Assembly (NCBI GenBank): GCA_963774715.1
Contig: CAVZFX010000003.1
Coordinates: forward strand, 81,824-145,823
Reading direction: 5' to 3'
Length of the DNA stretch: 64,000 nt
Source: an uncultured Alphaproteobacteria bacterium
Lineage (GTDB): Bacteria > Pseudomonadota > Alphaproteobacteria > Rhizobiales > Xanthobacteraceae
Under the pieces are notes generated by a model. It searched no databases. It saw nothing but the letters and a program-made list of their open reading frames with translations, and was not told the DNA's origin. The position numbers and the translations under genes were made by a program. Below, one piece after another: positions 1 through 64,000 of this stretch (position 1 is its first letter; the number at the start of each line of letters is the position of its first letter).

Positions 1-87
1 GCTGCAATGCCGCATCAGCGTCTGGCGATCCTGCCATGGCCTTCGGACCTTCCTTAGAATGAACGGGCAACGGCCCATTCTGCGGGT

Positions 88-154
88 CGGCAGCTCTGCT
101 GCCGGTTCAGACGGCAGCTCCGCTGCCATTTCCAGACGGCAGCTCACGCTGCCG
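88..154 (-). repeat. Three tandem GGCAGC-N3/4-GCTGCC stem-loops (88-104, 113-127, 137-154) in the leader downstream of rpsO
   Basis: Direct reading. Repeat unit TTC(C)AGACGGCAGCTC(A)CGCTGCC; each copy is a perfect 6-7 bp hairpin. Confidence 0.6.
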
Positions 155-186
155 GGCAATAGCGGAACGCATCCTGCGTGCCGCCT

Positions 187-212
187 ACAAACGCGCGAGA
201 CTTCCCGCGCGC
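187..212 (-). terminator. Hairpin just after the rpsO stop (CGCGCG-8nt-CGCGCG followed by TTTGT on the minus strand); weak terminator or attenuator
   Basis: 6-bp GC stem at 192-197/206-211 and a short T tract. Sits 8 nt after the rpsO stop. Confidence 0.4.
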
Positions 213-219
213 AAACCTT

Positions 220-489
220 TTAGCGGCGAATACCTAGCCGCTCGATCAACTCCTTGTAACGACCATCATTCGTGCGCCGCAGATAATCGAGAATCTGGCG
301 CCGTTGCGACACCAGCTTGAGCAAGCCGCGCCGCGAATGGTTGTCCTTCACATGGGTTTTGAAGTGTTCCGTCAAATTGTTGATCCGCTCCGACAGGAGC
401 GCGACCTGGACTTCAGGCGAACCTGTGTCACCGGATTTGGCGGCGTACGTCTTGATCACTTCCGCTTTACGCGCGGTCGATATCGACAT
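220..489 (-). CDS. rpsO: 30S ribosomal protein S15
   Basis: Translation [13 protein letters not shown]...[38 protein letters not shown] is canonical S15. The start is taken at the second ATG (489). Confidence 0.95.
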
Positions 490-494
490 CGTCA

Positions 495-1502
495 TTAACC
501 TCTTTGTCTTGCGGCACGACCAGCGATGCCGGTTAAATTAAACACGCGGCGGGGAACAATCTCGCCGCGCTCGACCTCGGCAATGGCCAGAAGCTGGCCG
601 CCGGAGGCGACCTGGACCATGCCGCGGAAGATGGAGGCGTCCCGTCCGCGCAACAATACGGCTTGGCCCCTGGCGAGCCTCGCCGCGTCTGCCGGGCTCA
701 CGGCCAGCGCCGGGATGTCGTCCAGCGCGGTCTCGATCGGCAGAAGCGTATCGGCGAGGTGTCCCTCACCGGCGGCCGCTCTATGGCACAAAGCCTCGAC
801 CTGTTCCAGGGGTATCATATCGCCCTCGCCAAAGGGACCGACGCAGCTCCGCCGCAGCGCCGAAACATGGCCAAGGGTGCCTAACGCCCGGCCCAAATCC
901 CGTGCCAGTGAGCGCACATAGGTGCCTTTGCCGCATTCGGCGGTCAGCACGGCATGGTCGGGATCCGGCATTTCGAGCAATTCGAGCCGGTAGATGGTGA
1001 CGGCGCGGGGCGCGAGCTCAACCGTCTCGCCGTCGCGGGCCAGGTCGTATGCCCGTTCGCCGTCGATTTTCACCGCGGAAAAGCGCGGCGGCACCTGTTC
1101 GATGGTGCCGATAAAGCGCGGCAGGAGAGCGGCGATGGCCGCCGCATCGGGACGGGCTTCGCTCGTCGCCACGACGCGCCCTTCGGCATCGTCGGTGTCG
1201 CGCTCCTCGCCCCAGCGAATGGTAAACAGGTAGGTCTTGCGGCTGTCGACGACGAAGGGCACCGTTTTGGTCGCCTCCCCGAGCGCGATCGGCAGGCATC
1301 CCGACGCCAGTGGGTCGAGCGTGCCGGCGTGCCCGGCCCGCTTCGCGCTGTAAAGACGCTTGATGACCGAGACCGCATGCGTCGATGTCATGCCGACCGG
1401 CTTGTCGAGCACGACCCAGCCATGGACGTCGCGCTTGGGCCGCTTCTTCGGCTTTGCCTCTTGTTCCAATCGCTCAGGATGGGCGATTTCCGGCGCGCTC
1501 AT
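495..1502 (-). CDS. truB: tRNA pseudouridine(55) synthase TruB
   Basis: Motif [12 protein letters not shown], and the conserved rbfA-truB-rpsO order. Confidence 0.95.
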
Positions 1503-1930
1503 TGCTCGTCTTTCCCATCATTGGAGCCTTTGTCGCTCAAGTCGCGCTGGACGACAGGCGTCCGCAATAGCTTCTCGATCCGCTCCGCTTCGTCGAACCG
1601 CTCGTCGATGCGGAATCGAATCTCGGGCGCAAACTTCAGGTTTACGCGCCGGGCGATTTCGCCGCGCACGTAACGTTTGTTGCGATCGAGCGCATCGAGC
1701 ACTTCCTTTTCGCCGCGGCCGCCGAGCGGCATGACATAGATCGTCGCCAACCGGAGGTCCGGGCTCATGCGCACTTCCGGAACGGTGATCATGTGCGTTT
1801 CGATAACCGGATCGTGCACTTCGCCACGGGTCAGCATGTCGGCGAATTCATGCCGGATCAACTCGCCGACGCGGAGCTGGCGTTGCGAGCCGCCGGAGGA
1901 CTGATCGCGATGCTGGTGATGGCGAACCAT
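1499..1930 (-). CDS. rbfA: Ribosome-binding factor A
   Basis: [17 protein letters not shown]...YVMPLGG pattern. Its stop overlaps the truB start. Start taken at the internal ATG 1930. Confidence 0.88.
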
Positions 1931-2060
1931 TGTTTTTAGACCGTCATGCGCGGCTTCAACCCGCACATCTTCTTTTCCATATGAGGTATTCTCACCGCCG
2001 GTGTTGCCGGACAAACTCCGGCAATGGCGACGTGGCTGCGCGCGAACGTGAGTATCGAAC

Positions 2061-4652
2061 TCACAGCGTCCGCTGCACGCTCTCCACCCGGTAACATTCG
2101 ATGACGTCGCCGGCCTTCATGTCCTGGTAGTTCTCGAATGCCATGCCGCATTCCTGGCCGGCGACGACTTCGCGCGCGTCGTCCTTGAAGCGCTTGAGCT
2201 GCGACAGCTTGCCCTGGTGGACGACCACGTTGTCGCGAATGAGCCGTACATTGGCGCCGCGTTCGACCGTGCCGTCGGTGACCCGGCAGCCGGCGATATT
2301 GCCGACTTTCGACACCTTGAAGACTTCGAGAACGACGGCGTTGCCGAGCATGGTCTCGCGCAAAGTCGGCGCCAGCAGGCCCGACATCGCCTTTTTCACG
2401 TCGTCGACGAGATTGTAGATGATGTCGTAGTAGCGGATTTCGACGCCAGCCTGCTCGGCGGCCTCGCGCGCCTCTTTGTGAGCGCGAACGTTGAATCCGA
2501 TGAGGGCCGCACCCGAGGCTTCGGCCAGCGTCACGTCGGATTCGGTAATGCCGCCCGCTCCGGCGAAGATGATGCGTGCGGCCACCTCTTCCGTGCCAAG
2601 TTTTTCCAGTGCGCCGACGATCGCTTCGATCGAGCCTTGCACGTCGCCCTTGATCACCAGCGGGAACTCCTTGAGGCCGCTGGTCTTGAGCTGGCTCATC
2701 ATCTGTTCGAGCGAACCGCGCATGCCGGTTTGCCGCGCCGCCTGCTTCTCGCGCTTCTGGCGGTCGCGGTAATCGGCGATCTCGCGGGCGCGGGCCTCAG
2801 TATCGACAACGGCGAGCCGGTCGCCGGCTTCCGGCGTGCCGTTGAAGCCCAAGACTTCGACCGGCATCGAGGGTCCGGCCGCGACGACGGAATGGCCGGT
2901 ATCCGACATCAGCGCCCGCACGCGGCCCCATTCCGAACCGGCAACGACGATGTCGCCGGGCTTGAGCGTGCCGCGCTGGACCAGCACGGTGGCGACCGGA
3001 CCACGGCCGCGGTCAAGCCGCGCCTCGATGACGGTGCCTTCCGCCGGCCGGTTCGGGTTGGCCTTGAGTTCGAGCACCTCGGACTGCAGCGCGATGATGT
3101 CGAGCAGCTTGTCGAGATTGATTTTTTCCTTCGCCGATACTTCGAGCTCGAGCACGTCGCCGCCCAGCGACTCGACCTGAATCTCGTGCTGCAGCAATTC
3201 CGTACGCACCCGCTCCGGTTTGGCGTCGGGCTTGTCGATTTTGTTGATGGCGACGATGATCGGCACCTTCGCCGCCTTGGCATGCTGAATGGCTTCGACC
3301 GTCTGCGGCATGACGCCGTCGTCGGCGGCGACCACCAGCACGACGATATCCGTGACCCGGGCGCCGCGGGCGCGCATCGCCGTAAATGCGGCATGGCCCG
3401 GCGTATCGATAAAGGTGACGCGGCCGCCTGACGGCGAGGTTACCTGATAAGCGCCGATATGCTGGGTGATGCCGCCGGCCTCGCCGGCCGCGACTTCGGT
3501 CGAGCGAATGGCGTCGAGGAGCGAAGTCTTGCCATGGTCGACATGACCCATGATGGTGACGACCGGCGCGCGCGGTTGCAGGCTCTCCGGACTGTCGGCG
3601 GCATCGAACATGCCTTCCTCGACGTCCGACTCGGCGACGCGCCGCACGGTGTGCCCAAGCTCTTCCGCGATCAGCTGTGCGGTATCGGCGTCGATCGTAT
3701 CGGTGATCTTCGCCATGTGACCCTGCTGCATCAGGATGCGGATCACGTCGACGGCGCGTTCGGCCATGCGATTGGCCAATTCCTGGATCGTGATGGTCTC
3801 GGGGATCGTCACTTCGCGGGCGATCTTTTCCTTCGGCTCATCGCGATGGCCGGTCATGCGTTGCACGCGGCGGCGGAATGAGGCGACCGAGCGTTCGCGT
3901 ACTTCGTCGGCGGAAAGCGCGGTCACGACGGTGAGGCGTCCGCGGCGCTTTTCGCCGACGTTGCGCGTCGGTTTTGGCGCCGGCGCCGGCCGCGGCGCGG
4001 CGGTGCCGCCGCGGCGGGGAGTGCGTGGAGCTTCCTCCTCGTCGGCTTCGAGCGCGGGACGCGCGCCTGGCTTTGCTGCGGTTGTCACATCGGCGCCAAA
4101 ACGCTTTTTGGCGACCTCGTCAGCCTTGCGCTTGGTTTCCTCGTCGTGCTTACGACGGACTTCCTCATTGACCTTGCGGGCTTCGGCTGCCGCACGTTCG
4201 GCACGTTCAGATTCCTCGCGCGTTCGCCGGACGCGGGCCTCTTCCTCGGCGCGCTCGCGCTCCTCGGTTTCGCGCAGTCGTGCGTCGGCAAGCGCATGCG
4301 CGCGCGCATTCCGCTCGTCATCGGTGAGCGTGCGCAGCACGACGCCGGAAGATTTTGGGGCGATTGCAGGGGCGGCGGTGGCCGGAGCCGCCGCGGCTGC
4401 TGCTTTGGCCGGCGCAGCGGCGCGCTTCGGGGCGGCGCCACGGTCGGGCGCCGCCGCTGGTTCGGCTTTGAACTCGCCCGGGCCAGCGACGCGGCGTTTG
4501 ACCTTCTCGACCACGACCGCCTTGCTGCGGCCATGGCTGAAGCTCTGGCGCACCACGCCCTGTTCGACGCCGCCACGTTTGAGCGTCAGCGTCTTGGCTG
4601 GGGTCACGCTCAGCTTCTCGCCGCTATTTTTGGTCGTCTCAGTCATTCGCAT
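2061..4652 (-). CDS. infB: Translation initiation factor IF-2
   Basis: 863 aa. G-domain [12 protein letters not shown] / DTPGH / NKID, with an Ala/Arg/Glu-rich N-terminal region. Confidence 0.97.
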
Positions 4653-4770
4653 CCAATTCCATACACACCGACGGCCTCGGCCAGCTTAATTCGGCACCGC
4701 GCTGCCGGCCTTTTGGCCAAAATCACCGGTCCGAAACCGTTCCAAGCGCTGCAAACGCGCCAAAACCGTG

Positions 4771-5352
4771 TCACTCGAAGGCCCGGCGAGCAGGGCTGCA
4801 TGTACCACATTTGGGCGTCCTAGTGCCAAATCCAATTGTTCGGAGGTCAAGATTCGGATCACGGGGATCGAGTTCGGCCTGGGGGGCTCGGCGCAGGGCC
4901 GAATCGAGCTTCCTGACCCCATCGGCCGCGGCTTCGGACGCATGCAGGAGCGCCGCCACGTCTTCATGCTCCAGGGCTGCCTCGACTTTGGCAAAACCGG
5001 CAACGACCAGGGAGGCTTTGCCGGCAATCGCCAGAGCCTCGAGGGCCGATCGCACGAGGAGCTGCTCGGTACGCGCTACCAAATCAGCGGGCAGCCGAAC
5101 GTCTCGCTTAAAGCCGCGCCCGAAGGCTTTGCGCTTAATGGCGTCCTCAAGGGCGTTCTGCGTCGCTGTGACCCAGACGCCGCGCCCGGGCAGCTTGTGC
5201 TTGAGGTCGGGAACCGCCTCGCCATCCGGCCCGATGACGAACCGGATCAAATCCGCGACCGGCCGCACCGTGCGCGTCGCGACGCACATGCGTTCGACGC
5301 CACGATCGCGTGGTCCGCGGTCCAGTTCGGTCTCGGTCGGCTGCATGGTCAT
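4771..5352 (-). CDS. YlxR/DUF448-type RNA-binding protein with L7Ae-like C-terminal part
   Basis: RMCVATRTVRPVADLIRFV...LPGRGVWV motif. Lies between nusA and infB. The start is uncertain (5352 or 5346). Confidence 0.8.
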   Translation of the reverse strand: MTMQPTETELDRGPRDRGVERMCVATRTVRPVADLIRFVIGPDGEAVPDLKHKLPGRGVWVTATQNALEDAIKRKAFGRGFKRDVRLPADLVARTEQLLVRSALEALAIAGKASLVVAGFAKVEAALEHEDVAALLHASEAAADGVRKLDSALRRAPQAELDPRDPNLDLRTIGFGTRTPKCGTCSPARRAFE

Positions 5353-5374
5353 GCTTTCGTAATACGACTCCGCT

Positions 5375-6982
5375 CTAAGGCTGCACTTCGGCCGCCGGCG
5401 CTTCTTCGACCACAGGCGGTGGAGCGAGATCGGCTTCACTCACCCAGCCGGCCTTAAGCCGCGCTTGCATGATGAGCGCCTCGGCCTCCTCGCGCGACAA
5501 TTCGAAGCCGTCGAGAATGCCGGCCTGCCGGACGGCTTCGCCGTCCTTGCGTTCGGTCCAGCCAGCAAGGTCGTCGGTCGCGCAACCGGCAAGGTCCTCG
5601 ACCGTCTTGATGCCGTTTTCGCCGAACCGCACCAGCATCGCCGTGGTGACGCCCTCGACGTCTCTGAGCGCGTCTTCGACGCCGAGCTCCGTGCGCTTGG
5701 CATCCATCTCGGCTTCGATCTTGTCGAGGTATTCGCGGGCGCGGGTCTGCAATTCGGCGGCGGTGTCGTCGTCGAAACCCTCAATGCTGGCAATCTCTTT
5801 GGTGTCGACCATCGCCAGTTCCTCGACCGAGTTAAAGCCCTCCGAAGCCAAGAGCTGTCCGATGACTTCGTCGACATTGAGCGTGTCGATGAACATGCGC
5901 GTGCGGTTCTCGAATTCGGCCTGGCGCCGTTCGGATTCCTCCTGCTCGGTCAGGATGTCGATGTCCCAGCCGGTGAGCTGCGAGGCGAGACGGACGTTCT
6001 GACCGCGCCGGCCGATGGCGAGCGAGAGCTGCTGGTCTGGAACGACGACTTCGATACGCTCGCGCTCTTCGTCGAGCACGACTTTAGCGACTTCGGCGGG
6101 CGCCAGCGCGTTGACCACGAACGTGGCGATATCGTGCGACCACGGGATAATGTCGATCTTCTCGCCCTGCAGCTCGTTGACCACCGCCTGGACGCGCGAG
6201 CCGCGCATGCCGACGCAGGCGCCGACCGGATCGACAGAGGAATCGCGTGACACGACCGCGATCTTGGCGCGCGAGCCCGGATCGCGGGCGACCGCCTTGA
6301 CCTCGACGATGCCGTCATAGATTTCCGGCACTTCCTGCGCAAACAGTTTCGCCATGAATTGCGGATGGGTGCGGGACAGGAAAATCTGCGGTCCGCGCTG
6401 CTCGCGCCGCACGTCGTAGATATAGGCGCGGATGCGGTCACCGTTGCGGAACACCTCGCGCGGCAGCATTTCGTCGCGCCGCACGATCGCTTCGCCGCGG
6501 CCAAGGTCGACCACCACGTTGCCGTATTCGACGCGCTTGACGATGCCGTTGACGATGTCGCCGATGCGATCCTTATATTCGTCGTATTGCCGGTCGCGCT
6601 CAGCCTCGCGCACCTTTTGCACGATGACTTGCTTTGCCGATTGCGCCGCAATCCGCCCATACTCAAGCGGCGGCAGCGGGTCGGCGATGGTGTCGCCGAT
6701 CTGCGCGGCGGGGTGGCGGCGGCGGGCATCGTCGAGGCTGATCTGTGTCGCCGAAGTTTCCACCGTATCGACCACCAGCATGTGCCGCGACAGATGCAGC
6801 TCGCCGCTTTTCGGGTCGATCTCGGCGCGGACCTCGGTTTCGCTGCCGTAACGGGAGCGTGCGGCCTTGGCGATGGCGTCTTCCATGGCGCCGAGCACGA
6901 TGCGCCGGTCGATCGCCTTTTCGCGGGCGACGGCGTCGGCGATCTGCAACAGTTCGAGCTTGTTGGCGCTTACGGTCGCCAT
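5375..6982 (-). CDS. nusA: Transcription termination/antitermination factor NusA
   Basis: 535 aa with S1 + KH architecture (GDIVNGIVKRVEYGNVVVDLG; LSLAIGRRGQNVRLASQLTGW) and a C-terminal acidic repeat region. Confidence 0.97.
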   Translation of the reverse strand: MATVSANKLELLQIADAVAREKAIDRRIVLGAMEDAIAKAARSRYGSETEVRAEIDPKSGELHLSRHMLVVDTVETSATQISLDDARRRHPAAQIGDTIADPLPPLEYGRIAAQSAKQVIVQKVREAERDRQYDEYKDRIGDIVNGIVKRVEYGNVVVDLGRGEAIVRRDEMLPREVFRNGDRIRAYIYDVRREQRGPQIFLSRTHPQFMAKLFAQEVPEIYDGIVEVKAVARDPGSRAKIAVVSRDSSVDPVGACVGMRGSRVQAVVNELQGEKIDIIPWSHDIATFVVNALAPAEVAKVVLDEERERIEVVVPDQQLSLAIGRRGQNVRLASQLTGWDIDILTEQEESERRQAEFENRTRMFIDTLNVDEVIGQLLASEGFNSVEELAMVDTKEIASIEGFDDDTAAELQTRAREYLDKIEAEMDAKRTELGVEDALRDVEGVTTAMLVRFGENGIKTVEDLAGCATDDLAGWTERKDGEAVRQAGILDGFELSREEAEALIMQARLKAGWVSEADLAPPPVVEEAPAAEVQP

Positions 6983-6985
6983 CTG

Positions 6986-7576
6986 TCAGTCTCCCTTGCG
7001 TTGGTTGTGCTTGCTCTTGCGCAGCGATTCGGAAATGAGCGCGTCGGTAAGAACAAGTTTAGCTTCCGTCATGTCGTCGATTGGCAGTAAGATTTCGGAA
7101 TTTGCATCGGCCGCCGCGTCAGTGCGGCGGATGCGCGCCGAGCCGCCATCGGTGCCTGCTAATTCGCCGCGGAACCGGCGCCGGCCGTCGACCGGCGCCT
7201 GCATTTCCACGTGCGCCACGTGGCCGGCATAGCGGTCGAAGTCCGAGCGCCGCACCAGCGGCCGGTCGATGCCGGGCGACGAAATCTCCAGCCGATAGGC
7301 GCCTTCGATCGGATCGGCGACGTCGAGCACCGGCGACAGTGCCCGCGATGCGGTTTCGCAGTCCTCAACCGCCATGGTGCCGTCCGGACGTTCGGCCATG
7401 ATCTGAACGGTGCAGCCGGCGAAGGCCGAGATGCGGACCCGAACGAGCCGATAGCCGAGCGCCGCGAGCACCGGTTCGGCCAGTGCAGCGACACGCGCCG
7501 CCCGTCCCGGCTCGGTGATGAGCCGCGGCTCGTCGGCAAAATTCGTCAGCGCAATGTTCGTCGGCCTGTCGTCCAT
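6986..7576 (-). CDS. rimP: Ribosome maturation factor RimP
   Basis: [14 protein letters not shown] motif. First gene of the nusA operon. Confidence 0.9.
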
Positions 7577-7922
7577 GCTGTTCGGCTATCGATCCCGCAT
7601 CAAGTGGACTGCAAAACGCCGCCTGGCCTCAGGTAATAAAAAAGAGCGGGCCCCGGGGGGAACCCACTCTCAAAACCGCTCGGATCATCCGACCGTTATG
7701 AGGTATCCATGACGGATGGGCCAAATATAGCGGGTTATCGTGCACTTGCAAGGGCTACCGGAGGCTCATCTGACCATCGCTAGGCGGCGTTTGGAAGCCC
7801 AGTTTCCGCATCCTGAACGCGCCGTCCGGCGCGTCGGTCCCGATCGCAAGCTTTCATTCAGAATTGCTGAATTATTCTGCCGCAAGGGCACCGCATAATT
7901 CACGCAGAGTGGTGGATCGAGA

Positions 7923-9008
7923 ATGGGTGCCGCCATCTCGCTTATTCCTGAGCTTGAAGACGTCCTGCAGCACGGCTCGCGGCATAAGCGCGCCGAGGCC
8001 TTGCGGCGCGTGACCGCGCTGTTTCTCGACGGCGCAGGCAGCTACAGCGACGCCCATGTCGAGCTGTTCGACGACGTCTTCGCGCTGCTCATTGCGGAAA
8101 TCGAAAACAAGGCGCGTGCCGAGCTTTCCTTTTGCCTGGCTCCGGTCAGCAATGCCCCGATCAAGGTACTGCGCATGTTGGCCGGTGACGACGACATTGC
8201 CGTCGCCGGACCGGTGCTCAAACTGGCGCCTCGCCTCGCCGAGGCCGATCTCGTCGATCTCGCCCAAACCAAGAGTCAGGGCCACCTGCAGGCGATTTCC
8301 GCGCGAAAGGTGCTGGGCGAGGCGGTCACCGACGTTCTGGTGCGGCGTGGCGATCGCGAGGTCGTGCGCAGCGTCGCCGGCAATCGCGGCGCGCGTATTT
8401 CCGAAACGGGCTTCTGCCGTCTCGTCGAGCGCGCCGAAAATGACGGCATCCTTGCCGAGAAGGTCGGGCAGCGCCCCGATATTCCGCCGCAACTGTTTCG
8501 CGAATTGCTGATCCGAGCCACCGCGGTCGTGCATGAACGGTTGCTCGCTTCGGCAACTCCCGAATTGCGGGCTGAAATTCGCCGCGTCCTGGAAAAAGTC
8601 TCCGATGAAGTCGGCGCGCGCGTCGGTCCCCGCGATTATCGAGCCGCGCAGCGCTTGGTGCTCAGGATGCACCGGGCGGGCGACATGAATGAGGCCGCAT
8701 TGGCGGCATTCGCCGGCGACGGCAAATACGAAGAGACGGTCGTGGCGTTGGCGGCGCTCTCCAAGGTGCCGATCGCCGTCGCCGACCGGCTGATGGCCGG
8801 CGAACGGCCCGATCCGGTGCTGATTCTCTGCAAGGCCGCCGGCCTGAACTGGTCGACGGTGCGATCCGTCATCACACTTTGTCCCGACGGCCGGCCGCCG
8901 TCGAGCTTCGGCATCGATACTGCCTTTGCCAATTATGAGCGACTGTCCGCCTCGACCGCGCGACGCGTCGTGCGATTCTGGCAGGTGCAGCAAAACCCGA
9001 AAGATTAA
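7923..9008 (+). CDS. DUF2336-like conserved hypothetical protein
   Basis: 361-aa helical-repeat protein. The family assignment is from memory of Bradyrhizobium-type homologues. Codon usage looks coding; the antisense ORF 7872-8993 is rejected. Confidence 0.65.
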   Translation: MGAAISLIPELEDVLQHGSRHKRAEALRRVTALFLDGAGSYSDAHVELFDDVFALLIAEIENKARAELSFCLAPVSNAPIKVLRMLAGDDDIAVAGPVLKLAPRLAEADLVDLAQTKSQGHLQAISARKVLGEAVTDVLVRRGDREVVRSVAGNRGARISETGFCRLVERAENDGILAEKVGQRPDIPPQLFRELLIRATAVVHERLLASATPELRAEIRRVLEKVSDEVGARVGPRDYRAAQRLVLRMHRAGDMNEAALAAFAGDGKYEETVVALAALSKVPIAVADRLMAGERPDPVLILCKAAGLNWSTVRSVITLCPDGRPPSSFGIDTAFANYERLSASTARRVVRFWQVQQNPKD

Positions 9009-9062
9009 AGTCGCAATATCGGGATGCTCCGATCATCTCGCCGGCGTTCGGTTGTTCGATAT

Positions 9063-9785
9063 TCAAACTCGTCGAAAGGTCAGAAAGCACGACATCCGAT
9101 CCTCGCGTGCCGCCTTGGCATGATAGCGCGTTGCAGTGAAGCCCGGCCAAGGCTTGCGCCAGTCGTCGGCGGATTCGGCGGTCCATGCAAAGTCCGGCGA
9201 CCGCAGGAATCGCTGCAGCGTCCAGGCGGCATAATCGGCAATGTCGGTGACAAAGCGAAACTCGCCGCCTGGCCGGAGGATGCGCCCGAGCTGCGCCAGC
9301 ATCGCGTCTTGCACGAAGCGGCGCTTCCAATGCCGCCGTTTCGGCCACGGATCGGGGTGAATCAAATCGATCCGCGCCAATGACCCTTCGGGTAGCCAAG
9401 CGATCAAGCCGGCGGCGTCGTCGAAATGCAGACGTATATTGCGCAGCCCGTTGCTTTCGATGGCGGCGAGCGCCTTGGCCATGCCGTTGACGAACGGCTC
9501 CACGCCGATAAATCCGACGTCCGCCTGCTCGCGGGCTCGCGCGATCATCGATTCGCCGCCGCCGAAGCCGATGTCCAGATCAACCGTCTTGATCGGGACC
9601 GCAAACAGCTCGCGAAGCTCAGCGGGCGCCGGATGCGAAAGATCGAGCGCCAGCCGCGGCAGGAGCGTCGCAAACAGCCGCTCCTGATTGGGGCGCAGCC
9701 GGTGCCCTTTGCGCCGCCCAAAAAAGGCGCGCGACTGTCGTTCGCTGCCGTTCGTCACTGCCATGCCCCGCGCAAAGCGAAGCAT
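9063..9785 (-). CDS. trmB: tRNA (guanine46-N7)-methyltransferase
   Basis: DIGFGGGES...HPDPWPKRRHWKRRF motifs. Confidence 0.9.
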   Translation of the reverse strand: MLRFARGMAVTNGSERQSRAFFGRRKGHRLRPNQERLFATLLPRLALDLSHPAPAELRELFAVPIKTVDLDIGFGGGESMIARAREQADVGFIGVEPFVNGMAKALAAIESNGLRNIRLHFDDAAGLIAWLPEGSLARIDLIHPDPWPKRRHWKRRFVQDAMLAQLGRILRPGGEFRFVTDIADYAAWTLQRFLRSPDFAWTAESADDWRKPWPGFTATRYHAKAAREDRMSCFLTFRRV

Positions 9786-9867
9786 CCAGTAAATACCGGT
9801 CGAGCCGAAATTGCACTGCGTGCTGCCTAGTCGGATCCAGCGAGCGCTGGATCACGGACGGCAAGGT

Positions 9868-11142
9868 TCAGCGCAGCGCGCGCTTGAGCGCATCCGCAAG
9901 ATCGGTTCGCTCCCAGGAAAAGCCGCCGTCCTTTTCCGGAGCGCGGCCGAAATGGCCGTAAGCCGCGGTCCGCCGATAAATCGGCCGGCTGAGCTTGAGC
10001 GCGCGGCGGATATTGGTCGGGCGCAGCGGAAACAATTCGGGCAGGAGTTTCTGCAGCTTGGCTTCTTCGACTTTGCCGGTACCATGAGTGTCGACCAGGA
10101 GCGACATCGGATCAGCGACGCCGATCGCATAGGCGATCTGAATGGTACAGCGCTCGGCGAGGCCGGCGGCGACGACATTTTTGGCCAGATAGCGCGCCGC
10201 ATAGGCGGCCGAACGATCGACTTTGGTCGGATCTTTGCCGGAAAACGCACCGCCGCCATGCGGCGCATAGCCGCCGTAAGTGTCGACAATGATTTTCCGC
10301 CCGGTCAGGCCGCAATCCCCATCGGGTCCGCCGATGACGAAATTGCCCGTCGGATTAACCAGGAAATCGCTCGACTTCTTCGGCATCCAGCCTTTTGGCA
10401 GGGCCGAAGCGACGGTGTCCTCGATCATGTCCCGCACCATGCTCGGCGAATACTTCTTGCCGTTGCGGGTCTGCGCATTGTGCTGAGTCGAGACCACCAC
10501 TTTGGTGCAGCCGACCGGCTCGCCCTCGACGTATTTCACGGTGACCTGACTTTTGGCGTCAGGCTGCAAATCGAATAGAGCGCCCGAGCGGCGCTTGTCC
10601 GACAGCACCTTGAGAATCTTATGCGCGAAATAGATCGGCGCCGGCATGAACGAGCCTTTTTCGTGGACTTCGCTCTCGGTGCAGGCAAAACCGAACATCA
10701 TGCCCTGATCGCCGGCGCCTTCCTGTTCGCCGTTCTTTTTCTTCTTGGCGTCGACGCCCATGGCAATGTCCGGCGACTGGCCGTGGAGCAGCACCTCCAC
10801 GTCGGCGCCATAAAACGAGAAGCCCTCCTGGTCGTAACCGATGTCTTTGACGACGCCGCGCGCGATCTCGGCGATCATCTCGCGATTGACCACCGCCTTC
10901 TCGCCGTGCTTGTGAAACAGCGGCGCCTGGCCGCGACCCTCGCCGGCGACGATGATCTTGTTGGTGGTGCACAGCGTCTCGCAGCCAAGCCGCGTATTGA
11001 CGGCGCTGTCGTCGGCGATGCCGAGCTTAATGTCGTTCTCGATGAAGGCATCGAGCACGGCGTCTGAAATTTGGTCGCAGACTTTGTCGGGATGACCTTC
11101 CGACACTGACTCGCTGGTGAACAGGTAGTTGGCGCGTGGCAC
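9868..11142 (-). CDS. metK: S-adenosylmethionine synthetase
   Basis: [18 protein letters not shown] and [19 protein letters not shown] motifs. GTG at 11142 has an AGGGAG RBS 8 nt upstream; the longest ORF starts at ATG 11160. Confidence 0.95.
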
Positions 11143-11186
11143 GGCGAAACACTCCCTCATAACCGGCCTCGAATTTACGGGCCTTA

Positions 11187-11235
11187 GAGCATGATCCCAA
11201 AAAGCGGTAACCTGTTTTGGGATAAGATCACGCTC
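11187..11235. repeat. REP/MITE-like imperfect palindrome GAGCATGATCCCAAAA...TTTTGGGATAAGATCACGCTC
   Basis: Inverted repeat read directly. It resembles a palindromic intergenic repeat class common in Nitrobacteraceae genomes. Confidence 0.6.
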
Positions 11236-11258
11236 AAATCAACAATCTAAACCGCGAC

Positions 11259-11276
11259 CCGATTCAATTGAATCGG
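11259..11276. repeat. Perfect 18-bp palindrome CCGATTCAATTGAATCGG containing two GANTC sites
   Basis: Read directly in the metK upstream region. Confidence 0.6.
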
Positions 11277-11432
11277 ATCATGGTCCAGCCCAGCCGCACG
11301 CGGCTAACGCGCGCGAAAGCACGTGGTTGTTGCAGCGTAACCCTGCGCGGTCAAGATGTGGGCTAAAGGTGGGCGGCCGCCTGTGTCGCGGAGGAAACTA
11401 CCTACGCCGCTGCAAACGAATTGAGGACTTGT

Positions 11433-11855
11433 TCAGCGCTTGTCGCGGCCGGCGATTTGCTCGACGAGATCGACAATGCGACGCCGCAGCTTCGAATCGT
11501 CGATACGCATAAAGGCCTTTGTCAGCGCCAGGCCATCCGAGGTGGCAAGAAAGTCGGATACATAGGCCGGCGACGGCGCCTCACCCATCCCCTCGTGGCG
11601 GCCAATCGTGTGGGCGGTCGGGGCGCCCTCGAAGAAGAACGACACCGGGACCTGGAGGATTTGCGAAATCTGTTGCAGCCGGCTGGCGCCGATCCGATTG
11701 GTGCCTTTCTCGTATTTTTGTACTTGTTGAAAGGTAAGCCCCAGTGCATCGCCGAGTTTCTCCTGGCTCATGCCAAGCATCATTCGGCGCATGCGCACGC
11801 GGCTACCGACATGCTTGTCGGTTGGGTTCGGCGCCTTCTTAGCTAACATAGCCAT
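11433..11855 (-). CDS. XRE-family helix-turn-helix transcriptional regulator
   Basis: HVGSRVRMRRMMLGMSQEKLGDALGLTFQQVQKYEKGTNRIGASRLQQIS is a classic HTH_3 motif. AGGAG RBS 6 nt before ATG 11855. Confidence 0.85.
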   Translation of the reverse strand: MAMLAKKAPNPTDKHVGSRVRMRRMMLGMSQEKLGDALGLTFQQVQKYEKGTNRIGASRLQQISQILQVPVSFFFEGAPTAHTIGRHEGMGEAPSPAYVSDFLATSDGLALTKAFMRIDDSKLRRRIVDLVEQIAGRDKR

Positions 11856-12142
11856 CTCAACTCCTGTGCCCCATGATCCGCCGTGGCGGCAGTGAACAAT
11901 CTGTCCCACTTGAAACCACTTTTCGCAAGTATGGTCACGTACCAATTTTATTGGCTATACCGCATTCTCATTCGGCGGGGTGACCCAACGCATAGCTGTG
12001 ACAAGGGAAGTGCGCGCTTCGGTTGAGCGAACGCGAGGATAAACATCCTAAGGTCGTTGACGCCACCATTTTTGCGCGAATTCTACAACCTATTAGCGAT
12101 CTTTGTTGGCTCTACGCGATTTTGTGCGGTCGCCGCCGCCGA

Positions 12143-13732
12143 TCACAGCGTCGGCTTTGCGCGCAGGCGACGGCGCGCGACGGCGATGAATGCGATCAGG
12201 ACCATAACGAATGCGGGGGCGTCGCCAATGCGGGCGTAAATGGGCGCGCCGATGGCGCGCGGCAACGGTGCGTCAAGCACGCCTTCCGTTCCGAGCGGCA
12301 GTGAGTTGACGATCCGGCCGAGCGGATCAACGACGGCGGATATGCCGGTATTGGCCGCCCGCGCCAACGGCAAGCCGAGTTCGATCGCGCTCACGCGCGC
12401 CTGCTGGAAATGCTGATAGGGGCCGGTGGAAATACCAAACCAGCCATCATTCGTTACGTTGACGATCCAGCCCGGCCGTTGCCCGGGCGGCATGACGTCG
12501 TCGGGAAAAATGACCTCGTAACAGATGAGCGGCAATGCGATCGGAGCGCCTGGAACGGCGATGACCCGGTGGCGATCGCCAGCGAGGAATCCGCCGCGCT
12601 GCCGCGTCAGCTCCTCAAGGCCAAGCCGCTCGAGAATGTGCTCGAGCGGCAGATATTCGCCGAACGGAACGAGGTGCACTTTGTCGTAGACCGCGGCAAT
12701 CGATCCGGTGTGATCGAGAACATAGATCGAGTTGTACACGCCGGATTGCGCCGGGTTATCAGGATCGGCAAGCCGCATGGCGCCGGTGATCAGCACCGAA
12801 TTGGGTCGCAGTAAATTACTGATCTGCGCCAGCGCATCGGCTTCACGGGTTAGAAAGAACGGAAACGGCGATTCCGGCCAGATTAGTTGGGTCGTGTCGC
12901 CTGTCGGTTGCGCGCTCGACGCGCGGCTGGACAGAGCGATGTAGCGATTCATCACCTCTTGTTTGGCCGAGTAGTTGAACCGCACGTCCTGCTGCAGGTT
13001 CGGCTGCATGATGCGCAAGTGCACGCCGTCGACCAGCCGCGTCGGCGTGCGGTCGAGGCGCCAGACGCCGAATCCGCCGAGCGCGGCGAGGACGGCGATG
13101 CTAAGCGCGAACGGCAGCCATGGCCGCCGCGTTTCGGCACGGTCGTCGCCGAGGGTCGCGGGGCTGGCGAAAACAACAATGGCGATGAACGTCAAACCCC
13201 AAATGCCCAACACCGAAGCGGCTTGGGCCAACGCCAGCGGAGCGGTCAGGGCATAGCCGAACGCGTTCCAGGGGAATCCCGTCAACAAGTGGCCGCGCAG
13301 CCATTCCGAAGTGGTGAGTGCTGCGCCCAGCGCCACGATGCGCAGCGGGCCCTTGGTCCACAACAGGCGCGCCAATGCGACGCCGAGCGCGGTGTAAACG
13401 GCGAGCACTGCCGGCAGGCCGATGACCGCGATCGGCAACAGCCAACCGAAGTCCGGCGCATCGACCAGAAAGGCGTAGCCGATCCAATAAAGGCCGGCGA
13501 GAAAATAGCCGAAGCCAAACCACCAGCCGATCGCCGCCGCGGCGGCCACGCCCCCCCAACGCCCCACCCCGGCGCTATCGATCAGCCAGGCCAGTGTCGG
13601 GAACGTCAGAAACAGGACCGGCCAGGCGTCGAACGGCGCCATTGCCAGTGCCGAAAGCGCGCCGGCCGCGAACGCGATGAATCGGCGCCGCCAGCCCCAG
13701 GACAACACGATAACATGGACCAGCCGCGTCAC
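12143..13732 (-). CDS. lnt: Apolipoprotein N-acyltransferase
   Basis: 529 aa with N-terminal multi-TM segments and a C-terminal nitrilase-like domain (ICYEVIFPD). Conserved ybeZYX-lnt order. Confidence 0.93.
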   Translation of the reverse strand: MTRLVHVIVLSWGWRRRFIAFAAGALSALAMAPFDAWPVLFLTFPTLAWLIDSAGVGRWGGVAAAAAIGWWFGFGYFLAGLYWIGYAFLVDAPDFGWLLPIAVIGLPAVLAVYTALGVALARLLWTKGPLRIVALGAALTTSEWLRGHLLTGFPWNAFGYALTAPLALAQAASVLGIWGLTFIAIVVFASPATLGDDRAETRRPWLPFALSIAVLAALGGFGVWRLDRTPTRLVDGVHLRIMQPNLQQDVRFNYSAKQEVMNRYIALSSRASSAQPTGDTTQLIWPESPFPFFLTREADALAQISNLLRPNSVLITGAMRLADPDNPAQSGVYNSIYVLDHTGSIAAVYDKVHLVPFGEYLPLEHILERLGLEELTRQRGGFLAGDRHRVIAVPGAPIALPLICYEVIFPDDVMPPGQRPGWIVNVTNDGWFGISTGPYQHFQQARVSAIELGLPLARAANTGISAVVDPLGRIVNSLPLGTEGVLDAPLPRAIGAPIYARIGDAPAFVMVLIAFIAVARRRLRAKPTL

Positions 13733-14847
13733 GATGCCCGTGGCGTGTTCGGATTCGGTCGGCTTGCCTCCTCGCGCGGCGCGGCCGCCCGGACCGGCGG
13801 CGTTTTCGCCGGTGCGGCCAATTCGCGCGCCGGGGCGGGCCGCCGATCCTTGCGCAGGTAAATCCGCACGCGCTTGACCCGACGTGGATCGGCATCGAGC
13901 ACTTCGGCTTCGAACGGCTCCGGTCCCGGCACGAGTTCGCCGCGCACCGGCACATGGCCGGCCTTGGTGACCAAATATCCGCCGAGCGTGTCGACTTCTT
14001 GCGCGACCTCGCCGACGTCGAACTGTTCGCCGACCGCGGCGCGGACATCGTCGAGACTGGCGCGGCCTGCGGCCAGGAACGAGCCGTCGCTCTGGCGGGT
14101 CACCGCGGGACCCTCCTGTTCGTCGTGCTCGTCGGCGATATCGCCGACAATGAGCTCGACCAAATCTTCCATCGATACCAGTCCGTCACTGCCGCCATAC
14201 TCGTCGATCACCAGCGCGAGATGAATGCGGGTCGCCTGCATCTTCGCCAACAGATCGAGCGCCGGCATTGACGGCGGCGCGTACAGGATTTCGCGGACAA
14301 TCTTCACCGACGCTAACGTGAGCGAAAGATCGATATTTCCAAAATTAAGATCGCCGGCGCTTGGCTGGCCGGACTCTGCGGGTTGCCCGGCCAGGCCAGG
14401 CTGCTGCGCCGCGCGCGACGCCATGAACGCGATCAGATCGCGGATATGAACCATGCCGGTGGGATCGTCCAGCGTGTCGTTATAGACCACGAGCCGGGAG
14501 TGACCGGCCACCTCGAAAACCTTGACCAGATCGCCGAGCGCGATGTCCTGCTGCACGGCGACGATATCGGCGCGCGGCACCATGATGCGCTCGATCCGGG
14601 TCTCGCGCAGGCCGAGAATATTTTTCAGCATCGCCGCCTCTTCGGGCGAAAAGCCCGATTGCGGCTGCTGCTCCGCAGTCAGCACAAGCTCCAGATCGGC
14701 GCGCGTCGACGCCGCTTTCCACCCGAACAGGATGCGCATCACGCGCGTCAGCCAGCCTTCGGGCTGTTCGCTCGGTTCCGACATCACCATTGGCAGGCCG
14801 CGACGTTCGTTCTCGGCCGGTTCGCTGGGTTGAGAGGATTGAGTCAT
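13729..14847 (-). CDS. corC: HlyC/CorC-family CBS-domain protein (YbeX-like)
   Basis: CBS pair plus a CorC_HlyC C-terminal domain (RIERIMVPRADI...; GGYLVTKAGHVP). Overlaps the lnt start by 4 nt. Confidence 0.9.
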   Translation of the reverse strand: MTQSSQPSEPAENERRGLPMVMSEPSEQPEGWLTRVMRILFGWKAASTRADLELVLTAEQQPQSGFSPEEAAMLKNILGLRETRIERIMVPRADIVAVQQDIALGDLVKVFEVAGHSRLVVYNDTLDDPTGMVHIRDLIAFMASRAAQQPGLAGQPAESGQPSAGDLNFGNIDLSLTLASVKIVREILYAPPSMPALDLLAKMQATRIHLALVIDEYGGSDGLVSMEDLVELIVGDIADEHDEQEGPAVTRQSDGSFLAAGRASLDDVRAAVGEQFDVGEVAQEVDTLGGYLVTKAGHVPVRGELVPGPEPFEAEVLDADPRRVKRVRIYLRKDRRPAPARELAAPAKTPPVRAAAPREEASRPNPNTPRAS

Positions 14848-14908
14848 TGCGGATTTTGGCGGGTTACGGCGTCAGTGCCGATGCTGGGAGTGGAAGCGGC
14901 GATGCGGA

Positions 14909-15451
14909 CTATGCGGATTTTTGCGGACGTTTTGCGCCGGGCTTGTTAGCCCGCTTAACTGCGGCACGACGCGACGTGCGAACCGGCCGATAGGGATCCG
15001 GGATCGCCAATTGCCGGAGAATCCTGCGCTCGGTGCGTTCCATCTCAAGCGCCTCCTTGGGCCGTTCGTGATCGTAGCCGACCAAGTGCAGAAAACCGTG
15101 CACTGCAAGGTGGGCAAGATGATGGGCGAGCGGCTTTCGTTCGGAACGGGCCTCACGCGCAATGGTCTCAAAGGCAAGCACGATGTCGCCGAGATGTCCT
15201 GCCGCGGCATTCTTCGTCGGAAAGGCCAATACGTTCGTGGCCTTATCGACATCCCGCCAATCCCGGTTGAGGGCGCGAATGGTCGAATCATCGGTCAGGA
15301 CGATAGCAAGCTCGGCGTCCCTTGTTGACAGCATGGCGGCCGCCCGTGTGACGGCGCGCCGCACCGCCGTTTGCAGCTTCCCGGCATCTTTCCACAGCTC
15401 GCTGCCGACCATCACGTCGATGGTGAGCGCGGGGCGCGCCGCGCGCGTCAT
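14909..15451 (-). CDS. ybeY: rRNA maturation endoribonuclease YbeY
   Basis: HLAVHGFLHLVGYDH metal-binding motif. Confidence 0.92.
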   Translation of the reverse strand: MTRAARPALTIDVMVGSELWKDAGKLQTAVRRAVTRAAAMLSTRDAELAIVLTDDSTIRALNRDWRDVDKATNVLAFPTKNAAAGHLGDIVLAFETIAREARSERKPLAHHLAHLAVHGFLHLVGYDHERPKEALEMERTERRILRQLAIPDPYRPVRTSRRAAVKRANKPGAKRPQKSA

Positions 15452-16476
15452 TCGCGGCGCTCGCGCTTCTTCGCCGATTCGCGGTCGTAGGCTTCGACGA
15501 TGCGCGCAACGAGCTCGTGGCGGATAACGTCGGCGGCGGAAAAGCTGACATGGCCGATGCCCTCGACGCCATGAAGGAGCCGTACCGCGTCGGCGAGTCC
15601 CGAGGTCTGACCGGACGGCAGGTCGACTTGGCTCGGATCGCCGGTCACCACCATCCGGCTGTTCTCGCCGAGCCGGGTGAGCAGCATCTTCATCTGCATC
15701 GCGGTGGTGTTCTGGGCCTCGTCGAGAATGACCGCCGCATTCGAGAGCGTGCGGCCGCGCATGAAGGCAAGCGGCGCGATTTCGATTTCGGTGGTCTGCA
15801 AAGCGCGCTCGACGATGCGCGCGTCCATCAAATCATACAGCGCGTCGTAGATCGGCCGCAGATAGGGATCGACCTTTTCGCGCATGTCGCCCGGCAGAAA
15901 GCCGAGCCGCTCGCCGGCCTCCACCGCCGGCCGCGACAGCACGATGCGATCCACCTCTTTGCGCTCGAACAGCTGCACGGCGTGCGCGACCGCAAGCCAG
16001 GTTTTGCCGGTGCCGGCGGGGCCGGTCGCAAACACCAAAGCGTGGCGCTTGAGCGCGCGAATATAGGCGTCCTGTGCGCCGGTCCGGGCGCGCACCCGGC
16101 GCTTGCGCAGGTTTATCTCTTCGAAATTTTCCCGCGTGGCGGCAGGATCGAAATCGAACAGCGAGCCTTGCGATAGGACGAGCCGGATGGTGCCGTCGAC
16201 GTCGCCTTGCACGACCTCGTCGCCGCGCTTAAGCCTGTCATAAAGGCTCTCCAGCACGCGTCGCGCCTGATCGCAGGCATCGCGACCGCCCTCGATGGTG
16301 ACGGTGTTGCCGCGCGAATTGGCGACGACGCCGAGGCGGCGCTCGATCAAAGCGAGATTTTGCCCGTATTGGCCGAACAGCATCGAGGCGAGGCGATTGT
16401 CGTCGAAGGTCAGAGAGATTTGGGTCGCGCTGTCCGGCGCGACGAAAACCGATTGATCCGTATCGCGTGCTGTCAA
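15448..16476 (-). CDS. ybeZ: PhoH-like ATPase (YbeZ)
   Basis: Walker A GPAGTGKTWLAV, and DEAQNTT. Confidence 0.93.
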   Translation of the reverse strand: MTARDTDQSVFVAPDSATQISLTFDDNRLASMLFGQYGQNLALIERRLGVVANSRGNTVTIEGGRDACDQARRVLESLYDRLKRGDEVVQGDVDGTIRLVLSQGSLFDFDPAATRENFEEINLRKRRVRARTGAQDAYIRALKRHALVFATGPAGTGKTWLAVAHAVQLFERKEVDRIVLSRPAVEAGERLGFLPGDMREKVDPYLRPIYDALYDLMDARIVERALQTTEIEIAPLAFMRGRTLSNAAVILDEAQNTTAMQMKMLLTRLGENSRMVVTGDPSQVDLPSGQTSGLADAVRLLHGVEGIGHVSFSAADVIRHELVARIVEAYDRESAKKRERRE

Positions 16477-16490
16477 GGAAAGACTCCTGC

Positions 16491-17888
16491 TCAGGCTCCT
16501 GCGGAAAGCAAAGCGGGCTTCGGCGCGTGCGCTCCCGTCTCCGGCGCAAGCGCTCCGAACAGGCTGTTGCTGGCGATTTCGGTGATCGTCACCGTAGCGA
16601 TCCCGCCGATCAATGCGGCGGGCGCGGTAACTTGCACGGGCTGGAGATAGGGCGAGCGCCCCACCAGTTGGCCGGGGTAACGGCCGGGTCGTTCGAACAA
16701 GACCTCGAAGCTCTGGCCGAGACAGCTGCGATTGAATGCGGCTTGGTTACGGTCGATCGCCTGTTGCAGGCGCTGCAAGCGCTCCGACTTGGTCGCTTCA
16801 TCGATCTGGCCGTCCATGTCGGCGCCCGGCGTTCCCGGCCGCGGCGAATATTTGAACGAGAACGCGCCGGAATAACCGACATCGGCAACGAGGCTGAGCG
16901 TAGCGGTGAAATCGCTTTCGGTTTCGCCAGGAAAGCCGACGATGAAATCGGAGGTCAGCGCGAGGTCGGGCCGCGCATTGCGCAGGCGCTTGACGATATC
17001 GAGATAGTCCGCGCGGGTGTGACGGCGGTTCATCGCCGCCAAGATGCGGTCGGACCCCGACTGGACCGGCAGATGCAGCTGCGGCATGAGCTCATGCAAA
17101 TCGCGATGCGCCGCTATTAGATCGTCACCCATGTCACGCGGATGACTCGTGGTGTAGCGAAGCCGGTCGATGCCCTCGACCTGTGCCGCCCGGCGGAGCA
17201 GCCGCGCCAGCGACCAAGGCCGCCCGTCCGGTCCTTCGCCGTGATAGGCGTTGACGTTTTGGCCGATCAGCGTCACCTCGCGCACGCCGGCCGCCGCCAA
17301 TTGCTCGATCTCGGCGACGATTTTTTGTGCCGGGCGTGAGATTTCGGCGCCGCGCGTGTACGGCACGACGCAGAAGGTGCAGAACTTGTCGCAGCCCTCC
17401 TGCACCGTAACGAAGGCGCTGACGCCGCGCGCCCGCGTCGCCGCCAGGCTCGGCGCGGGGAGGTGCTCGAATTTGTCGTCGAGGGGAAACTCGGTATCGA
17501 CGGCCTTACCCTCGCGCGCGGCGCGCGCCAAGAGTTCAGGCAAGCGATGATAACTCTGCGGGCCGAAGACCAGATCGACGGCCGGCTGCCGGCGGATGAT
17601 CTCGGCGCCTTCGGCTTGGGCCACGCAGCCGGCGACGGCAACGACGAGATCGCGGCCCTCGGCAGCCGCGGCTTCCTTGATGCGGCGGACGCGGCCGAGC
17701 TCCGAATAGACCTTCTCGGCGGCCTTCTCGCGGATGTGGCAGGTATTGAGAATGACGAGATCGGCGTCGTCGGCAGAGGCGGTCTCGACGTAGCCCTGCG
17801 GTGCCAAGGTGTCCGCCATACGACGCGAATCGTAGACGTTCATCTGACAACCGAAGGATTTGACGTAGAGCTTGCGGGGTCCGTTCAT
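16491..17888 (-). CDS. miaB: tRNA-i6A37 methylthiotransferase MiaB
   Basis: Radical-SAM [12 protein letters not shown]-terminal FGCQMN, and a TRAM C-terminus. Confidence 0.95.
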
Positions 17889-18009
17889 GCCGGGTGTAGC
17901 CGAGCCTTAAGCCTTTGTACTAGCTCGCAAACTCCGCTTGCTTCGCCCGAGGCGAGGCTGTCGCCTAACGCTGATAGTCTTACCGGGACTCCGGGCAAAA
18001 GGGAAATGC

Positions 18010-19017
18010 TCAGTCCATCGGCTGGATATTGGCGTCTTTGATGACTTTCGCCCATTTGGCGACCTCGGACTTCATATAGGCATTGAGCTGTTCGGGCGTA
18101 GTGCCGCCGGCGCCGCTGTTGGTCATGCCAAGATCGGCATAACGTTTTTTGGTATCCGGGCTGGCCAGAGCCTGCAGCGCCGCGCTGTTGAGCTTGGCAA
18201 TGACGTCGTGCGGCGTTCCGGCCGGTGCAATGAGGCCGAACCAGGTCTCCGCGGCATATCCCGGCAGCGTTTCCGCGACCGTGGGGACGTCCGGCGCCAG
18301 CGGCGAGCGCTGTGGGCTCGTAACCGCGATCGCGCGCACCGTGCCGGCCTTGAGCTGGCCCATGATCGCGGAAAGGTTGGCGAACATCGCCGGGATTTGT
18401 CCGGCGACGAGATCGTTGATCGCGCCGGCTTCGCCACGATAGGGCACATGAGTCATCTTGATGCCGGCCGCGTATTGAAACATCTCCGACGCGATATGCG
18501 GCGTCGTGCCAGCGCCGCCGGTGCCGAAAATGATCTTGCCCGGTTGCCCCTTGGCCATGGCGATCACTTCGGACGTGGTGTGCGCCGGGAATGACGGGTT
18601 GACGACCAGCACCAGCGGAGAGGCTCCGCAATAGACCACGGGCGCAAAATCTTTGATCGGATCGATCGTCGCCTTGCGATAAAGACGCGGCGCAACCGCG
18701 AGCACGGTCTGGCTCGCCATCATCAGCGTGTAGCCGTCGGCCGGCGATTTCACGACGTCCTCGGCGGCAAGGAGCCCGCTGGCGCCGGGACGGTTCTCCA
18801 CCAGAACGGATTGGCCGAGAACTTCCGACATTTTTTGCGCCACGATCCTGGCGGCAACGTCGGTGCTGCCGCCGGCGGCGAATCCGACGATCATCTTGAT
18901 CGGTCGGTCGGGAAAGCCGGCGGTTTGCGCGAATGCTGTGCCGGCGATAGCGCCGAGCGCCAGGACAATGGTCAATGCGCGCATCGGCATGCCGCGCCAA
19001 TATCGCGTGGCCGTCAT
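18010..19017 (-). CDS. Bug/TctC-family tripartite tricarboxylate transporter substrate-binding protein
   Basis: 335 aa with a signal peptide. Typical Bug motifs FPDRPIKMIVGFAAGGSTD and VPYRGEAGAINDLVAGQI. Confidence 0.9.
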   Translation of the reverse strand: MTATRYWRGMPMRALTIVLALGAIAGTAFAQTAGFPDRPIKMIVGFAAGGSTDVAARIVAQKMSEVLGQSVLVENRPGASGLLAAEDVVKSPADGYTLMMASQTVLAVAPRLYRKATIDPIKDFAPVVYCGASPLVLVVNPSFPAHTTSEVIAMAKGQPGKIIFGTGGAGTTPHIASEMFQYAAGIKMTHVPYRGEAGAINDLVAGQIPAMFANLSAIMGQLKAGTVRAIAVTSPQRSPLAPDVPTVAETLPGYAAETWFGLIAPAGTPHDVIAKLNSAALQALASPDTKKRYADLGMTNSGAGGTTPEQLNAYMKSEVAKWAKVIKDANIQPMD

Positions 19018-19086
19018 GGTGGTCTCCTCCCGTACGGCCCGATTTTTTCGGGTCCAGCGTCATTGTAGCGGTATTGCGGGAGCGCG

Positions 19087-19560
19087 TCAGCCAAGGTCGC
19101 GGCGCAGCACCAAGGCCGTTGCGCCGCCTTCGTAATAGCCCTGGCGCCGGCCGACCTCGCGGAAACCGGCGCGCCGATAAAGCCTGCCGGCCGGGGCATT
19201 CTGTTCGTCGACTTCCAGGAACACTGAGCGCACGCCGAGTCCGGCCAAGCGCCGCAGATGCAGATCGAGCAGCGGCCGCGCCAGCGCGCGCCCGCGCCAG
19301 GCCGGGGCGATGGCGACCGAAAGGATCTCGGCTTCGCTCAGGGCGAGGCGCGACAGGATAAAACCGATCAGCTTGCCGCCGCTCGTCGCGCGATGGCCGA
19401 CGACGTTGCTTTCGACCAGGAGCCGATAGATTTCATCCTCGCCCCAGCCGCGTTGGAACGACACGCCGTGTACGGCGGCAATGGCGGCCGCGTCGGCGGG
19501 CCTTGCCTCGGAGAAGGCGGGCTTACCGCGAGCAAGCAGGCGCGAAACGAAGTTCATCAT
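19087..19560 (-). CDS. rimI: Ribosomal-protein-alanine N-acetyltransferase
   Basis: GNAT motif RGRALARPLL. Translationally coupled to tsaB. Confidence 0.85.
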   Translation of the reverse strand: MMNFVSRLLARGKPAFSEARPADAAAIAAVHGVSFQRGWGEDEIYRLLVESNVVGHRATSGGKLIGFILSRLALSEAEILSVAIAPAWRGRALARPLLDLHLRRLAGLGVRSVFLEVDEQNAPAGRLYRRAGFREVGRRQGYYEGGATALVLRRDLG

Positions 19561-20252
19561 CGGCGTGGCAGCGAGGCGGCGTTTTGCGGCTGCGCATCGG
19601 GGGCGCGCAGATATTGGGGTTTCGGCGGCGCGCTCGGCTCCGGCATGACGGCGCCGATCTGCGCGATCCAGCCGATATCGGGGGCATCGCGACCGTCGAT
19701 GCTGATAGGGGCGGGGCCTCTATCTGCCAATCCGTCGGCGACGGCCTGAGCGGCCGAGCCGACGATGCGGACCGGGGCGTCGGATGCGGCGCGCACCGCT
19801 TCGCTTAGCGCCGCCAGTCGCGGTGCGATCAATGTCCGTCCGCTTGGGGCAAAGACCTCGAGGTAAACATGGGCATGCCGCGCGTCGATGGCGGCGACCA
19901 CGGGATATTTGCCGTCGACGCCGAGATAGGGTGCGGCATAGGCGGACAGCGTTAAGACGCCGACGACCGGAATTTGGGTCGCAAGCCCAAAGCCGCGCGC
20001 CGCGGCGATGCCGACGCGCAAGCCGGTGAAGCTGCCCGGTCCCGTGGTGACCACGATGCGGTCGAGATCGGCAAACGTGAGTCCGGACGCTTTCATCACC
20101 CGGGCAACCAGCGGCACCAGCGCCTCGGCGTGGCCGCGAATCATCGGCAGGCTTTCGCTCGCAATGATGCCGCCGTTCGTTGTGCCATGGGCCGTGTCGA
20201 GCACAGCGGCGGAGCAGGCCGCCAGCGCCGTATCGATGGCGAGCAAGCGCAT
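19557..20252 (-). CDS. tsaB: tRNA t6A biosynthesis protein TsaB
   Basis: MRLLAIDTALAACSAAV...GPGSFTGLRVGIAAARG. Confidence 0.87.
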   Translation of the reverse strand: MRLLAIDTALAACSAAVLDTAHGTTNGGIIASESLPMIRGHAEALVPLVARVMKASGLTFADLDRIVVTTGPGSFTGLRVGIAAARGFGLATQIPVVGVLTLSAYAAPYLGVDGKYPVVAAIDARHAHVYLEVFAPSGRTLIAPRLAALSEAVRAASDAPVRIVGSAAQAVADGLADRGPAPISIDGRDAPDIGWIAQIGAVMPEPSAPPKPQYLRAPDAQPQNAASLPRR

Positions 20253-20302
20253 GGCAAGTCACATCATGCCGATGCCCGGCGCGAGACGCCGGGGCCGGTC
20301 GA

Positions 20303-20860
20303 TTACATGGGACGGACTTCGGTGACGTCGGGGATGAAATGACGCAACAAATTCTGGATGCCGTGGCGCAAGGTGGCCGTCGATGACGGGCAACCCGAGC
20401 AGGCGCCCTTCATGTTGAGAAAGACGACGCCATCCTTGAAGCCGCGGAAGGTGATGTCGCCGCCGTCATTGGCGACCGCGGGGCGCACCCGCGTCTCGAT
20501 CAGCTCTTTGATCGTGGCCACGGTCTCGGCGTCGGCGGCGTCGAAGAACTCGTCGCCGTCGCTCGTCTCGGCGCTTCCCGCATTCAAGAGCGGCGCGCCG
20601 GACATGTAATGCTCCATGATGGCGCCGAGGATCATCGGCTTGAGCTGCTGCCATTCGCCGGCGCTCTTGGTCACGGTGATGAAATCGGAGCCGAAAAACA
20701 CCCCGCTGACACCGGGGACGCCGAACAGCCGCTCGGCGAGCGGCGACTGGGCCGCTTGTTCGGCATCGCGCAGATCGAGCGTGCCGTTTTCCAGCACCGG
20801 CTGGCCGGGCAGGAATTTCAGGGTTGCCGGGTTCGGCGTGGCTTCGGTCTGGATGAACAT
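20303..20860 (-). CDS. NifU/Nfu-family Fe-S cluster scaffold protein
   Basis: MFIQTEATPNPATLKFLPG N-domain and a CSGCPSS C-terminal motif. Confidence 0.9.
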   Translation of the reverse strand: MFIQTEATPNPATLKFLPGQPVLENGTLDLRDAEQAAQSPLAERLFGVPGVSGVFFGSDFITVTKSAGEWQQLKPMILGAIMEHYMSGAPLLNAGSAETSDGDEFFDAADAETVATIKELIETRVRPAVANDGGDITFRGFKDGVVFLNMKGACSGCPSSTATLRHGIQNLLRHFIPDVTEVRPM

Positions 20861-20971
20861 GTCTCGTCCTCCGTCACCTGCAGCCTACCAGATCGGCGGC
20901 GCCGTGACTCATCTCAATGCATCCTAATACGTGGCGAATTCGCTTGGAAGTTCAAGGGATGAATTGACCTG

Positions 20972-21083
20972 TTTCCCGGACGCGGTGCAGCGCGAAGCGG
21001 TGCACCGCGGATCCGGGATCGTTCCAAACCCAGTTCCCTTAGCGATCCCGGGTCTGCAGCGCATCACTGCGTGCTGCGCTGCG
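20972..21083. repeat. Compound REP-like nested palindromes (TTTCCCGG...CCGGGAAA outer arms)
   Basis: Nested inverted repeats read directly. The spurious ORF 20924-21142 runs through it. Confidence 0.6.
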
Positions 21084-21104
21084 CCCGGGAAACGTTTCAA
21101 CAAT

Positions 21105-22139
21105 CTAGGACCGCACGAAGCCGACCACGTCCTTGACGGCATTCATGGTCTGGCGGGCGATTTGCTGGGCCCGCGCCGCGCCGTCCGAAAGGATGGCGTC
21201 GATGGTGACCGGGTCATGGAGCAGCCGCTTCATCTCCGCGCCGATCGGGCCGAGCTTGGCGACCGCAAGGTCGGTCAACGCCGTTTTGAACGTCGAGAAT
21301 TGCGCATTGCCGAATTGCGCCAGCACCCCGGCTCGGTTGGTGTCGGCGAGCGCGGCGTAGATGCCGACCAGATTGTCGGCTTCGGGACGGGCGGCGAGGC
21401 CTTTTTCGTCGCTGGGCAGCGGCTCCGGGTCGGTCTTGGCCCTGCGGATCTTCTGCGCGATGGCGTCGGCATCATCGGTGAGATTGATGCGCGAATAGTC
21501 CGAGGCGTCCGACTTCGACATTTTCTTCGAGCCGTCGCGCAGCGACATCACCCGCGTCGCTTCGCCGGTGATTACCGGCTCGGGCAGCGGGAACAAAGCG
21601 TCGCCGTAGCCTTTTTGCTGGATCGATTGCGCGAAGTCGTTGTTGAATTTCTGTGCCACGTCCCGCGACAGTTCGAGGTGCTGTTTCTGGTCCTCGCCGA
21701 CCGGCACATGGGTGGCGCGATAGACCAGAATATCGGCCGCCATCAGCGTCGGATAAGCATAGAGGCCGACCGACGCATTCTCGCGGTCCTTGCCGGCCTT
21801 CTCCTTGAACTGCGTCATGCGGTTGAGCCAGCCGAGCCGGGCCACGCAATTGAGAACCCAGGCAAGCTCGGCGTGCTCGGCCACCTGGCTCTGATTGAAC
21901 ACGATGTGTTTTTTCGGATCAATGCCGCAGGCGATGAAGGCCGCGGCGACCTCGCGAATGGCATGCGGCAGCTCGGTCGGCTCCTGCCATACCGTGATGG
22001 CGTGCAAATCGACCACGCAATAGATGCAGTTGTAGCGGTCCTGCAGCTCGACGAAGCGCTTGATGGCGCCGAGATAATTGCCGAGATGCAGATTGCCGCT
22101 CGGCTGCACGCCGGAAAACACCAGTTCCTTGAAGGCCAT
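21105..22139 (-). CDS. trpS: Tryptophan--tRNA ligase
   Basis: [15 protein letters not shown] (HIGH-type) and KMSKS motifs. GGAGA RBS before ATG 22139. Confidence 0.95.
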
Positions 22140-22273
22140 GTCCGGTCTCCGTAACACTACCGACCCCATGCCGTGTCGTCTGCCATGGCGTTGGCTTGCC
22201 GTGCAAGGGGCGGCCGCTATAGTGCGCGACCCGCCGCACCGGCCATATCGCCGAACCCAAATAGCTGAACCCA

Positions 22274-23275
22274 ATGACCGCAGCCCGCTACGACGTTCTC
22301 GGCATCGGCAACGCCATTGTCGACGTGATTGCCCGCGCCGAGGAGGACTTTTTGCTCGCCCAGGGCATGCGCAAGGGCGGCATGATGCTGATCGACGAGG
22401 CCCGGGCGCATGCGATCTATGACGCGATGGGCCCGGCGGTGGAAACCTCCGGCGGTTCGGCGGCGAACACGATCGTCGGTCTTGCTTCGCTCGGCGCGCG
22501 GGCCGCCTTCATCGGCAAGACCAAGGACGATCTGCTCGGTCGCGCCTATAGCCACGATATCCGCGCCGCCGGCGTGAGCTTTACCACCAAGCCGGCGGCC
22601 GACGGTCCCTCGACCGGACGCTGCTACGTGCTGGTGACGCCCGACGGCGAGCGCACCATGAACACCTATCTCGGCGCGGCGCAGGATCTGCATCCCGCCG
22701 ATATCGATGCCGAGGCGATTGCAGGCAGCGCCGTCGTCTATCTCGAAGGCTATCTGTGGGATCCGCAGAACGCCAAGGAGGCGTTTCTCAAGGCGGCAAA
22801 AATCGCGCACGACGCCGGCCGCAAGGTCGCGCTGACCTTGTCGGACGCCTTTTGCGTCGACCGCTGGCGCGACGAGTTTCTGGGACTGATGCGCTCGCGC
22901 ACCGTCGATCTGATTTTTGCCAACGAGGCCGAGCTGCACAGCCTCTATCAAAGCTCGGATTTCGACGCCGCCATTGCCGCACTGCGTGCCGATATCGACA
23001 TCGCGGTGGTGACGCGGAGCGAAAAAGGTTGCCTCGTGGTCGGTCCCGACGACGTCGAGGCAGTGCCGGCTTTTCCGGTCGACCGCGTGGTCGACACCAC
23101 CGGGGCAGGGGACCTGTTCGCCGCCGGATTTCTTTCCGGACTGGCGCGCGGCGCCGACGACCGCACCTGCGGCAGCCTCGGCGCGCTGGCCGCCGCCGAA
23201 GTGATCCAGCATATCGGCGCGCGCCCGGAAGCGTCGCTGAAAGATTTGGCGCGTGAGAACGGCTTGCTGGATTAG
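22274..23275 (+). CDS. PfkB-family carbohydrate/adenosine kinase
   Basis: [10 protein letters not shown]-terminal motif and [14 protein letters not shown]-terminal motif. Confidence 0.9.
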
Positions 23276-23395
23276 CACGTTCGCTCGATTGCGCATTGCT
23301 ATCCGCCGGCAGCGAACGCGACGGCTCTTACGGTAACCGATTGCTAACCAAACTCGGGTTAACGACTGGTCAACCGTAATTCCGGAGATGCGACC

Positions 23396-24142
23396 ATGGC
23401 CACGAACCCCGATGACGGCGCCGCCGACAACGAGAAGGCGCATGTGAGCGCTGCCAATGGGAACGGGGACGAAGCCGTGAGCAATTTGCCGATGGTGTTG
23501 GCGCCGAAGCTCGGCGCGGGAGAAGACGAGCCGATCGAGGAAGAAGCTGGCGAGGGGACGGCAACGGCCGAGCCTCGTGCGCCGCGCGCGCACTCCTCCC
23601 GATTTCTGATGCTGGCGGGTTCGGTCGCTTTCGCCGCCGCTTTCGGATCGTTCATCGGATCGGTGTCAGGCTCAGGCTTGGTGCGGTTTCTGGATCCGGC
23701 TGCGCCGGCACCGAGCGTGCAAACCACGACGGCCGATGCGGCGCGGCAGACCAAGCTCGAGCTTGCCGAACTGACCGCCATCAGGACCAACCTCGACACC
23801 ACCAGCCGCAGCACGTCGGCGCAGTTGGTGAAGCTCTCGGACCGGCTCGACAAGCTCGATCAGCGCTCCGCCGCGATCGAGACCACCGGTTCGATCGCGA
23901 CCGCGTCGGTGGTTCCAGCCGCGCCACCTGCAGCGCCGAAAATCACCGACCGCGTGTTGCAGGATTGGATCGTGCAGGACGTGCAGAGCGGCCGCGCGCT
24001 GTTACAGAACCGCTACGGCGGCATGTTCGACGTCGGCGAGGGCAGCAACTTGCCCGGCGTCGGCCGCATCGATGCGATCAAGCGGCAGGACGGTCAGTGG
24101 CTCGTGCTGACCGAGCGCGGCACGATCACCTCGGGACGCTGA
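23396..24142 (+). CDS. Hypothetical membrane-anchored protein (acidic N-terminus, one TM, coiled-coil, small C-terminal domain)
   Basis: GGAGA RBS and coding-like codon usage. TM segment FLMLAGSVAFAAAFGSFIGSV. No family recognised. Confidence 0.6.
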   Translation: MATNPDDGAADNEKAHVSAANGNGDEAVSNLPMVLAPKLGAGEDEPIEEEAGEGTATAEPRAPRAHSSRFLMLAGSVAFAAAFGSFIGSVSGSGLVRFLDPAAPAPSVQTTTADAARQTKLELAELTAIRTNLDTTSRSTSAQLVKLSDRLDKLDQRSAAIETTGSIATASVVPAAPPAAPKITDRVLQDWIVQDVQSGRALLQNRYGGMFDVGEGSNLPGVGRIDAIKRQDGQWLVLTERGTITSGR

Positions 24143-24159
24143 ACAGCTTTAAGCCGCTC

Positions 24160-24234
24160 ATTCCCGCGAAAGCGGGAATCTAGCTGAAAATGATTGAGCT
24201 ACGGCTGAAACGCTGGATGCCGCGCTTTCGCGGG
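24160..24234. repeat. Two REP-type hairpins (ATTCCCGC-GAAA-GCGGGAAT at 24160-24179; CCGCG-CTTT-CGCGG near 24220-24234)
   Basis: Read directly. This is the 'ttcccgcgaaagcgggaat' class of intergenic palindrome. Confidence 0.65.
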
Positions 24235-24251
24235 GAGGAGCGGAGTGGGAC

Positions 24252-24371
24252 TTACATGTCGACGTTCGCCGTGAGCGCATGCGCCTCGATGAAGTCGCGG
24301 CTCGGCTCGGCCTTGTCGCCCACCAGCTCGTCGCAGATAGTGTTGGTCTAGTCGGTCTCCTTCACGCTGAC
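24252..24371 (-). pseudogene. Decayed duplicate of the last 40 codons of gyrB, with an in-frame TAG
   Basis: Hand alignment to 25087-25206 gives 97/120 identical nt with no gaps. It translates as VSVKETD*TNTICDELVGDKAEPSRDFIEAHALTANVDM*, versus [39 protein letters not shown] in the real gyrB. Confidence 0.8.
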
Positions 24372-24374
24372 GCA

Positions 24375-24515
24375 CTACTCTTTCATCTTCCTCAATTTCA
24401 TCTTATTCTTAGAGTGTTCCGTTCTTTCACGCTCTCGCAGCAGTTCTTCCATCTTCTTGCGGTAGTCCGCAGGCGGTTGCGCCTTCTTGCTCTTCGTCGC
24501 GGGTCGCTTTGCCAT
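24375..24515 (-). CDS. Small 46-aa Lys/Arg/Glu-rich ORF (MAKRPATKSKKAQPPADYRKKMEELLRERERTEHSKNKMKLRKMKE), below the ORF-track cutoff
   Basis: ATG 24515 is preceded by GGGAGGGG 5-6 nt upstream. That RBS starts right after the TAG stop of the upstream 155-aa gene, an operon-like arrangement. Confidence 0.45.
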   Translation of the reverse strand: MAKRPATKSKKAQPPADYRKKMEELLRERERTEHSKNKMKLRKMKE

Positions 24516-24526
24516 TGTGCCCCTCC

Positions 24527-24994
24527 CTAAATGGTCTTGAGTAAGATATAAACGGCGTGCAGGAAAAGTCCGGCAAAAATCAAGTATCCGGCCCAGATTA
24601 AATGCAACGCCTTGCGATCGTTGACCTTGGAATTGTGCGTGTATGCGACCGCATAGTCGGCGAGGCGAGCGTCGAAGAAATCATCGTCCTGCTGCGGGGC
24701 CTTGCCTAGATGGTGAATAAGCTCCTTCGGATCGCTGGGCACTTGGTATTGAGATATTTGAATCGACCAGAGCGACAGCAAAAATGCGGCCAGCATAGAA
24801 ACAATCATCGTCACAAAGACGAGCTTAAACGTAAGCGTATCTGGCTTTAGGTTCTGCGCCACAAACAAAATAAATGCCGAATAAAAGGTGACCAGTGAAA
24901 GATAATATTTCGCGCGGTCCTGCAACGAGGTCTGGCGCGCGTTCTCTTCATCATAAATGGACTTGAAGTACGAAAATTGTTGCTGCGTCGCCAT
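24527..24994 (-). CDS. 155-aa predicted three-TM membrane protein, no family recognised, in an AT-rich insert
   Basis: GAGGGG RBS. Hydrophobic segments are YYLSLVTFYSAFILFVAQNL, FKLVFVTMIVSMLAAFLLSLWSI and LHLIWAGYLIFAGLFLHAVYILL. Three 60-nt lines counted by hand are 42-45% GC. Confidence 0.7.
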   Translation of the reverse strand: MATQQQFSYFKSIYDEENARQTSLQDRAKYYLSLVTFYSAFILFVAQNLKPDTLTFKLVFVTMIVSMLAAFLLSLWSIQISQYQVPSDPKELIHHLGKAPQQDDDFFDARLADYAVAYTHNSKVNDRKALHLIWAGYLIFAGLFLHAVYILLKTI

Positions 24995-25022
24995 GACGAC
25001 CCCTCGAAGCCATCATGACATC

Positions 25023-25052
25023 ATTTTATGCACCGTTTGGATGCAGACTCAA
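25023..25052 (-). promoter_or_regulatory. Sigma70-like promoter candidate TTGAGT-18nt-TAAAAT for the two-gene cassette
   Basis: Read on the minus strand. The -10 lies about 29 nt upstream of ATG 24994. Pattern match only. Confidence 0.3.
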
Positions 25053-25086
25053 GATAGATCGCTCAGGCAAGGCCAATCCCTCAAGC

Positions 25087-27682
<2,596 letters not shown>

Positions 27683-27749
27683 GCCTTCGAACGGCCGCAT
27701 CGGTCAACGGTTCAGGACATCGGCAATGGCCACCCGCAGAATGGAGCGA

Positions 27750-27935
27750 TTAGATTTCGGCGCGCCGGGTTTGCGGCTTGAGCAGATGCTGGTCGCCGGG
27801 CCGGTAGTCGGGAATCGGGTGCTGGAAAGAGCCAAGCGCGGCGGCCCAAAGTTCCATGCGATCCAGGTCCTCACGCAGCCGTTCGAGGGACTCGATCAGG
27901 TTCCGCACAATCAAATCTTCTGCCGGTTCCGGCAT
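27750..27935 (-). CDS. Small hypothetical protein (61 aa) between recF and gyrB
   Basis: GAGGCG RBS about 8 nt upstream and host-like codon usage. No family recognised. Confidence 0.5.
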   Translation of the reverse strand: MPEPAEDLIVRNLIESLERLREDLDRMELWAAALGSFQHPIPDYRPGDQHLLKPQTRRAEI

Positions 27936-28076
27936 TGTCGTTCGCCTCTGTCACTTATCGGACATTTCCTGCTCCTGCAGGTTAAGAGGCTTCCTGCGCC
28001 GTTGTTCCCCGGCCGCCAGGCCGGCGGCGAAAGCAAATCTTGGCGAAGATCGGGAACCGTTCGCGCTGAAGATCTT

Positions 28077-29210
28077 TCAGGGTCGCCTCGGCTTGGCGTG
28101 GAGTTGGCCGGAACTCACTTCGATCATTTCGGCGTTGTGGCCGATCTCGGCAAACTGTGCCGGATCGGCGCCCGTCATCCACACTTGGCTACCGAGCTGT
28201 GCGAGTTCCGCATGCAGCGCGCCGCGTCGTGCCGGATCGAGATGGGCGACGACTTCGTCAAGCAGCAGAATTGGCGAGAAGCCTGTCATGTCCGCAATCA
28301 AACGGGCGTGAGCCAGCACGAGTCCGATCAGGAGCGCCTTTTGCTCGCCGGTCGAAGCGTCGGCGGCCGGGATGCCTTTGTCCGCATAGACGACCTTGAG
28401 ATCGGTCAAATGCGGGCCGTCGAGCGTGCGCCCTGCCGCCGCATCCTGGGCGCGGTTGTCGCGCAGCACCGCGCGGTAGCGTTCCTCGATCTCGGCGGCG
28501 GGGTGATCGGGGAAGAGCTGCTCCATCCAACCATCGAGTGCGATCTCGGCGGCCGGAAAGGCCGAGCCGTTGCGGTTCGCCAGACCTGCGGCAAGGCGCT
28601 GCATGGTTTCGACGCGCAATCCGGCGACCGCGACGGCGAGTTCCGCGGTCTCATGCTCGACCGCATCGAGCCAATGCGGATCGGGCCGCGGATCCTCCAA
28701 GAGCCGGTTGCGCGAGCGCAGCGACCGTTCCAGCGCGTTGACGCGGCTGCCATGCTCGGCATCGACCGCCAGCACCAGCCGATCCAGAAAGCGCCGCCGC
28801 TCCGACGGCGCACCGCTAAAGAGCGCGTCCATGGCCGGAATGAGCCAGACCACGCGCACGTGATCGGCAAAGGCCGTGGCGGAGGGTATTGGCTCGCGGT
28901 CGATCCGGTATTTGCGTAGGGTTGTCGCGCCATCCTCAAGGGGGCGCTCGATGCCGGTGCCAAGCGTGGCAAGACCCAGCGCGCCCTCAATTTCGGCGGC
29001 GACGGCCCATGAGCCGTCGCCTTCGCTGAACGCCACCTCGCCGAGGACCGCGCGGCGGAGACCGCGGCCGGGTGTGAAGAACGAAATCGCTTCGATCAGA
29101 TTGGTCTTGCCGGCGCCATTGGGGCCGACCAGGACAATGGTTTTGGCGCGGATTTCAAGCGCGGCCGCATGGTAATTGCGAAAATTGGTCAGCGTTAGTT
29201 TCAGGATCAT
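28077..29210 (-). CDS. recF: DNA replication/repair protein RecF
   Basis: Walker A GPNGAGKTNLIEAI and signature STGEQKALL. Confidence 0.95.
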   Translation of the reverse strand: MILKLTLTNFRNYHAAALEIRAKTIVLVGPNGAGKTNLIEAISFFTPGRGLRRAVLGEVAFSEGDGSWAVAAEIEGALGLATLGTGIERPLEDGATTLRKYRIDREPIPSATAFADHVRVVWLIPAMDALFSGAPSERRRFLDRLVLAVDAEHGSRVNALERSLRSRNRLLEDPRPDPHWLDAVEHETAELAVAVAGLRVETMQRLAAGLANRNGSAFPAAEIALDGWMEQLFPDHPAAEIEERYRAVLRDNRAQDAAAGRTLDGPHLTDLKVVYADKGIPAADASTGEQKALLIGLVLAHARLIADMTGFSPILLLDEVVAHLDPARRGALHAELAQLGSQVWMTGADPAQFAEIGHNAEMIEVSSGQLHAKPRRP

Positions 29211-29278
29211 CGGGTTTTCAGCAATCAGGCATCAGGAATTGAAATTCGATCCCTGTTCCCTGAATACTCTGATGCCCG

Positions 29279-30397
29279 TCAAACCCGCATCGGCATCAGC
29301 ACATAGAGCGCGCCGTGGGGGTCCTTGTCCTGGATCAGAGTCGGCGAGCCGGGATCGGCAAGCTTCAGTACGGCGGCTTCGCTCTCGATCTGAGCGGCTA
29401 TGTCGAGAAGGTAGCGCGAATTAAAGCCGATATCGATCGGATCGGCGTTGTATTCGACCTCGAGCTCCTCGTTGGCGCTGCCGGAATCGGGATTGGTTAC
29501 CGACAGCAGCAATTTCCCCGCCGTGATCGATAGTTTGACGGCGCGGCCGCGCTCACTCGACACCGTCGAGACGCGATCGACGGCCGCCTCGAATTCCTTC
29601 TTGTCGACGACAAGTTCCTTGTCGTTGGCGGCCGGGATGACGCGACCGTAATCGGGGAATGTGCCGTCGATCAACTTCGAGGTCAGGATGGTCTGACCGA
29701 TGGTGAAGCGGATTTTCCCCGCCGAAAGTTCGATCGCCACTTCGGTCTCGCCGTCTTCCATCAGCCGCTGCACTTCGCCGACCGTCTTACGCGGCACGAT
29801 GATGCCCGGCATGCCGGCGGCGCCCGTGGGCAGTTCCAGTTCCATCTGCGCCAGGCGATGGCCGTCGGTCGCCACCGCGCGCAACGTCGGTGCCTTGGCC
29901 GAGCCGGCCGCGTGCAAATAGATGCCGTTGAGATAATAGCGCGTCTCTTCGGTCGAGATCGCGAATTGCGTCTTGTCGATCAACCGCTTGAGGTCGGCGG
30001 CCTTCAGCGTGAACTTGTGCGTCATCTCGCCCGGGGCGAGATCGGGGAAGTCGCTTTCCGGCAGCGTCTGCAGGGTAAAGCGCGAACGGCCGGCGCGGAT
30101 CGACAGCGACGCGCGGTCGCCGGAGGACTCCAAAACGATCTGCGCCCCCTCCGGCAGCTTGCGCACGATGTCGAAGAACATGTGCGCCGGCACCGTCGTC
30201 GAGCCGCCGGGGCCGACTTCTGCCGCGATCGCGTCGGTGACCTCGACGTCGAGGTCGGTGGCTTTTAACGCAAGCTTGGCGCGGTCGGCGTGCAGCAGGA
30301 CATTGGCGAGGATTGGAATGGTGTTGCGGCGCTCAACCACGCGGTGCACGTGACCCAACGACTTCAGCAACTCGGAGCGCTCGACCGTGACCTTCAT
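29279..30397 (-). CDS. dnaN: DNA polymerase III beta sliding clamp
   Basis: MKVTVERSELLKSLGHVHRVVERRNTIPIL...PMRV. Lies downstream of dnaA. Start at ATG 30397. Confidence 0.95.
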   Translation of the reverse strand: MKVTVERSELLKSLGHVHRVVERRNTIPILANVLLHADRAKLALKATDLDVEVTDAIAAEVGPGGSTTVPAHMFFDIVRKLPEGAQIVLESSGDRASLSIRAGRSRFTLQTLPESDFPDLAPGEMTHKFTLKAADLKRLIDKTQFAISTEETRYYLNGIYLHAAGSAKAPTLRAVATDGHRLAQMELELPTGAAGMPGIIVPRKTVGEVQRLMEDGETEVAIELSAGKIRFTIGQTILTSKLIDGTFPDYGRVIPAANDKELVVDKKEFEAAVDRVSTVSSERGRAVKLSITAGKLLLSVTNPDSGSANEELEVEYNADPIDIGFNSRYLLDIAAQIESEAAVLKLADPGSPTLIQDKDPHGALYVLMPMRV

Positions 30398-30543
30398 CGC
30401 GAAATCCGTGGCAGAAGCGGGCCAATCCTTGGTGGATACCAAAAGTGGCGTGGTGGGACGGTTTCGGCAAGGCCGGGGCGCGCTCGACCCGGTCTTTTCC
30501 CTGGTCTTTTCACAGCTTTCGGGAACCGCGGTGGCGGCGGCAA

Positions 30544-31971
30544 TCAATCCTGAAGCTGGCGTTTGAGCGCCTCGATCTCCTCCGCGAAGGCGCTATCGTT
30601 GCCGGCGAGATTCTCGATTTTGCGCACGGCGTGCAGGACCGTGGTGTGGTCGCGCCCGCCGAAGCGGCGTCCGATTTCCGGGAGCGAGCGCAGCGTCAAA
30701 ACCTTCGCCAAATACATCGCCACCTGCCGCGGCCGCACCACATTGGCGGTGCGGCGCGACGACAACAGATCGGCGCGGCTGACGTTGTACTGGCGGGCCA
30801 CGATGCGCTGAATGTCCTCGATCCGCACCCGTTTCGGCTCGGCTGGGCGGATCAAGTCACGCATTTCGTGCTCGGCCATTTCCAGCGTCACCGGTTGGCC
30901 GGTGAGCTTGCTGTGGGCCAATAGCCGGTTGACGGCGCCTTCGAGGTCGCGGCCGTTGTGGGTGACCGATTTGGCGATGAAGGCAAGCACGGGCGCCGGC
31001 ACTTCGAAGCCGGGATGATGGCTGCGCGCGGCGGCGATCCGGCTTTTGAGGATTTCGAGCCGGAGTTCCTCGCCGAGCGAGCCGATTTCCACCACAAGCC
31101 CGCCGGCGAGCCGCGACCGCACCCGATCGTCCAGGCTTTCGAGATCGGCCGGCGGACGGTCGCTGGCGATGATCACCTGGCGGCCGGCATCGATGAGCGT
31201 ATTGAGCGTGTGGCAGAACTCGGCTTGCGTCGAGCGACCCTGCAGAAACTGCAAATCGTCAATCACCAGCACGTCGATGGCGCGCACGGCCTCCTTGAAC
31301 GCCAGCGTGGTCTGGGTGCGCAGCGCCGAGACGAAGCCGTACATGAAACGCTCGGCTGTCAGATACAGCATCTTGCGATCGCCGCCATTGTTGCCGGCCC
31401 AGGTGATTGCCTGCAGCAAATGGGTTTTGCCGAGCCCTACGGCGGCATGGGTATATAGCGGATTGAACATCAGCGGTTCGCCGCGCCGGCTGGTCGCGAC
31501 CTGTTTCGCCGCGGCGTGCGCCAGCGTGTTGGAGCGGCCGACGATGAAAGATTCGAAAGTCAGACGCGGATCCAGCGGCGAGCCACCGAGCGCCTCGTGC
31601 ACGGTTAGGAACGGCACGCCGGCGCGGTCGCTGCCGTTGACTGCCACGCCATCCCGCGTTTCGCGCGACGGCGCCAGCGGCTCGGGCGCCTTGGGCTTGG
31701 CTGCGGGAAGCTTGATGGTGGCGGAGCGAACGCTCAATTCCAGGCGCGTGATGGCGGGCTCTTCCTCCTGCCACCGGCCCAGCACCCGCTCGCTGTAGTG
31801 CGATTGAATCCAGTTGCGCAAAAAGCGCGTCGGCACCGATAGGCGCAATACGCCGTCGGCAGCGGTCTCAAGTTCCATGCGTCCGAACCAACTGGTGAAG
31901 ACGTCGTCGCCGAGTTCGGAGCGCAACCGTTCTTTAACTCGGCGCCAGCGATCCTGATCCGTGCTCGTCAT
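30544..31971 (-). CDS. dnaA: Chromosomal replication initiator DnaA
   Basis: AAA+ [21 protein letters not shown], and the C-terminal DNA-binding motif [15 protein letters not shown]. Confidence 0.97.
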
Positions 31972-32874
31972 ATCGATCCGCTTTTTTCGGAGATGGATTT
32001 ACCGGGCACGCTGGTCAGACGACCCCGCGGAGCCCGACATTGCCGGAAACGCAACTCACTGAACCGAGGCAAGCGGGTCGTAAGCGACGAGCGCCGCAGC
32101 CTGCGTAATGGGGAGTTGCGGTCAGCTGCCGGACGCGGCTCTGGGCCAATACCAACTGACGGTCGCAGCGACACTGTGATTGCGGATTGTCATCATCATG
32201 GCCCCCCACCTCCATCGCTCCCAGACTCGATGGTTATAACTGGCTCTTTGTGCAGCGCAGCTGCGTGACTTCTATCTGCGTAATATCGTTGGATCGGCGA
32301 TTGCCAATGCTAGGCTCGCCACGCTACTGACGCCACGATAAGGTCGGAACGCACGCGATTGGACACAGCTCATCCGCACCCATTCCTTGATGAGTCATCA
32401 CTAAGACCGACTTGTTGAAGACCTTCGGAAACCGAAGGGAATTGGAGGGTAGCACGCGAATGGCGGCCCGCAATACCAAAACAAGCGCGTTAATATTGGA
32501 CTTTTGCAAGCACGGGCCGGACAGCGCCTCGCTTTTGCCGCACCGGCGCGGGCAAATCATTGACTCAATGGGATGTTTTAGCCTCGGCCGACCGCAGTAA
32601 TCGGCCTGTCATCTTTCGGACTGGTGCCGCGAGCAAATAATATCGGGCACAGTCGGAATCGCGCCGACTCAAAGTCCCATCGCCCGCGTGTCCAATAAGT
32701 CTTTCATAGGCCATGAATTCTTCTGGACAGTTTTTTGGGGTAGCCGCCGCGCGACGTGACTTGAACAAATAAAAAATGGCCAGTTCGCCGTGCGGCGAAT
32801 GATCGAGAATACATTAGGCCGATCTTTGTGGTCTGACGTGACAATAATGCAACAGCTACATGGCAATCCACAAA

Positions 32875-32908
32875 TGGATCGCAGGCAAAATTGGATTGCA
32901 GGCAAAAT
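32875..32908. repeat. Tandem 17-bp direct repeat TGGAT(C/T)GCAGGCAAAAT x2, adjacent to a GCAATCCACAA DnaA-box-like site (32863-32873)
   Basis: Read directly. The two units differ at one position. Confidence 0.7.
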
Positions 32909-32938
32909 CGAAATCTTCGGCAGCAATGCCGCGTAGAA

Positions 32939-33208
32939 TTATTTTTTCTCGAGCTTGGCTATGCGTTGGGCAAGGCGAGAGACTTTTCGGCGCGCCGCAT
33001 TGCGGTGCACTATACCCTTCTGCGCGGCGCGGATAAGCGCCGGCTCGGCTTCCGCCATGGCGGCGAGCGCGCGTGAGCGGTCGCCTGCCGTGAGCGCCTC
33101 TTCGATCTTGCGCACGGCAGAACGGACGTGCGAACGCCGCGATTTATTAATGACGGTGCGGCGCGCGATCTGACGGGCGGCCTTTTTGGCGGATTTGGTG
33201 TTGGCCAT
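32939..33208 (-). CDS. rpsT: 30S ribosomal protein S20
   Basis: [26 protein letters not shown]... is canonical S20. Start at ATG 33208. Confidence 0.93.
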
Positions 33209-33345
33209 GGACGGTCGTTTGTACACTTTTGTGAGTGAGATCGGGGCTTATAGGGGCACCCGGCCGCAGCGTCAACGCCGCACGGTGTTATCGGCGGAAT
33301 CTATGAGGCAATCGAGCGTCGCGCTCGGGATCGGGGCGTTCCCGC

Positions 33346-34239
33346 CTAGGCAACGCGTTTGGCCCGCACTGTGTCATAGCCGGCGATCACGGCGGCGCGG
33401 TCGGCCGCCGGAAACGCCGAAAGCGGCGGTTCGACGCGCGCCCAGCGGTCGTCGCCGTGGATATGGGCGAGTAGCGCTTTGACGCCAGGTACCAGTGGTT
33501 TGCCGTCGAATAGCTTGCGGATCGCGACGGCCTCGCCAAGCGCTGCGGCGTCGCCCGAGCGATAGGCTCTGGCGCAAAGGTCGGCATTGAGATTGGCGGT
33601 CGCCGAAATGCAGCCGGCAAAGGGGCCGGATCGCGCTTCCGGCAACGCCGCCTCGGTCGACGGAAAAACCTTGAAGCGCGGCAGGATGCTCGCAGCTTCC
33701 CGAGCGTAGGCCATGTCGCCGGAGGAATCTTTAAGGCCGACGATACGCTCGCCGAACGTATCGAGCAGGCGGCGGATCAGCCCGACGTGCCACGGCAGGC
33801 CCGATTGCGCGGGGAAGTGATAGAGATAGACGGGGATCGGCTGCGCCGCGGTCGCCGCGAGGATTGCATCGATATAGGCGACGAGACCGTCGTCATGGAC
33901 GCCCTTGTAATAAAATGGCGGCAGCACCAGAGCGCCGGCGAAACCGAGCTCGGCGGCATGCTTGGTCAGCGCGATGGCATCGGCCAACGCGGCCGCGCCG
34001 GTTCCGACCATCATCCGATCGAGCGGCAGGCCGGCCGCCGCGTAGGCGCTCATCACGCGGCGGCGCTGGTCGAGCGAAAACGAGGTCGCCTCGCCCGTGG
34101 TGCCGAGTACATTGAGGCCGTCGCAGCCGGTATCGAGAAGAAAGCGCGCCAGCGCTGTCGAACGGGCGCAGTCGGGTTCGCCCTTGTCATCGATGGCGGT
34201 TGCGATCGCGGCGATCACGCCGTGGAGTGTCTTGGTCAT
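33346..34239 (-). CDS. Dihydrodipicolinate synthase/N-acetylneuraminate lyase-family (class I aldolase) protein
   Basis: 297 aa. GTTGEATSFS and the PPFYYK region are typical of the DapA family. Specific function unknown. Confidence 0.85.
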   Translation of the reverse strand: MTKTLHGVIAAIATAIDDKGEPDCARSTALARFLLDTGCDGLNVLGTTGEATSFSLDQRRRVMSAYAAAGLPLDRMMVGTGAAALADAIALTKHAAELGFAGALVLPPFYYKGVHDDGLVAYIDAILAATAAQPIPVYLYHFPAQSGLPWHVGLIRRLLDTFGERIVGLKDSSGDMAYAREAASILPRFKVFPSTEAALPEARSGPFAGCISATANLNADLCARAYRSGDAAALGEAVAIRKLFDGKPLVPGVKALLAHIHGDDRWARVEPPLSAFPAADRAAVIAGYDTVRAKRVA

Positions 34240-34388
34240 GGTTGCAGCTATCGTCTAAACGGGGGCCGCGCGGCTTGCGCCGGCTGCCGATCCAGTAAAG
34301 CATACCGTGGCGATGTTCAATCGAGCGCAGTTCGTTGCCCGTCAGCGGTCTCGCGCCGGGCCGCTCCTCCGGGAATTTGGGAATTGAA

Positions 34389-36074
34389 ATGACGGAAATC
34401 TTCGACGTCATCATCGTTGGCGCCGGCGCGGCCGGCTGCGTGCTGGCAAACCGGTTGTCGGCGCGCTCGGCGACCCGCGTGCTGCTGCTCGAAGCGGGAC
34501 GCGATGCGCCACCCGGAGCTGAGCCCGCCGACATCCTCGATTCCTACCCGCGCTCTTATTACAACGACGCCTACTTCTGGCCCGAGCTGAAGGTGCATTG
34601 GCGGCGCCGGGACAATTCGCCGCTCACCGGGTATTCCCAAGGCCGCGTCATGGGCGGCGGCTCCTCGGTGATGGGAATGGTCGCCTATCGCGGCACGCCC
34701 GACGATTATGCCGAATGGCAGTCGTTCGGCGCCGCCGGCTGGGGCTGGGACGACGTCCTGCCGTTCTATCGTAAGCTCGAACACGATCTCGATTTCGATG
34801 GCGCGCTGCACGGCAAGGACGGCCCCGTGCCGATCCGCCGCACCAAATCGGTGGATTGGGCGCCGTTGGCCAAGGCGGTGCGTGCTTTCGCCGAGGAACG
34901 CCAAATTCCCTTCATCGCCGATATGAACGCCGATTTTCGCGACGGCTATGGCGGCGTGCCGATGAGCAACTCACCGGAAAGGCGCGCCTCGGCGGCGATC
35001 TGCTATCTCACCGCGGCGGTGCGTCGCCGCCCCAATCTGCGCATCGTCACCGAAGCCTTGGTGACCGGACTCTTGTTCGACGGCCATCGGGCGACCGGCG
35101 TGACGGCGAAAATTGCCGGCGAGACCACCGAATTTCACGGCCGGGAAATTATCGTCTCGCTCGGCGGCATTCACTCACCGGCCTTTCTCATGCGCGCCGG
35201 CTTGGGTTCGGCGGCGGCGTTGCGCGATCTTGGCATTGATGTGCGCGCCGATCTGCCGGGCGTCGGCGAGAACCTGTCCAATCACGCCATCATCTTCATC
35301 GGACTTTTGCAAAAGCCCGGTACGCGGCAATCCGAAAAAATCCGGCCGCATCCGATGGCGGCGTTTCGCTATTCCTCCGGCCTGCCCGGCGCGCCGGCGG
35401 CCGACATGTATCTTAATGTGCAGTGCAAAACGTCATGGAGCCCGCTCGGGCATCAAGTCGCCAATCTGGCGCCGTCGTTGCTCAAGCCGATGTCGCGCGG
35501 GCGTGTCTCGCTGGTCGACACCGATGCGGCGGCCTATCCGCGCGTCGAATTCAATTTCACTGGAGACGAGCTCGATCTCAAACGCTTCATGCTGGGCTTC
35601 CGTCGCTGTGTCGAGATTTTGGCCCATGACGCCGTGCGGGCGATGACGACGCTGACCTTCCCGGTGAAATTCAACGATCGGCTGCGGCGGCTCAACCGCA
35701 TAACGCCGGCCAACAAGATCAAGAGCGCCGCCATCGCCGCGCTGATCGACGCGGTGCCGCCGCTCGCGGCGCCGATTTTCGCCACTTTGGCCGACCGCCG
35801 TGTCGATCTCGCAAGGCTAGTCGAGGACGATGCGGCGCTGGCCGAGCACATCCGCGACAACGTCGCCGGCACGTTCCATCCGGTCGGGACCTGCCGCATG
35901 GGCGCCGTGGGAGATCGCAATGCGGTGACCGATTCGGCGGGCCGCGTTCACGCCATCGCGGGCTTGCGGGTCATCGACGCCTCGATCATGCCGACGATCC
36001 CGCGCGGCAACACCAATATTCCGACCATCATGGTGGCGGAAAAGCTTGCCGACGCGATGTTAAGCGGGATGTAG
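34389..36074 (+). CDS. GMC-family FAD oxidoreductase (choline dehydrogenase-like)
   Basis: FDVIIVGAGAAGCVLANRLS dinucleotide fold. The C-terminal HPVGTCRMG...LRVIDASIMP motif is the GMC signature. Confidence 0.9.
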   Translation: MTEIFDVIIVGAGAAGCVLANRLSARSATRVLLLEAGRDAPPGAEPADILDSYPRSYYNDAYFWPELKVHWRRRDNSPLTGYSQGRVMGGGSSVMGMVAYRGTPDDYAEWQSFGAAGWGWDDVLPFYRKLEHDLDFDGALHGKDGPVPIRRTKSVDWAPLAKAVRAFAEERQIPFIADMNADFRDGYGGVPMSNSPERRASAAICYLTAAVRRRPNLRIVTEALVTGLLFDGHRATGVTAKIAGETTEFHGREIIVSLGGIHSPAFLMRAGLGSAAALRDLGIDVRADLPGVGENLSNHAIIFIGLLQKPGTRQSEKIRPHPMAAFRYSSGLPGAPAADMYLNVQCKTSWSPLGHQVANLAPSLLKPMSRGRVSLVDTDAAAYPRVEFNFTGDELDLKRFMLGFRRCVEILAHDAVRAMTTLTFPVKFNDRLRRLNRITPANKIKSAAIAALIDAVPPLAAPIFATLADRRVDLARLVEDDAALAEHIRDNVAGTFHPVGTCRMGAVGDRNAVTDSAGRVHAIAGLRVIDASIMPTIPRGNTNIPTIMVAEKLADAMLSGM

Positions 36075-36467
36075 GCCGGTTTCCGGCGGGCGGGCTTCGC
36101 CACGCGGCACGCTGACGTAAATCCGGCCGTCGCGCACGGCGACCGGCACCGGCGTCAGCCGCACCGACGGGTCGCCCGGATGGCATCCGGTCGCCAGATC
36201 GAATTCGTAACCGTGCCACGGACACACGATGTGGCGTTGCTTGCCGAAGCGCAGCCCCGCACTCTTCTTGTCGGGCGTGATGATTTCCTCGACTTGATTG
36301 AAGATCTTGCCCTGACACACGGGGCCACCGGCATGGGGACAGACGTTCTCGTAGGCCAGCACCTTGCTTCCGGTGCGAAAGATGCCGACCTCGATATTGT
36401 CCAAGGCAAAGACCCGGTAATCGCCGTCGGCGATATCGGTCAGCTTGCTCACCGCGATTTCGTCCAT
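36060..36467 (-). CDS. Small Rieske [2Fe-2S] domain protein
   Basis: CPHAGGP...17 aa...CPWHGYEF Rieske ligands. GAAGGGG RBS before ATG 36467. Confidence 0.85.
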   Translation of the reverse strand: MDEIAVSKLTDIADGDYRVFALDNIEVGIFRTGSKVLAYENVCPHAGGPVCQGKIFNQVEEIITPDKKSAGLRFGKQRHIVCPWHGYEFDLATGCHPGDPSVRLTPVPVAVRDGRIYVSVPRGEARPPETGLHPA

Positions 36468-36481
36468 TGCTCGATACCCCT

Positions 36482-36832
36482 TCACTCTATTCCTGGCGGG
36501 CGATGGAACCAGATCGCCACGTCGAACATGTTGAGGTCGGCGGCGCGGATCAGACCGCACGCCGTGACGACCGTTTCCGTCGCCGTCACCGTGCCGGGCG
36601 CGAATGGCGCCACGTCATGGCCGCGGCGCTCCACTTTGGCGGCATAAACCTTTACCGCCGCGGTAAGCACCTGCTGCAGCGTCGTGTCCGAAATCGCGTC
36701 AGGTTCGCCGCGTTGGAGTGCGCCGCGGGCCACGGTGCAGAAATCCGCCGCAGCGCCACGACGGTGCGCGGGCCTGCGGGTCGGCTTGTGGCTCGATTTG
36801 GCGGCGCGCTTGGCCGCTTTCACTTTACGCAC
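36482..36832 (-). CDS. Hypothetical protein with a very basic N-terminus, between the amidohydrolase and Rieske genes
   Basis: GTG start 6 nt after the amidohydrolase stop, and the stop is 14 nt before the Rieske start (operon spacing). No family recognised and the start is uncertain. Confidence 0.45.
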   Translation of the reverse strand: MRKVKAAKRAAKSSHKPTRRPAHRRGAAADFCTVARGALQRGEPDAISDTTLQQVLTAAVKVYAAKVERRGHDVAPFAPGTVTATETVVTACGLIRAADLNMFDVAIWFHRPPGIE

Positions 36833-36838
36833 CGCAGT

Positions 36839-38143
36839 TCAGGCCGTCACCGGCACGCGACCGGCGGGCGCCTTCTTGGTCTTGGGCCTGAACAGCTTGT
36901 GCTTCGGAACGTCGAGCTTGAACAGCTTGGCCGCGTTAAAGCCCAAAATATTGCGCTTGGCCTGTTCGTCGAGGAACGGCAGCGTCGTGATCGAGCTCGG
37001 CAAATCGAAGTCCCAATGCGGCCAGTCGGAGGCGAACAGCAGCTGGGTTTCCGCCTTGATGGCTTTGAAGGTCGCTTCGGTCAGATCCATGTTCGAGCGT
37101 TCCAGCGGCTGGCTGGTGAAATACATGTCCTGGATGTATTCGCTCGGCCGGCGCTTGAGCAGCGGCGCCTCGGAGGACCGCATCATGTATTCGGAATCGA
37201 GCCGTTGCATCAGGAACGGCACCCAGGCGAGCCCGCTCTCGATCCATAAGACTTTGAGCTTGGGGAAACGCTCCGGCAGGCCGTTGATGATCCAGTTGGT
37301 CAGATGAATGATGTTGTAATAGACGAACGAGATCGAGTGCATGGAGATGAAGCGATTGCACTGCTGCATCGACTGGTCGCCCCAGTGGAAGCCGGAATGG
37401 AATGCGAGCGGCTTGCCGGTTGCCTGGATGGCGGAATAGAGCGGCATGTAGCTGTCATGATTGACGGCGCGGAACCGTGTTGAGGTCACCGAAAAACCGA
37501 TGACGCTCGGATTGTCGGCATAGCGCTCGACCGCCTTCAGGCTCTCCTCGGGATGATTGAACGGGAGGTACAGCATGGCCTTGATGCGCTGGTCCTGCGG
37601 CAGGATTTCCTCGGCCAGCCATTTGTTGAAGGCGTTGCCGATCACGACTTCCATCTCGATCTGCGGATGCATGCCGAGCACCAGCATCGGGGTAGGAAAC
37701 ACCACCATGTAGTCGACGCCCATCGAATCCATGGCGCGCTGCACCAGCGTCACCTGCGCGTGGGTGCGGCCGCCCGGCACGGCTTCGGCGAGCCGCTGCT
37801 GGTGCGGGATGCGGCCGAACACGTCCTGATGCAAAAATCCTGGCGTCGCATTGAGAAGTCCCGGCGCCGCGCCGCGATCCTTGAACGCGCGCGCCATCTG
37901 CCGGTAGACGTCGCTATCCATGCGGTCGACGACCTCCGACCAGAACGCGGTCTCGGTGACGTGGGCATCGACGTCGACAATGAAGTAATTCTCCGCACGC
38001 GCCTCCTTGGCGGCGTGGGCGAGAATCTCGCGTGTATCGGTTTGAATGGTGATTTTCGGCAGTTCGCTGACGCGCGAAGGTTTCTTTTTGCCGTTGCCGC
38101 CGTTTTTCCCATTTTTTCCTTGGCGCGGTGTCTTGGTCAGCAT
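36839..38143 (-). CDS. Amidohydrolase-2-family metal-dependent hydrolase/decarboxylase
   Basis: FIVDVDAHVTE (HxH-like metal site region) and WPHWDFD near the C-terminus, typical of the ACMSD/LigW-type amidohydrolase_2 fold. Lys/Gly-rich N-terminal extension. Confidence 0.8.
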   Translation of the reverse strand: MLTKTPRQGKNGKNGGNGKKKPSRVSELPKITIQTDTREILAHAAKEARAENYFIVDVDAHVTETAFWSEVVDRMDSDVYRQMARAFKDRGAAPGLLNATPGFLHQDVFGRIPHQQRLAEAVPGGRTHAQVTLVQRAMDSMGVDYMVVFPTPMLVLGMHPQIEMEVVIGNAFNKWLAEEILPQDQRIKAMLYLPFNHPEESLKAVERYADNPSVIGFSVTSTRFRAVNHDSYMPLYSAIQATGKPLAFHSGFHWGDQSMQQCNRFISMHSISFVYYNIIHLTNWIINGLPERFPKLKVLWIESGLAWVPFLMQRLDSEYMMRSSEAPLLKRRPSEYIQDMYFTSQPLERSNMDLTEATFKAIKAETQLLFASDWPHWDFDLPSSITTLPFLDEQAKRNILGFNAAKLFKLDVPKHKLFRPKTKKAPAGRVPVTA

Positions 38144-38315
38144 CGGCTTCCTCCACTTTGGAGCGGGCGCATCGTCGCGCCATTGTCTGTTGGCGAAAGA
38201 CTACCAGCAATCCTCCGCGCTGCACATCTCACCCGGTCGGTTGCTCGCCAGCGACAGGGAATGCTAGGAAATATCTGAATCAACCTCTATTTCTCGGTTT
38301 CGCTGCGTACCCGCC

Positions 38316-39170
38316 ATGAAGCTTCCGTCCTTCGACTACGCCTGCCCCGCAAGCATTGCCGAAGCGGTGGCGCTGCTGGCGTCGACTAACGGCGAAGCCA
38401 AGCTTTTGGCCGGCGGCCAGTCATTGGTGCCCATGCTGGCGTTTCGCGTGGCTTCACCTGCGCTCCTGGTCGATCTGCGTAAACTGTCCGATTTGCGGCA
38501 GATCACGATCAAGGACGGCGCCGTTAGTCTTGGCGCCATGGTGCGCTGGCGCGATATTCTCGAGCATCCACACCTGTCCGCGGCTCACCCACTGTTGGTG
38601 CGGGCTGTGGAGCATGTCGGGCACTACCAAATTCGCAACAGAGGCACGGTCGGCGGCAGCCTGGCGCATGCCGATCCGGCTGCGGAGTTGCCGGCCATCG
38701 CCGTCACCTGCGACGCCAGGATCGCCGCTATCGGCAAAGCCGGCGAGCGGGTCATCGCGGCCAAGGATTTCTTTCGCGGTCCACTGACCACCGCTCTGAC
38801 GTCCGACGAGATCATTACTGAACTTCGCTTTCCGGCGTGGCCTGCGAAGCGGCGCTTCGGTTTTTGTGAATTCGCGCGCCGCCACGGCGATTTTGCCCTG
38901 GCGGGTGCGGCTGTGTTCCATGACGAAGATGGCGGCACGGTTGCGAATGCCCATGTCGGCGCGTTGGGCGTCTCCGACCGGCCGTTGCGTCTTGGCGCCG
39001 TGGAAGAGGCTCTCAACGGCAAACCGATCGACGAGGCGACCATCGCGCAAGCGGAGGCCAAGGCCTCGGCGGCTGTCGATCCGCCCGACGATATTCATGC
39101 CACCGGGGCTTATCGCAAGACGCTGATCGGCGTCATGGTCGCGCGCGCTTTGCACAGTGCGCTGTCGTGA
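38316..39170 (+). CDS. FAD-binding medium subunit of the xanthine dehydrogenase/CO dehydrogenase family (CoxM-like)
   Basis: 284 aa. LLAGGQSLVPMLAFR and IRNRGTVGGSLAHADPAAELP are characteristic FAD_binding_5 motifs. Confidence 0.85.
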   Translation: MKLPSFDYACPASIAEAVALLASTNGEAKLLAGGQSLVPMLAFRVASPALLVDLRKLSDLRQITIKDGAVSLGAMVRWRDILEHPHLSAAHPLLVRAVEHVGHYQIRNRGTVGGSLAHADPAAELPAIAVTCDARIAAIGKAGERVIAAKDFFRGPLTTALTSDEIITELRFPAWPAKRRFGFCEFARRHGDFALAGAAVFHDEDGGTVANAHVGALGVSDRPLRLGAVEEALNGKPIDEATIAQAEAKASAAVDPPDDIHATGAYRKTLIGVMVARALHSALS

Positions 39171-39202
39171 TTTGTAATTTCAAGACGTCACGGGAGGAGC
39201 TT

Positions 39203-39733
39203 ATGAGTGTCGCCCGACATCCGCGTCCCAAGGACCTCGAAGGCGTTTCGCTTGAAGAGATCATGACGAAATATGTCGGCCGCTTCAAAGACAAGAAGCC
39301 GGATTGGGCCGCCTTCGAGGACGCCAAGATCGAAGGATTCAAGCGCGCCCAGCACCGCTTCATCGGCGCCGGCGGTTCCGGCAAGCACGGCGACCCGACG
39401 GCGATCCCGGCCGGCAACTTCACGCTCTCGATCATGTATGTCGAACCCGGCCAGGGCAACGCCGCGCATACCCACGAAGTCGAGGAATGCTTTTTCGTCC
39501 TTGACGGCTATCTCGATGTCTTTGTTGAGGACGACAGCGGCAAGCGGCTGACCACGCGGCTCGGCCCGTGGGAATGCATCGCGTGCCCCGCCGGCGTCAT
39601 TCACGGCTACCAGAACGATTCGCTTGCGCCGGTCTATTTCCAAGTCATGCTCGGCCGCGGCAAGCCGGAGACGATGGGCTATGCCGACGACGAACTCTTC
39701 AAGCGCAAGGATGCGCATCTCAAGGCGGTGTAA
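39203..39733 (+). CDS. Cupin-domain protein
   Basis: GNAAHTHEVEECFFVLDG...GVIHGYQN cupin motifs. GGGAGGAG RBS before ATG 39203. Confidence 0.8.
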   Translation: MSVARHPRPKDLEGVSLEEIMTKYVGRFKDKKPDWAAFEDAKIEGFKRAQHRFIGAGGSGKHGDPTAIPAGNFTLSIMYVEPGQGNAAHTHEVEECFFVLDGYLDVFVEDDSGKRLTTRLGPWECIACPAGVIHGYQNDSLAPVYFQVMLGRGKPETMGYADDELFKRKDAHLKAV

Positions 39734-40537
39734 ATGACTATGTCACTCGACGAAGTACGTTATGAGCTCGCACTCGCTAATCGCATTATCGCCCATGAGG
39801 GCGTGCTCGACGGTTTCGGGCATGTCAGCGTGCGCCATCCCGACGATCCGGGACGCTATTTCTTGGCGCGGTCGCGCAGTCCGGAGCTGATCGAGCCCTC
39901 GGACCTCCTCGAATTCACCCTCGATTCCGAACCGGTGAAGCCGCCCAAGGGCGAGATGTACGGCGAACGGGTGATCCACGGCTGCATTTACCAGGCGCGG
40001 CCGGACGTGAACGCCGTATGCCATCACCACTCGCATGCGGTGCTGCCGTTCTGCGTGACCGGCGTCGCGCTCGAGCCGGTGTTCCACATGGGCCCGGTCA
40101 TGGGTCAGGTGGTGCCGATGTGGGATAGCCGCGATGAGTTCGGCGACACCGATCTCATGGTGGTCAAGCCGGAGGAGGGCCGTTCGCTGGCGCGGACGCT
40201 CGGCCCGAACTGGATGGTGCTGATGGCGCGCCACGGCGCCACCGTCGCCGGTCGGACGTTGCGCGAACTGGTCTTCCGCACCGTCTATTCGCACGCCAAT
40301 GCGGAAATCCAGTTGCGTTCGATGGCGATCGGCAAGATCGGCGCTTTGAACGCCACGGAACGGCAGCGCGCCGAGCCGCGCCAGCTGCAGCCGCGGCCGA
40401 TGGCGCGGGCGTGGGAATATTGGACGACGCGTTTGCAGAAGGCTGGCGGCCTGCCGCCTGCGGCGAAATCACGGACATCCGGGCCGAGATCGAAGAAGCG
40501 CGTCAGTAAGGGCCGCGCGAAGCGATCGCGGCGATGA
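39734..40537 (+). CDS. Class II aldolase/adducin-family protein with a basic C-terminal tail
   Basis: GFGHVSVRHPD and CHHHSHAVLPF metal-site motifs. Confidence 0.85.
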   Translation: MTMSLDEVRYELALANRIIAHEGVLDGFGHVSVRHPDDPGRYFLARSRSPELIEPSDLLEFTLDSEPVKPPKGEMYGERVIHGCIYQARPDVNAVCHHHSHAVLPFCVTGVALEPVFHMGPVMGQVVPMWDSRDEFGDTDLMVVKPEEGRSLARTLGPNWMVLMARHGATVAGRTLRELVFRTVYSHANAEIQLRSMAIGKIGALNATERQRAEPRQLQPRPMARAWEYWTTRLQKAGGLPPAAKSRTSGPRSKKRVSKGRAKRSRR

Positions 40538-40859
40538 CCTTGTTCAACTGATCGATGCGTGCGGTATAGACCTTGGCCAGACAGGCGACGTTGCGACCGC
40601 AGCCGTCGCGATTTTTGAGAAACTCCGCCTGCGCGTCGCCGATGTCGCCGCGCTGGCCCATCGCCACCAATGATGTTGCCACGCTGTAAAGCGTTGCCAT
40701 CCGCGCCTCCGCCTGACCCAGCGCGTAAGTCTTGCAGATCGTGATTTCGGCGGCCGTTTTCGCTTTGCTGCAGTTAAGCGGCGCGTAATCGGCGGCGATG
40801 GCCGGCCACGGGCCGCCCAAGATGCAGAGGCCGATTGCCGCCATCAGCGAGCGCTTCAT
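40503..40859 (-). CDS. Secreted DUF1311/LprI-like (lysozyme-inhibitor-like) protein
   Basis: Signal peptide. The pattern C..A.T..E..IC....L...D..L, ending Y..RI..L, is typical of DUF1311. Confidence 0.7.
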   Translation of the reverse strand: MKRSLMAAIGLCILGGPWPAIAADYAPLNCSKAKTAAEITICKTYALGQAEARMATLYSVATSLVAMGQRGDIGDAQAEFLKNRDGCGRNVACLAKVYTARIDQLNKVIAAIASRGPY

Positions 40860-40871
40860 TGAGCCCCCCCG

Positions 40872-41849
40872 TTATCCGAAGGTCGGCACGAAGAGCTTCT
40901 CGATCGGGATGGGCTCCGCGATCAGGCCCTGCTCGACCATATAGCTGACCAGGGCTTCAAGCGTCGGCCGGTTCGGCTCGACGCCATAGGGCCAGCAATC
41001 GCCGCCGAATAACTCGTCGATCTCCTCGATGTCGTCGGGCAGCCACGGCAGCATGTAGCGCAGCGTGCCGGGGAAGCGCATTTTCTCGCGCGCCCAGTCC
41101 TTGGCGGCGTCGAAGGCGTTGTACAGGCTGGTCGCCACGAAGGGATGCTGCTCATAGATGTCGTTGCGGATCACGACCAGGTGCATGATCGGGAAAATCT
41201 TGGTGCGGCGGTAGTAGTCCTTCTCGCGCGCCCGGTAGTCCGGAAACAGCCGCACCACGTCGGGATGGCGCTTGAGCGAGCGCGGCAGGTTCGAGCCGAT
41301 GATGGCGTGAATTTCGCCTGCGGCGAGGAGGTCGCTCAAGGACTTGCCGCTCTGGTTCGGCGTGACCTTGATCGGCTTGAGGAGCGGCATCACCGAGGGA
41401 TTGCCGTAGGCGCCGGGCTCGTTCACCGCGCCCTGCACCCACTCGATGGTCGAGAGGTCGACGCCGAGGTCATGCTGCATCAGGCCGCGGACGAAAATCG
41501 CCGCCGTCTGGGTGTAAAGCGGCACGCCGATGCGCTTGCCGGCGAGGTCTTTTGCCGACGTGATGAACTTTCGGTTAACGACGATGAAGCCGTGCCGGAA
41601 GACGCGCGAGGCAAACACCGGCAGCGCCACAAAAGGCAGCTTCTTGGCCGCGTAGCGGCTGACGAATTCCGAGCTCGACATTTCGCAAGCGTCGAACTCC
41701 AGCCGGTTCGACATGCGGTCGAAAATCTCCCGCGGATTGTCGATAGCGATGAAGTTAAGGTCGATGCCGTCGGGTTTGATGTCGCCGGTTTGCAGCGCCA
41801 GCATGCGGTCGTAGAGACCGCAGGCGAATGTCATCGGCAGGTCAGGCAT
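40872..41849 (-). CDS. 4,5-dihydroxyphthalate decarboxylase-like / periplasmic-binding-fold protein
   Basis: 325 aa with no signal peptide. The N-terminal pattern DGIDLNFIAID...FDRM...EFDACEMS resembles PhtD-family proteins. The assignment is from memory. Confidence 0.65.
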   Translation of the reverse strand: MPDLPMTFACGLYDRMLALQTGDIKPDGIDLNFIAIDNPREIFDRMSNRLEFDACEMSSSEFVSRYAAKKLPFVALPVFASRVFRHGFIVVNRKFITSAKDLAGKRIGVPLYTQTAAIFVRGLMQHDLGVDLSTIEWVQGAVNEPGAYGNPSVMPLLKPIKVTPNQSGKSLSDLLAAGEIHAIIGSNLPRSLKRHPDVVRLFPDYRAREKDYYRRTKIFPIMHLVVIRNDIYEQHPFVATSLYNAFDAAKDWAREKMRFPGTLRYMLPWLPDDIEEIDELFGGDCWPYGVEPNRPTLEALVSYMVEQGLIAEPIPIEKLFVPTFG

Positions 41850-42469
41850 CGCGGCACCTCGCAGTGAGCTTTAAGGACAAGACGCGCGCACTATCGCACA
41901 CCGCGCGAGGAGTGAAAGCGGCGCGTGCGGCCCGCTCGCGAGCGACGCGGCCGGAAAAAATTCGCGGCGCGTGACGAATTTTCTTGCAATGCGTTTGCGA
42001 TGCGCTTATGTGCCGCTCGCCCAAATTCGCACGTGCCTGTGGCCGTGTGTCGATCGGTAGGCATCCGGACAAGAGGCCGGACAGTCGCCTGAGGTTCGAA
42101 AGTTTACGAGCCTCACACCATGATCGGCAGCCGGAGGCGAAACCGGCGCACCCCGCGCTCAACGGGGGACGCGGCTTAAAGCAACGACGGAGCGGGCTTT
42201 TTTGGTTGGCCGTCCAAAGGTCAGCACCGAAGAGGCTTGTCCATCTTGTCTTGCCGGCCGTGCGGAACGGGTTCTCCCGCTCCAATCCAAGGCAGCATCT
42301 CGGCTTAAGCGTCACGTGTCTGCACCGTGTCCCCAACGCACGGTCCGACGCCGAAGCGCTGCAGCCGCTGACGCCGGTCGTGCGCGCGCAAGCGCGCGCG
42401 GCTGAATTTCAACGCGGGCCAGCCGGCGCCAAAGCCGCTTGGCCCCTTGAACTGGAAAGGAGCGCGCCA
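41850..42469 (+). promoter_or_regulatory. 620-nt non-coding leader upstream of ornithine decarboxylase; candidate speF-type RNA element
   Basis: No credible CDS. Corbino et al. 2005 described a conserved 'speF' RNA motif upstream of ornithine decarboxylase genes in alphaproteobacteria. I cannot verify the covariation model by eye. Confidence 0.3.
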
Positions 42470-43612
42470 ATGACCGAGCGCATCCACGACTTTCTGCGCC
42501 GCCGCCGCGAAGAGGGGCTGGACGATGGTCCCTGCCTCGTCGTCGATCTCGACGTCGTGCGCGACAACTATGGTGCCTTTGCCAAGGCCTTGCCCGATAG
42601 CCGGGTGTTTTATGCCGTGAAGGCAAACCCGGCGCCGGAGCTCTTGTCGCTTCTGGTCTCGCTTGGCTCCTGCTTCGACACCGCCTCGGTCGCCGAGATC
42701 GAGATGGTGCTCGCCGCCGGGGCCGCCGCCGAGCGCATCTCCTTCGGCAATACCATCAAGAAGGAGCGCGACATCGCGCGCGCGTTCGCGCTCGGCGTCC
42801 GCCTGTTCGCGGTCGACTGCAAGGCCGAGGTGGAGAAGATCGCCCGCGCCGCTCCCGGCGCCAAGGTGTTCTGCCGCTTCCTGTTCGGCTGCGCCGGCGC
42901 CGAATGGCCGCTGTCGCGGAAATTCGGCTGCGATCCGGAGATGGCGGTCGAGGTGCTCGAGCATGCCCACAAGCTCGGGCTTGAGGCGGCCGGCGTGTCG
43001 TTTCATGTCGGCTCGCAGCAGCGCCGCACCGCGGCCTGGGACGAAGCGCTGAAGTCGGCCTCGGCGATCTTTCGCGCCTGTGCCGACCGCGGCATCAACC
43101 TGTCGATGGTCAATCTCGGCGGCGGCTTTCCGACCAAATACCTGCGCGACGTGCCGGCGGTCGAGGCCTATGGGCGCTCGATCTTCCGCGCCTTGCGCAA
43201 GCATTTCGGCAACGCCATCCCGGAGACCATCATCGAGCCGGGACGCGGCATGGTCGGGAATGCCGGCCTGATCGAGGCCGAGGTCGTGCTGGTCTCGAAC
43301 AAGAGCGAGCACGATCACGTGCGGTGGGTCTATCTCGACATCGGCAAATTCGGTGGCTTGGCCGAAACCATGGGTGAGTCGATCCGCTACCCGATCAAGA
43401 CGCCGCACGACGGCGACGAGGTCGGCCCTTGCGTGCTGGCCGGCCCGACCTGCGACTCAGCCGACGTGCTCTACGAGAAGCGGCCTTACGATCTGCCGAT
43501 CAGCTTGGAGATCGGCGACAAGGTGCTGATCGAAGGCACCGGCGCCTATACCGCGACCTATGCAGCGGTGGCCTTCAACGGCTTCCAGCCGCTGCAGACC
43601 TTCCACATCTGA
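42470..43612 (+). CDS. Ornithine (or Orn/Lys) decarboxylase, alanine-racemase-fold PLP enzyme
   Basis: FYAVKANP (PLP Lys), HVGSQ, GGGF, and the CDSAD C-terminal motif. GGAAAGGAG RBS before ATG 42470. Confidence 0.92.
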   Translation: MTERIHDFLRRRREEGLDDGPCLVVDLDVVRDNYGAFAKALPDSRVFYAVKANPAPELLSLLVSLGSCFDTASVAEIEMVLAAGAAAERISFGNTIKKERDIARAFALGVRLFAVDCKAEVEKIARAAPGAKVFCRFLFGCAGAEWPLSRKFGCDPEMAVEVLEHAHKLGLEAAGVSFHVGSQQRRTAAWDEALKSASAIFRACADRGINLSMVNLGGGFPTKYLRDVPAVEAYGRSIFRALRKHFGNAIPETIIEPGRGMVGNAGLIEAEVVLVSNKSEHDHVRWVYLDIGKFGGLAETMGESIRYPIKTPHDGDEVGPCVLAGPTCDSADVLYEKRPYDLPISLEIGDKVLIEGTGAYTATYAAVAFNGFQPLQTFHI

Positions 43613-43642
43613 CCCCTCTTGCTCCGGCAACCCCCACCCTAA

Positions 43643-43666
43643 CCCTCCCCCGCTCGCGGGGGAGGG
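43643..43666. repeat. REP-type hairpin CCCTCCCCC-GCTCGC-GGGGGAGGG
   Basis: Perfect 9-bp stem read directly, between the decarboxylase and GNAT genes. Confidence 0.65.
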
Positions 43667-43708
43667 AAGGAACGGGGACCGCAGCGCAACGGCCGATAGG
43701 AGCGGATC

Positions 43709-44278
43709 ATGGTGACCATCCGGGAAGAGAAGATCGCTGACGTCGCCGCGCGTGAGGCCTTGCTCGACGAGGCCTACGGCCCGGTGCGTTTTGCCAAGGC
43801 GTCCGAGCGGCTGCGCGAAGGACGATTGCCGGCGAACGGCTTGTCGCTGGTCGCGGTCGAACACGGCCATCTCGTCGGTACGGTCCGGCTGTGGAATGTC
43901 AGCGCCGGGCCGGGGCGGGCAGCCTTGCTGCTCGGGCCCTTGGCCGTTCATCCGGCGCATCGCAATCGCGGCATCGGCACCACGCTCGTTCGTCGCGCCA
44001 TCGCGCGGGCGCGTCTCGCCGGCCACGGCGCTATTCTTCTGGTCGGCGACGCACCGTATTACGGCCGTTTCGGTTTTTCCGCGGCCTCGACCGGCGGCCT
44101 GTGGATGCCCGGCCGTTACGATCGCGACCGGCTGCTTGCGCTCGCGCTCAAACCCGGCGCACTCGACGGTGCGCGCGGTCTGATCGGCGCTGCGGGGCCG
44201 CTTGCGCCGGCGCCCGATCTCGCCACCCTTGTGGCAGAGGATCGGCGCGCCGAAAGGACTCGCGTCCGCGCGGCCTAG
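43709..44278 (+). CDS. GNAT-family N-acetyltransferase
   Basis: LAVHPAHRNRGIGTTLVRRAI acetyl-CoA binding motif. Confidence 0.8.
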   Translation: MVTIREEKIADVAAREALLDEAYGPVRFAKASERLREGRLPANGLSLVAVEHGHLVGTVRLWNVSAGPGRAALLLGPLAVHPAHRNRGIGTTLVRRAIARARLAGHGAILLVGDAPYYGRFGFSAASTGGLWMPGRYDRDRLLALALKPGALDGARGLIGAAGPLAPAPDLATLVAEDRRAERTRVRAA

Positions 44279-44403
44279 CCGCAAATCAGCAAAAGATCGG
44301 GGACGCCACGGATAAAAAATCCGTGGCGTCTCTTCCGTTTCCGCATTGCCGCGGATATCACCCCAAGATTGTCGACCCATGATTGCCGTTGGAGGCTTGC
44401 ACG

Positions 44404-45834
44404 ATGACCGAATGGCCTGTTCACGCCCGCATCACCGGTCCCGTTGTTATGATCGGTTTCGGCTCGATCGGCAAAGGTACGCTGCCTTTGATCGAGCGTC
44501 ATTTCGATTATGACAAATCGCGTTTCGTGGTCATCGATCCCGAGGATAAGGACCGCAAGCTATTGGACGACCGCGGCATCCGTTTCATTCACCAGGCGGT
44601 CACACGCGACAACTACCGCAAGCTCCTCGGACCTTTGCTCAAAGACGGCGGCGGGCAGGGCTTTTGCGTCAATCTCTCGGTGGACACCTCGTCGGTCGAC
44701 ATCATGGAGTTCTGCCGCGAGATCGGAGTCCTTTACATCGACACCGTGGTCGAGCCCTGGCCTGGGTTCTACTTTGATTCCAAGCTCGGTCCGGAAGCGC
44801 GTTCGAACTACGCGCTGCGCGAAACCGTGCTGGCGGCGCGCCGCAAAACCCCCGGCGGCACCACGGCGGTGTCGTGCTGCGGCGCCAATCCCGGGATGGT
44901 GTCCTGGTTCGTCAAGCAGGCACTTCTGAATATCGCCGGCGATCTCAAGCTCAAGTTCAAAGAGCCAAAGTCGCGCGAGGAATGGGGCAGGCTCGCCAAG
45001 AAGGTCGGCGTCAAAGGCATCCACATCGCCGAGCGCGACACCCAGCGCGCCGTGAAGCCGAAGCCGATCGAGGTCTTCGTCAATACCTGGTCCGTCGAAG
45101 GCTTTCTCTCCGAAGGCATGCAGCCCGCCGAGCTCGGCTGGGGCACGCATGAGAAGAAGCTGCCGAAAAACGGTTTTAAGCATAAGACCGGCTGCCAGGC
45201 GGCGATCTATCTGACCCAGCCCGGCGCCAATACGCGGGTACGCTCATGGACGCCGACGGCCAAGGCGCAATACGGATTTCTGGTGACGCACAACGAGTCG
45301 ATCTCGATCGCGGACTATTTTACGCTGCGCGACGGCCGCAAAGTGATCTACCGGCCGACATGCCATTACGCCTATCATCCCTGCAACGACGCGGTGCTGT
45401 CGCTGCACGAGCTGTTCGGCCAGGCCGGCAAACGGCAGCCGGCCATTCACATTCTGGACGAGCACGAGATCGCCGACGGCATCGACGAGCTCGGCGTGCT
45501 GCTCTACGGCCACAAGAAGAACGCCTATTGGTACGGTTCGCAGCTTTCGATCGACGAGACCCGCGACATCGCGCCCTATCAGAACGCCACCGGCCTGCAG
45601 GTGACCTCCGCCGTCCTCGCCGGCATGGTGTGGGCCGTTGAAAACCCGAAGGCCGGTATCGTCGAAGCCGACGAGATGGATTTCCGCCGCTGCCTCGAAG
45701 TGCAGATGCCGTATCTCGGGCCGGTGATCGGCGCCTATACCGATTGGACGCCGATCACGGATCGGCCCGGCTTGTTCCCGGAAGCGATGGATAAGCGCGA
45801 TCCGTGGCAATTCATCAATGTGCTGGTCAAATAA
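44404..45834 (+). CDS. hss: Homospermidine synthase
   Basis: MTEWPVHARITGPVVMIGFGSIGKGTLPLIERHF... matches the bacterial HSS N-terminus. About 477 aa. GGAGG RBS. Confidence 0.92.
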   Translation: MTEWPVHARITGPVVMIGFGSIGKGTLPLIERHFDYDKSRFVVIDPEDKDRKLLDDRGIRFIHQAVTRDNYRKLLGPLLKDGGGQGFCVNLSVDTSSVDIMEFCREIGVLYIDTVVEPWPGFYFDSKLGPEARSNYALRETVLAARRKTPGGTTAVSCCGANPGMVSWFVKQALLNIAGDLKLKFKEPKSREEWGRLAKKVGVKGIHIAERDTQRAVKPKPIEVFVNTWSVEGFLSEGMQPAELGWGTHEKKLPKNGFKHKTGCQAAIYLTQPGANTRVRSWTPTAKAQYGFLVTHNESISIADYFTLRDGRKVIYRPTCHYAYHPCNDAVLSLHELFGQAGKRQPAIHILDEHEIADGIDELGVLLYGHKKNAYWYGSQLSIDETRDIAPYQNATGLQVTSAVLAGMVWAVENPKAGIVEADEMDFRRCLEVQMPYLGPVIGAYTDWTPITDRPGLFPEAMDKRDPWQFINVLVK

Positions 45835-45847
45835 TAGTCGATGCTGA

Positions 45848-45871
45848 CGGATGCCTCGACCGCGGCGTCCG
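45848..45871. terminator. Hairpin CGGATGCC-8nt-GGCGTCCG between convergent hss and dsbA; possible bidirectional terminator
   Basis: 8-bp stem with one G-U pair, read directly. No strong T tract. Confidence 0.35.
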
Positions 45872-45885
45872 CTGTCTGTTGCGTT

Positions 45886-46722
45886 TCAATTCGCCGTGTT
45901 TCGGGCGGCCGCGATATCCCCCTCCAATGCGGCGACGCCGATGGCACCCACGACCAGATTTTTGCCGATCACGTAGGAAGGTGTGCCGCGGATGCCGATC
46001 GCACTGGCTAGCGTCATATCCTCGCTGAGCGTCGCTTTGACCTCGTCGCTTGCCATATCTTGCTCCAGGCGCGCCATGTCGAGGCCTTGATCTTTCGCGG
46101 CCGCCAGCGCCTTTTCTTTGCTGGCAGGCCCCGGACTGCCGAGGAGCTCCCGGTGGAAGGCAAGATATTTTGCGCTGTCCGGATCTTGCATGCGCACCGC
46201 GACGGCGACGCGCGCGGCATCCGCCGAGCCCGGTCCGAGGATGGGAAATTCCTTAAGTACGATTTTCAATTTCGGATCGTCTTTGAGAAGCGTGAGCATA
46301 TCGGGCAGCGCACGCTTGCAGAAGCCGCAATTGTAATCGAAAAACTCAACCAGCGTGACGTCGCCGTTTGGATTGCCGAGCGTAACCTGGTGCGGCGACG
46401 AAAATAATTCTGATTCGTTGTTCACGATCGCGGCGCTTGCTTCGGGCGGTGTCTTGGCGCTCGCCGCCCCCGTGGCACCGGCGCTCGTGCTTGCGGCCGG
46501 CCGATGCTTGAGCAGTTCGGCAATGATCTGTCCCACGGCCTCGGGGTGCTTGATCATGTAATCCTTGACGATCTCGCCGACTTCGTCGGGATGAGTTACG
46601 AGATAATCCTTGATGATGCCGTCGATCTCGCCGCGCAAATCCTGCGCCGGGCTCGGCTGCGGTGCGACGAGGATAAAGACGGCGAGAGCCAAGCTGCCGG
46701 CCACATTATTGAGCGCTTTCAT
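45886..46722 (-). CDS. DsbA-family periplasmic thiol:disulfide oxidoreductase
   Basis: Signal peptide and active site FDYNCGFCKR (CxxC). GTPSYVIG near the C-terminus. Confidence 0.9.
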   Translation of the reverse strand: MKALNNVAGSLALAVFILVAPQPSPAQDLRGEIDGIIKDYLVTHPDEVGEIVKDYMIKHPEAVGQIIAELLKHRPAASTSAGATGAASAKTPPEASAAIVNNESELFSSPHQVTLGNPNGDVTLVEFFDYNCGFCKRALPDMLTLLKDDPKLKIVLKEFPILGPGSADAARVAVAVRMQDPDSAKYLAFHRELLGSPGPASKEKALAAAKDQGLDMARLEQDMASDEVKATLSEDMTLASAIGIRGTPSYVIGKNLVVGAIGVAALEGDIAAARNTAN

Positions 46723-46752
46723 TGGCTTTTCTCCATCGCTGCCGCCTTACCG

Positions 46753-49515
46753 CTACCTTCTCGGAAGGAACATGCCCGGTGGATGCATCGGGCCCCGCAT
46801 GAACGGTCTGCCAGGAATGAACATGTGTGGGGGTGCGCCGAGCCTGATGCAAACGCCAAAGCGGTTCCGGAATTCGCCAGGCGGGCAAGGTGCCGGTCGC
46901 TCCGGCACGCAGGCGCCTTCGCCGTTGCGAATTTCGCCTCGCGGGCAAGGCGCCGGCCGCTCGGGCACGCAATGTCCCTCGCGGTCGCGAATTTCACCCG
47001 GCGGACAGGTCTCCGTCGATATGGGCACGCATTTGCCTTCGCGATCACGCTCTTCTCCGGACGGGCATGCCACCGTCGGAAGGGGCAGACAGGCGCCGCT
47101 GGTGCTGCGGAAGTTGCCCGGCGGGCATGACGTTGTGGGGATCGGTACGCACAAACCGCGTTCGTCGCGGAACTCTCCCGGCGCGCAGGACTGCTGCTGG
47201 ACATTGCAGGATTTGCCATCGGCGCCGACAAAACGGTTATTGCAGCAGGAGCCATCGGGCATCTTGCTGTAACCTGACGCGCACGTCGCGAGCGGAATAA
47301 GAACCTGGCACTCCTTGCGATTTGCCGGATCGACCGGGCCCGGACAGCAGACGCCGCGCGTTGTCACGTTCGCCGGTGGGCAGCATTGGCCGCTCGCCGT
47401 AGGAATTCCCGATGCACAGCATTGCGGTCCGGGCGGCAATTTGATCGGTATGTAGACGATCTTCTCGCACTGGCTCTTGTTGGTGCCGCCCGGCGTCTGT
47501 CCGGCGGGACAGCAGACGCCGGTGGAAGTCATCTTGCTGGAGAGACAACATGCGCTGCCGACCGGCACATAGCCTTTGCCGCAGCCCGTTGTCGGCGGAT
47601 TGGGCGGCGTCGGACACTGGCCGTTCACGAGCGCGGTGGCACAGCACGTCTGCCCGCTCCCTGCGCTGGTGTAAACTTGGCCGCTGTTGCAGCAGAAGTT
47701 ACTCGGACCCACCGCCGTCTGACCGGCCGGGCAAGTTGAATTCGAGCATGCGGCCGTGGCCGCGATTTGGTTCACGCTGCAACACCGGCCGTTGACCTGA
47801 ATATTGGGCGAAGAGCAACTCATGCATTCATTGGTGCCGGCGCGGGTCACCTCGCCCGGCTTGCAGCCGCCGGGCGGCGTCGGTGGCGGCGGCTTGGGAT
47901 GACCCGGCGGCGGGCCTGGCGGGCCGACCGGCGGAGCGCCGATTGGCGCCACGCCGCCAAATGGAACGAGTTCGGCGTGCTGGGCGGCAGAGCACAGTCT
48001 TTCGATGGCGATGTCTCCCATATGCCCGCGTTCCGCAGGGTCGTCGTAGCGATCGTCGTAATCGATGAAGTAGCTCTGCAACGGCGGCGCATTGTCGGGC
48101 CGGATGCGCCAGCCGCCGTTGCCTTGCAGGCCGTTGACATCCGGTGGGCCGGACTGGCCGCGCCGCGCCGCGAGCACCGGATCGGCGGGCTGGCGCAAAT
48201 TCTCGCCGGTTGCCCATAGGAAGCCGCCGCACGAACCCGGCACCAGCGCACCGTTGTGATCGTAATCGTAACCGATCGCGACGCCGCCGTTGCCGTTGCG
48301 GAAATCGGGCGGGAAGCCGATGGCGTATTCATCGGGCTGGAACTGCCAGATGCGCCGGCCGTTCGGCATGATCTCGACGATCGCGTAGCGCAACACGCGG
48401 CCGATTGCCGGAACGGACAAGGCCTCGAAGTCAAAGGCGCCGGTCGGCGCCGGCCGGTCGGCAAGCAACATTCGCCCTTGTTCGTCGAAGGTGATTTTCG
48501 AAATCTCCGTCGGGCCGCTCGAAGGCGGCACGGCGAGTTCGATCACCGCGTCATTGCCGAACGAGCCGTCGGCGTTGAGGCTGACTGACCAGATTTGCAG
48601 GGCGTCGGCGACGGCGTAATAGAGCCGGCCCTGATGGACCGCGAGACCGAAGACGCGGCGTGCCGGATCGGCATAGTTCCAGGTCGCGGGTTGCGTACTG
48701 TCGAATTGCGGGCTGGTGACATCGAGTGGCTGCTGGGATGTCCATGGCGCCGGCGGCAGGCCTTGAGCCTGGCGTCCGGTAACGCCGTGATCATAGCTGC
48801 CGAGATCGGTGCCGTTACGCGCAAAGCGATGGATCAGTCCGCTTTCGCGGTCAGCGACATAGAGCGATTGGGATGCGGGATCATAAGCAAGGCCGCCGAG
48901 TGCGGCGCCCGAATTGGCTCTGCCGTTGGTCGCCACATTGGCGAACAAGCTGACCGCGCCCGTTGCGCCGTCGATCTTCCAGATCGACCCGGGGCCGCCA
49001 TGCGGACCCCACAGGCCGGGCATGAAGGCCGCATTCGGCGCGCCGGACGCGATATGCACGGACTGCCCGTCCGGGCCGGGTGCGACGATCGGCAGTCCGT
49101 AGGCCGAGCTCGCCGCGACATAAATATTCGGTGGCGAATTGTCGTCGGCAGTCACGCCGAACACCTGACCGATCAAGGCGGCGCTGAAGGTGAACGGCTT
49201 CGGCGCGCCGACAAGCTGCGCCCGCGCCGGGCCGCCCATATTCTGCAAATCGACGATGCGGAGCGACGGGCCGCTCATATCGATAAAGGTCTTTTGGTTA
49301 GGATCGACACCCGGCGCGATCTGCGCCGGCGGCAGAGCACCGGAAAATCCGGTGACTGCGGCGTTGCCCGCGGCGTAGATCGGGTTTGGTTGCTGCGCAT
49401 GCAGCGCCGTAACCTGCCATGCAAAGAGAGCGAAGCTCAGCGCCCCAATGAAACGATGTCCGCCGCGCCATTTTCGGCGCGCAGCGAACGGACATTTTTG
49501 GGGCGCCCGGGCCAT
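46753..49515 (-). CDS. Large secreted protein: N-terminal propeller-like domain, Pro-rich linker, roughly 350-aa cysteine-rich C-terminal region with tandem repeats
   Basis: 920 aa with signal-like RFIGALSFALFAWQVTALHAQ. Linker PPVGPPGPPPGHPKPPPPTPPGG. About 40 Cys by hand count after residue 551. No family recognised. Confidence 0.8.
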   Translation of the reverse strand: MARAPQKCPFAARRKWRGGHRFIGALSFALFAWQVTALHAQQPNPIYAAGNAAVTGFSGALPPAQIAPGVDPNQKTFIDMSGPSLRIVDLQNMGGPARAQLVGAPKPFTFSAALIGQVFGVTADDNSPPNIYVAASSAYGLPIVAPGPDGQSVHIASGAPNAAFMPGLWGPHGGPGSIWKIDGATGAVSLFANVATNGRANSGAALGGLAYDPASQSLYVADRESGLIHRFARNGTDLGSYDHGVTGRQAQGLPPAPWTSQQPLDVTSPQFDSTQPATWNYADPARRVFGLAVHQGRLYYAVADALQIWSVSLNADGSFGNDAVIELAVPPSSGPTEISKITFDEQGRMLLADRPAPTGAFDFEALSVPAIGRVLRYAIVEIMPNGRRIWQFQPDEYAIGFPPDFRNGNGGVAIGYDYDHNGALVPGSCGGFLWATGENLRQPADPVLAARRGQSGPPDVNGLQGNGGWRIRPDNAPPLQSYFIDYDDRYDDPAERGHMGDIAIERLCSAAQHAELVPFGGVAPIGAPPVGPPGPPPGHPKPPPPTPPGGCKPGEVTRAGTNECMSCSSPNIQVNGRCCSVNQIAATAACSNSTCPAGQTAVGPSNFCCNSGQVYTSAGSGQTCCATALVNGQCPTPPNPPTTGCGKGYVPVGSACCLSSKMTSTGVCCPAGQTPGGTNKSQCEKIVYIPIKLPPGPQCCASGIPTASGQCCPPANVTTRGVCCPGPVDPANRKECQVLIPLATCASGYSKMPDGSCCNNRFVGADGKSCNVQQQSCAPGEFRDERGLCVPIPTTSCPPGNFRSTSGACLPLPTVACPSGEERDREGKCVPISTETCPPGEIRDREGHCVPERPAPCPRGEIRNGEGACVPERPAPCPPGEFRNRFGVCIRLGAPPHMFIPGRPFMRGPMHPPGMFLPRR
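46828..47187 (-). repeat. Six tandem 60-nt (20-aa) coding repeats C-P-x-G-E/N-x-R-x4-G-x-C-x-P-x4
   Basis: CAPGEFRDERGLCVPIPTTS / CPPGNFRSTSGACLPLPTVA / CPSGEERDREGKCVPISTET / CPPGEIRDREGHCVPERPAP / CPRGEIRNGEGACVPERPAP / CPPGEFRNRFGVCIRLGAPP. Confidence 0.85.
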
Positions 49516-49522
49516 TGTCTAT

Positions 49523-50701
49523 CTACTGCGCGACTTGTTTCGGTATGCACGTTCCGTCCGTCGGGTCGGGTATCGTTCCCGGCGGGCAACACTGTCCGCA
49601 CGACGTCACCTGGTTCGGATCGCAGCAAGCGCCGCTCATCGTCATGCCTTCGTTCGGGTTCGAACATGGCGTGACGCATTTGCCGCCGATCATTTCTTGC
49701 CCGGTGGGGCAGGTGACGATCGGCGGACAGATCGAACCCGTTGGGTTGAGCAGCGATACTTGCGACGGCACCGCGGGCCTGCCGTCGGGGCACATGCAGA
49801 CTTCGGCCAAGCCGCCCGACGTGCCCGCGGCTGTCGTTCCGCTTGGGCACTCACAGACATACATCACGTAGCCATTATTGATGTTGCCGCCGTCCTGATA
49901 GTAATTCGGCTCAGGGACGACCTGCATGGGCGCCGGACAGAAACAATAAGTATCGGGCGAGCAGTATTGGCTGTGGCCATCCCAGCCATCGGTAACACTG
50001 ATGACCATGGTGCCGCCGGCGACGGACTTGGTGATGACCGGCGGCGGATTGACGCCGTTCTGTCCGTAAATGGCGTTGGCGCAGGCCGGATCGTTGGGAT
50101 TGGCGCCATAGCCGGTGCATTCCTCGATCGGCGGCGTGCAATTCGCCGCGACCGGCGTCGGCGGTGTGCAGCCGCAGCCGCCCCAGCCGACATCCTGCTG
50201 GATGCCGCAAATCGCGCTTTGCAGGCAGGCCAGAACATCGCCGCCGAGTGCGCCGACCCCTTGATCCCACTGGCACGCACATTCCGCGGCGGCCACGGGA
50301 TTCGCCGCGCCGGATAAAAGCTGCTGCACCGTGTCGAGCGCACCGGTCGCGACACCGAGATTGCCCAGCGCGCTGCTGAGCGTGCCAAGATCGCTTTGTC
50401 CGTTGGTCAGATCGTTGAATGCGTTATTGATTGCGCCGCAAACATTGGCGCTCGGATCTTCGGCCATCACGCCGCCGAGCGCGGCCGCAAGCCCAACGAG
50501 CGCAGCGTCGCCGACCGGATCGGCATAAGTCGTGTCGCAGGCCGGCGATGAAACGCTCGATGCCGCGTTTTGCAGTGCGTTCCAGAAATCTTGCGGATCG
50601 CAGCTTTGCGCGCGCGCCTGAACGCACAGCGTACAAGTCACGGCCGCCGCAGCCAGCAGCGCCGCACTCACTCTCTCGACAACGCGCCAGCCAGTCGCCA
50701 T
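49523..50701 (-). CDS. Secreted cysteine-rich protein (392 aa), first gene of the Cys-rich/DsbA operon
   Basis: Signal peptide ...AAAAVTCTLCVQARAQ. C-terminal CC-containing modules (GACCDPNQVTSCGQCCPPGT) resemble those of the downstream 920-aa protein. Its stop is 7 nt before the next start. Confidence 0.75.
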   Translation of the reverse strand: MATGWRVVERVSAALLAAAAVTCTLCVQARAQSCDPQDFWNALQNAASSVSSPACDTTYADPVGDAALVGLAAALGGVMAEDPSANVCGAINNAFNDLTNGQSDLGTLSSALGNLGVATGALDTVQQLLSGAANPVAAAECACQWDQGVGALGGDVLACLQSAICGIQQDVGWGGCGCTPPTPVAANCTPPIEECTGYGANPNDPACANAIYGQNGVNPPPVITKSVAGGTMVISVTDGWDGHSQYCSPDTYCFCPAPMQVVPEPNYYQDGGNINNGYVMYVCECPSGTTAAGTSGGLAEVCMCPDGRPAVPSQVSLLNPTGSICPPIVTCPTGQEMIGGKCVTPCSNPNEGMTMSGACCDPNQVTSCGQCCPPGTIPDPTDGTCIPKQVAQ

Positions 50702-50820
50702 GGGGCAGCCGTGAGAATCGTGAGTTCTCGAACTGTCCCCTCTCCCCTAACGAACGCTACACCGCGCCGACGCGGCGTACAATGCCTTCGAACGGTAGGA
50801 TTTTACTCAACCCGGACGAT

Positions 50821-51840
50821 TTACTTCAGGCGCTTCGCCGCCTCCTCGACCATGCTGAGATCGGAATATTTCTTCACGTCGAGGCTCGACTTGATGAAGC
50901 CAAGCTCCTTGGTCATGTCGACGTTCTTCTGCAGCGCGTCGAGGTTCGGCATCAGATTGGGATCGTGATAGCAGTCCCGCTTGGTGAACGCCCAACTGAA
51001 GATCGCCGGCGGCTTCTTCACCAGATCGCCGAGGATTTGCATCGCCGCCTCGTGGTTCGCCGGATCCTCGTACCAGCGCGCGATACGCAAGGTGTCTTCG
51101 AAGAAATCGACCAGTGCGGCACGGTGCGCGTCGATGAACGGCTTGCGCGCGGTCCATACGATCATGTCGGCGACGCCGATGGCGTCCTTCTGGACGAACA
51201 GGTCGCGCGCGATTTTCTGCAGCTCGGGGTCGTAAGAGAACGGCAGCACCGCGGGAATAAGATCGACCTTCTTTTCCGCCAGCATCGATTTCATGGCAGG
51301 GAACGGCGCCTCGACGACGGTATAGTCGCGGTTGGGCTCCAATCCATGCTTGTGCAACATCGCTTTCATGGCGACGTCGACGGCGCTGCCCTCGGCATTG
51401 GTGGCGACGACCTTGCCCTTGAGGTCCTCGATCTTGTGGATCGGGCCGTCTTTGAGCACCATGTATTCTTGCGAATAGTAGCCCGGGACGCCGTCCTGGA
51501 ATTCGTCGGAAACGATACGCAGGTCGTCGAGCCCGGCGTTCTCGACGGCGATGCCAAGCGTCGAGTAAGCGAGGTTGGTGACCTCAACCTGGTTGTTGGC
51601 GAGCGCCGTGATCATCGGCGGCGTGCCGACATAGTGCACCGGATCCATCACGTAGGACTGGCCGAAATGCTTGGCGAGGTCCTTCTTCTGCAGCCAGATC
51701 GAAGCCCAATTGCCCGGTGCGACCCAGGCTTCGCGGATGTGTATGGGATCGGCCTTGGCGGATCCCGCACAAGCCAAAATCACGGCCAGACTGCACAGTC
51801 CGGCCCACGCAAGCGCCATCGCACGTGTGGTAGCACGCAT
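50821..51840 (-). CDS. ABC transporter substrate-binding protein (NitT/TauT family), paralogue 1
   Basis: Signal peptide. Alignable along its full length to the product of 51898-52902. Confidence 0.85.
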   Translation of the reverse strand: MRATTRAMALAWAGLCSLAVILACAGSAKADPIHIREAWVAPGNWASIWLQKKDLAKHFGQSYVMDPVHYVGTPPMITALANNQVEVTNLAYSTLGIAVENAGLDDLRIVSDEFQDGVPGYYSQEYMVLKDGPIHKIEDLKGKVVATNAEGSAVDVAMKAMLHKHGLEPNRDYTVVEAPFPAMKSMLAEKKVDLIPAVLPFSYDPELQKIARDLFVQKDAIGVADMIVWTARKPFIDAHRAALVDFFEDTLRIARWYEDPANHEAAMQILGDLVKKPPAIFSWAFTKRDCYHDPNLMPNLDALQKNVDMTKELGFIKSSLDVKKYSDLSMVEEAAKRLK

Positions 51841-51897
51841 CGTTCCCTCCCAAGGTGATGTGGGCGCCGTTGGTCGGCGCCTCGTTCTTAGAAGTTC

Positions 51898-52902
51898 TTA
51901 CTGCAGGCGCTTTGCTGCCTCTTGAATCAGGCTGAGATCGGAATGCGCCTTGACGTCGAACGTTGCTTTGACGAAGCCAAGATCCTTGGTCATGTCGACG
52001 TTCTTCTGCAACGCTCCAAGGTTCGGCATCATATTCGGATCGCGGTAGTAATCGGTCTTGGTGTAGAGCCAGCCGAAGCGCTCGACCGGCTGCTTAGTCA
52101 GCTGCGAAGCGATCTGCGCGGCTGCATCGTGATTTTTCGGGTCGAGGTACCAGCGCTCGATGCGCATCGTATCCTCAAGAAAGTCGACGAGCGCAGCGCG
52201 ATGCGCGTCGATGAACGGCTTGCGCGCGGTCCAGACAATGAACTGGGATACGCCAATCGCGTCGTGAACCGTGAACAGCGGCCGCGCGATCTTCTTGAGT
52301 TCCGGATCGAGCGCAAATGGCAGCACGGTGGGAATTAGGTCGACCTTCTTCTCCGCCAGCATCGCCTTCATCGCCGGGAACGGCGCTTCGACGATCGTGT
52401 AGTCGCGGTTGGCTTCGAGCCCGTGTTTGCGTAGCATCGCGCGCATGGCGACGTCGACGCCGCTGCCGATCGCATTCGTCGCAACGATCTTGCCCTTGAG
52501 GTCCTCCACTTTCTTGATCGGGCCGTCGGCAAGGACCTCGTACGCGTCGTCGCGATAGCCGGGAACGCCGTCCTGGAATTCGTCGGCGATGACGCGGATG
52601 TCGTCCATCCCGGCATTTGAGATGGCGATCGGCAATGTCGAATAGGCGAGATCGCCGATCTCCAGCTCGTTATTGGCGATGGCCGTGATCATCGGCGGCG
52701 TGCCGGCGAAATGCGTCGCCTCGAACGTGTAGGACTGACCGAAATGGTGAGCGAGGTCCTTCTTTTGCAGCCACATTGAGAACCAGTTGGCGACCGGCGC
52801 GACCCAGGCGCCGCGAATTTGCAGCGGATCGGCCTGCGCGAGGCTGACGCTCAACAGAAACAGCGCAAAGCTTGCCAATCCAATCTTCCCACGCATTCTC
52901 AT
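51898..52902 (-). CDS. ABC transporter substrate-binding protein (NitT/TauT family), paralogue 2
   Basis: GGAG RBS before ATG 52902 and a signal peptide. Roughly two-thirds identical to paralogue 1 by eye. Confidence 0.85.
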   Translation of the reverse strand: MRMRGKIGLASFALFLLSVSLAQADPLQIRGAWVAPVANWFSMWLQKKDLAHHFGQSYTFEATHFAGTPPMITAIANNELEIGDLAYSTLPIAISNAGMDDIRVIADEFQDGVPGYRDDAYEVLADGPIKKVEDLKGKIVATNAIGSGVDVAMRAMLRKHGLEANRDYTIVEAPFPAMKAMLAEKKVDLIPTVLPFALDPELKKIARPLFTVHDAIGVSQFIVWTARKPFIDAHRAALVDFLEDTMRIERWYLDPKNHDAAAQIASQLTKQPVERFGWLYTKTDYYRDPNMMPNLGALQKNVDMTKDLGFVKATFDVKAHSDLSLIQEAAKRLQ

Positions 52903-53031
52903 TGATCTCCCAAAAAGGCTGCAGTTTATTCGCAAATCGCCGGCGGGTTCGCCGGTTCGGCCCGATTGTGGGCGCAAAGGGCGATGCAAGGCAAGGCTCC
53001 GGCTTGCTGCCCCTTGCCGCACCGGCGCCGG

Positions 53032-53883
53032 TTAGCGTTCCGCGGTCTCCTGATGCCAGACCAGGAGCCGGCGGCGGATCACCGCCATGGCCTTGATCAG
53101 GGCGTAGCCGACCACTGCAATCTCGACGATGCCGGCGAACACGCCGCGCAAATCGGCAAAGCGCGAGGCACTCATCATGGCGCCGCCCAGCCCATAGCCG
53201 CCCATTACCATCTCGCCGATGATGGCGACGATGAGCGAGATCGGCAGTGCCACCTGCAGCCCGGTCATGATTTGCGGCAACGCCGCCGGCAGCTTGATCT
53301 GCCACATCACCTCGCGCTCGCTTGCGCCCATATTACGCGCCGACCAGATCAGCTCCATGTCGACAGCCGCGATGCCGGCCAGCGTCGCGGTGACGACCGG
53401 GAAGATCGCGTCGAACACGACAATGGAGATTTTCGAGACGTCGTAGACGCCAAGCCACAAAATGATAATCGGCAGAAATGCGATTTTCGGCATGGGAAAG
53501 CCGACCGAAATGATCGGGTCGAAGAACCAACGAACCAGCCGGTTCCGTGACATCGCGGCGCCGAGTGCGATACCGAGTACGGCGGCGATGACAAATCCGG
53601 TCATGGCGCGGGCGATTGTGAGTCCAAGATTGATCCACAAGTCGCCGCTGATGGCGTCGGCGTAGATGCGCTCGGCGACGGCGGAAAACGGCGGCAGCAT
53701 GAATGCGGTCACCCTGCCGCTGCGGGCGAAAAGTTCCCAGGCAATCAGCACCACCAAAACGGAAAAAACGCCGGCGCCGCTGCGGAACACGACGTCGAGA
53801 CGGCGAGCTGCATCGTAGGTGACGTCGGCTTCTGCGGCCGCCAACGAGGCCGTGTCTTCTATTCCCGCCATTGCAGCAACCAT
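53032..53883 (-). CDS. ABC transporter permease (BPD-type)
   Basis: Multi-TM protein. The motif SARNMGASEREVMWQIKLPAALP is the EAA-loop region. Start ambiguous (53883 or 53871); it overlaps the upstream permease stop. Confidence 0.85.
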   Translation of the reverse strand: MVAAMAGIEDTASLAAAEADVTYDAARRLDVVFRSGAGVFSVLVVLIAWELFARSGRVTAFMLPPFSAVAERIYADAISGDLWINLGLTIARAMTGFVIAAVLGIALGAAMSRNRLVRWFFDPIISVGFPMPKIAFLPIIILWLGVYDVSKISIVVFDAIFPVVTATLAGIAAVDMELIWSARNMGASEREVMWQIKLPAALPQIMTGLQVALPISLIVAIIGEMVMGGYGLGGAMMSASRFADLRGVFAGIVEIAVVGYALIKAMAVIRRRLLVWHQETAER

Positions 53884-54614
53884 TGCATGAGAAGCTGATA
53901 GAGCCGGTCGGCGGCAAAACCCAGGAAGGCGACGGTGAGCACCACCGCATACATGCCTTCGTAAGCGCCGGTCGAGCCGAGGTAACCGATCAGATAGCCA
54001 AAACCCTGCTGCGAGACGATCAATTCGGAACTCACCAGCAGGATGAAGGCTAAAGCGAGTGCGGTGCGGATGCCGTTGAGCAATTCCGGCAGCGCGCTCG
54101 GCACCACGACGTCCCACAGCAAGCGCAGCCGTCCGGCGCCCATGCTCCGCGCCGACCAAATCAGCGCCTGGTCGCTGCCGCGCGCCCCGTTATAGGCGCC
54201 GATGGTGACCGGGATCATGCAGCCGAGAAAGATGAGCAGGATTTTGGAACCATCGCCGAAGCCCAGCCACAGCACAGTCACCGGAATAAGCGCCGATTTC
54301 GGCAGCGGATAGAACAGCTCCACCAGCGGATTGACGAACACCTCCAACAGCCGCCAACGCGCCATGAGGATCCCCAGGCCGCCGCCGACCACGACAGCCA
54401 AAAGGAGACCCATGGCGCCGCGATATAGCGAGGCCGCACCGTTGTCGACGAGCTCGCCGTCGCGAACGAGATCGACCCACGCCGTCGCCACGTGAGTGAG
54501 CGGCGGCAGCGCCTGGCTGTCGATGAGGTTCAAGCGCGCCGTCACCTCCCACGCGAGCGCCAGAATCACGAGCGGCAAGTAACGGAAACTCGCTTGCGTC
54601 ATGGCTTGCATCAA
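53859..54614 (-). CDS. ABC transporter permease (BPD-type)
   Basis: SARSMGAGRLRLLWDVVVPSALP EAA-loop region; 6 TM-like segments. Confidence 0.88.
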   Translation of the reverse strand: MMQAMTQASFRYLPLVILALAWEVTARLNLIDSQALPPLTHVATAWVDLVRDGELVDNGAASLYRGAMGLLLAVVVGGGLGILMARWRLLEVFVNPLVELFYPLPKSALIPVTVLWLGFGDGSKILLIFLGCMIPVTIGAYNGARGSDQALIWSARSMGAGRLRLLWDVVVPSALPELLNGIRTALALAFILLVSSELIVSQQGFGYLIGYLGSTGAYEGMYAVVLTVAFLGFAADRLYQLLMQWLLQWRE

Positions 54615-54639
54615 ACCCGGCCTCGTTAGCGCGCCTTCG

Positions 54640-55434
54640 TCAGGTTGCCTTGACTTCTTGCGCCTTGATCGCCTCGTCGCGCACCAGATTCCAGATTTCG
54701 TCGGCCTTATCGACGAATTCCTTCGTACGCAGGATGCTGGGATCGCGATTGGCGAATTTTGTCTCGACGATTTTCTTGATGCATCCCGGCCGCGCCGACA
54801 TCACCACCACGCGCTCGGCGAGATAGACCGCTTCCTGCACGTCGTGGGTGACGAAGATCACGGTCTTCGGGGTCCGCTTCCAGATGCTGAGAAGCTCGGT
54901 CTGCATCAGCGAGCGCGTCTGTGCGTCGAGCGCCCCGAACGGCTCGTCCATCAGCAAAATGCTGGGATCGAAGGCAAGCGTGCGCGCGATTGCGGTGCGC
55001 TGGCGCATGCCGCCGGACAATTGCGACGGATAGCTGTCCTCGAATCCCTTCAAACCGACGAGGTCGATGAAAGCTTGCGCTCGCTTTTCCCGCTCGGGGC
55101 GCGGTAAGCGCTGGCGTTCCAGACCGTAAAGAATATTGGTGCGCACGGTTTTCCATGGAAACAGCGCAAAATGCTGGAATACGATGCCGCGATCCGGTCC
55201 GGGCGCAGTGACCGGCTTTCCCTCGACCAGGATACGGCCGGCCTCGGTCGGCAGGAACCCGCCCACGAGGTAAAGCAGCGTCGATTTTCCGCAGCCCGAA
55301 GGGCCGAGGATCGCCAAAAATTCGCGCGGCCGCACTTCGAGCGACACGTCGGACAATGCGAGCACGGCCCGCCCGCGTGGCGGGCGGTAGGTGTGGTTCA
55401 CCCGCTCGATGACGATCTGGCCTTTGCCGTCCAT
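54640..55434 (-). CDS. ABC transporter ATP-binding protein
   Basis: Walker [10 protein letters not shown], signature LSGGMRQR, Walker B ILLMDEPF. Confidence 0.93.
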
Positions 55435-55611
55435 TAACGCTTTCGCATCCCTGGAGCTTCTTTCTCAGCGCGATTGTGCCCGCACCCTAGCCGGGCCGGC
55501 GCGCCACACCAAGGGCTGTGATACCCCGCATGGCGCGGCAGGAGCCCGCGTTTGGTAGGGTCCCGCAAAAGTGGCTATATGTGACGTCAACGCGACGGTC
55601 TGGAAGCACCG

Positions 55612-58600
55612 ATGGAACGCTCGTTCAAGAAGGAAGTGGCTGCGCTGCGGCTGGGCGCCGGCGAGATTTTTCGCGGCGAGGGCATTCTCGCCGTTACCAA
55701 GGCATTGCTGCAGTCGGGCGTCAGCTATGTCGGCGGCTACCAGGGCGCGCCGGTCTCGCACCTGCTCGACGTCATGGTGGATGCCGAGGACCTCTTGGCC
55801 GATCTCGGCGTACACGTTGAGACCTGCACCAACGAGGCCGCCGCCGCCGCCATGCTCGGCGCCTCGATCAACTATCCGCTGCGCGGCGCGGTGACCTGGA
55901 AATCCATCGTCGGCACTAATGTGGCGGCGGACGCGCTGTCGAACCTGGCGTCGCCCGGCGTCATCGGTGGCGCGCTGATTGTGCTCGGCGAAGATTACGG
56001 CGAGGGCGCGAGCGTCATCCAGGAACGCTCTTATGCCTATGCCTTGAAATCCTCGATCTGGCTCCTCGACCCGCGCCCAGACTTGCCGACCATCGTGCGC
56101 ATGGTCGAGAAAGGGTTTGAGCTTTCCGAGGCAAGCCACGCCCCGGTGATGCTGGATTTGCGTGTGCGGGCCTGCCATGTCACCGGCGAATTCGTCGCCA
56201 AAGACAACAAACGCGGCGTCTACAGCGGCCGGCACCGCATCGAGGGCCCGCCGCGCTTCGAATACGGCCGGCTCGCGCATCCGCCGGTCATCTTCAGCCA
56301 GGAGCGGCTGAAGATCGAACAACGCCTGCCTGCCGCGCAAAAATTCATCCAAGAGCAAAAGCTCAATGAGCTGATTCCCGGCGAAATTGGCGAGATCGGC
56401 ATCATTGTTCTCGGCGGCCTGACCAATGGGCTTCTTCGGGCGCTGGCGCGTCTCGAACTCGCCGATCTTTACGGCGCCTCGCGGGTGCCGATCTATGTGC
56501 TCAATGTCGCTTATCCGCTGGTGGCGGAGGAGGTGAAGAACTTCTGCGCCGGCAAACGCGCGGTGCTGGTAGTCGAAGAGGGCTCGCCCGACTACGTCGA
56601 GCAGCAAGTCAATGTCATCTTGCGCGGCGCCGATATCCAGACCCGCGTCCTCGGCAAGGGCTGTTTACCGCGCAGCGGCGACTACACGTCGGAAGCTTTT
56701 TTACGTGGCATCGCCGCGTTCCTGTCGGAAACACATCCCTCCGGCATCGATATCGACGCCGTGTCGGCGCAGGTCGCCGCAATAATCGGGCACAAATCGG
56801 ATATCGCCGCCGCTGTCGGCGACATTCCACCGCGGCCGCCGAATTTTTGTACCGGCTGTCCCGAGCGGCCGGTCTTTGCTGCGATAAAGCTTGCCCAGCG
56901 CGAGATCGGCCCAACTCATATCAGCGCCGATATTGGCTGCCATTCGTTCGCGACCTTCGCGCCGTTTTCGCTTGGCAACTCTATTCTCGGCTACGGCATG
57001 TCGCTCGCCAGCGCGGCCGCGGTCGGCCCGAACATGAAGAAGCGGACGATCTCGATCATGGGCGACGGCGGCTTCTGGCACAACGGGCTCATCACCGGCG
57101 CCGCCTCGAACATGTTCAACAATGGCGACGGTGTCCTTGTCATCATGCAAAACGGCTACGCTTCGGCCACCGGGCAGCAATATCTGCCATCGAGCAAGGC
57201 CAACCGCAGCGGCACGCCGACCGGCATCACCATCGAGAACACGCTGCGCTCGCTCGGCATCACTTGGCTGCGCACGGTGCGCAGCTACAGCGTGGCGAAG
57301 ATGGCGGCGACCCTGAAGGAGGCGATGCGCACGGCCGAGCGGGGCCTCAAGGTGATCATCGCCGACGGCGAATGCATGTTGGCGCGCCAGCGCCGCGTTC
57401 GCGCCGAGGATGCCGAGAAGCTCAATCGCGGCGAACGCGTGGTGAAGACGCGCTATGGCGTCGACGACGAAATCTGCACCGGCGACCACTCCTGCATCCG
57501 GCTGTCCGGCTGCCCGTCGTTGACGGTCAAGCCCAATCCCGATCCGTTGCGTTCCGATCCGGTGGCGACTGTGATCGAGAGTTGCGTCGGCTGCGGGCTG
57601 TGCGGCGAAGTCGCCCATGCGGCCGTGCTCTGTCCGTCGTTCTATCGCGCCGATGTCGTCAGTAATCCGACTTGGTGGGATCGCACGCTCAGCCGCGTGC
57701 GCGGCAATGTTATTGGATGGTTGGCCGGTGGAAGCACACCGATTTCACCTTCGCCCTTGAAGGGGCGGGAGGACGGCAATGTCCTCCCCGCGCCAGCCGT
57801 CACCAGCCTTTCCCACTCTCCGCCTCTGGCTGGACAGGAGAAGAATTCGGTTCGCCCACTTACCATTCTAATTGCCGCGCTCGGCGGCGAGGGCGGCGGC
57901 GTGCTCACCGACTGGATCGTCGCGGCGGCGGCGAGCCAAAAATTTCCCGTGCAATCGACGTCGATCCCGGGCGTCGCGCAGCGCACCGGCGCGACGACCT
58001 ATCATATCGAACTGGTGCCGGCGCCGCGATCCGGCGTCGACCCGCGTCCGATCCTGGCCCTGGCGCCGGGCATCGGCGATGTCGATTTGGTGGTGGCGAG
58101 CGAACTGATGGAAGCCGGCCGCGCCATCGCCGGCGGCTTTGTCACGCCCGAACGCACCACGACAATTGCCTCGACGAGCCGCTCCTATTTGACGACCGAA
58201 AAGATGGCGATGGGCGACGGCCGCTACGATCAGGACCGCCTGATCGCCGCGGTGGAGAAGAACTCGAAGAATGTCCTGCTGCTCGATCTTGAAGCGGTCG
58301 CGAAGCAGAGCGGCGCGATGATCAATGCAGTAATGCTCGGTGCGGTCGCGGGAGCTGACGCGTTGCCAATTCCGGCCGAAGCGTTGGAGGCGGCAATTCG
58401 CGCCGACGGCAAAGCGGTTGCCGCCAATTTGCGCGGCTTCCGAGCCGGCTACGAAGCGGCGCAGGCGGGTTCGCAATGGCGCCCGGAACCGGCCAAACGT
58501 CAGCGCGCAGCGTCAGCTTCGCTTGCCGATCTCGAACGAGCCATCGCGGATATGCCCGAGGCGGCGCGTCCGTTCATGACCGAAGGCGTTCGCCGGCTCA

Positions 58601-59370
58601 CGGCTTATCAGGATCTTGCCTATGCGCGACTTTATCTGGATCGCCTCGGTCCGATCCGCCTCGCTGATGCCAAATCCGGTGCCAATGGGCGGCTTCTCGC
58701 CGCGACGGCACGCCAACTTGCTGTGCGGATGTCCTACGAGGACGTGATCCGCGTGGCGCAGGCCAAGATCGACCCGGCGCGCCTTGACCGTATTGCGCAC
58801 GAGCTTGGCATTAAACCGGGGCAGACTTTCACGGTCACGGAATTCCTCAAGCCGGGAATCGACGAGTTTTGCTCGGTGTTGCCGCCATGGCTGGCGCGGC
58901 CCATTCTCGGCTTGGCGAAACGTCGTCCTACATTCGGTAGTGTTCACTGGGGCATGGCGGTCAATACCGCATCGGTTTCCGGCTATCTGCGTTTCAAGCT
59001 GCTCGCCGCGCTGCGCCGCTTCCGGCGCAAAACCTTCCGCTTTCAGGAGGAGCAGCAACAAATCGAGGCATGGCTTGAGCTTATCGCGCGCGCAGCACCG
59101 CATTCGCCCGAGCTTGCCGTCGAGATCGCCGAATGCGCGCGTCTGATCAAAGGCTATGGCGACACGCACAAGCGCGGCAGCGGCAATTACCGTTTGATCG
59201 CGGAGCATGTGATCGCGCCCGCGCTGGCGGGGGACATTCCCTTGGGTTCGGCAATCGACGCCGTCGTGAGCGCGCGTACCGCGGCACTGCTCGATCCCGA
59301 CGGCGAAGCATTGACCAAATGTCTCGCCGATCTTGCTTCGGCGCCGGTCCATGCGATCGCCGCCGAATAG
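55612..59370 (+). CDS. Indolepyruvate:ferredoxin oxidoreductase-family protein (fused alpha/beta, 1252 aa)
   Basis: TPP-domain GDGGFWHNG, Cys clusters CTGCPERP and CVGCGLCGEV, and a beta-type domain ILIAALGGEGGGVLTDWI. Confidence 0.92.
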   Translation: MERSFKKEVAALRLGAGEIFRGEGILAVTKALLQSGVSYVGGYQGAPVSHLLDVMVDAEDLLADLGVHVETCTNEAAAAAMLGASINYPLRGAVTWKSIVGTNVAADALSNLASPGVIGGALIVLGEDYGEGASVIQERSYAYALKSSIWLLDPRPDLPTIVRMVEKGFELSEASHAPVMLDLRVRACHVTGEFVAKDNKRGVYSGRHRIEGPPRFEYGRLAHPPVIFSQERLKIEQRLPAAQKFIQEQKLNELIPGEIGEIGIIVLGGLTNGLLRALARLELADLYGASRVPIYVLNVAYPLVAEEVKNFCAGKRAVLVVEEGSPDYVEQQVNVILRGADIQTRVLGKGCLPRSGDYTSEAFLRGIAAFLSETHPSGIDIDAVSAQVAAIIGHKSDIAAAVGDIPPRPPNFCTGCPERPVFAAIKLAQREIGPTHISADIGCHSFATFAPFSLGNSILGYGMSLASAAAVGPNMKKRTISIMGDGGFWHNGLITGAASNMFNNGDGVLVIMQNGYASATGQQYLPSSKANRSGTPTGITIENTLRSLGITWLRTVRSYSVAKMAATLKEAMRTAERGLKVIIADGECMLARQRRVRAEDAEKLNRGERVVKTRYGVDDEICTGDHSCIRLSGCPSLTVKPNPDPLRSDPVATVIESCVGCGLCGEVAHAAVLCPSFYRADVVSNPTWWDRTLSRVRGNVIGWLAGGSTPISPSPLKGREDGNVLPAPAVTSLSHSPPLAGQEKNSVRPLTILIAALGGEGGGVLTDWIVAAAASQKFPVQSTSIPGVAQRTGATTYHIELVPAPRSGVDPRPILALAPGIGDVDLVVASELMEAGRAIAGGFVTPERTTTIASTSRSYLTTEKMAMGDGRYDQDRLIAAVEKNSKNVLLLDLEAVAKQSGAMINAVMLGAVAGADALPIPAEALEAAIRADGKAVAANLRGFRAGYEAAQAGSQWRPEPAKRQRAASASLADLERAIADMPEAARPFMTEGVRRLTAYQDLAYARLYLDRLGPIRLADAKSGANGRLLAATARQLAVRMSYEDVIRVAQAKIDPARLDRIAHELGIKPGQTFTVTEFLKPGIDEFCSVLPPWLARPILGLAKRRPTFGSVHWGMAVNTASVSGYLRFKLLAALRRFRRKTFRFQEEQQQIEAWLELIARAAPHSPELAVEIAECARLIKGYGDTHKRGSGNYRLIAEHVIAPALAGDIPLGSAIDAVVSARTAALLDPDGEALTKCLADLASAPVHAIAAE

Positions 59371-59447
59371 CCAAGCCTCCATCGGGAACAAAGGCGCTAT
59401 CTTTTTTGTTCTTCTTGAGCGTGTAGTTGACGAGCGGAGGTCGCGCC

Positions 59448-59801
59448 GTGACTAAAACGGCCACTCGAAGATCGCCGCCGCGCAAAATTGCGCGGCACAA
59501 ACCGGCCCGGCGTCAAACCGTCCGGCGCACGGCCAATCGTTGGTCCGCGCGGGTCACGCGCGAAAGTGACGCCTTGGACCTGAAACAGGGCGTCTTCAGT
59601 CAACGCGACCCGAAGGCGATCGCCGCCTCGCTGAAGCGGTCGGCAGAGCGCAGCCGCCGCCGCAAGTCCGACCCTTATCGTTCGGCGCTGTCGATGCTGA
59701 GCTTCTATATCAATCGTGCCGGCAAGAATCTGCCGCCGGCAAGGCGCAAGACGCTGCAGCGCGCCAAGGCCGAATTGCGCAAGCAGTTCGGTAGACGGTA
59801 G
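59448..59801 (+). CDS. DUF3175-like small basic protein
   Basis: SAERSRRRKSDPYRSALSMLSFYINRAGKNL pattern. GTG 59448 has a GGAGG RBS; the longest ORF starts at TTG 59427. Confidence 0.7.
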   Translation: MTKTATRRSPPRKIARHKPARRQTVRRTANRWSARVTRESDALDLKQGVFSQRDPKAIAASLKRSAERSRRRKSDPYRSALSMLSFYINRAGKNLPPARRKTLQRAKAELRKQFGRR

Positions 59802-59955
59802 TCGCAATCCCCTGTCATCGCGCTTTGGCCGCAGCTTGAGCCGATGCATCCCATAACTGTCTCCCTCCGGGCTGCGCAGCCCCTTATAGCCGGTCTTTAC
59901 CCAGTTTTAACCAGTCGGTTCAATTCTGATTGCGACCTCAGGTGGCCCCTCGACG

Positions 59956-61632
59956 ATGCCCGGCTTCGATTTGTCCATCCGCACGAAGCTCGCGATCTGG
60001 TCGGCGCTGGGCGTGCTTCTGGTTGCCGGCATGCTCGTCGAGCAGCAAATCGGCGATCGCTCTGCGGCAGGGCTGCGCCATCTCGCCGACAGCAAGCAGC
60101 TCACGGCGATTGAAGCACTGCGTGCCGCGAAAGACCTCGGCAATATGCGGCTCGAATTGCGTGAGATGCGTCTCGCCATCGCGCCGAGCGACGTCGATCA
60201 TGCGCTCGAACGCCTGCACGCCGATGCGGTCGCCTCCGCAAAGCATATCAAGACGGCGATCGCCTTGAGCGACGCCCCGGCTGACAAGGCACAGCTCGAA
60301 AAGCTCGCCGCGCTCGTCGCCGACTATGTCGGCGTCAGCGGCAAGCTTGCGGTGGCCGCGAAGGATTATGGCGACACCGTCGCAATAATTGGGCGCGCCG
60401 GCGAAATCGGCGATGAGATGAACGCTCTGATCGAGAAATCGACCGGCGAATTGCTGGGCGCGGCCGAACAGCGCGAAGCGCAAGCCAGCACCCAGCGCGA
60501 ACATGTCGGCCGCATCGATCTCGGCATCGGGCTGTTCGTAGTCGCGGTCCTCGGCGGGTTCGCCCTGTTCGGCGCCGTTGCCATCATCAAGCCGATCCGC
60601 CGCATCGGCGAGGTGCTGCTCGAAATCGCTCACGGCAATAAGGACGTCGAAGTTCCCTACACCGGTCGCGCCGACGAGGTCGGCGATACCGCGCGAGCGG
60701 CGCAGACATTCAAGGAAAAGCTTGTCCGCATCGAGCAATTGGAAATTGCCGAAAAGGAAACCGCGCGCCAGGTGGCCGAACAGCGCCGCACCGACATTCA
60801 TACCGTTGCCACCACGTTCGAGGCGACCGTGGCAAGCGTGGTGCGCTCGGTATCGACCTCGTCCACCGAGCTCGAAGCCTCCGCCGAGACGCTCGGCGAG
60901 ATGGCCGGTGCGACGCGCGATTTGTCCGGCAGGGTGCTTGCCGCTTCAACTCAAGCCGCCGAGAACGTCGGTACTGTGTCGCGCGCCATTGAGGAACTGA
61001 TCGCCTCGGTCGGCGAGATCAGCCGGCAGGTCCGCGAATCGACGCATATTGCGCGCGAGGCCGTCGCGCAGGCAGAGAAAACGGACGGCCGCATCGCCGA
61101 ACTGACGCGCGCCGCGGCGCGCATCACCGACGTGGTGAAACTGATTACCGCGATCGCCGAGCAGACGAATCTGTTGGCGCTCAACGCGACGATCGAAGCC
61201 GCGCGCGCCGGCAAATCCGGTAAGGGCTTTGCCATCGTCGCGCAGGAGGTCAAAGCGCTGGCGGCGCAGACAGCGAAGGCGACCGGCGAGATTGGCTTGC
61301 AGATTGCCGGAGTGCAGGCGGCGACGCAGGATTCCGTCGTCAGCATCAAGGAGATCGGCGACACCATCGGTCGTATCGCCGACATCGCCGCAGTCATCAC
61401 CGACGCGGTCGAGTTGCAAGAAGCGACCACCCGCGACATCGCGGCAAACCTGCAGGCAGCGACCGGCAGCGCGGCAAATGTCGCCGCCAATATCGCCGAA
61501 GTCAACGACAGCGCCGGCGGCATCACCTCGGCCTCGACGCAAATCCTCGCCTCGGCAAAATCACTGTCGCAGGAGGGCAATCGGCTGTCCATCGAGATGG
61601 AAAAGCTTCTCGCTGCGATATGCGCGGCGTAA
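59956..61632 (+). CDS. Methyl-accepting chemotaxis protein
   Basis: Two TM segments plus HAMP, and the highly conserved signalling hairpin [35 protein letters not shown]. Confidence 0.93.
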
Positions 61633-61654
61633 CGGCGCCGTCAGCCATGCTCCA

Positions 61655-62104
61655 CTAGGGGCGGGATTCCACCGGACAGAAAAACGTCCCCTCCACCTCG
61701 ACGATATCATCCTGATTGAGGCGGCTCACCTCGACGATCGTGCGCGGCGGATAAGGGGTGCCGGCCCAAAGCTCTTCTTGAATTCCGTTCACGAGTGGCC
61801 GGTAGCGATCCATAGCGGTGACATAGACCACCAGCCGTACGGTATTGCGCAGAGTTCCGCCCGCCGCCTCGACGACGGTCTTCATGTTCAGGAACGCCTG
61901 GCGGATGCGGGCCTCGGCGCCATCGACCAGCCGGTTCGTCACCGGATCGATGCCGCGCATGCCGGCGACGAAGACGAAATCGCCGGCGCGCAGGCCGACG
62001 CTCCAAGTGCCGGTCGGCTTGATGGCGCCGGGTGGCGAAAGAATTTCGATGTTATCGTCAGATGACATGGGGGAAACTTTTGATTTCACGCCAAACTCAG
62101 CCAT
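61655..62104 (-). CDS. RidA/YjgF-family protein
   Basis: GDFVFVAGMRGIDP...RTIVEVSRL pattern. The start could instead be ATG 62068. Confidence 0.82.
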   Translation of the reverse strand: MAEFGVKSKVSPMSSDDNIEILSPPGAIKPTGTWSVGLRAGDFVFVAGMRGIDPVTNRLVDGAEARIRQAFLNMKTVVEAAGGTLRNTVRLVVYVTAMDRYRPLVNGIQEELWAGTPYPPRTIVEVSRLNQDDIVEVEGTFFCPVESRP

Positions 62105-62168
62105 ATTCCGGAGCCAGATTCGCGCCGCTTGCCGCGTGCGGCCGGACTTCAGTATTCTAGCCCACGGC

Positions 62169-62243
62169 GCGGGCGTAGTTCAGTGGTAGAACATCAGCTT
62201 CCCAAGCTGAGTGTCGTGGGTTCGATCCCCATCGCCCGCTCCA
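62169..62243 (+). tRNA. tRNA-Gly (anticodon CCC)
   Basis: Cloverleaf folded by hand: acceptor GCGGGCG/CGCCCGC, D-arm GTTC/GAAC, anticodon stem TCAGC/GCTGA with loop TTCCCAA, T-arm GTGGG-TTCGATC-CCCAT. The CCA end is encoded. Confidence 0.9.
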
Positions 62244-62289
62244 GTCCGCCGATATTGCAGTGCGGTCGAAGGGGCCAGGCCGGACCGGG

Positions 62290-62314
62290 TTGCTCGCTTC
62301 GAGCGACTTTTTTC
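62290..62314 (+). terminator. Rho-independent terminator after tRNA-Gly
   Basis: TTGCTCG-CTT-CGAGCGA stem followed by CTTTTTTC. Confidence 0.6.
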
Positions 62315-62386
62315 TTGATTGGCGCAATGCACCGGATATCGTCCCTGTTGAGAGTCCAAAACGGCTCGTTTGGGGAGAGGAAAACC

Positions 62387-62590
62387 ATGGATCCGCAAAC
62401 CGAAAGGCGTGGCTGGAACTGGTGGTATCTGCTCTTTGTCCTGCAGTTTGTCGCGGTACTGTGGCCGGCGTTTTATAACACGGTCGAGCCCTCCTGGGCC
62501 GGCATACCGTTCTTCTACTGGTATCAGATGCTCTGGGTCATTATCGGCGCGGTTTTGACCGCGATCGTTTACTTCGCGACCGAAGCTTAG
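62387..62590 (+). CDS. DUF3311-type small membrane protein (partner of a solute symporter)
   Basis: 67 aa and two TM segments (WNWWYLLFVLQFVAVLWPAFY...IPFFYWYQMLWVIIGAVL). Immediately precedes an SSF transporter gene. Confidence 0.75.
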   Translation: MDPQTERRGWNWWYLLFVLQFVAVLWPAFYNTVEPSWAGIPFFYWYQMLWVIIGAVLTAIVYFATEA

Positions 62591-62667
62591 CGCCAGAAGG
62601 TCGCGCGAGGCCCGCGCGATAGCGCGAGCCGATCGGCAACAAAAAGCCAAGCCTGGGGAGGCACGCC

Positions 62668-64000
62668 GTGCAGGATATCAACTGGACCGCTCTCATCATT
62701 TTCGTAGTGCTGTTCGGCCTTATAACATGGCTCGGTTTTGCCGCCGCGCAGTGGCGCAAGGGCGATCTCGATCAGCTGCATGAATGGGGCCTGGGCGGCC
62801 GGCGGTTCGGCACCGTCGTCACCTGGTTCCTGGTCGGCGGCGATCTTTATACGGCCTACACCTTTATTGCCGTTCCGGCGCTGGCCTTCGGCGCCGGCGC
62901 CATCGCCTTCTTTGCGGTGCCGTACACCATCATGATCTATCCGATCCTGTTCCTGGTGTTTCCGCGGCTCTGGCACGTCTGCCACAAGCATAACTACATT
63001 ACGCCGGCCGATTTTGTGCGCGGCCGCTTCGGCAACCGCTGGCTCGCTTTGGCGGTGACGGTCACCGGTATTGTCGCCACCATGCCTTATATCGCGCTGC
63101 AGCTTGTCGGCCTGCAGGTGGTGATCGGCGCGATGGGCGTCTCGGGGACGGGCTTTGCGGCCGATCTGCCGCTGATATTGGCCTTCATCATCCTGGCGGC
63201 GTTCACCTATAGCAGCGGTCTGCGGGCGCCGGCGTCCATCGCCATCGTCAAGGACATTCTGATCTATGTGACGGCGTTCGCCGCCGTGATCGTCGTGCCG
63301 ATCGAGCTCGGCGGGTTTGGCAAGATTTTCGCCGCGATACCTCCGGCGAAATTGTTGTTGGCGGTTCCCGGCGCCAACACCACCGGCTCATACGGCGTCT
63401 ATGCCACGCTCGCGCTCGGCTCGGCGCTGGCGTTGTTCCTTTACCCACATTCCATAACGGGCATTTTGGCGGCCTCCAGCGGCCACGCCATCCGCCGCAA
63501 CGCCGCGATGCTGCCGGGCTATTCCTTCATGCTCGGTCTGTTGGCTCTGGTCGGCTTCTTCGCCATCGCGGCCGGCGTGAGCGCCATGCCGGAATTTGCC
63601 GGCGGCTTTAAGCAGTTCGGCAACAACTTCGCGGTCCCGGCGCTGATCCTGCACAGTTTCCCGTCGTGGTTCGCGGGCATCGCTTTCGCGGCGGTCGGCA
63701 TCGGCGCCCTGGTGCCGGCGGCAATCATGTCGATTGCCGCGGCCAATCTTTACACCCGCAATATCCATCGCGAGTTCATCAACCAGAACCCGACCGACAA
63801 ACAAGAAGCGCAGATGGCGAAATGGGTGTCGTTGATCGTGAAATTGGGCGCGCTCATATTCATCATCGCCGTGCCGACGAAATTTGCCATTTACCTGCAG
63901 CTGCTCGGCGGCATTCTGATCATCCAGACACTGCCGTCGGTCATGCTTGGCGTTTATACACGCTGGTTCAACGCTTGGGCGTTGCTGGTCGGCTGGGCGG
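62668..64000 (+). CDS. Sodium:solute symporter-family transporter (3' end outside the window)
   Basis: Not in the ORF track because no stop falls inside the window. GTG 62668 has a GGGGAG RBS. My translation VQDINWTALIIFVVLFGLITWLGFAAAQWRKGDLDQLHEWGLGGRRFGTVVTWFLVGGDLYTAYTFIAVPA... is typical SSF, and the frame stays open to 64000. Confidence 0.88.
   Translation, partial: MQDINWTALIIFVVLFGLITWLGFAAAQWRKGDLDQLHEWGLGGRRFGTVVTWFLVGGDLYTAYTFIAVPALAFGAGAIAFFAVPYTIMIYPILFLVFPRLWHVCHKHNYITPADFVRGRFGNRWLALAVTVTGIVATMPYIALQLVGLQVVIGAMGVSGTGFAADLPLILAFIILAAFTYSSGLRAPASIAIVKDILIYVTAFAAVIVVPIELGGFGKIFAAIPPAKLLLAVPGANTTGSYGVYATLALGSALALFLYPHSITGILAASSGHAIRRNAAMLPGYSFMLGLLALVGFFAIAAGVSAMPEFAGGFKQFGNNFAVPALILHSFPSWFAGIAFAAVGIGALVPAAIMSIAAANLYTRNIHREFINQNPTDKQEAQMAKWVSLIVKLGALIFIIAVPTKFAIYLQLLGGILIIQTLPSVMLGVYTRWFNAWALLVGWA

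Follow-up and report, generated by a model that had tools for sequence, protein, structure and literature searches.

The 3′ end of gyrB in an uncultured alphaproteobacterium carries a horizontally moved, self-contained 2-gene operon with its own promoter, which is probably an undescribed toxin-like or defense module. The operon was found within a 64,000-nt stretch of Xanthobacteraceae DNA, called the window throughout, and pairs a small membrane protein with a 46-residue charged peptide. The features on which the argument depends are as follows.

25086–25206, minus strand: native gyrB 3′ tail, copy 1 of a direct repeat, with the TGA stop at 25089–25087
24995–25086, minus strand: cassette leader, with a sigma70-like promoter (25052–25023) and GAGGGG (25005–25000)
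24994–24527, minus strand: gene 1, a 155-aa inner-membrane protein, called on its ORF, structural model, hydropathy, and profile similarity
24375–24515, minus strand: gene 2, a 46-aa Lys/Arg/Glu-rich partner peptide with the motif A-D-Y-R-K-K-M-E-E-L-L-R at residues 16–27
24251–24371, minus strand: relic (pseudo) foreign gyrB 3′ tail, copy 2, with an in-frame TAG (24350–24348) and its own TAA (24254–24252)
24154–24243, no strand: 90-nt REP/MITE-like element with 21-nt inverted repeats at both ends

A horizontally acquired cassette at the 3′ end of gyrB

The cassette, about 0.84 kb in length (a unit of 835 bp), lies at the extreme 3′ end of gyrB, bracketed by the native gyrB tail on one side and by a 121-nt foreign, decaying copy of such a tail on the other. 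The 2 ORFs of the preliminary description, the Shine-Dalgarno site of each, and the promoter-like site were all confirmed at their stated places on the minus strand. The Shine-Dalgarno sequence of gene 1 is 5 nt ahead of the ATG, and at the gene junction the TAG stop of gene 1 (24529–24527) is overlapped by GGGAGGGG (24527–24520), the Shine-Dalgarno sequence of gene 2, whose own ATG is at 24515, so that 11 nt separate the 2 genes. The 835-bp unit codes for these 2 small genes alone and has no tyrosine or serine recombinase, and an Rfam scan of 23300–25400 returned no RNA family. The promoter-like site, TTGAGT-18-TAAAAT, is the sole such site in 24100–25300, although 1 site in that interval is no more than chance would supply (0.7 expected). 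The −35 and −10 boxes keep their position in orthologous cassettes of other lineages (L012, L039, and L047), and the leader is homologous to the L012 leader from the gyrB stop codon onward (GTGTGAGCTTGAGGG).

Horizontal acquisition, proposed from the outset, is borne out both by foreign composition and by relatives without the insert. GC content is 48% in gene 1, 50% in gene 2, and 51% in the leader, against 63% for the window, and GC3 in the insert is 63–68%, against 82–84% in the neighboring genes, which are housekeeping genes. The distribution of the cassette is patchy and strain-specific, and the closest relatives have empty sites. From gyrB to the next gene the spacer is only 18 nt at loci L041–L044, and here it is 944 nt (24143–25086); the 926-nt excess resolves into the cassette unit (about 835) and the inverted-repeat element (90). 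The latter sits between the relic and a convergent 248-aa gene and is, relative to the empty site, a second and separate insertion.

The 2 gyrB tails are informative as to how the cassette arrived. A repeat search returned them as a 121-nt direct repeat with a spacing of 835 nt; identity between the copies is 82–84% over 113–121 nt without gaps, and mean column identity in a gapped alignment is 89%. The native tail is nearly nucleotide-identical to the gyrB tails of cassette-free relatives (L044/L045 and L041–L043). The differences in the relic often coincide with states of functional gyrB tails in L009, L012, L021, and L034, and thus the relic comes from the gyrB of another lineage and not from decay of the native tail. 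Delivery of a functional gyrB tail together with the cassette was rejected on the same grounds, since the functional tail agrees with those of cassette-free relatives and foreign origin is confined to the relic. The unit, consisting of gyrB-tail mimic, leader, and 2 genes, most likely came in through a single crossover at the last few gyrB codons; the native tail would thereby have kept its function, and the mimic would have persisted as a relic. At locus L047, the same slot at the gyrB tail is occupied by a PhdYeFM/PIN cassette, behind which lies a gyrB-tail relic of 80 nt. The gyrB 3′ end is a recurrent insertion point, or hot spot, for mini-cassettes that leave gyrB-tail relics. As gyrB is a universal phylogenetic marker located near the replication origin, insertion at its end bears on genome annotation as well as on the spread of integrase-less cargo. 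A literature search returned nothing relevant on gyrB-end hot spots, nor on 8xMP (PF24838), PF18967, or DUF5706, families to which we return below.

Gene 1 belongs to an undescribed family of membrane proteins

Gene 1 represents a family, so far undescribed, that comprises about 606 clusters at 50% identity (E ≤ 1e-3), nearly all 150–170 aa in length, with a single distant locus among GTDB representative genomes. Neither product had been recognized as a member of any family when first inspected, and this holds: searches of both against Pfam, NCBIfam, PADLOC, and PHROGs returned no match at curated thresholds. Among small membrane protein families that are themselves uncharacterized, a likeness to 8xMP, DUF2721, and DUF2157 recurs at 16–23 bits, below the gathering cut-offs of 28–32 bits. 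For 8xMP, the window protein scores 18.7 bits (gathering threshold, 30 bits), and 18 of 106 family members have sub-threshold matches (best E 1.7e-4) that span the N-terminal helix, TM1, and TM2.

The AlphaFold2 model of the gene 1 protein, made with 106 sequences, has a pLDDT of 97.0 and a pTM of 0.86, with helices at residues 4–49, 54–77, 89–95, and 103–154. As to the 3 transmembrane helices originally described, hydropathy is clear for TM2 (58–76) and TM3 (130–155) and moderate for TM1 (30–48), so 3 helices are likely, with TM1 the weakest of them. In the predicted layout, an N-terminal cytoplasmic helix runs into TM1; TM2 comes next, then some 50 aa inserted on the cytoplasmic side, and finally a long helix that ends in TM3. 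The 3 long helices would form a 3-helix membrane domain with a 2-helix cytoplasmic stalk. The residues conserved in the family all fall on the 2 cytoplasmic helices (Q6, F10, Y14, E17, R20, and L24 on the first; F106, R110, D113, A117, N121, N125, A129, and L132 on the second) and none in the membrane. An acidic loop with the family consensus PxxDEDFFDDR reads PQQDDDFFDAR at residues 99–109 of the window protein.

This fold is predicted very confidently and is without a solved counterpart. Foldseek searches of the PDB gave generic helical bundles alone, whether with the pLDDT-97 model (E ≥ 0.34, TM-scores ≤ 0.52) or with the pLDDT-80 model (E ≥ 0.16, TM-scores ≤ 0.60), and a sequence search of the PDB with the family profile gave 1 chance match, to ribonucleotide reductase (E 0.055).

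A conserved partner peptide

The 46-aa ORF had been described as about half Lys, Arg, and Glu, and the computed figure is indeed 50%, with 17 K/R and 7 D/E residues and a net charge of about +10. Its standing as a conserved partner was to fall if the ORF were not conserved or its frame were broken in relatives, a test that it passes. In 17 of 19 distinct loci, the membrane gene is followed on its own strand by a small ORF whose start falls anywhere from 4 nt ahead of the membrane-gene stop to 14 nt past it; overlaps of 1–4 nt between the 2 genes are seen at loci other than the window, and indels are in-frame only. The pairing spans alphaproteobacterial, Baltobacteraceae, and low-GC lineages, over which gene 1 identity drops to 30–33%, and the partners have in common the motif [DS]-Y-x-x-K-[MIL]. 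dN/dS is 0.14–0.18 for gene 1, where indels are again exclusively in-frame, and 0.39–0.52 for gene 2, ratios which indicate that both genes are under purifying selection.

It could still be argued that the 46-aa ORF is non-functional and that the membrane protein alone matters, as it is a tiny, low-complexity ORF without a family match, and the partner is largely disordered and fast-evolving at the dN/dS just given. This explanation is scarcely credible, however, given that position, strand, a strong Shine-Dalgarno sequence, and the motif are all kept where gene 1 is only 30% identical, that the indels preserve the frame, that a partner version with a duplicated motif exists, and that natural fusions occur. 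In the latter (L016 and L018), the partner is joined to a C-terminal Peptidase_S74 domain, starting exactly at residue 47/48, with scores of 25.7 and 29.2 bits (cut-off, 22). Peptidase_S74 is an autocleaving, trimerizing chaperone domain typical of phage tail fibers; cleavage in these 2 proteins would free a peptide of about the size of the 46-aa product in the window. The net charge of the partners is variable, with acidic N-termini in L035 and L040, and since it is not conserved, a nucleic-acid-binding role cannot be general.

The S74 fusion also touches on the notion, raised in the preliminary description, of a holin-like module. From that perspective, the cassette would be the remnant of a prophage or mobile element and its genes would serve in lysis, in the manner of holin and antiholin, or in superinfection exclusion, as a small multi-TM protein on an acquired cassette, marginal holin matches (Phage_holin_3_6, E 0.12; phrog_6384, E 0.089), and a tail-fiber domain might suggest. 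Yet no relatives turned up in collections of viral contigs (2.9 million), phage records (50,697), and plasmids (72,556), the search of BFVD gave no fold match at E ≤ 0.001, and no endolysin, integrase, or phage gene adjoins the pair at any locus. With no link to phage, the holin or prophage-remnant reading is very improbable, and we have rejected it.

Remote similarity to defense effectors

The gene 1 product had initially given a faint impression of the transmembrane effectors of cyclic-nucleotide defense systems. At the level of the family, this impression gained substance. The PADLOC model for the CBASS 2TM effector (PDLC00700) matches 45 of 106 members, with a best E of 7.9e-7, and none of the 106 reversed-sequence controls; 3 PADLOC PycTM models match 14, 11, and 5 of the 106, with 1, 3, and 0 matches for the reversed controls. 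A purely compositional origin of the PADLOC matches was considered, and the reversed-sequence control argues against it. The family consensus has a best E of 5.7e-6 against the 3 PycTM models, one of these alignments being collinear over the full length, and an E of 1.4e-4 against the 2TM model, and relatives of the window protein carry weak or faint precomputed matches to PF18967 (PycTM). Moreover, among 5027 models, the similarity points to defense effectors and not to other transmembrane models. All of it is sub-threshold, and the strongest profile similarities are those of the idealized consensus and of other members, mostly confined to the TM1–TM2 hairpin. The window protein itself has no PF18967 or PADLOC PycTM match at E ≤ 1 and matches no PADLOC model. 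The effector likeness is the best-backed part of the first interpretation, as a remote similarity seen in other family members; the window protein falls below threshold, with no cyclase to accompany it.

Genomic context of the pair

No cyclase or CD-NTase (SMODS) was found among the called neighbors, either in the window or at any fetched locus. Lacking a nearby cyclase, and with the window protein below threshold, the pair is not a member of Pycsar or CBASS; membership in Thoeris was likewise rejected for want of an adjacent synthase. A TIR gene is beside the pair in 1 of about 20 distinct loci and absent from the window. In that single case (L009), a 339-aa TIR_2 protein (E 1e-22) is encoded directly upstream, inside the same insert bounded by the gyrB tails.

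The L009 arrangement resembles the layout of type VII Thoeris, and together with the PycTM and 2TM similarity it gives some color to the idea that gene 1 is an orphan effector of a Thoeris type VII-like or Pycsar-like signaling defense, with the signal generator lost or encoded elsewhere and the peptide an accessory. What makes this unlikely is the rarity of the TIR gene and the uniform absence of cyclases, the fact that in L009 the pair still has a conserved promoter region to itself, downstream of the TIR gene, the small gene being the only invariant partner, and the housekeeping character of the neighbors in the window.

A wider survey of homologs had been suggested as a check on conserved pairing and on enrichment in defense islands or prophages. 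Most alphaproteobacterial contexts, those in Xanthobacteraceae among them, are housekeeping genes and not defense islands, and no relatives turned up in the phage and plasmid collections, as noted above. Some surroundings do resemble those of selfish or defense cargo: besides the PhdYeFM/PIN slot of L047 and the TIR gene of L009, DruA and NurA genes lie 2–4 kb from the pair in L029, and a caspase-like gene is near it in L036. The housekeeping contexts, the weak Pfam similarity to 8xMP, DUF2721, and DUF2157, and the purifying selection on both genes would all suit a harmless accessory protein of the membrane, regulated by a small subunit, such as a stress channel, membrane organizer, or peptide anchor, that is neither toxin nor defense. 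We regard this as the most serious competing explanation, though a somewhat doubtful one, as it does not sit well with the patchy, strain-specific spread, the empty sites in the closest relatives, and the foreign composition, with a slot shared with a type II toxin-antitoxin (TA) cassette, with a control-validated similarity specific to defense effectors, or with those loci that are in defense-gene neighborhoods.

Proposed function

The reading that we favor, tentatively, as the most likely is that the pair constitutes a peptide-gated, membrane-breaching toxin or abortive-infection module. Once released, the gene 1 protein would oligomerize into a ring or filament and breach or depolarize the inner membrane, an oligomeric pore action suggested by its distant likeness to effectors of the CBASS 2TM/SLATT type and of Pycsar (PycTM, pJV1-SpdB3-like 3TM). 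A nucleotide signal is considered necessary for the membrane-breaching effectors of CBASS, Pycsar, and Thoeris. Here there is no nucleotide-signal synthase and the constant partner is a translationally coupled peptide, and for this reason the peptide is proposed as the control. Through its conserved helix ([DS]-Y-x-x-K-[MIL]-x-x-[KR]-[LI]), it would bind the cytoplasmic stalk and the acidic loop and hold the pore closed in the manner of an antitoxin. If this labile basic peptide were lost, degraded, or titrated away, for example upon phage infection or once the cassette is gone, the pore would be freed and growth arrest would follow, as abortive infection or as addiction. The proposal comes with a mutable interaction hypothesis, in which the DYxxKM helix of the peptide is set against the conserved stalk and acidic loop.

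That a family of about 600 clusters should be paired with a peptide at 17 of 19 loci, with no cyclase at any, points to protein gating, as in TA systems, of what may be the same killing device. If correct, this would add a compact 2-gene candidate to the defense and addiction repertoire. A broader view, which is speculative and which we consider rather doubtful as a whole, is that the family forms a new class of stand-alone pore, a PycTM/SLATT-like effector gated by a coupled peptide instead of a nucleotide, and that it travels on cassettes of about 0.8 kb that bring their own promoter and recombine into the last gyrB codons, where an integron-like hot spot would capture TA and TIR cargo in soil Xanthobacteraceae.

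Comparison with known systems

With type II TA systems, such as the PhdYeFM/PIN cassette of L047, the pair shares the arrangement of 2 small coupled genes, the possession of its own promoter, a patchy spread, the same slot with its relic, and a small partner that is disordered and evolves fast. It differs in that both products fall outside the known toxin and antitoxin families, the candidate toxin being a 3TM membrane protein, and in that the small partner has no recognizable DNA-binding domain. The toxin-like gene also comes first, and membrane protein followed by small protein is not the commonest toxin-antitoxin order.

The CBASS 2TM/SLATT effectors, among which ThsH of type VII Thoeris can also be placed, account for the similarity with the most matching family members, and the matched region is a transmembrane hairpin with cytoplasmic helices on either side. 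Unlike CBASS 2TM, there is no CD-NTase, and the matches cover mainly the TM1–TM2 hairpin (model positions 24–81 of 173). None of the Pfam SLATT families matched at E ≤ 10 except DUF4231 (E 0.026), which we take to be a member of the SLATT clan. Type VII Thoeris combines a TIR protein with a SLATT effector (bioRxiv 10.64898/2025.12.03.692087); the TIR gene directly upstream of the pair in L009 is alike in this respect, and the window is without one.

The architecture of gene 1 agrees with what is published for the PycTM and PucTM effectors of Pycsar and Pucsar (pJV1-SpdB3-family 3TM, PF18967), which have 3 transmembrane helices and a helical cytosolic region in about 160 aa, PucTM being a hexameric channel lined by TM2 (bioRxiv 10.64898/2026.08.12.744502). 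Gene 1 shares with them a single domain of about 155–165 aa, the 3 transmembrane helices, and the helical cytosolic region, but its model has no beta-sheet appendage. At no locus is there an adjacent PycC/PucC cyclase, and the invariant neighbor is instead a small peptide, which is undescribed for Pycsar.

As a mobile unit, the cassette can be compared with integrative elements that insert at the 3′ end of a gene and restore it, of the kind with tRNA/tmRNA-type att sites, including satellite and cargo-only forms. In both cases, the insert lies between direct repeats of the target 3′ end, the gene itself stays intact, and different cargoes are found in 1 slot from genome to genome; here, the 121-nt repeat of the target 3′ end and an empty site with an 18-nt spacer are both present. 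Unlike such elements, the cassette has no integrase and measures only 835 bp, its repeat is long and diverged, and its functional gyrB tail is the native copy, the relic being the foreign one. These traits suit a RecA-type single crossover at the extreme 3′ end better than classical site-specific integration.

A two-gene cassette at the gyrB 3′ end

The 155-aa three-TM membrane protein (gene 1) and the 46-aa Lys/Arg/Glu-rich peptide (gene 2) lie behind gyrB in the following order:

27582..25087, minus strand: gyrB
92 nt between gyrB and gene 1, minus strand: cassette leader
24994..24527, minus strand: gene 1, 155 aa
11 nt, minus strand: gap between gene 1 and gene 2
24515..24375, minus strand: gene 2, 46 aa
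121 nt directly 3′ of gene 2: gyrB-tail repeat, duplicating the last 121 nt of gyrB

The ORFs, Shine-Dalgarno sites and promoter-like site of the preliminary description were all confirmed: GAGGGG lies 5 nt upstream of the gene 1 ATG, the proposed signal for the second ORF, GGGAGGGG, overlaps the gene 1 TAG stop ahead of the gene 2 ATG, and gene 2, reported as about half Lys/Arg/Glu, has 17 K/R and 7 D/E (50% K/R/E). The promoter-like TTGAGT-18-TAAAAT is present at 25052-25023, with 1 such site observed in the stretch searched and 0.7 expected by chance. This promoter is probably real, because orthologous cassettes from other lineages retain the −35/−10 layout, as CTTGAG-N17/18-TATAGAAT in L012 and in similar form in L039 and L047. 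The composition of the cassette is foreign, with GC of 48% for gene 1 (GC3 63%), 50% for gene 2 (GC3 68%) and 51% for the leader, set against 63% for the whole window, 63.5% for gyrB (GC3 84%) and a GC3 of 82% for the neighboring 248-aa gene.

In the closest relatives, L041-L045, which lack the cassette, 18 nt separate the stop codons of gyrB and the convergent 248-aa gene. In the window this distance is 944 nt, and the 926-nt excess over the empty site is about the sum of the 835-nt repeat spacing and a 90-nt element (24154-24243) that is bounded by 21-nt inverted repeats (CCGCTCATTCCCGCGAAAGCG / CGCTTTCGCGGGGAGGAGCGG), missing in the empty-site relatives and REP- or MITE-like. The functional gyrB tail of the window is nearly identical in nucleotides to the tails of the cassette-free relatives. 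The downstream copy aligns to that native tail ungapped at 82-84% identity and contains an in-frame TAG, and many of its differences equal states in the functional gyrB of other lineages; it is therefore a foreign gyrB tail, a relic carried along with the cassette. The left junction falls inside the last few gyrB codons, and from GAT GTG TGA GCTTGAGGG onward the window agrees with L012, which bears the same cassette, and disagrees with the cassette-free relatives. All of these junction and repeat observations fit a simple inferred model, in which a circle of 835 bp, consisting of the gyrB-tail mimic, leader, gene 1 and gene 2, would have entered by one crossover at the very 3′ end of the gyrB homology. 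The cassette, which contains no integrase and targets the gyrB end, is unusual.

Several other loci use this slot too. The pair is directly 3′ of gyrB in L012/L013, L021 and L046. The gyrB end looks like a recurrent hot spot for cassette insertion in these Xanthobacteraceae, since in L009 a TIR gene and the pair are followed by a 49-nt gyrB-tail relic (L009:6686-6734), and in L047 a PhdYeFM/PIN toxin-antitoxin cassette directly after gyrB is followed by an 80-nt gyrB 3′-tail relic (L047:546-1511), with the pair located further downstream.

Three observations concern the neighboring genes. A 61-aa ORF between recF and gyrB (27750-27935, minus strand), for which a same-size gene is called in every related locus (L001, L009, L012 and L041-L045) with no Pfam family in any of them, may be a conserved small gene of the dnaN-recF-gyrB region. 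Read from a GTG (27526-27582), the gyrB ORF extends at most to 831 aa, and relatives are called at 812 aa from MAEPVRK; translation probably begins at the internal ATG some 19 codons further in. The convergent 248-aa protein (23396-24142, plus strand), membrane-anchored and with coiled-coil-like sequence, has no Pfam family and is a conserved gene with 627 homologues at E ≤ 1e-20, the named ones mostly from Xanthobacteraceae MAGs. The window itself is from a genome of Xanthobacteraceae type.

Gene 1 and its partner peptide

A word-indexed search returned only 19 relatives of gene 1; by exhaustive profile search the family comprises 606 clusters at E ≤ 1e-3, of which 256 also pass E ≤ 1e-10, and almost all of them are single-domain and 150-170 aa long. 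No curated model in Pfam, NCBIfam or PHROGs covers the family. The top Pfam matches (8xMP, DUF2721 and DUF2157) reach 16-23 bits against cut-offs of 28-32, and NCBIfam and PHROGs gave no match. That the pair is a remnant of a phage lysis module, as its small multi-TM product might bring to mind, is very improbable. The AlphaFold2 model, built from 106 sequences (pLDDT 97.0, pTM 0.86), predicts a helix at 4-49 in which a cytoplasmic segment is continuous with TM1, TM2 at 54-77, a short helix at 89-95, and a helix at 103-154 in which a cytoplasmic segment runs on into TM3; PDB and BFVD yielded no structure similar to this model. Conserved positions are confined to the two cytoplasmic segments, with i+3/i+4 spacing (Q6, F10, Y14, E17, R20 and L24 in the N-terminal helix; F106, R110, D113, A117, N121, N125, A129 and L132 before TM3), and the membrane segments vary freely. 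A generic membrane anchor that bears a receptor or gating stalk should show such a pattern; a transporter should not. The gene 1 dN/dS is 0.14-0.18. In a near-identical strain (1.46-Mb contig; P0297, P0298) the called gene 1 product is reduced to its C-terminal 71 aa, beside an intact 46-aa gene; either that copy is disrupted or the assembly has an indel.

A small same-strand ORF starts −4 to +14 nt from the gene 1 stop in 17 of 19 distinct loci (the window, L009, L010, L012, L016, L017, L019, L022, L024, L026/L028, L029/L014, L034, L035, L039, L040, L046 and L047). The exceptions are L023, with a truncated gene 1 and a gap of 82 nt, and L030; L021 and L027, where the contig stops before the site, were left out of the count. 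The partners share the motif P-x-x-[DS]-Y-x-x-K-[MIL]-x-x-[KR]-[LI]-x-x-R, present in duplicate in L010. Outside it they are variable and low-complexity, and their net charge varies between loci. The gene 2 dN/dS is 0.39-0.52, and its indels are in frame. A spurious small ORF, which the low-complexity sequence might suggest, is scarcely credible. In L016:6479-6898 and L018:2615-3037 the 47-residue peptide part is fused, from residue 47/48, to a Peptidase_S74 domain, the autocleaving, trimerizing endosialidase chaperone of tail-fibre type. This fusion suggests that the mature peptide, equal in size to the window product, acts as an oligomer. It is unusual for a two-gene module outside phages to carry such a domain.

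In the favored mechanism, put forward tentatively, the gene 1 product would oligomerize into a pore or lesion in the membrane and be controlled through its cytoplasmic stalk, to which the peptide would bind by the one helix conserved in it. The peptide could plausibly dock on the conserved acidic loop immediately before helix 103-154 (family consensus PxxDEDFFDDR; PQQDDDFFDAR, residues 99-109, in the window protein). If the peptide were lost, the pore would open, with abortive infection or post-segregational killing as the outcome. The next reading, less likely, is a membrane protein of benign function with a small subunit; against it stands the effector likeness described below.

Likeness to defense effectors

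The preliminary description had seen a faint resemblance to the TM effectors of cyclic-nucleotide defense, the best-backed part of an interpretation that was supported in part. Five gene 1 relatives carry weak or faint precomputed matches to PF18967 (PycTM, the Pycsar membrane effector). Against PADLOC, the family consensus matched three PycTM models, PDLC02364 (E 5.7e-6), PDLC02363 (E 1.4e-3; residues 26-154 on model positions 25-151 of 154) and PDLC02365 (E 1.8e-3), and the CBASS 2TM effector PDLC00700 (E 1.4e-4). The same 106 natural family members were also searched with their sequences reversed:

Matches to PADLOC models, natural and reversed sequences
PDLC00700 (CBASS 2TM): natural 45/106, best E 7.9e-7; reversed 0/106
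PDLC02364 (PycTM): natural 14/106; reversed 1/106
PDLC02365 (PycTM): natural 11/106; reversed 3/106
PDLC02363 (PycTM): natural 5/106; reversed 0/106

From these counts, composition does not account for the similarity. PycTM has been described as belonging to the pJV1-SpdB3 family of 3TM proteins. [quoted passage not shown]

The window protein itself falls below threshold for these models, and the window has neither a cyclase nor a CD-NTase or TIR gene near the pair; an orphan Thoeris- or Pycsar-like effector, to which the family matches might point, is unlikely. The neighborhood is defense-island-like in the Baltobacteraceae locus (L029:8751-11238, = L014), where genes for a protein with a DruA (Druantia) domain (E 1.6e-71) and for one with a NurA domain follow the pair at a distance of 2-4 kb. 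The gene 1 family is previously undescribed and kin to a known kind of effector; the window protein would work like the membrane effectors of the Pycsar, CBASS and Thoeris systems but is not a member of them.

What the first reader, a model, noticed from the sequence alone, without database searches (positions are those of the whole stretch)
45886..50701. Operon of two extremely cysteine-rich secreted proteins followed by a dedicated DsbA
What the sequence shows:
- Three co-directional minus-strand genes are separated by 7 nt and 30 nt: a 392-aa protein, a 920-aa protein and a 278-aa DsbA (CGFC active site).
- Both large proteins have signal peptides and no family that I recognise.
- Both contain many Cys arranged in short modules. 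Many modules have a CC doublet preceded by G/S and followed by P/N/S (GRCCSVNQ, NFCCNSGQ, GVCCPAGQ, GQCCPPAN, GACCDPNQ, GQCCPPGT).
- The 920-aa protein also has a roughly 500-aa N-terminal region with propeller-like strand repeats (LYVADRESGLIHRF, RLYYAVADALQIWSV) and a poly-Pro linker.

Inference: the position and spacing suggest the DsbA is a dedicated oxidative-folding partner for disulfide-dense exoproteins. Disulfide-knotted extracellular modules of this density are unusual in bacteria and look more like eukaryotic EGF/furin/EB-type repeats. The pair could be an adhesin, a host- or prey-interaction factor, or a surface-matrix component.
Basis: partly seen in the sequence, partly recalled or inferred. 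Interest (0 to 1): 0.65.

Follow-up and report, generated by a model that had tools for sequence, protein, structure and literature searches.

The report
Cysteine-rich protein pair with own disulfide enzyme
A soil alphaproteobacterium carries a three-gene cassette, conserved as a unit across its order, that encodes two exported, uncharacterised, disulfide-packed proteins and a specialised disulfide enzyme found only beside such proteins; cysteine counts suggest the two proteins are joined by one disulfide bridge.

Summary
Three minus-strand genes (392 aa, 920 aa, 278 aa) are separated by 7 and 30 nt. The two large proteins match no Pfam or NCBIfam family and are 8% and 5% Cys, against 0.9% in neighbouring genes.

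The 920-aa protein is, in order: a signal peptide, a six-bladed beta-propeller, a proline-rich linker, a region of CC-doublet modules, six 20-aa C-x11-C hairpins and a basic tail.

The "DsbA" belongs to the ScsC / alpha-DsbA2 group. It has an N-terminal ScsC_N helical segment and a CGFC active site.

The three genes travel as a unit. 49 of 67 fully flanked loci across Hyphomicrobiales keep the same order while the outer neighbours differ. All 60 cassette-linked DsbAs form one clade. Its sister clade sits in copper-handling clusters.

A new finding concerns cysteine counts. The exported 392-aa family almost always has an odd number of Cys. So does the 920-aa family whenever the partner gene is present. 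The paralogue clade that lacks both the partner and the DsbA is even in 13 of 14 cases, despite having up to 94-97 Cys.

I infer one inter-protein disulfide, made or guarded by the dedicated enzyme. The biological role and the final location of the proteins remain unknown.

The parts
50702..50820 (-). 119-nt intergenic region upstream of the first gene; presumed promoter region
   Evidence: Sequence read. No consensus promoter was found. In a Rhodopseudomonas relative, an RNA-seq contig begins 16 nt upstream of the homologous start codon. A promoter here is an inference only.
49523..50701 (-). Gene 1: 392-aa exported Cys-rich protein. Signal peptide residues 1-31 (nt 50609-50701); helical N-terminal half about residues 32-170 (50192-50608); beta-rich C-terminal half with CxC and CC motifs, residues 171-392 (49526-50191)
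   Evidence: ORF. No Pfam or NCBIfam hit. 51 database homologues. 24 invariant Cys. AlphaFold model is poor (pLDDT 62) and has no significant Foldseek match. Odd mature Cys count in 47/47 database homologues and in 47/49 genome-locus homologues as scripted; the two even counts are an anchoring artefact, so effectively 49/49.
49516..49522 (-). 7-nt spacer between gene 1 stop and gene 2 start
   Evidence: The spacer is most often 3-10 nt (commonest values 6-7) across homologous loci.
46753..49515 (-). Gene 2: 920-aa exported protein
   Evidence: ORF. At least 1360 database homologues. 1573 clusters at 50% identity match the propeller.
47986..49380 (-). Six-bladed beta-propeller domain (residues 46-510), with an invariant Cys pair C429/C508
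   Evidence: AlphaFold pLDDT mostly 80-97. Foldseek matches LRP2/LRP6 YWTD propellers, the TRIM71 NHL domain, DFPase and SGL lactonases (E 1e-12 to 1e-6). A sequence profile matches DFPase only weakly (E 0.01). Pfam NHL is sub-threshold.
47866..47985 (-). Proline-rich linker (residues 511-550; 16 Pro in 40 aa)
   Evidence: Composition. Low pLDDT. Length varies between homologues.
47191..47865 (-). CC-doublet module region (residues 551-775): 29 Cys and 9 CC doublets, often 10 residues apart. This is the region that carries the odd cysteine
   Evidence: No Pfam hit at E<=10. Cys count is 27, 29, 31 or 33 in 102 of 103 homologues.
46849..47187 (-). Six tandem 20-aa disulfide-hairpin repeats, C-P-x-G-E-x-R-x3-G-x-C (residues 777-889). 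The copy number varies between homologues
   Evidence: The model shows beta-hairpins. Partial Pfam TIL hit covering only profile positions 36-52 of 55. 60-nt DNA tandem repeat at 46873-46995. Cys in this region is always even, 4-22.
46756..46848 (-). Basic, Pro/Gly-rich C-terminal tail (residues 890-920)
   Evidence: pLDDT below 50. Function unknown.
46723..46752 (-). 30-nt spacer with a GGAG ribosome-binding site before gene 3
   Evidence: The gap is typically 18-87 nt in homologous loci.
45886..46722 (-). Gene 3: 278-aa ScsC-clade DsbA-like thiol-disulfide oxidoreductase. Signal peptide residues 1-26; N-terminal helical ScsC_N-like segment about residues 33-75 (nt 46498-46626); thioredoxin/DsbA domain residues 100-278; CGFC at nt 46318-46329; cis-Pro loop G-T-P at residues 246-248
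   Evidence: Pfam DSBA 1e-26 and ScsC_N 31 bits against a cut-off of 25.8. PDB sequence matches: 3gyk 4e-41; 7rgv (CcScsC) 7e-27 including the N-terminal segment; 6eez; 4gxz; 4xvw. Conserved columns. Clade analysis.
45848..45871 (.). GC-rich hairpin between the convergent ends of gene 3 and the homospermidine-synthase-like gene; possible bidirectional terminator
   Evidence: It is a consensus match only, and the count of terminator-like sites in the region is no higher than in shuffles.

Best explanation
This is a three-gene operon that is inherited, duplicated or moved as one unit within Hyphomicrobiales.

It encodes two Sec-exported, heavily disulfide-bonded cell-envelope proteins:
- a 392-aa protein with a helical half and a beta-rich half;
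- a 920-aa protein with a six-bladed beta-propeller "head" on a proline linker and a disulfide-braced stalk of CC modules and C-x11-C hairpins.

The third gene is a specialised oxidoreductase of the ScsC / alpha-DsbA2 type (N-terminal oligomerisation helix, DsbA-like thioredoxin domain, CGFC). It evolved from copper-cluster ScsC proteins and now serves this protein pair.

Shown here:
- the gene structure and the conserved cassette;
- the separate DsbA clade;
- the propeller fold;
- expression of the gene pair in a cultured relative.

Inferred: nearly all Cys are in intramolecular disulfides, because Cys numbers change in steps of two.

Proposed: each mature protein keeps exactly one Cys unpaired, and these two form a single inter-protein disulfide. 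The result would be a covalent 1:1 complex. The dedicated, probably trimeric isomerase/oxidase would form or proof-read that bond, or keep the lone thiols available until the partners meet.

The ligand or substrate of the propeller and the final location (periplasm, peptidoglycan-associated or cell surface) are unknown.
For: Gene structure:
- The ORFs and their tight spacing are confirmed.
- The spacer is conserved in other genomes: most often 3-10 nt between genes 1 and 2, and 18-87 nt between genes 2 and 3.

Synteny:
- Of 67 genome loci with both flanks, 49 keep all three genes in the same order and on the same strand. A further locus (L018) qualifies by tblastn.
- The outer neighbours are shared only with the five closest loci.

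DsbA clade:
- A single bipartition of a neighbour-joining tree separates all 60 cassette-linked DsbAs from 37 of 38 non-linked ones. It holds at the same quality in 27 of 30 bootstraps.
- The one exception (L112) also sits beside a 1060-aa, 74-Cys exported protein.
- The non-linked clade lies in SCO1 / PCuAC / CtaG / Cu-ATPase clusters, often as an HMA-DsbD_2-ScsC fusion.

Co-inheritance:
- Pairwise identities of the three proteins correlate (r = 0.50-0.69).
- The two cassettes of Bradyrhizobium sp. LTSP885 each find their closest relatives, for most components, in the same other loci (L011 with L052; L055 with the Xanthobacter loci L072/L077).

Type of enzyme:
- ScsC_N is above the Pfam cut-off.
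- The alignment to CcScsC (7rgv) includes the oligomerisation segment.
- That segment supports trimerisation and isomerase activity in CcScsC, PmScsC and WpDsbA2 (PMC8900818, PMC6450060).

Cysteine parity:
- The 392-aa family is odd in 47/47 database homologues. In genome loci the script gave 47/49; the two even counts are an anchoring artefact, so effectively 49/49.
- The 920-aa family is odd in 102/103 database homologues and in 47/49 partnered loci, over more than a dozen different counts (35-71).
- The two exceptions are a premature stop inside a hairpin and an R-to-C change.
- Partner-less paralogues are even in 13/14 cases (22-94 Cys). Fisher P = 1.4e-10, not corrected for phylogeny.
- The propeller always has 2 Cys and the hairpin repeats are always even, so the odd Cys lies in the CC-module region.

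Expression:
- In a transcriptome of a cultured Rhodopseudomonas-like organism, one 4.8-kb contig starts 16 nt upstream of the gene-1 homologue and runs through the gene-2 homologue.
Against: - No experiment or multimer model supports the inter-protein disulfide. The parity contrast rests essentially on one ancient split between two clades.
- Five loci (three Rhodopseudomonas, L026 and L051) have the odd-Cys pair but no adjacent DsbA. Adjacency is therefore not obligatory, or the enzyme is encoded elsewhere in those genomes.
- No ScsB, DsbD or DsbB partner is linked, so the direction of the redox reaction is unknown.
- Whether this genome has another, general DsbA was not tested. None occurs in the 64-kb window.
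- The model of the 392-aa protein is poor.
- RNA-seq contigs are unstranded and may contain DNA.
- Signal peptides were judged by eye.
Confidence: 0.55

Rival explanations
1. The lone cysteines are not bridged to each other. The ScsC-like enzyme acts as a reductase or guardian, as DsbG and DsbC do for single-Cys periplasmic proteins. It would keep one functional thiol in each protein reduced, for example a catalytic or ligand-binding Cys, or each protein would homodimerise through that Cys.
For: - The odd Cys count is conserved in both families.
- ScsC-type trimers are kept reduced and act as reductases or isomerases (PMC8900818, PMC11634996).
- Five loci carry the pair without an adjacent DsbA.
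Against: - The odd count in the 920-aa family disappears exactly in the clade that lacks the 392-aa partner. This points to a link between the two proteins rather than an intrinsic functional thiol.
- No reductant gene (ScsB or DsbD) is linked in any of the genome loci surveyed.
Confidence: 0.2
2. The cassette is a copper- or other metal-handling system. The Cys-rich proteins would bind or store metal through thiolates, and the ScsC-like protein would act in copper tolerance as in Scs systems.
For: - The sister clade of the cassette DsbA lies in copper clusters.
- ScsC proteins bind Cu(I) with high affinity (PMC8900818).
- The 392-aa protein has five CxC motifs.
Against: - Cys numbers change strictly in pairs, and the hairpin repeats carry exactly two Cys each. 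That is the signature of disulfides, not of thiolate clusters.
- No recurrent neighbour beyond the trio was found in the 80 genome loci, and the neighbours that were scanned (ClpB, ABC transporter components and others) are not copper genes.
- The model gives disulfide-type beta-hairpins.
Confidence: 0.1
3. The DsbA-like gene is simply the organism's general periplasmic disulfide catalyst, and its position next to the two genes is incidental.
For: - No other DsbA-like gene lies in the 64-kb window.
- The rest of the genome could not be searched.
Against: - The linkage is kept in 49 of 67 loci across several families while the flanking genes change.
- The linked DsbAs form their own clade.
- One genome carries two cassettes, each with its own copy.
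- Close relatives with enough upstream sequence all have the 920-aa gene upstream.
Confidence: 0.05

Closest known systems
Substrate-dedicated DsbA paralogues encoded next to their substrates: DsbL with arylsulfate sulfotransferase, SrgA with PefA fimbriae, and BcfH in the Salmonella bcf fimbrial operon (PMC8405906)
   Same: An accessory DsbA-like enzyme is co-encoded, and presumably co-expressed, with particular exported proteins. BcfH is also a trimeric ScsC-like protein with oxidase and isomerase activity.
   Different: - The substrates here are two uncharacterised protein families with 29 and 43 exported Cys, not a sulfotransferase or a fimbrial subunit.
- The cassette is a three-gene unit spread through a whole order of free-living soil bacteria.
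- No DsbI-like partner is linked.
- The enzyme tracks a conserved odd-Cys pair, not simply the presence of disulfides.
ScsC / alpha-DsbA2 trimeric disulfide isomerases: Caulobacter CcScsC (PDB 7rgv), Proteus PmScsC, Wolbachia alpha-DsbA2 (PMC8900818, PMC6450060, PMC5524982)
   Same: - An N-terminal helical ScsC_N segment followed by a DsbA-like thioredoxin domain.
- A C-G-[FY]-C-type active site and a cis-Pro loop.
- A significant sequence match that includes the N-terminal segment.
   Different: - There is no ScsB or DsbD_2 partner and no copper genes nearby.
- The cassette proteins form a separate clade from the copper-cluster relatives.
- Trimerisation and activity were not tested.
YWTD-propeller plus EGF modules of LDL-receptor family proteins (LRP2, LRP6, nidogen), and NHL or SGL six-bladed propellers (TRIM71, DFPase, lactonases)
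   Same: Best Foldseek matches (E 1e-12 to 1e-6). The overall layout is also similar: a six-bladed propeller followed by small disulfide-rich modules.
   Different: - No Pfam membership: NHL scores E 0.05-0.13, and there is no Ldl_recept_b or EGF hit.
- TM-scores are low because the arrangement of domains differs.
- The CC-doublet modules have no counterpart in Pfam.
- The protein is bacterial and periplasm-exported.
TIL (trypsin-inhibitor-like) and EGF-type C-terminal hairpin
   Same: The 20-aa repeats match the last hairpin of the TIL profile, with the pattern C-x-x-G-[YF]-x5-G-x-C-V.
   Different: Only positions 36-52 of the 55-position profile are matched, repeatedly. The ten-Cys TIL domain itself is absent.

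Membership tests
DsbA family (Pfam PF01323, thioredoxin fold) | Profile match above the curated cut-off | tested here: met
   94.2 bits against a cut-off of 25.6.
DsbA family (Pfam PF01323, thioredoxin fold) | CxxC active site and cis-proline loop | tested here: met
   CGFC at residues 132-135. G246-T247-P248 is invariant in 23 cassette DsbAs and aligns with GTPSF of 3gyk.
DsbA family (Pfam PF01323, thioredoxin fold) | Re-oxidation by DsbB or VKOR (oxidase function) | not testable with these tools
   No DsbB-like gene was identified near the cassette; only some window ORFs were scanned. The whole genome was not available.
ScsC / alpha-DsbA2-type oligomeric isomerases | N-terminal helical oligomerisation segment (ScsC_N) | tested here: met
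   PF18312 scores 31 bits against a cut-off of 25.8, in two stretches. The alignment to CcScsC 7rgv covers query residues 45-266. The motif is conserved across 23 homologues.
ScsC / alpha-DsbA2-type oligomeric isomerases | Trimer formation and isomerase activity | not testable with these tools
   Requires biochemistry.
ScsC / alpha-DsbA2-type oligomeric isomerases | Genetic linkage to ScsB/DsbD-type reductant and copper-tolerance genes | tested here: not met
   None in the window or in the conserved neighbourhood of the genome loci. The sister clade does have this linkage.
Substrate-dedicated DsbA paralogue systems (DsbL/ASST, SrgA/PefA, BcfH) | Enzyme co-encoded with its exported substrate(s) and phylogenetically distinct from other DsbA-like proteins | tested here: met
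Substrate-dedicated DsbA paralogue systems (DsbL/ASST, SrgA/PefA, BcfH) | A separate primary DsbA in the same genome | not tested
Substrate-dedicated DsbA paralogue systems (DsbL/ASST, SrgA/PefA, BcfH) | Substrate folding depends on the paralogue | not testable with these tools
   Requires genetics.
Six-bladed beta-propellers (NHL / YWTD / SGL-DFPase) | Six-bladed propeller fold | tested here: met
   AlphaFold propeller pLDDT mostly 80-97. Foldseek probability 1.0 to LRP6, TRIM71 NHL, DFPase and lactonases.
Six-bladed beta-propellers (NHL / YWTD / SGL-DFPase) | Sequence membership in a named repeat family (NHL, Ldl_recept_b or SGL) | tested here: not met
   NHL scores E 0.054-0.13, below the cut-off, and there are no other hits. 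The profile matches DFPase at E 0.01 only.
EGF / TIL / EB / granulin-type Cys-rich repeats | Full-length match to the repeat profile with its complete Cys pattern | tested here: not met
   The CC-module region has no hit at E<=10. The hairpin repeats match only 17 of 55 TIL positions. EB scores E 5.6.

The most novel reading that the evidence does not exclude
The two co-encoded proteins form a covalent heterodimer through one conserved inter-protein disulfide. A ScsC-derived, cassette-specific oligomeric isomerase evolved to make or proof-read that bond. The product would be a bacterial propeller-plus-disulfide-stalk envelope complex with the layout of LDL-receptor-type modules, widespread in soil Hyphomicrobiales and entirely uncharacterised.
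Probability: 0.35. Interest if true: 0.7.

Novelty: new variant of a known kind. Interest (0 to 1): 0.6.

Why it matters
Three reasons it would matter if true.

1. It would add a substrate-dedicated branch to the ScsC family. So far that family is tied to copper tolerance, with BcfH in fimbrial biogenesis as the known exception. The natural substrates of trimeric ScsC-type isomerases are still poorly defined, and this branch comes with natural substrates already identified.

2. It defines two large families of uncharacterised proteins. The propeller family alone has about 1,570 clusters at 50% identity. They occur in abundant soil and rhizosphere bacteria such as Bradyrhizobium, Rhodopseudomonas, Xanthobacter and the methanotroph-related Beijerinckiaceae.

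3. The conserved odd cysteine count in both partners, and its loss in partner-less paralogues, gives a simple and directly testable prediction. It also shows that cysteine parity can be used to predict inter-protein disulfides from sequence alone.

Tried and rejected
- Pfam and NCBIfam on the whole proteins and on excised regions gave nothing for the 392-aa protein or the CC modules.
- The AlphaFold model of the 392-aa protein was poor (pLDDT 62) and its best Foldseek E-value was 0.34, so no fold could be assigned.
- A profile search of PDB sequences with the 920-aa family gave only borderline DFPase hits.
- Promoter and terminator scans were no better than shuffles.
- Only metagenome DNA runs hold the window sequence, so there is no RNA evidence for this organism. 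I used a Rhodopseudomonas relative instead.
- I tried to locate the unpaired Cys by aligning partnered and partner-less paralogues. Their Cys-rich regions are too different to align.
- I looked for a conserved fourth gene, such as a secretion system, an outer-membrane protein or a redox partner. None recurs; ClpB, ABC transporter components and similar genes are lineage-specific neighbours.
- hhalign of the 392-aa family against the L112 1060-aa protein gave only a weak match (probability 42%). I call the relationship possible, not shown.
- The last protein search, with the DsbA as query, listed only close cassette-type relatives. It did not reveal paralogues within named genomes.
- Literature searches found no description of these families.
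Full report
**Observation.** The first spacer is 7 nt (ATAGACA). The second is 30 nt and carries a GGAG 9 nt before the ATG. A GC-rich hairpin sits between the end of the third gene and the convergent downstream gene, but terminator-like sites in the region are no more frequent than in shuffled sequence. The third protein is a clear DsbA-family member (Pfam DSBA 94 bits, CGFC at residues 132-135). The two large proteins hit no Pfam or NCBIfam model. They contain 31 and 44 Cys (7.9% and 4.8%; 12.9% within residues 551-775), against 0.93% in eleven neighbouring genes. The 920-aa protein has nine CC doublets where shuffling gives a mean of 3.25 (P=0.0002). The two CC doublets of the 392-aa protein are not above chance; that protein instead has five CxC motifs. 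Each protein has a plausible Sec signal peptide by inspection; SignalP was not available.

**Anatomy of the 920-aa protein.** Alignments of 19 and 103 homologues show a very conserved N-terminal domain of about 465 residues with just two invariant Cys (C429 and C508). A variable proline-rich linker follows. Next comes a region of about 225 residues with 29 conserved Cys, including nine CC doublets often spaced 10 residues apart. After that is a variable number of 20-residue C-P-x-G-E-x-R-x3-G-x-C repeats, six in this protein, and finally a basic Pro/Gly-rich tail. At the DNA level two of the repeats still form a 60-nt tandem repeat. An AlphaFold model built on the 103-sequence alignment has mean pLDDT 73.7. 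The N-terminal domain is mostly at 80-97 and the 20-aa repeats appear as beta-hairpins. Foldseek against the PDB finds LRP2/megalin and LRP6 (YWTD propeller plus EGF modules), the TRIM71 NHL domain, DFPase and SGL-type lactonases (E 1e-12 to 1e-6, probability 1.0). A sequence profile reaches DFPase only at E about 0.01, and Pfam NHL stays below threshold. The head is therefore a highly divergent six-bladed propeller. It is a member of that fold class but of no named sequence family. The CC-module region alone gives no Pfam hit at E<=10. The hairpin repeats match only the last hairpin (positions 36-52 of 55) of the TIL profile. The Cys modules therefore resemble EGF/TIL hairpins but do not belong to a characterised repeat family.

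**The 392-aa protein.** It has 51 database homologues with 24 invariant and several near-invariant Cys. The model is weak (pLDDT 62). It shows a helical N-terminal half and a beta-rich C-terminal half with CxCP-x-G motifs, and it has no significant structural match. Its C-terminal CC module is faintly similar to the CC modules of the 920-aa protein.

**The oxidoreductase.** Besides the DSBA domain it carries the ScsC_N segment (31 bits, cut-off 25.8). Its best matches to solved structures are 3gyk, 7rgv (Caulobacter ScsC, with the alignment covering the N-terminal segment), 6eez, Salmonella ScsC and Proteus ScsC. In CcScsC and PmScsC this N-terminal helix drives trimerisation, and both are isomerases (PMC8900818). 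Wolbachia alpha-DsbA2 is likewise a homotrimeric isomerase (PMC6450060). ScsC proteins can oxidise or reduce depending on their partners (PMC11634996). The gene is therefore better described as a ScsC-type DsbA-like oxidoreductase than as a canonical DsbA oxidase.

**Is it dedicated?** A scan of one genome per species returned 80 loci with a homologue of the 920-aa protein. Those that could be classified come from Hyphomicrobiales: Bradyrhizobium, Rhodopseudomonas, Roseiarcus, Methylovirgula, Methylocapsa, Rhodoblastus and Xanthobacter. The remaining records are metagenome-assembled genomes labelled only to class or phylum. The 67 loci with both flanks break down as follows:
- 49 carry the full trio in the same order and on the same strand.
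- One more (L018) does so by tblastn.
- Four carry the 392-aa gene but no adjacent DsbA.
- Thirteen carry neither partner. These thirteen form a divergent paralogue clade at about 44% identity.

The outer neighbours of the window (an ABC transporter binding protein, a homospermidine-synthase-like gene and a GNAT acetyltransferase) are shared only by the five closest loci. Elsewhere the flanks are ClpB, ABC transporter components, kinases and the like. Gene spacing is conserved.

A second scan used a profile of the cassette DsbAs against metagenome contigs and gave 80 further loci. Relatives with enough upstream sequence at 55% identity or more to the window protein all have the 920-aa gene upstream. 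Many others at 50-58% identity do not. In a neighbour-joining tree one bipartition separates all 60 cassette-linked DsbAs from 37 of 38 non-linked ones, and it holds at the same quality in 27 of 30 bootstraps. The non-linked clade lies in copper clusters (SCO1/SenC, PCuAC, CtaG/Cox11, a Cu-type P-type ATPase), commonly as the C-terminal domain of an HMA-DsbD_2-ScsC fusion. The single "non-linked" member inside the cassette clade (L112) follows a 1060-aa exported protein with 74 Cys and a putative outer-membrane barrel. That protein is possibly a distant relative of the 392-aa family (hhalign probability 42%).

Pairwise identities of the three cassette proteins correlate (r = 0.50-0.69). Bradyrhizobium sp. 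LTSP885 has two anciently diverged cassettes, each with its own DsbA. For most components, the proteins of each cassette are closest to those of the same other loci (L011 with L052; L055 with the Xanthobacter loci L072/L077). Whether the genome also has a separate primary DsbA could not be checked; none is in the window.

**Cysteine parity.** The exported part of the 392-aa family has 29, 31, 33 or 35 Cys in 47 of 47 database homologues. In genome loci the script counted 47 of 49 as odd. The two even counts arose because the sequence anchor skipped one N-terminal Cys, so all 49 are effectively odd. The 920-aa family is odd in 102 of 103 database homologues. The propeller contributes 2 Cys, the hairpin repeats contribute an even number (4-22), and the CC-module region contributes 27, 29, 31 or 33. 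Among genome loci, 47 of 49 proteins with the partner gene upstream are odd, with counts from 35 to 71. The two exceptions are a premature stop inside a hairpin (L039) and an Arg-to-Cys change in the last hairpin (L044). In contrast, 13 of 14 proteins of the partner-less clade are even, with counts from 22 to 94. Fisher P = 1.4e-10, not corrected for phylogeny because it rests essentially on one clade split. The 74 Cys of the lone L112 protein are also even.

Two conclusions follow. First, Cys are gained and lost in pairs, which is the expected signature of disulfide-bonded exported proteins. The even-count bias is an established indicator of this (for example PMC2823432 and PMC7678975). This argues against a thiolate metal-binding role. 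Second, each of the two co-encoded proteins keeps one Cys without an intramolecular partner, and the 920-aa family loses it when the 392-aa partner is absent. The simplest reading is one inter-protein disulfide. The dedicated enzyme is absent from the partner-less paralogues even though they have up to 94-97 Cys. Its role therefore seems tied to the pair and the lone cysteines rather than to disulfide load as such. This is an inference and is not shown.

**Expression.** The window organism appears only in soil, sediment and root metagenome DNA runs. For the Rhodopseudomonas palustris JSC-3b locus (L036), two transcriptome runs of a cultured relative contain the pair. In one of them a single 4.8-kb contig begins 16 nt upstream of the gene-1 homologue, after an uncovered intergenic gap, and runs through the gene-2 homologue. 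This is consistent with co-transcription. The caveats are that the contigs are unstranded and may include DNA.

**Breadth and location.** An exhaustive search with the propeller alone finds 1573 clusters at 50% identity (649 at E<=1e-30). The domain is always N-terminal, and total protein lengths among the best 150 listed run from fragments of about 250 aa to 2353 aa. Some distant members replace or supplement the Cys modules with PG_binding_1, DUF11 or DUF7507 repeats. Those domains are typical of envelope or surface proteins. No secretion system, sorting signal or outer-membrane component is conserved beside the cassette. Only export across the inner membrane can be inferred, so "secreted exoprotein" and "adhesin" remain speculation.

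**Comparison with known systems.** In logic the cassette works like the substrate-dedicated DsbA paralogues DsbL/ASST, SrgA/PefA and especially BcfH, a trimeric ScsC-like oxidase/isomerase inside a fimbrial operon (PMC8405906). By sequence the enzyme belongs to the ScsC / alpha-DsbA2 group, but it lacks the ScsB/DsbD and copper linkage of that group. By fold and layout the 920-aa protein resembles YWTD-propeller/EGF receptors and NHL/SGL propellers, but it meets no sequence-family definition.

**Verdict.** This is a real, conserved and expressed operon. It is a new variant of a known kind: a substrate-dedicated Dsb paralogue, here with two novel substrate families and a parity-based prediction of a covalent complex. 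The function of the propeller is unknown.

Noticed in passing
window 42019-42201 (+): An Rfam ar45 alphaproteobacterial sRNA match (58 bits, gathering score 40) lies directly upstream of an ornithine/arginine-decarboxylase-like gene. It looks like a leader or regulatory RNA of a polyamine gene. The listed 542-aa ORF probably starts well downstream of 41984.
   Followed up: partly
window 41984-45834 (+): A polyamine cluster converges on the DsbA gene: a decarboxylase, a GNAT acetyltransferase (43709-44278) and a saccharopine-dehydrogenase-fold, homospermidine-synthase-like gene (44383-45834).
   Followed up: partly
window 50821-55434 (-): An ABC transporter operon ends 119 nt upstream of the cassette on the same strand. 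It contains two tandem NMT1-like binding-protein paralogues (69% identical), two permeases and an ATPase. Read-through into the cassette is not excluded.
   Followed up: partly
window 46873-46995: A 60-nt DNA tandem repeat (2 copies, 80% matching) lies inside the hairpin repeats of the 920-aa gene. Judging by 4-22 Cys in this region, the repeat number ranges from about 2 to 11 among homologues. This suggests ongoing expansion and contraction of the stalk.
   Followed up: partly
L109:948-8995: The sister clade of the cassette DsbA sits in a copper cluster: SCO1/SenC, PCuAC, a CtaG-cytochrome c fusion, a free ScsC-like DsbA, a 729-aa HMA + DsbD_2 + ScsC_N + DSBA fusion protein and a Cu-type P-type ATPase.
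   Followed up: partly
L112:202-6840: A variant module: a putative outer-membrane beta-barrel (414 aa, ending in Phe), a 1060-aa exported protein with 74 Cys and no Pfam hit, then a cassette-clade DsbA.
   Followed up: partly
L050, L053, L056, L058, L060, L068, L070, L071, L074-L076, L078-L080: A paralogue clade of the propeller protein has neither the 392-aa partner nor the DsbA. These proteins reach about 1480-1540 aa by ORF length and carry 22-97 Cys; the count is even in 13 of 14.
   Followed up: yes
P0269, P0264, P0308 (distant propeller-family proteins): The same N-terminal propeller is fused to PG_binding_1, DUF11 or ten DUF7507 repeats instead of, or in addition to, the Cys modules. 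This hints at an envelope or surface location.
   Followed up: partly
L039, L049, L018, L052, L059, L069, L073: Some homologues of the 920-aa gene in metagenome-assembled genomes are truncated or frameshifted. Assembly error and genuine decay cannot be told apart here.
   Followed up: no
window 62169-62243 (+): tRNA-Gly (CCC), the only tRNA in the window.
   Followed up: no
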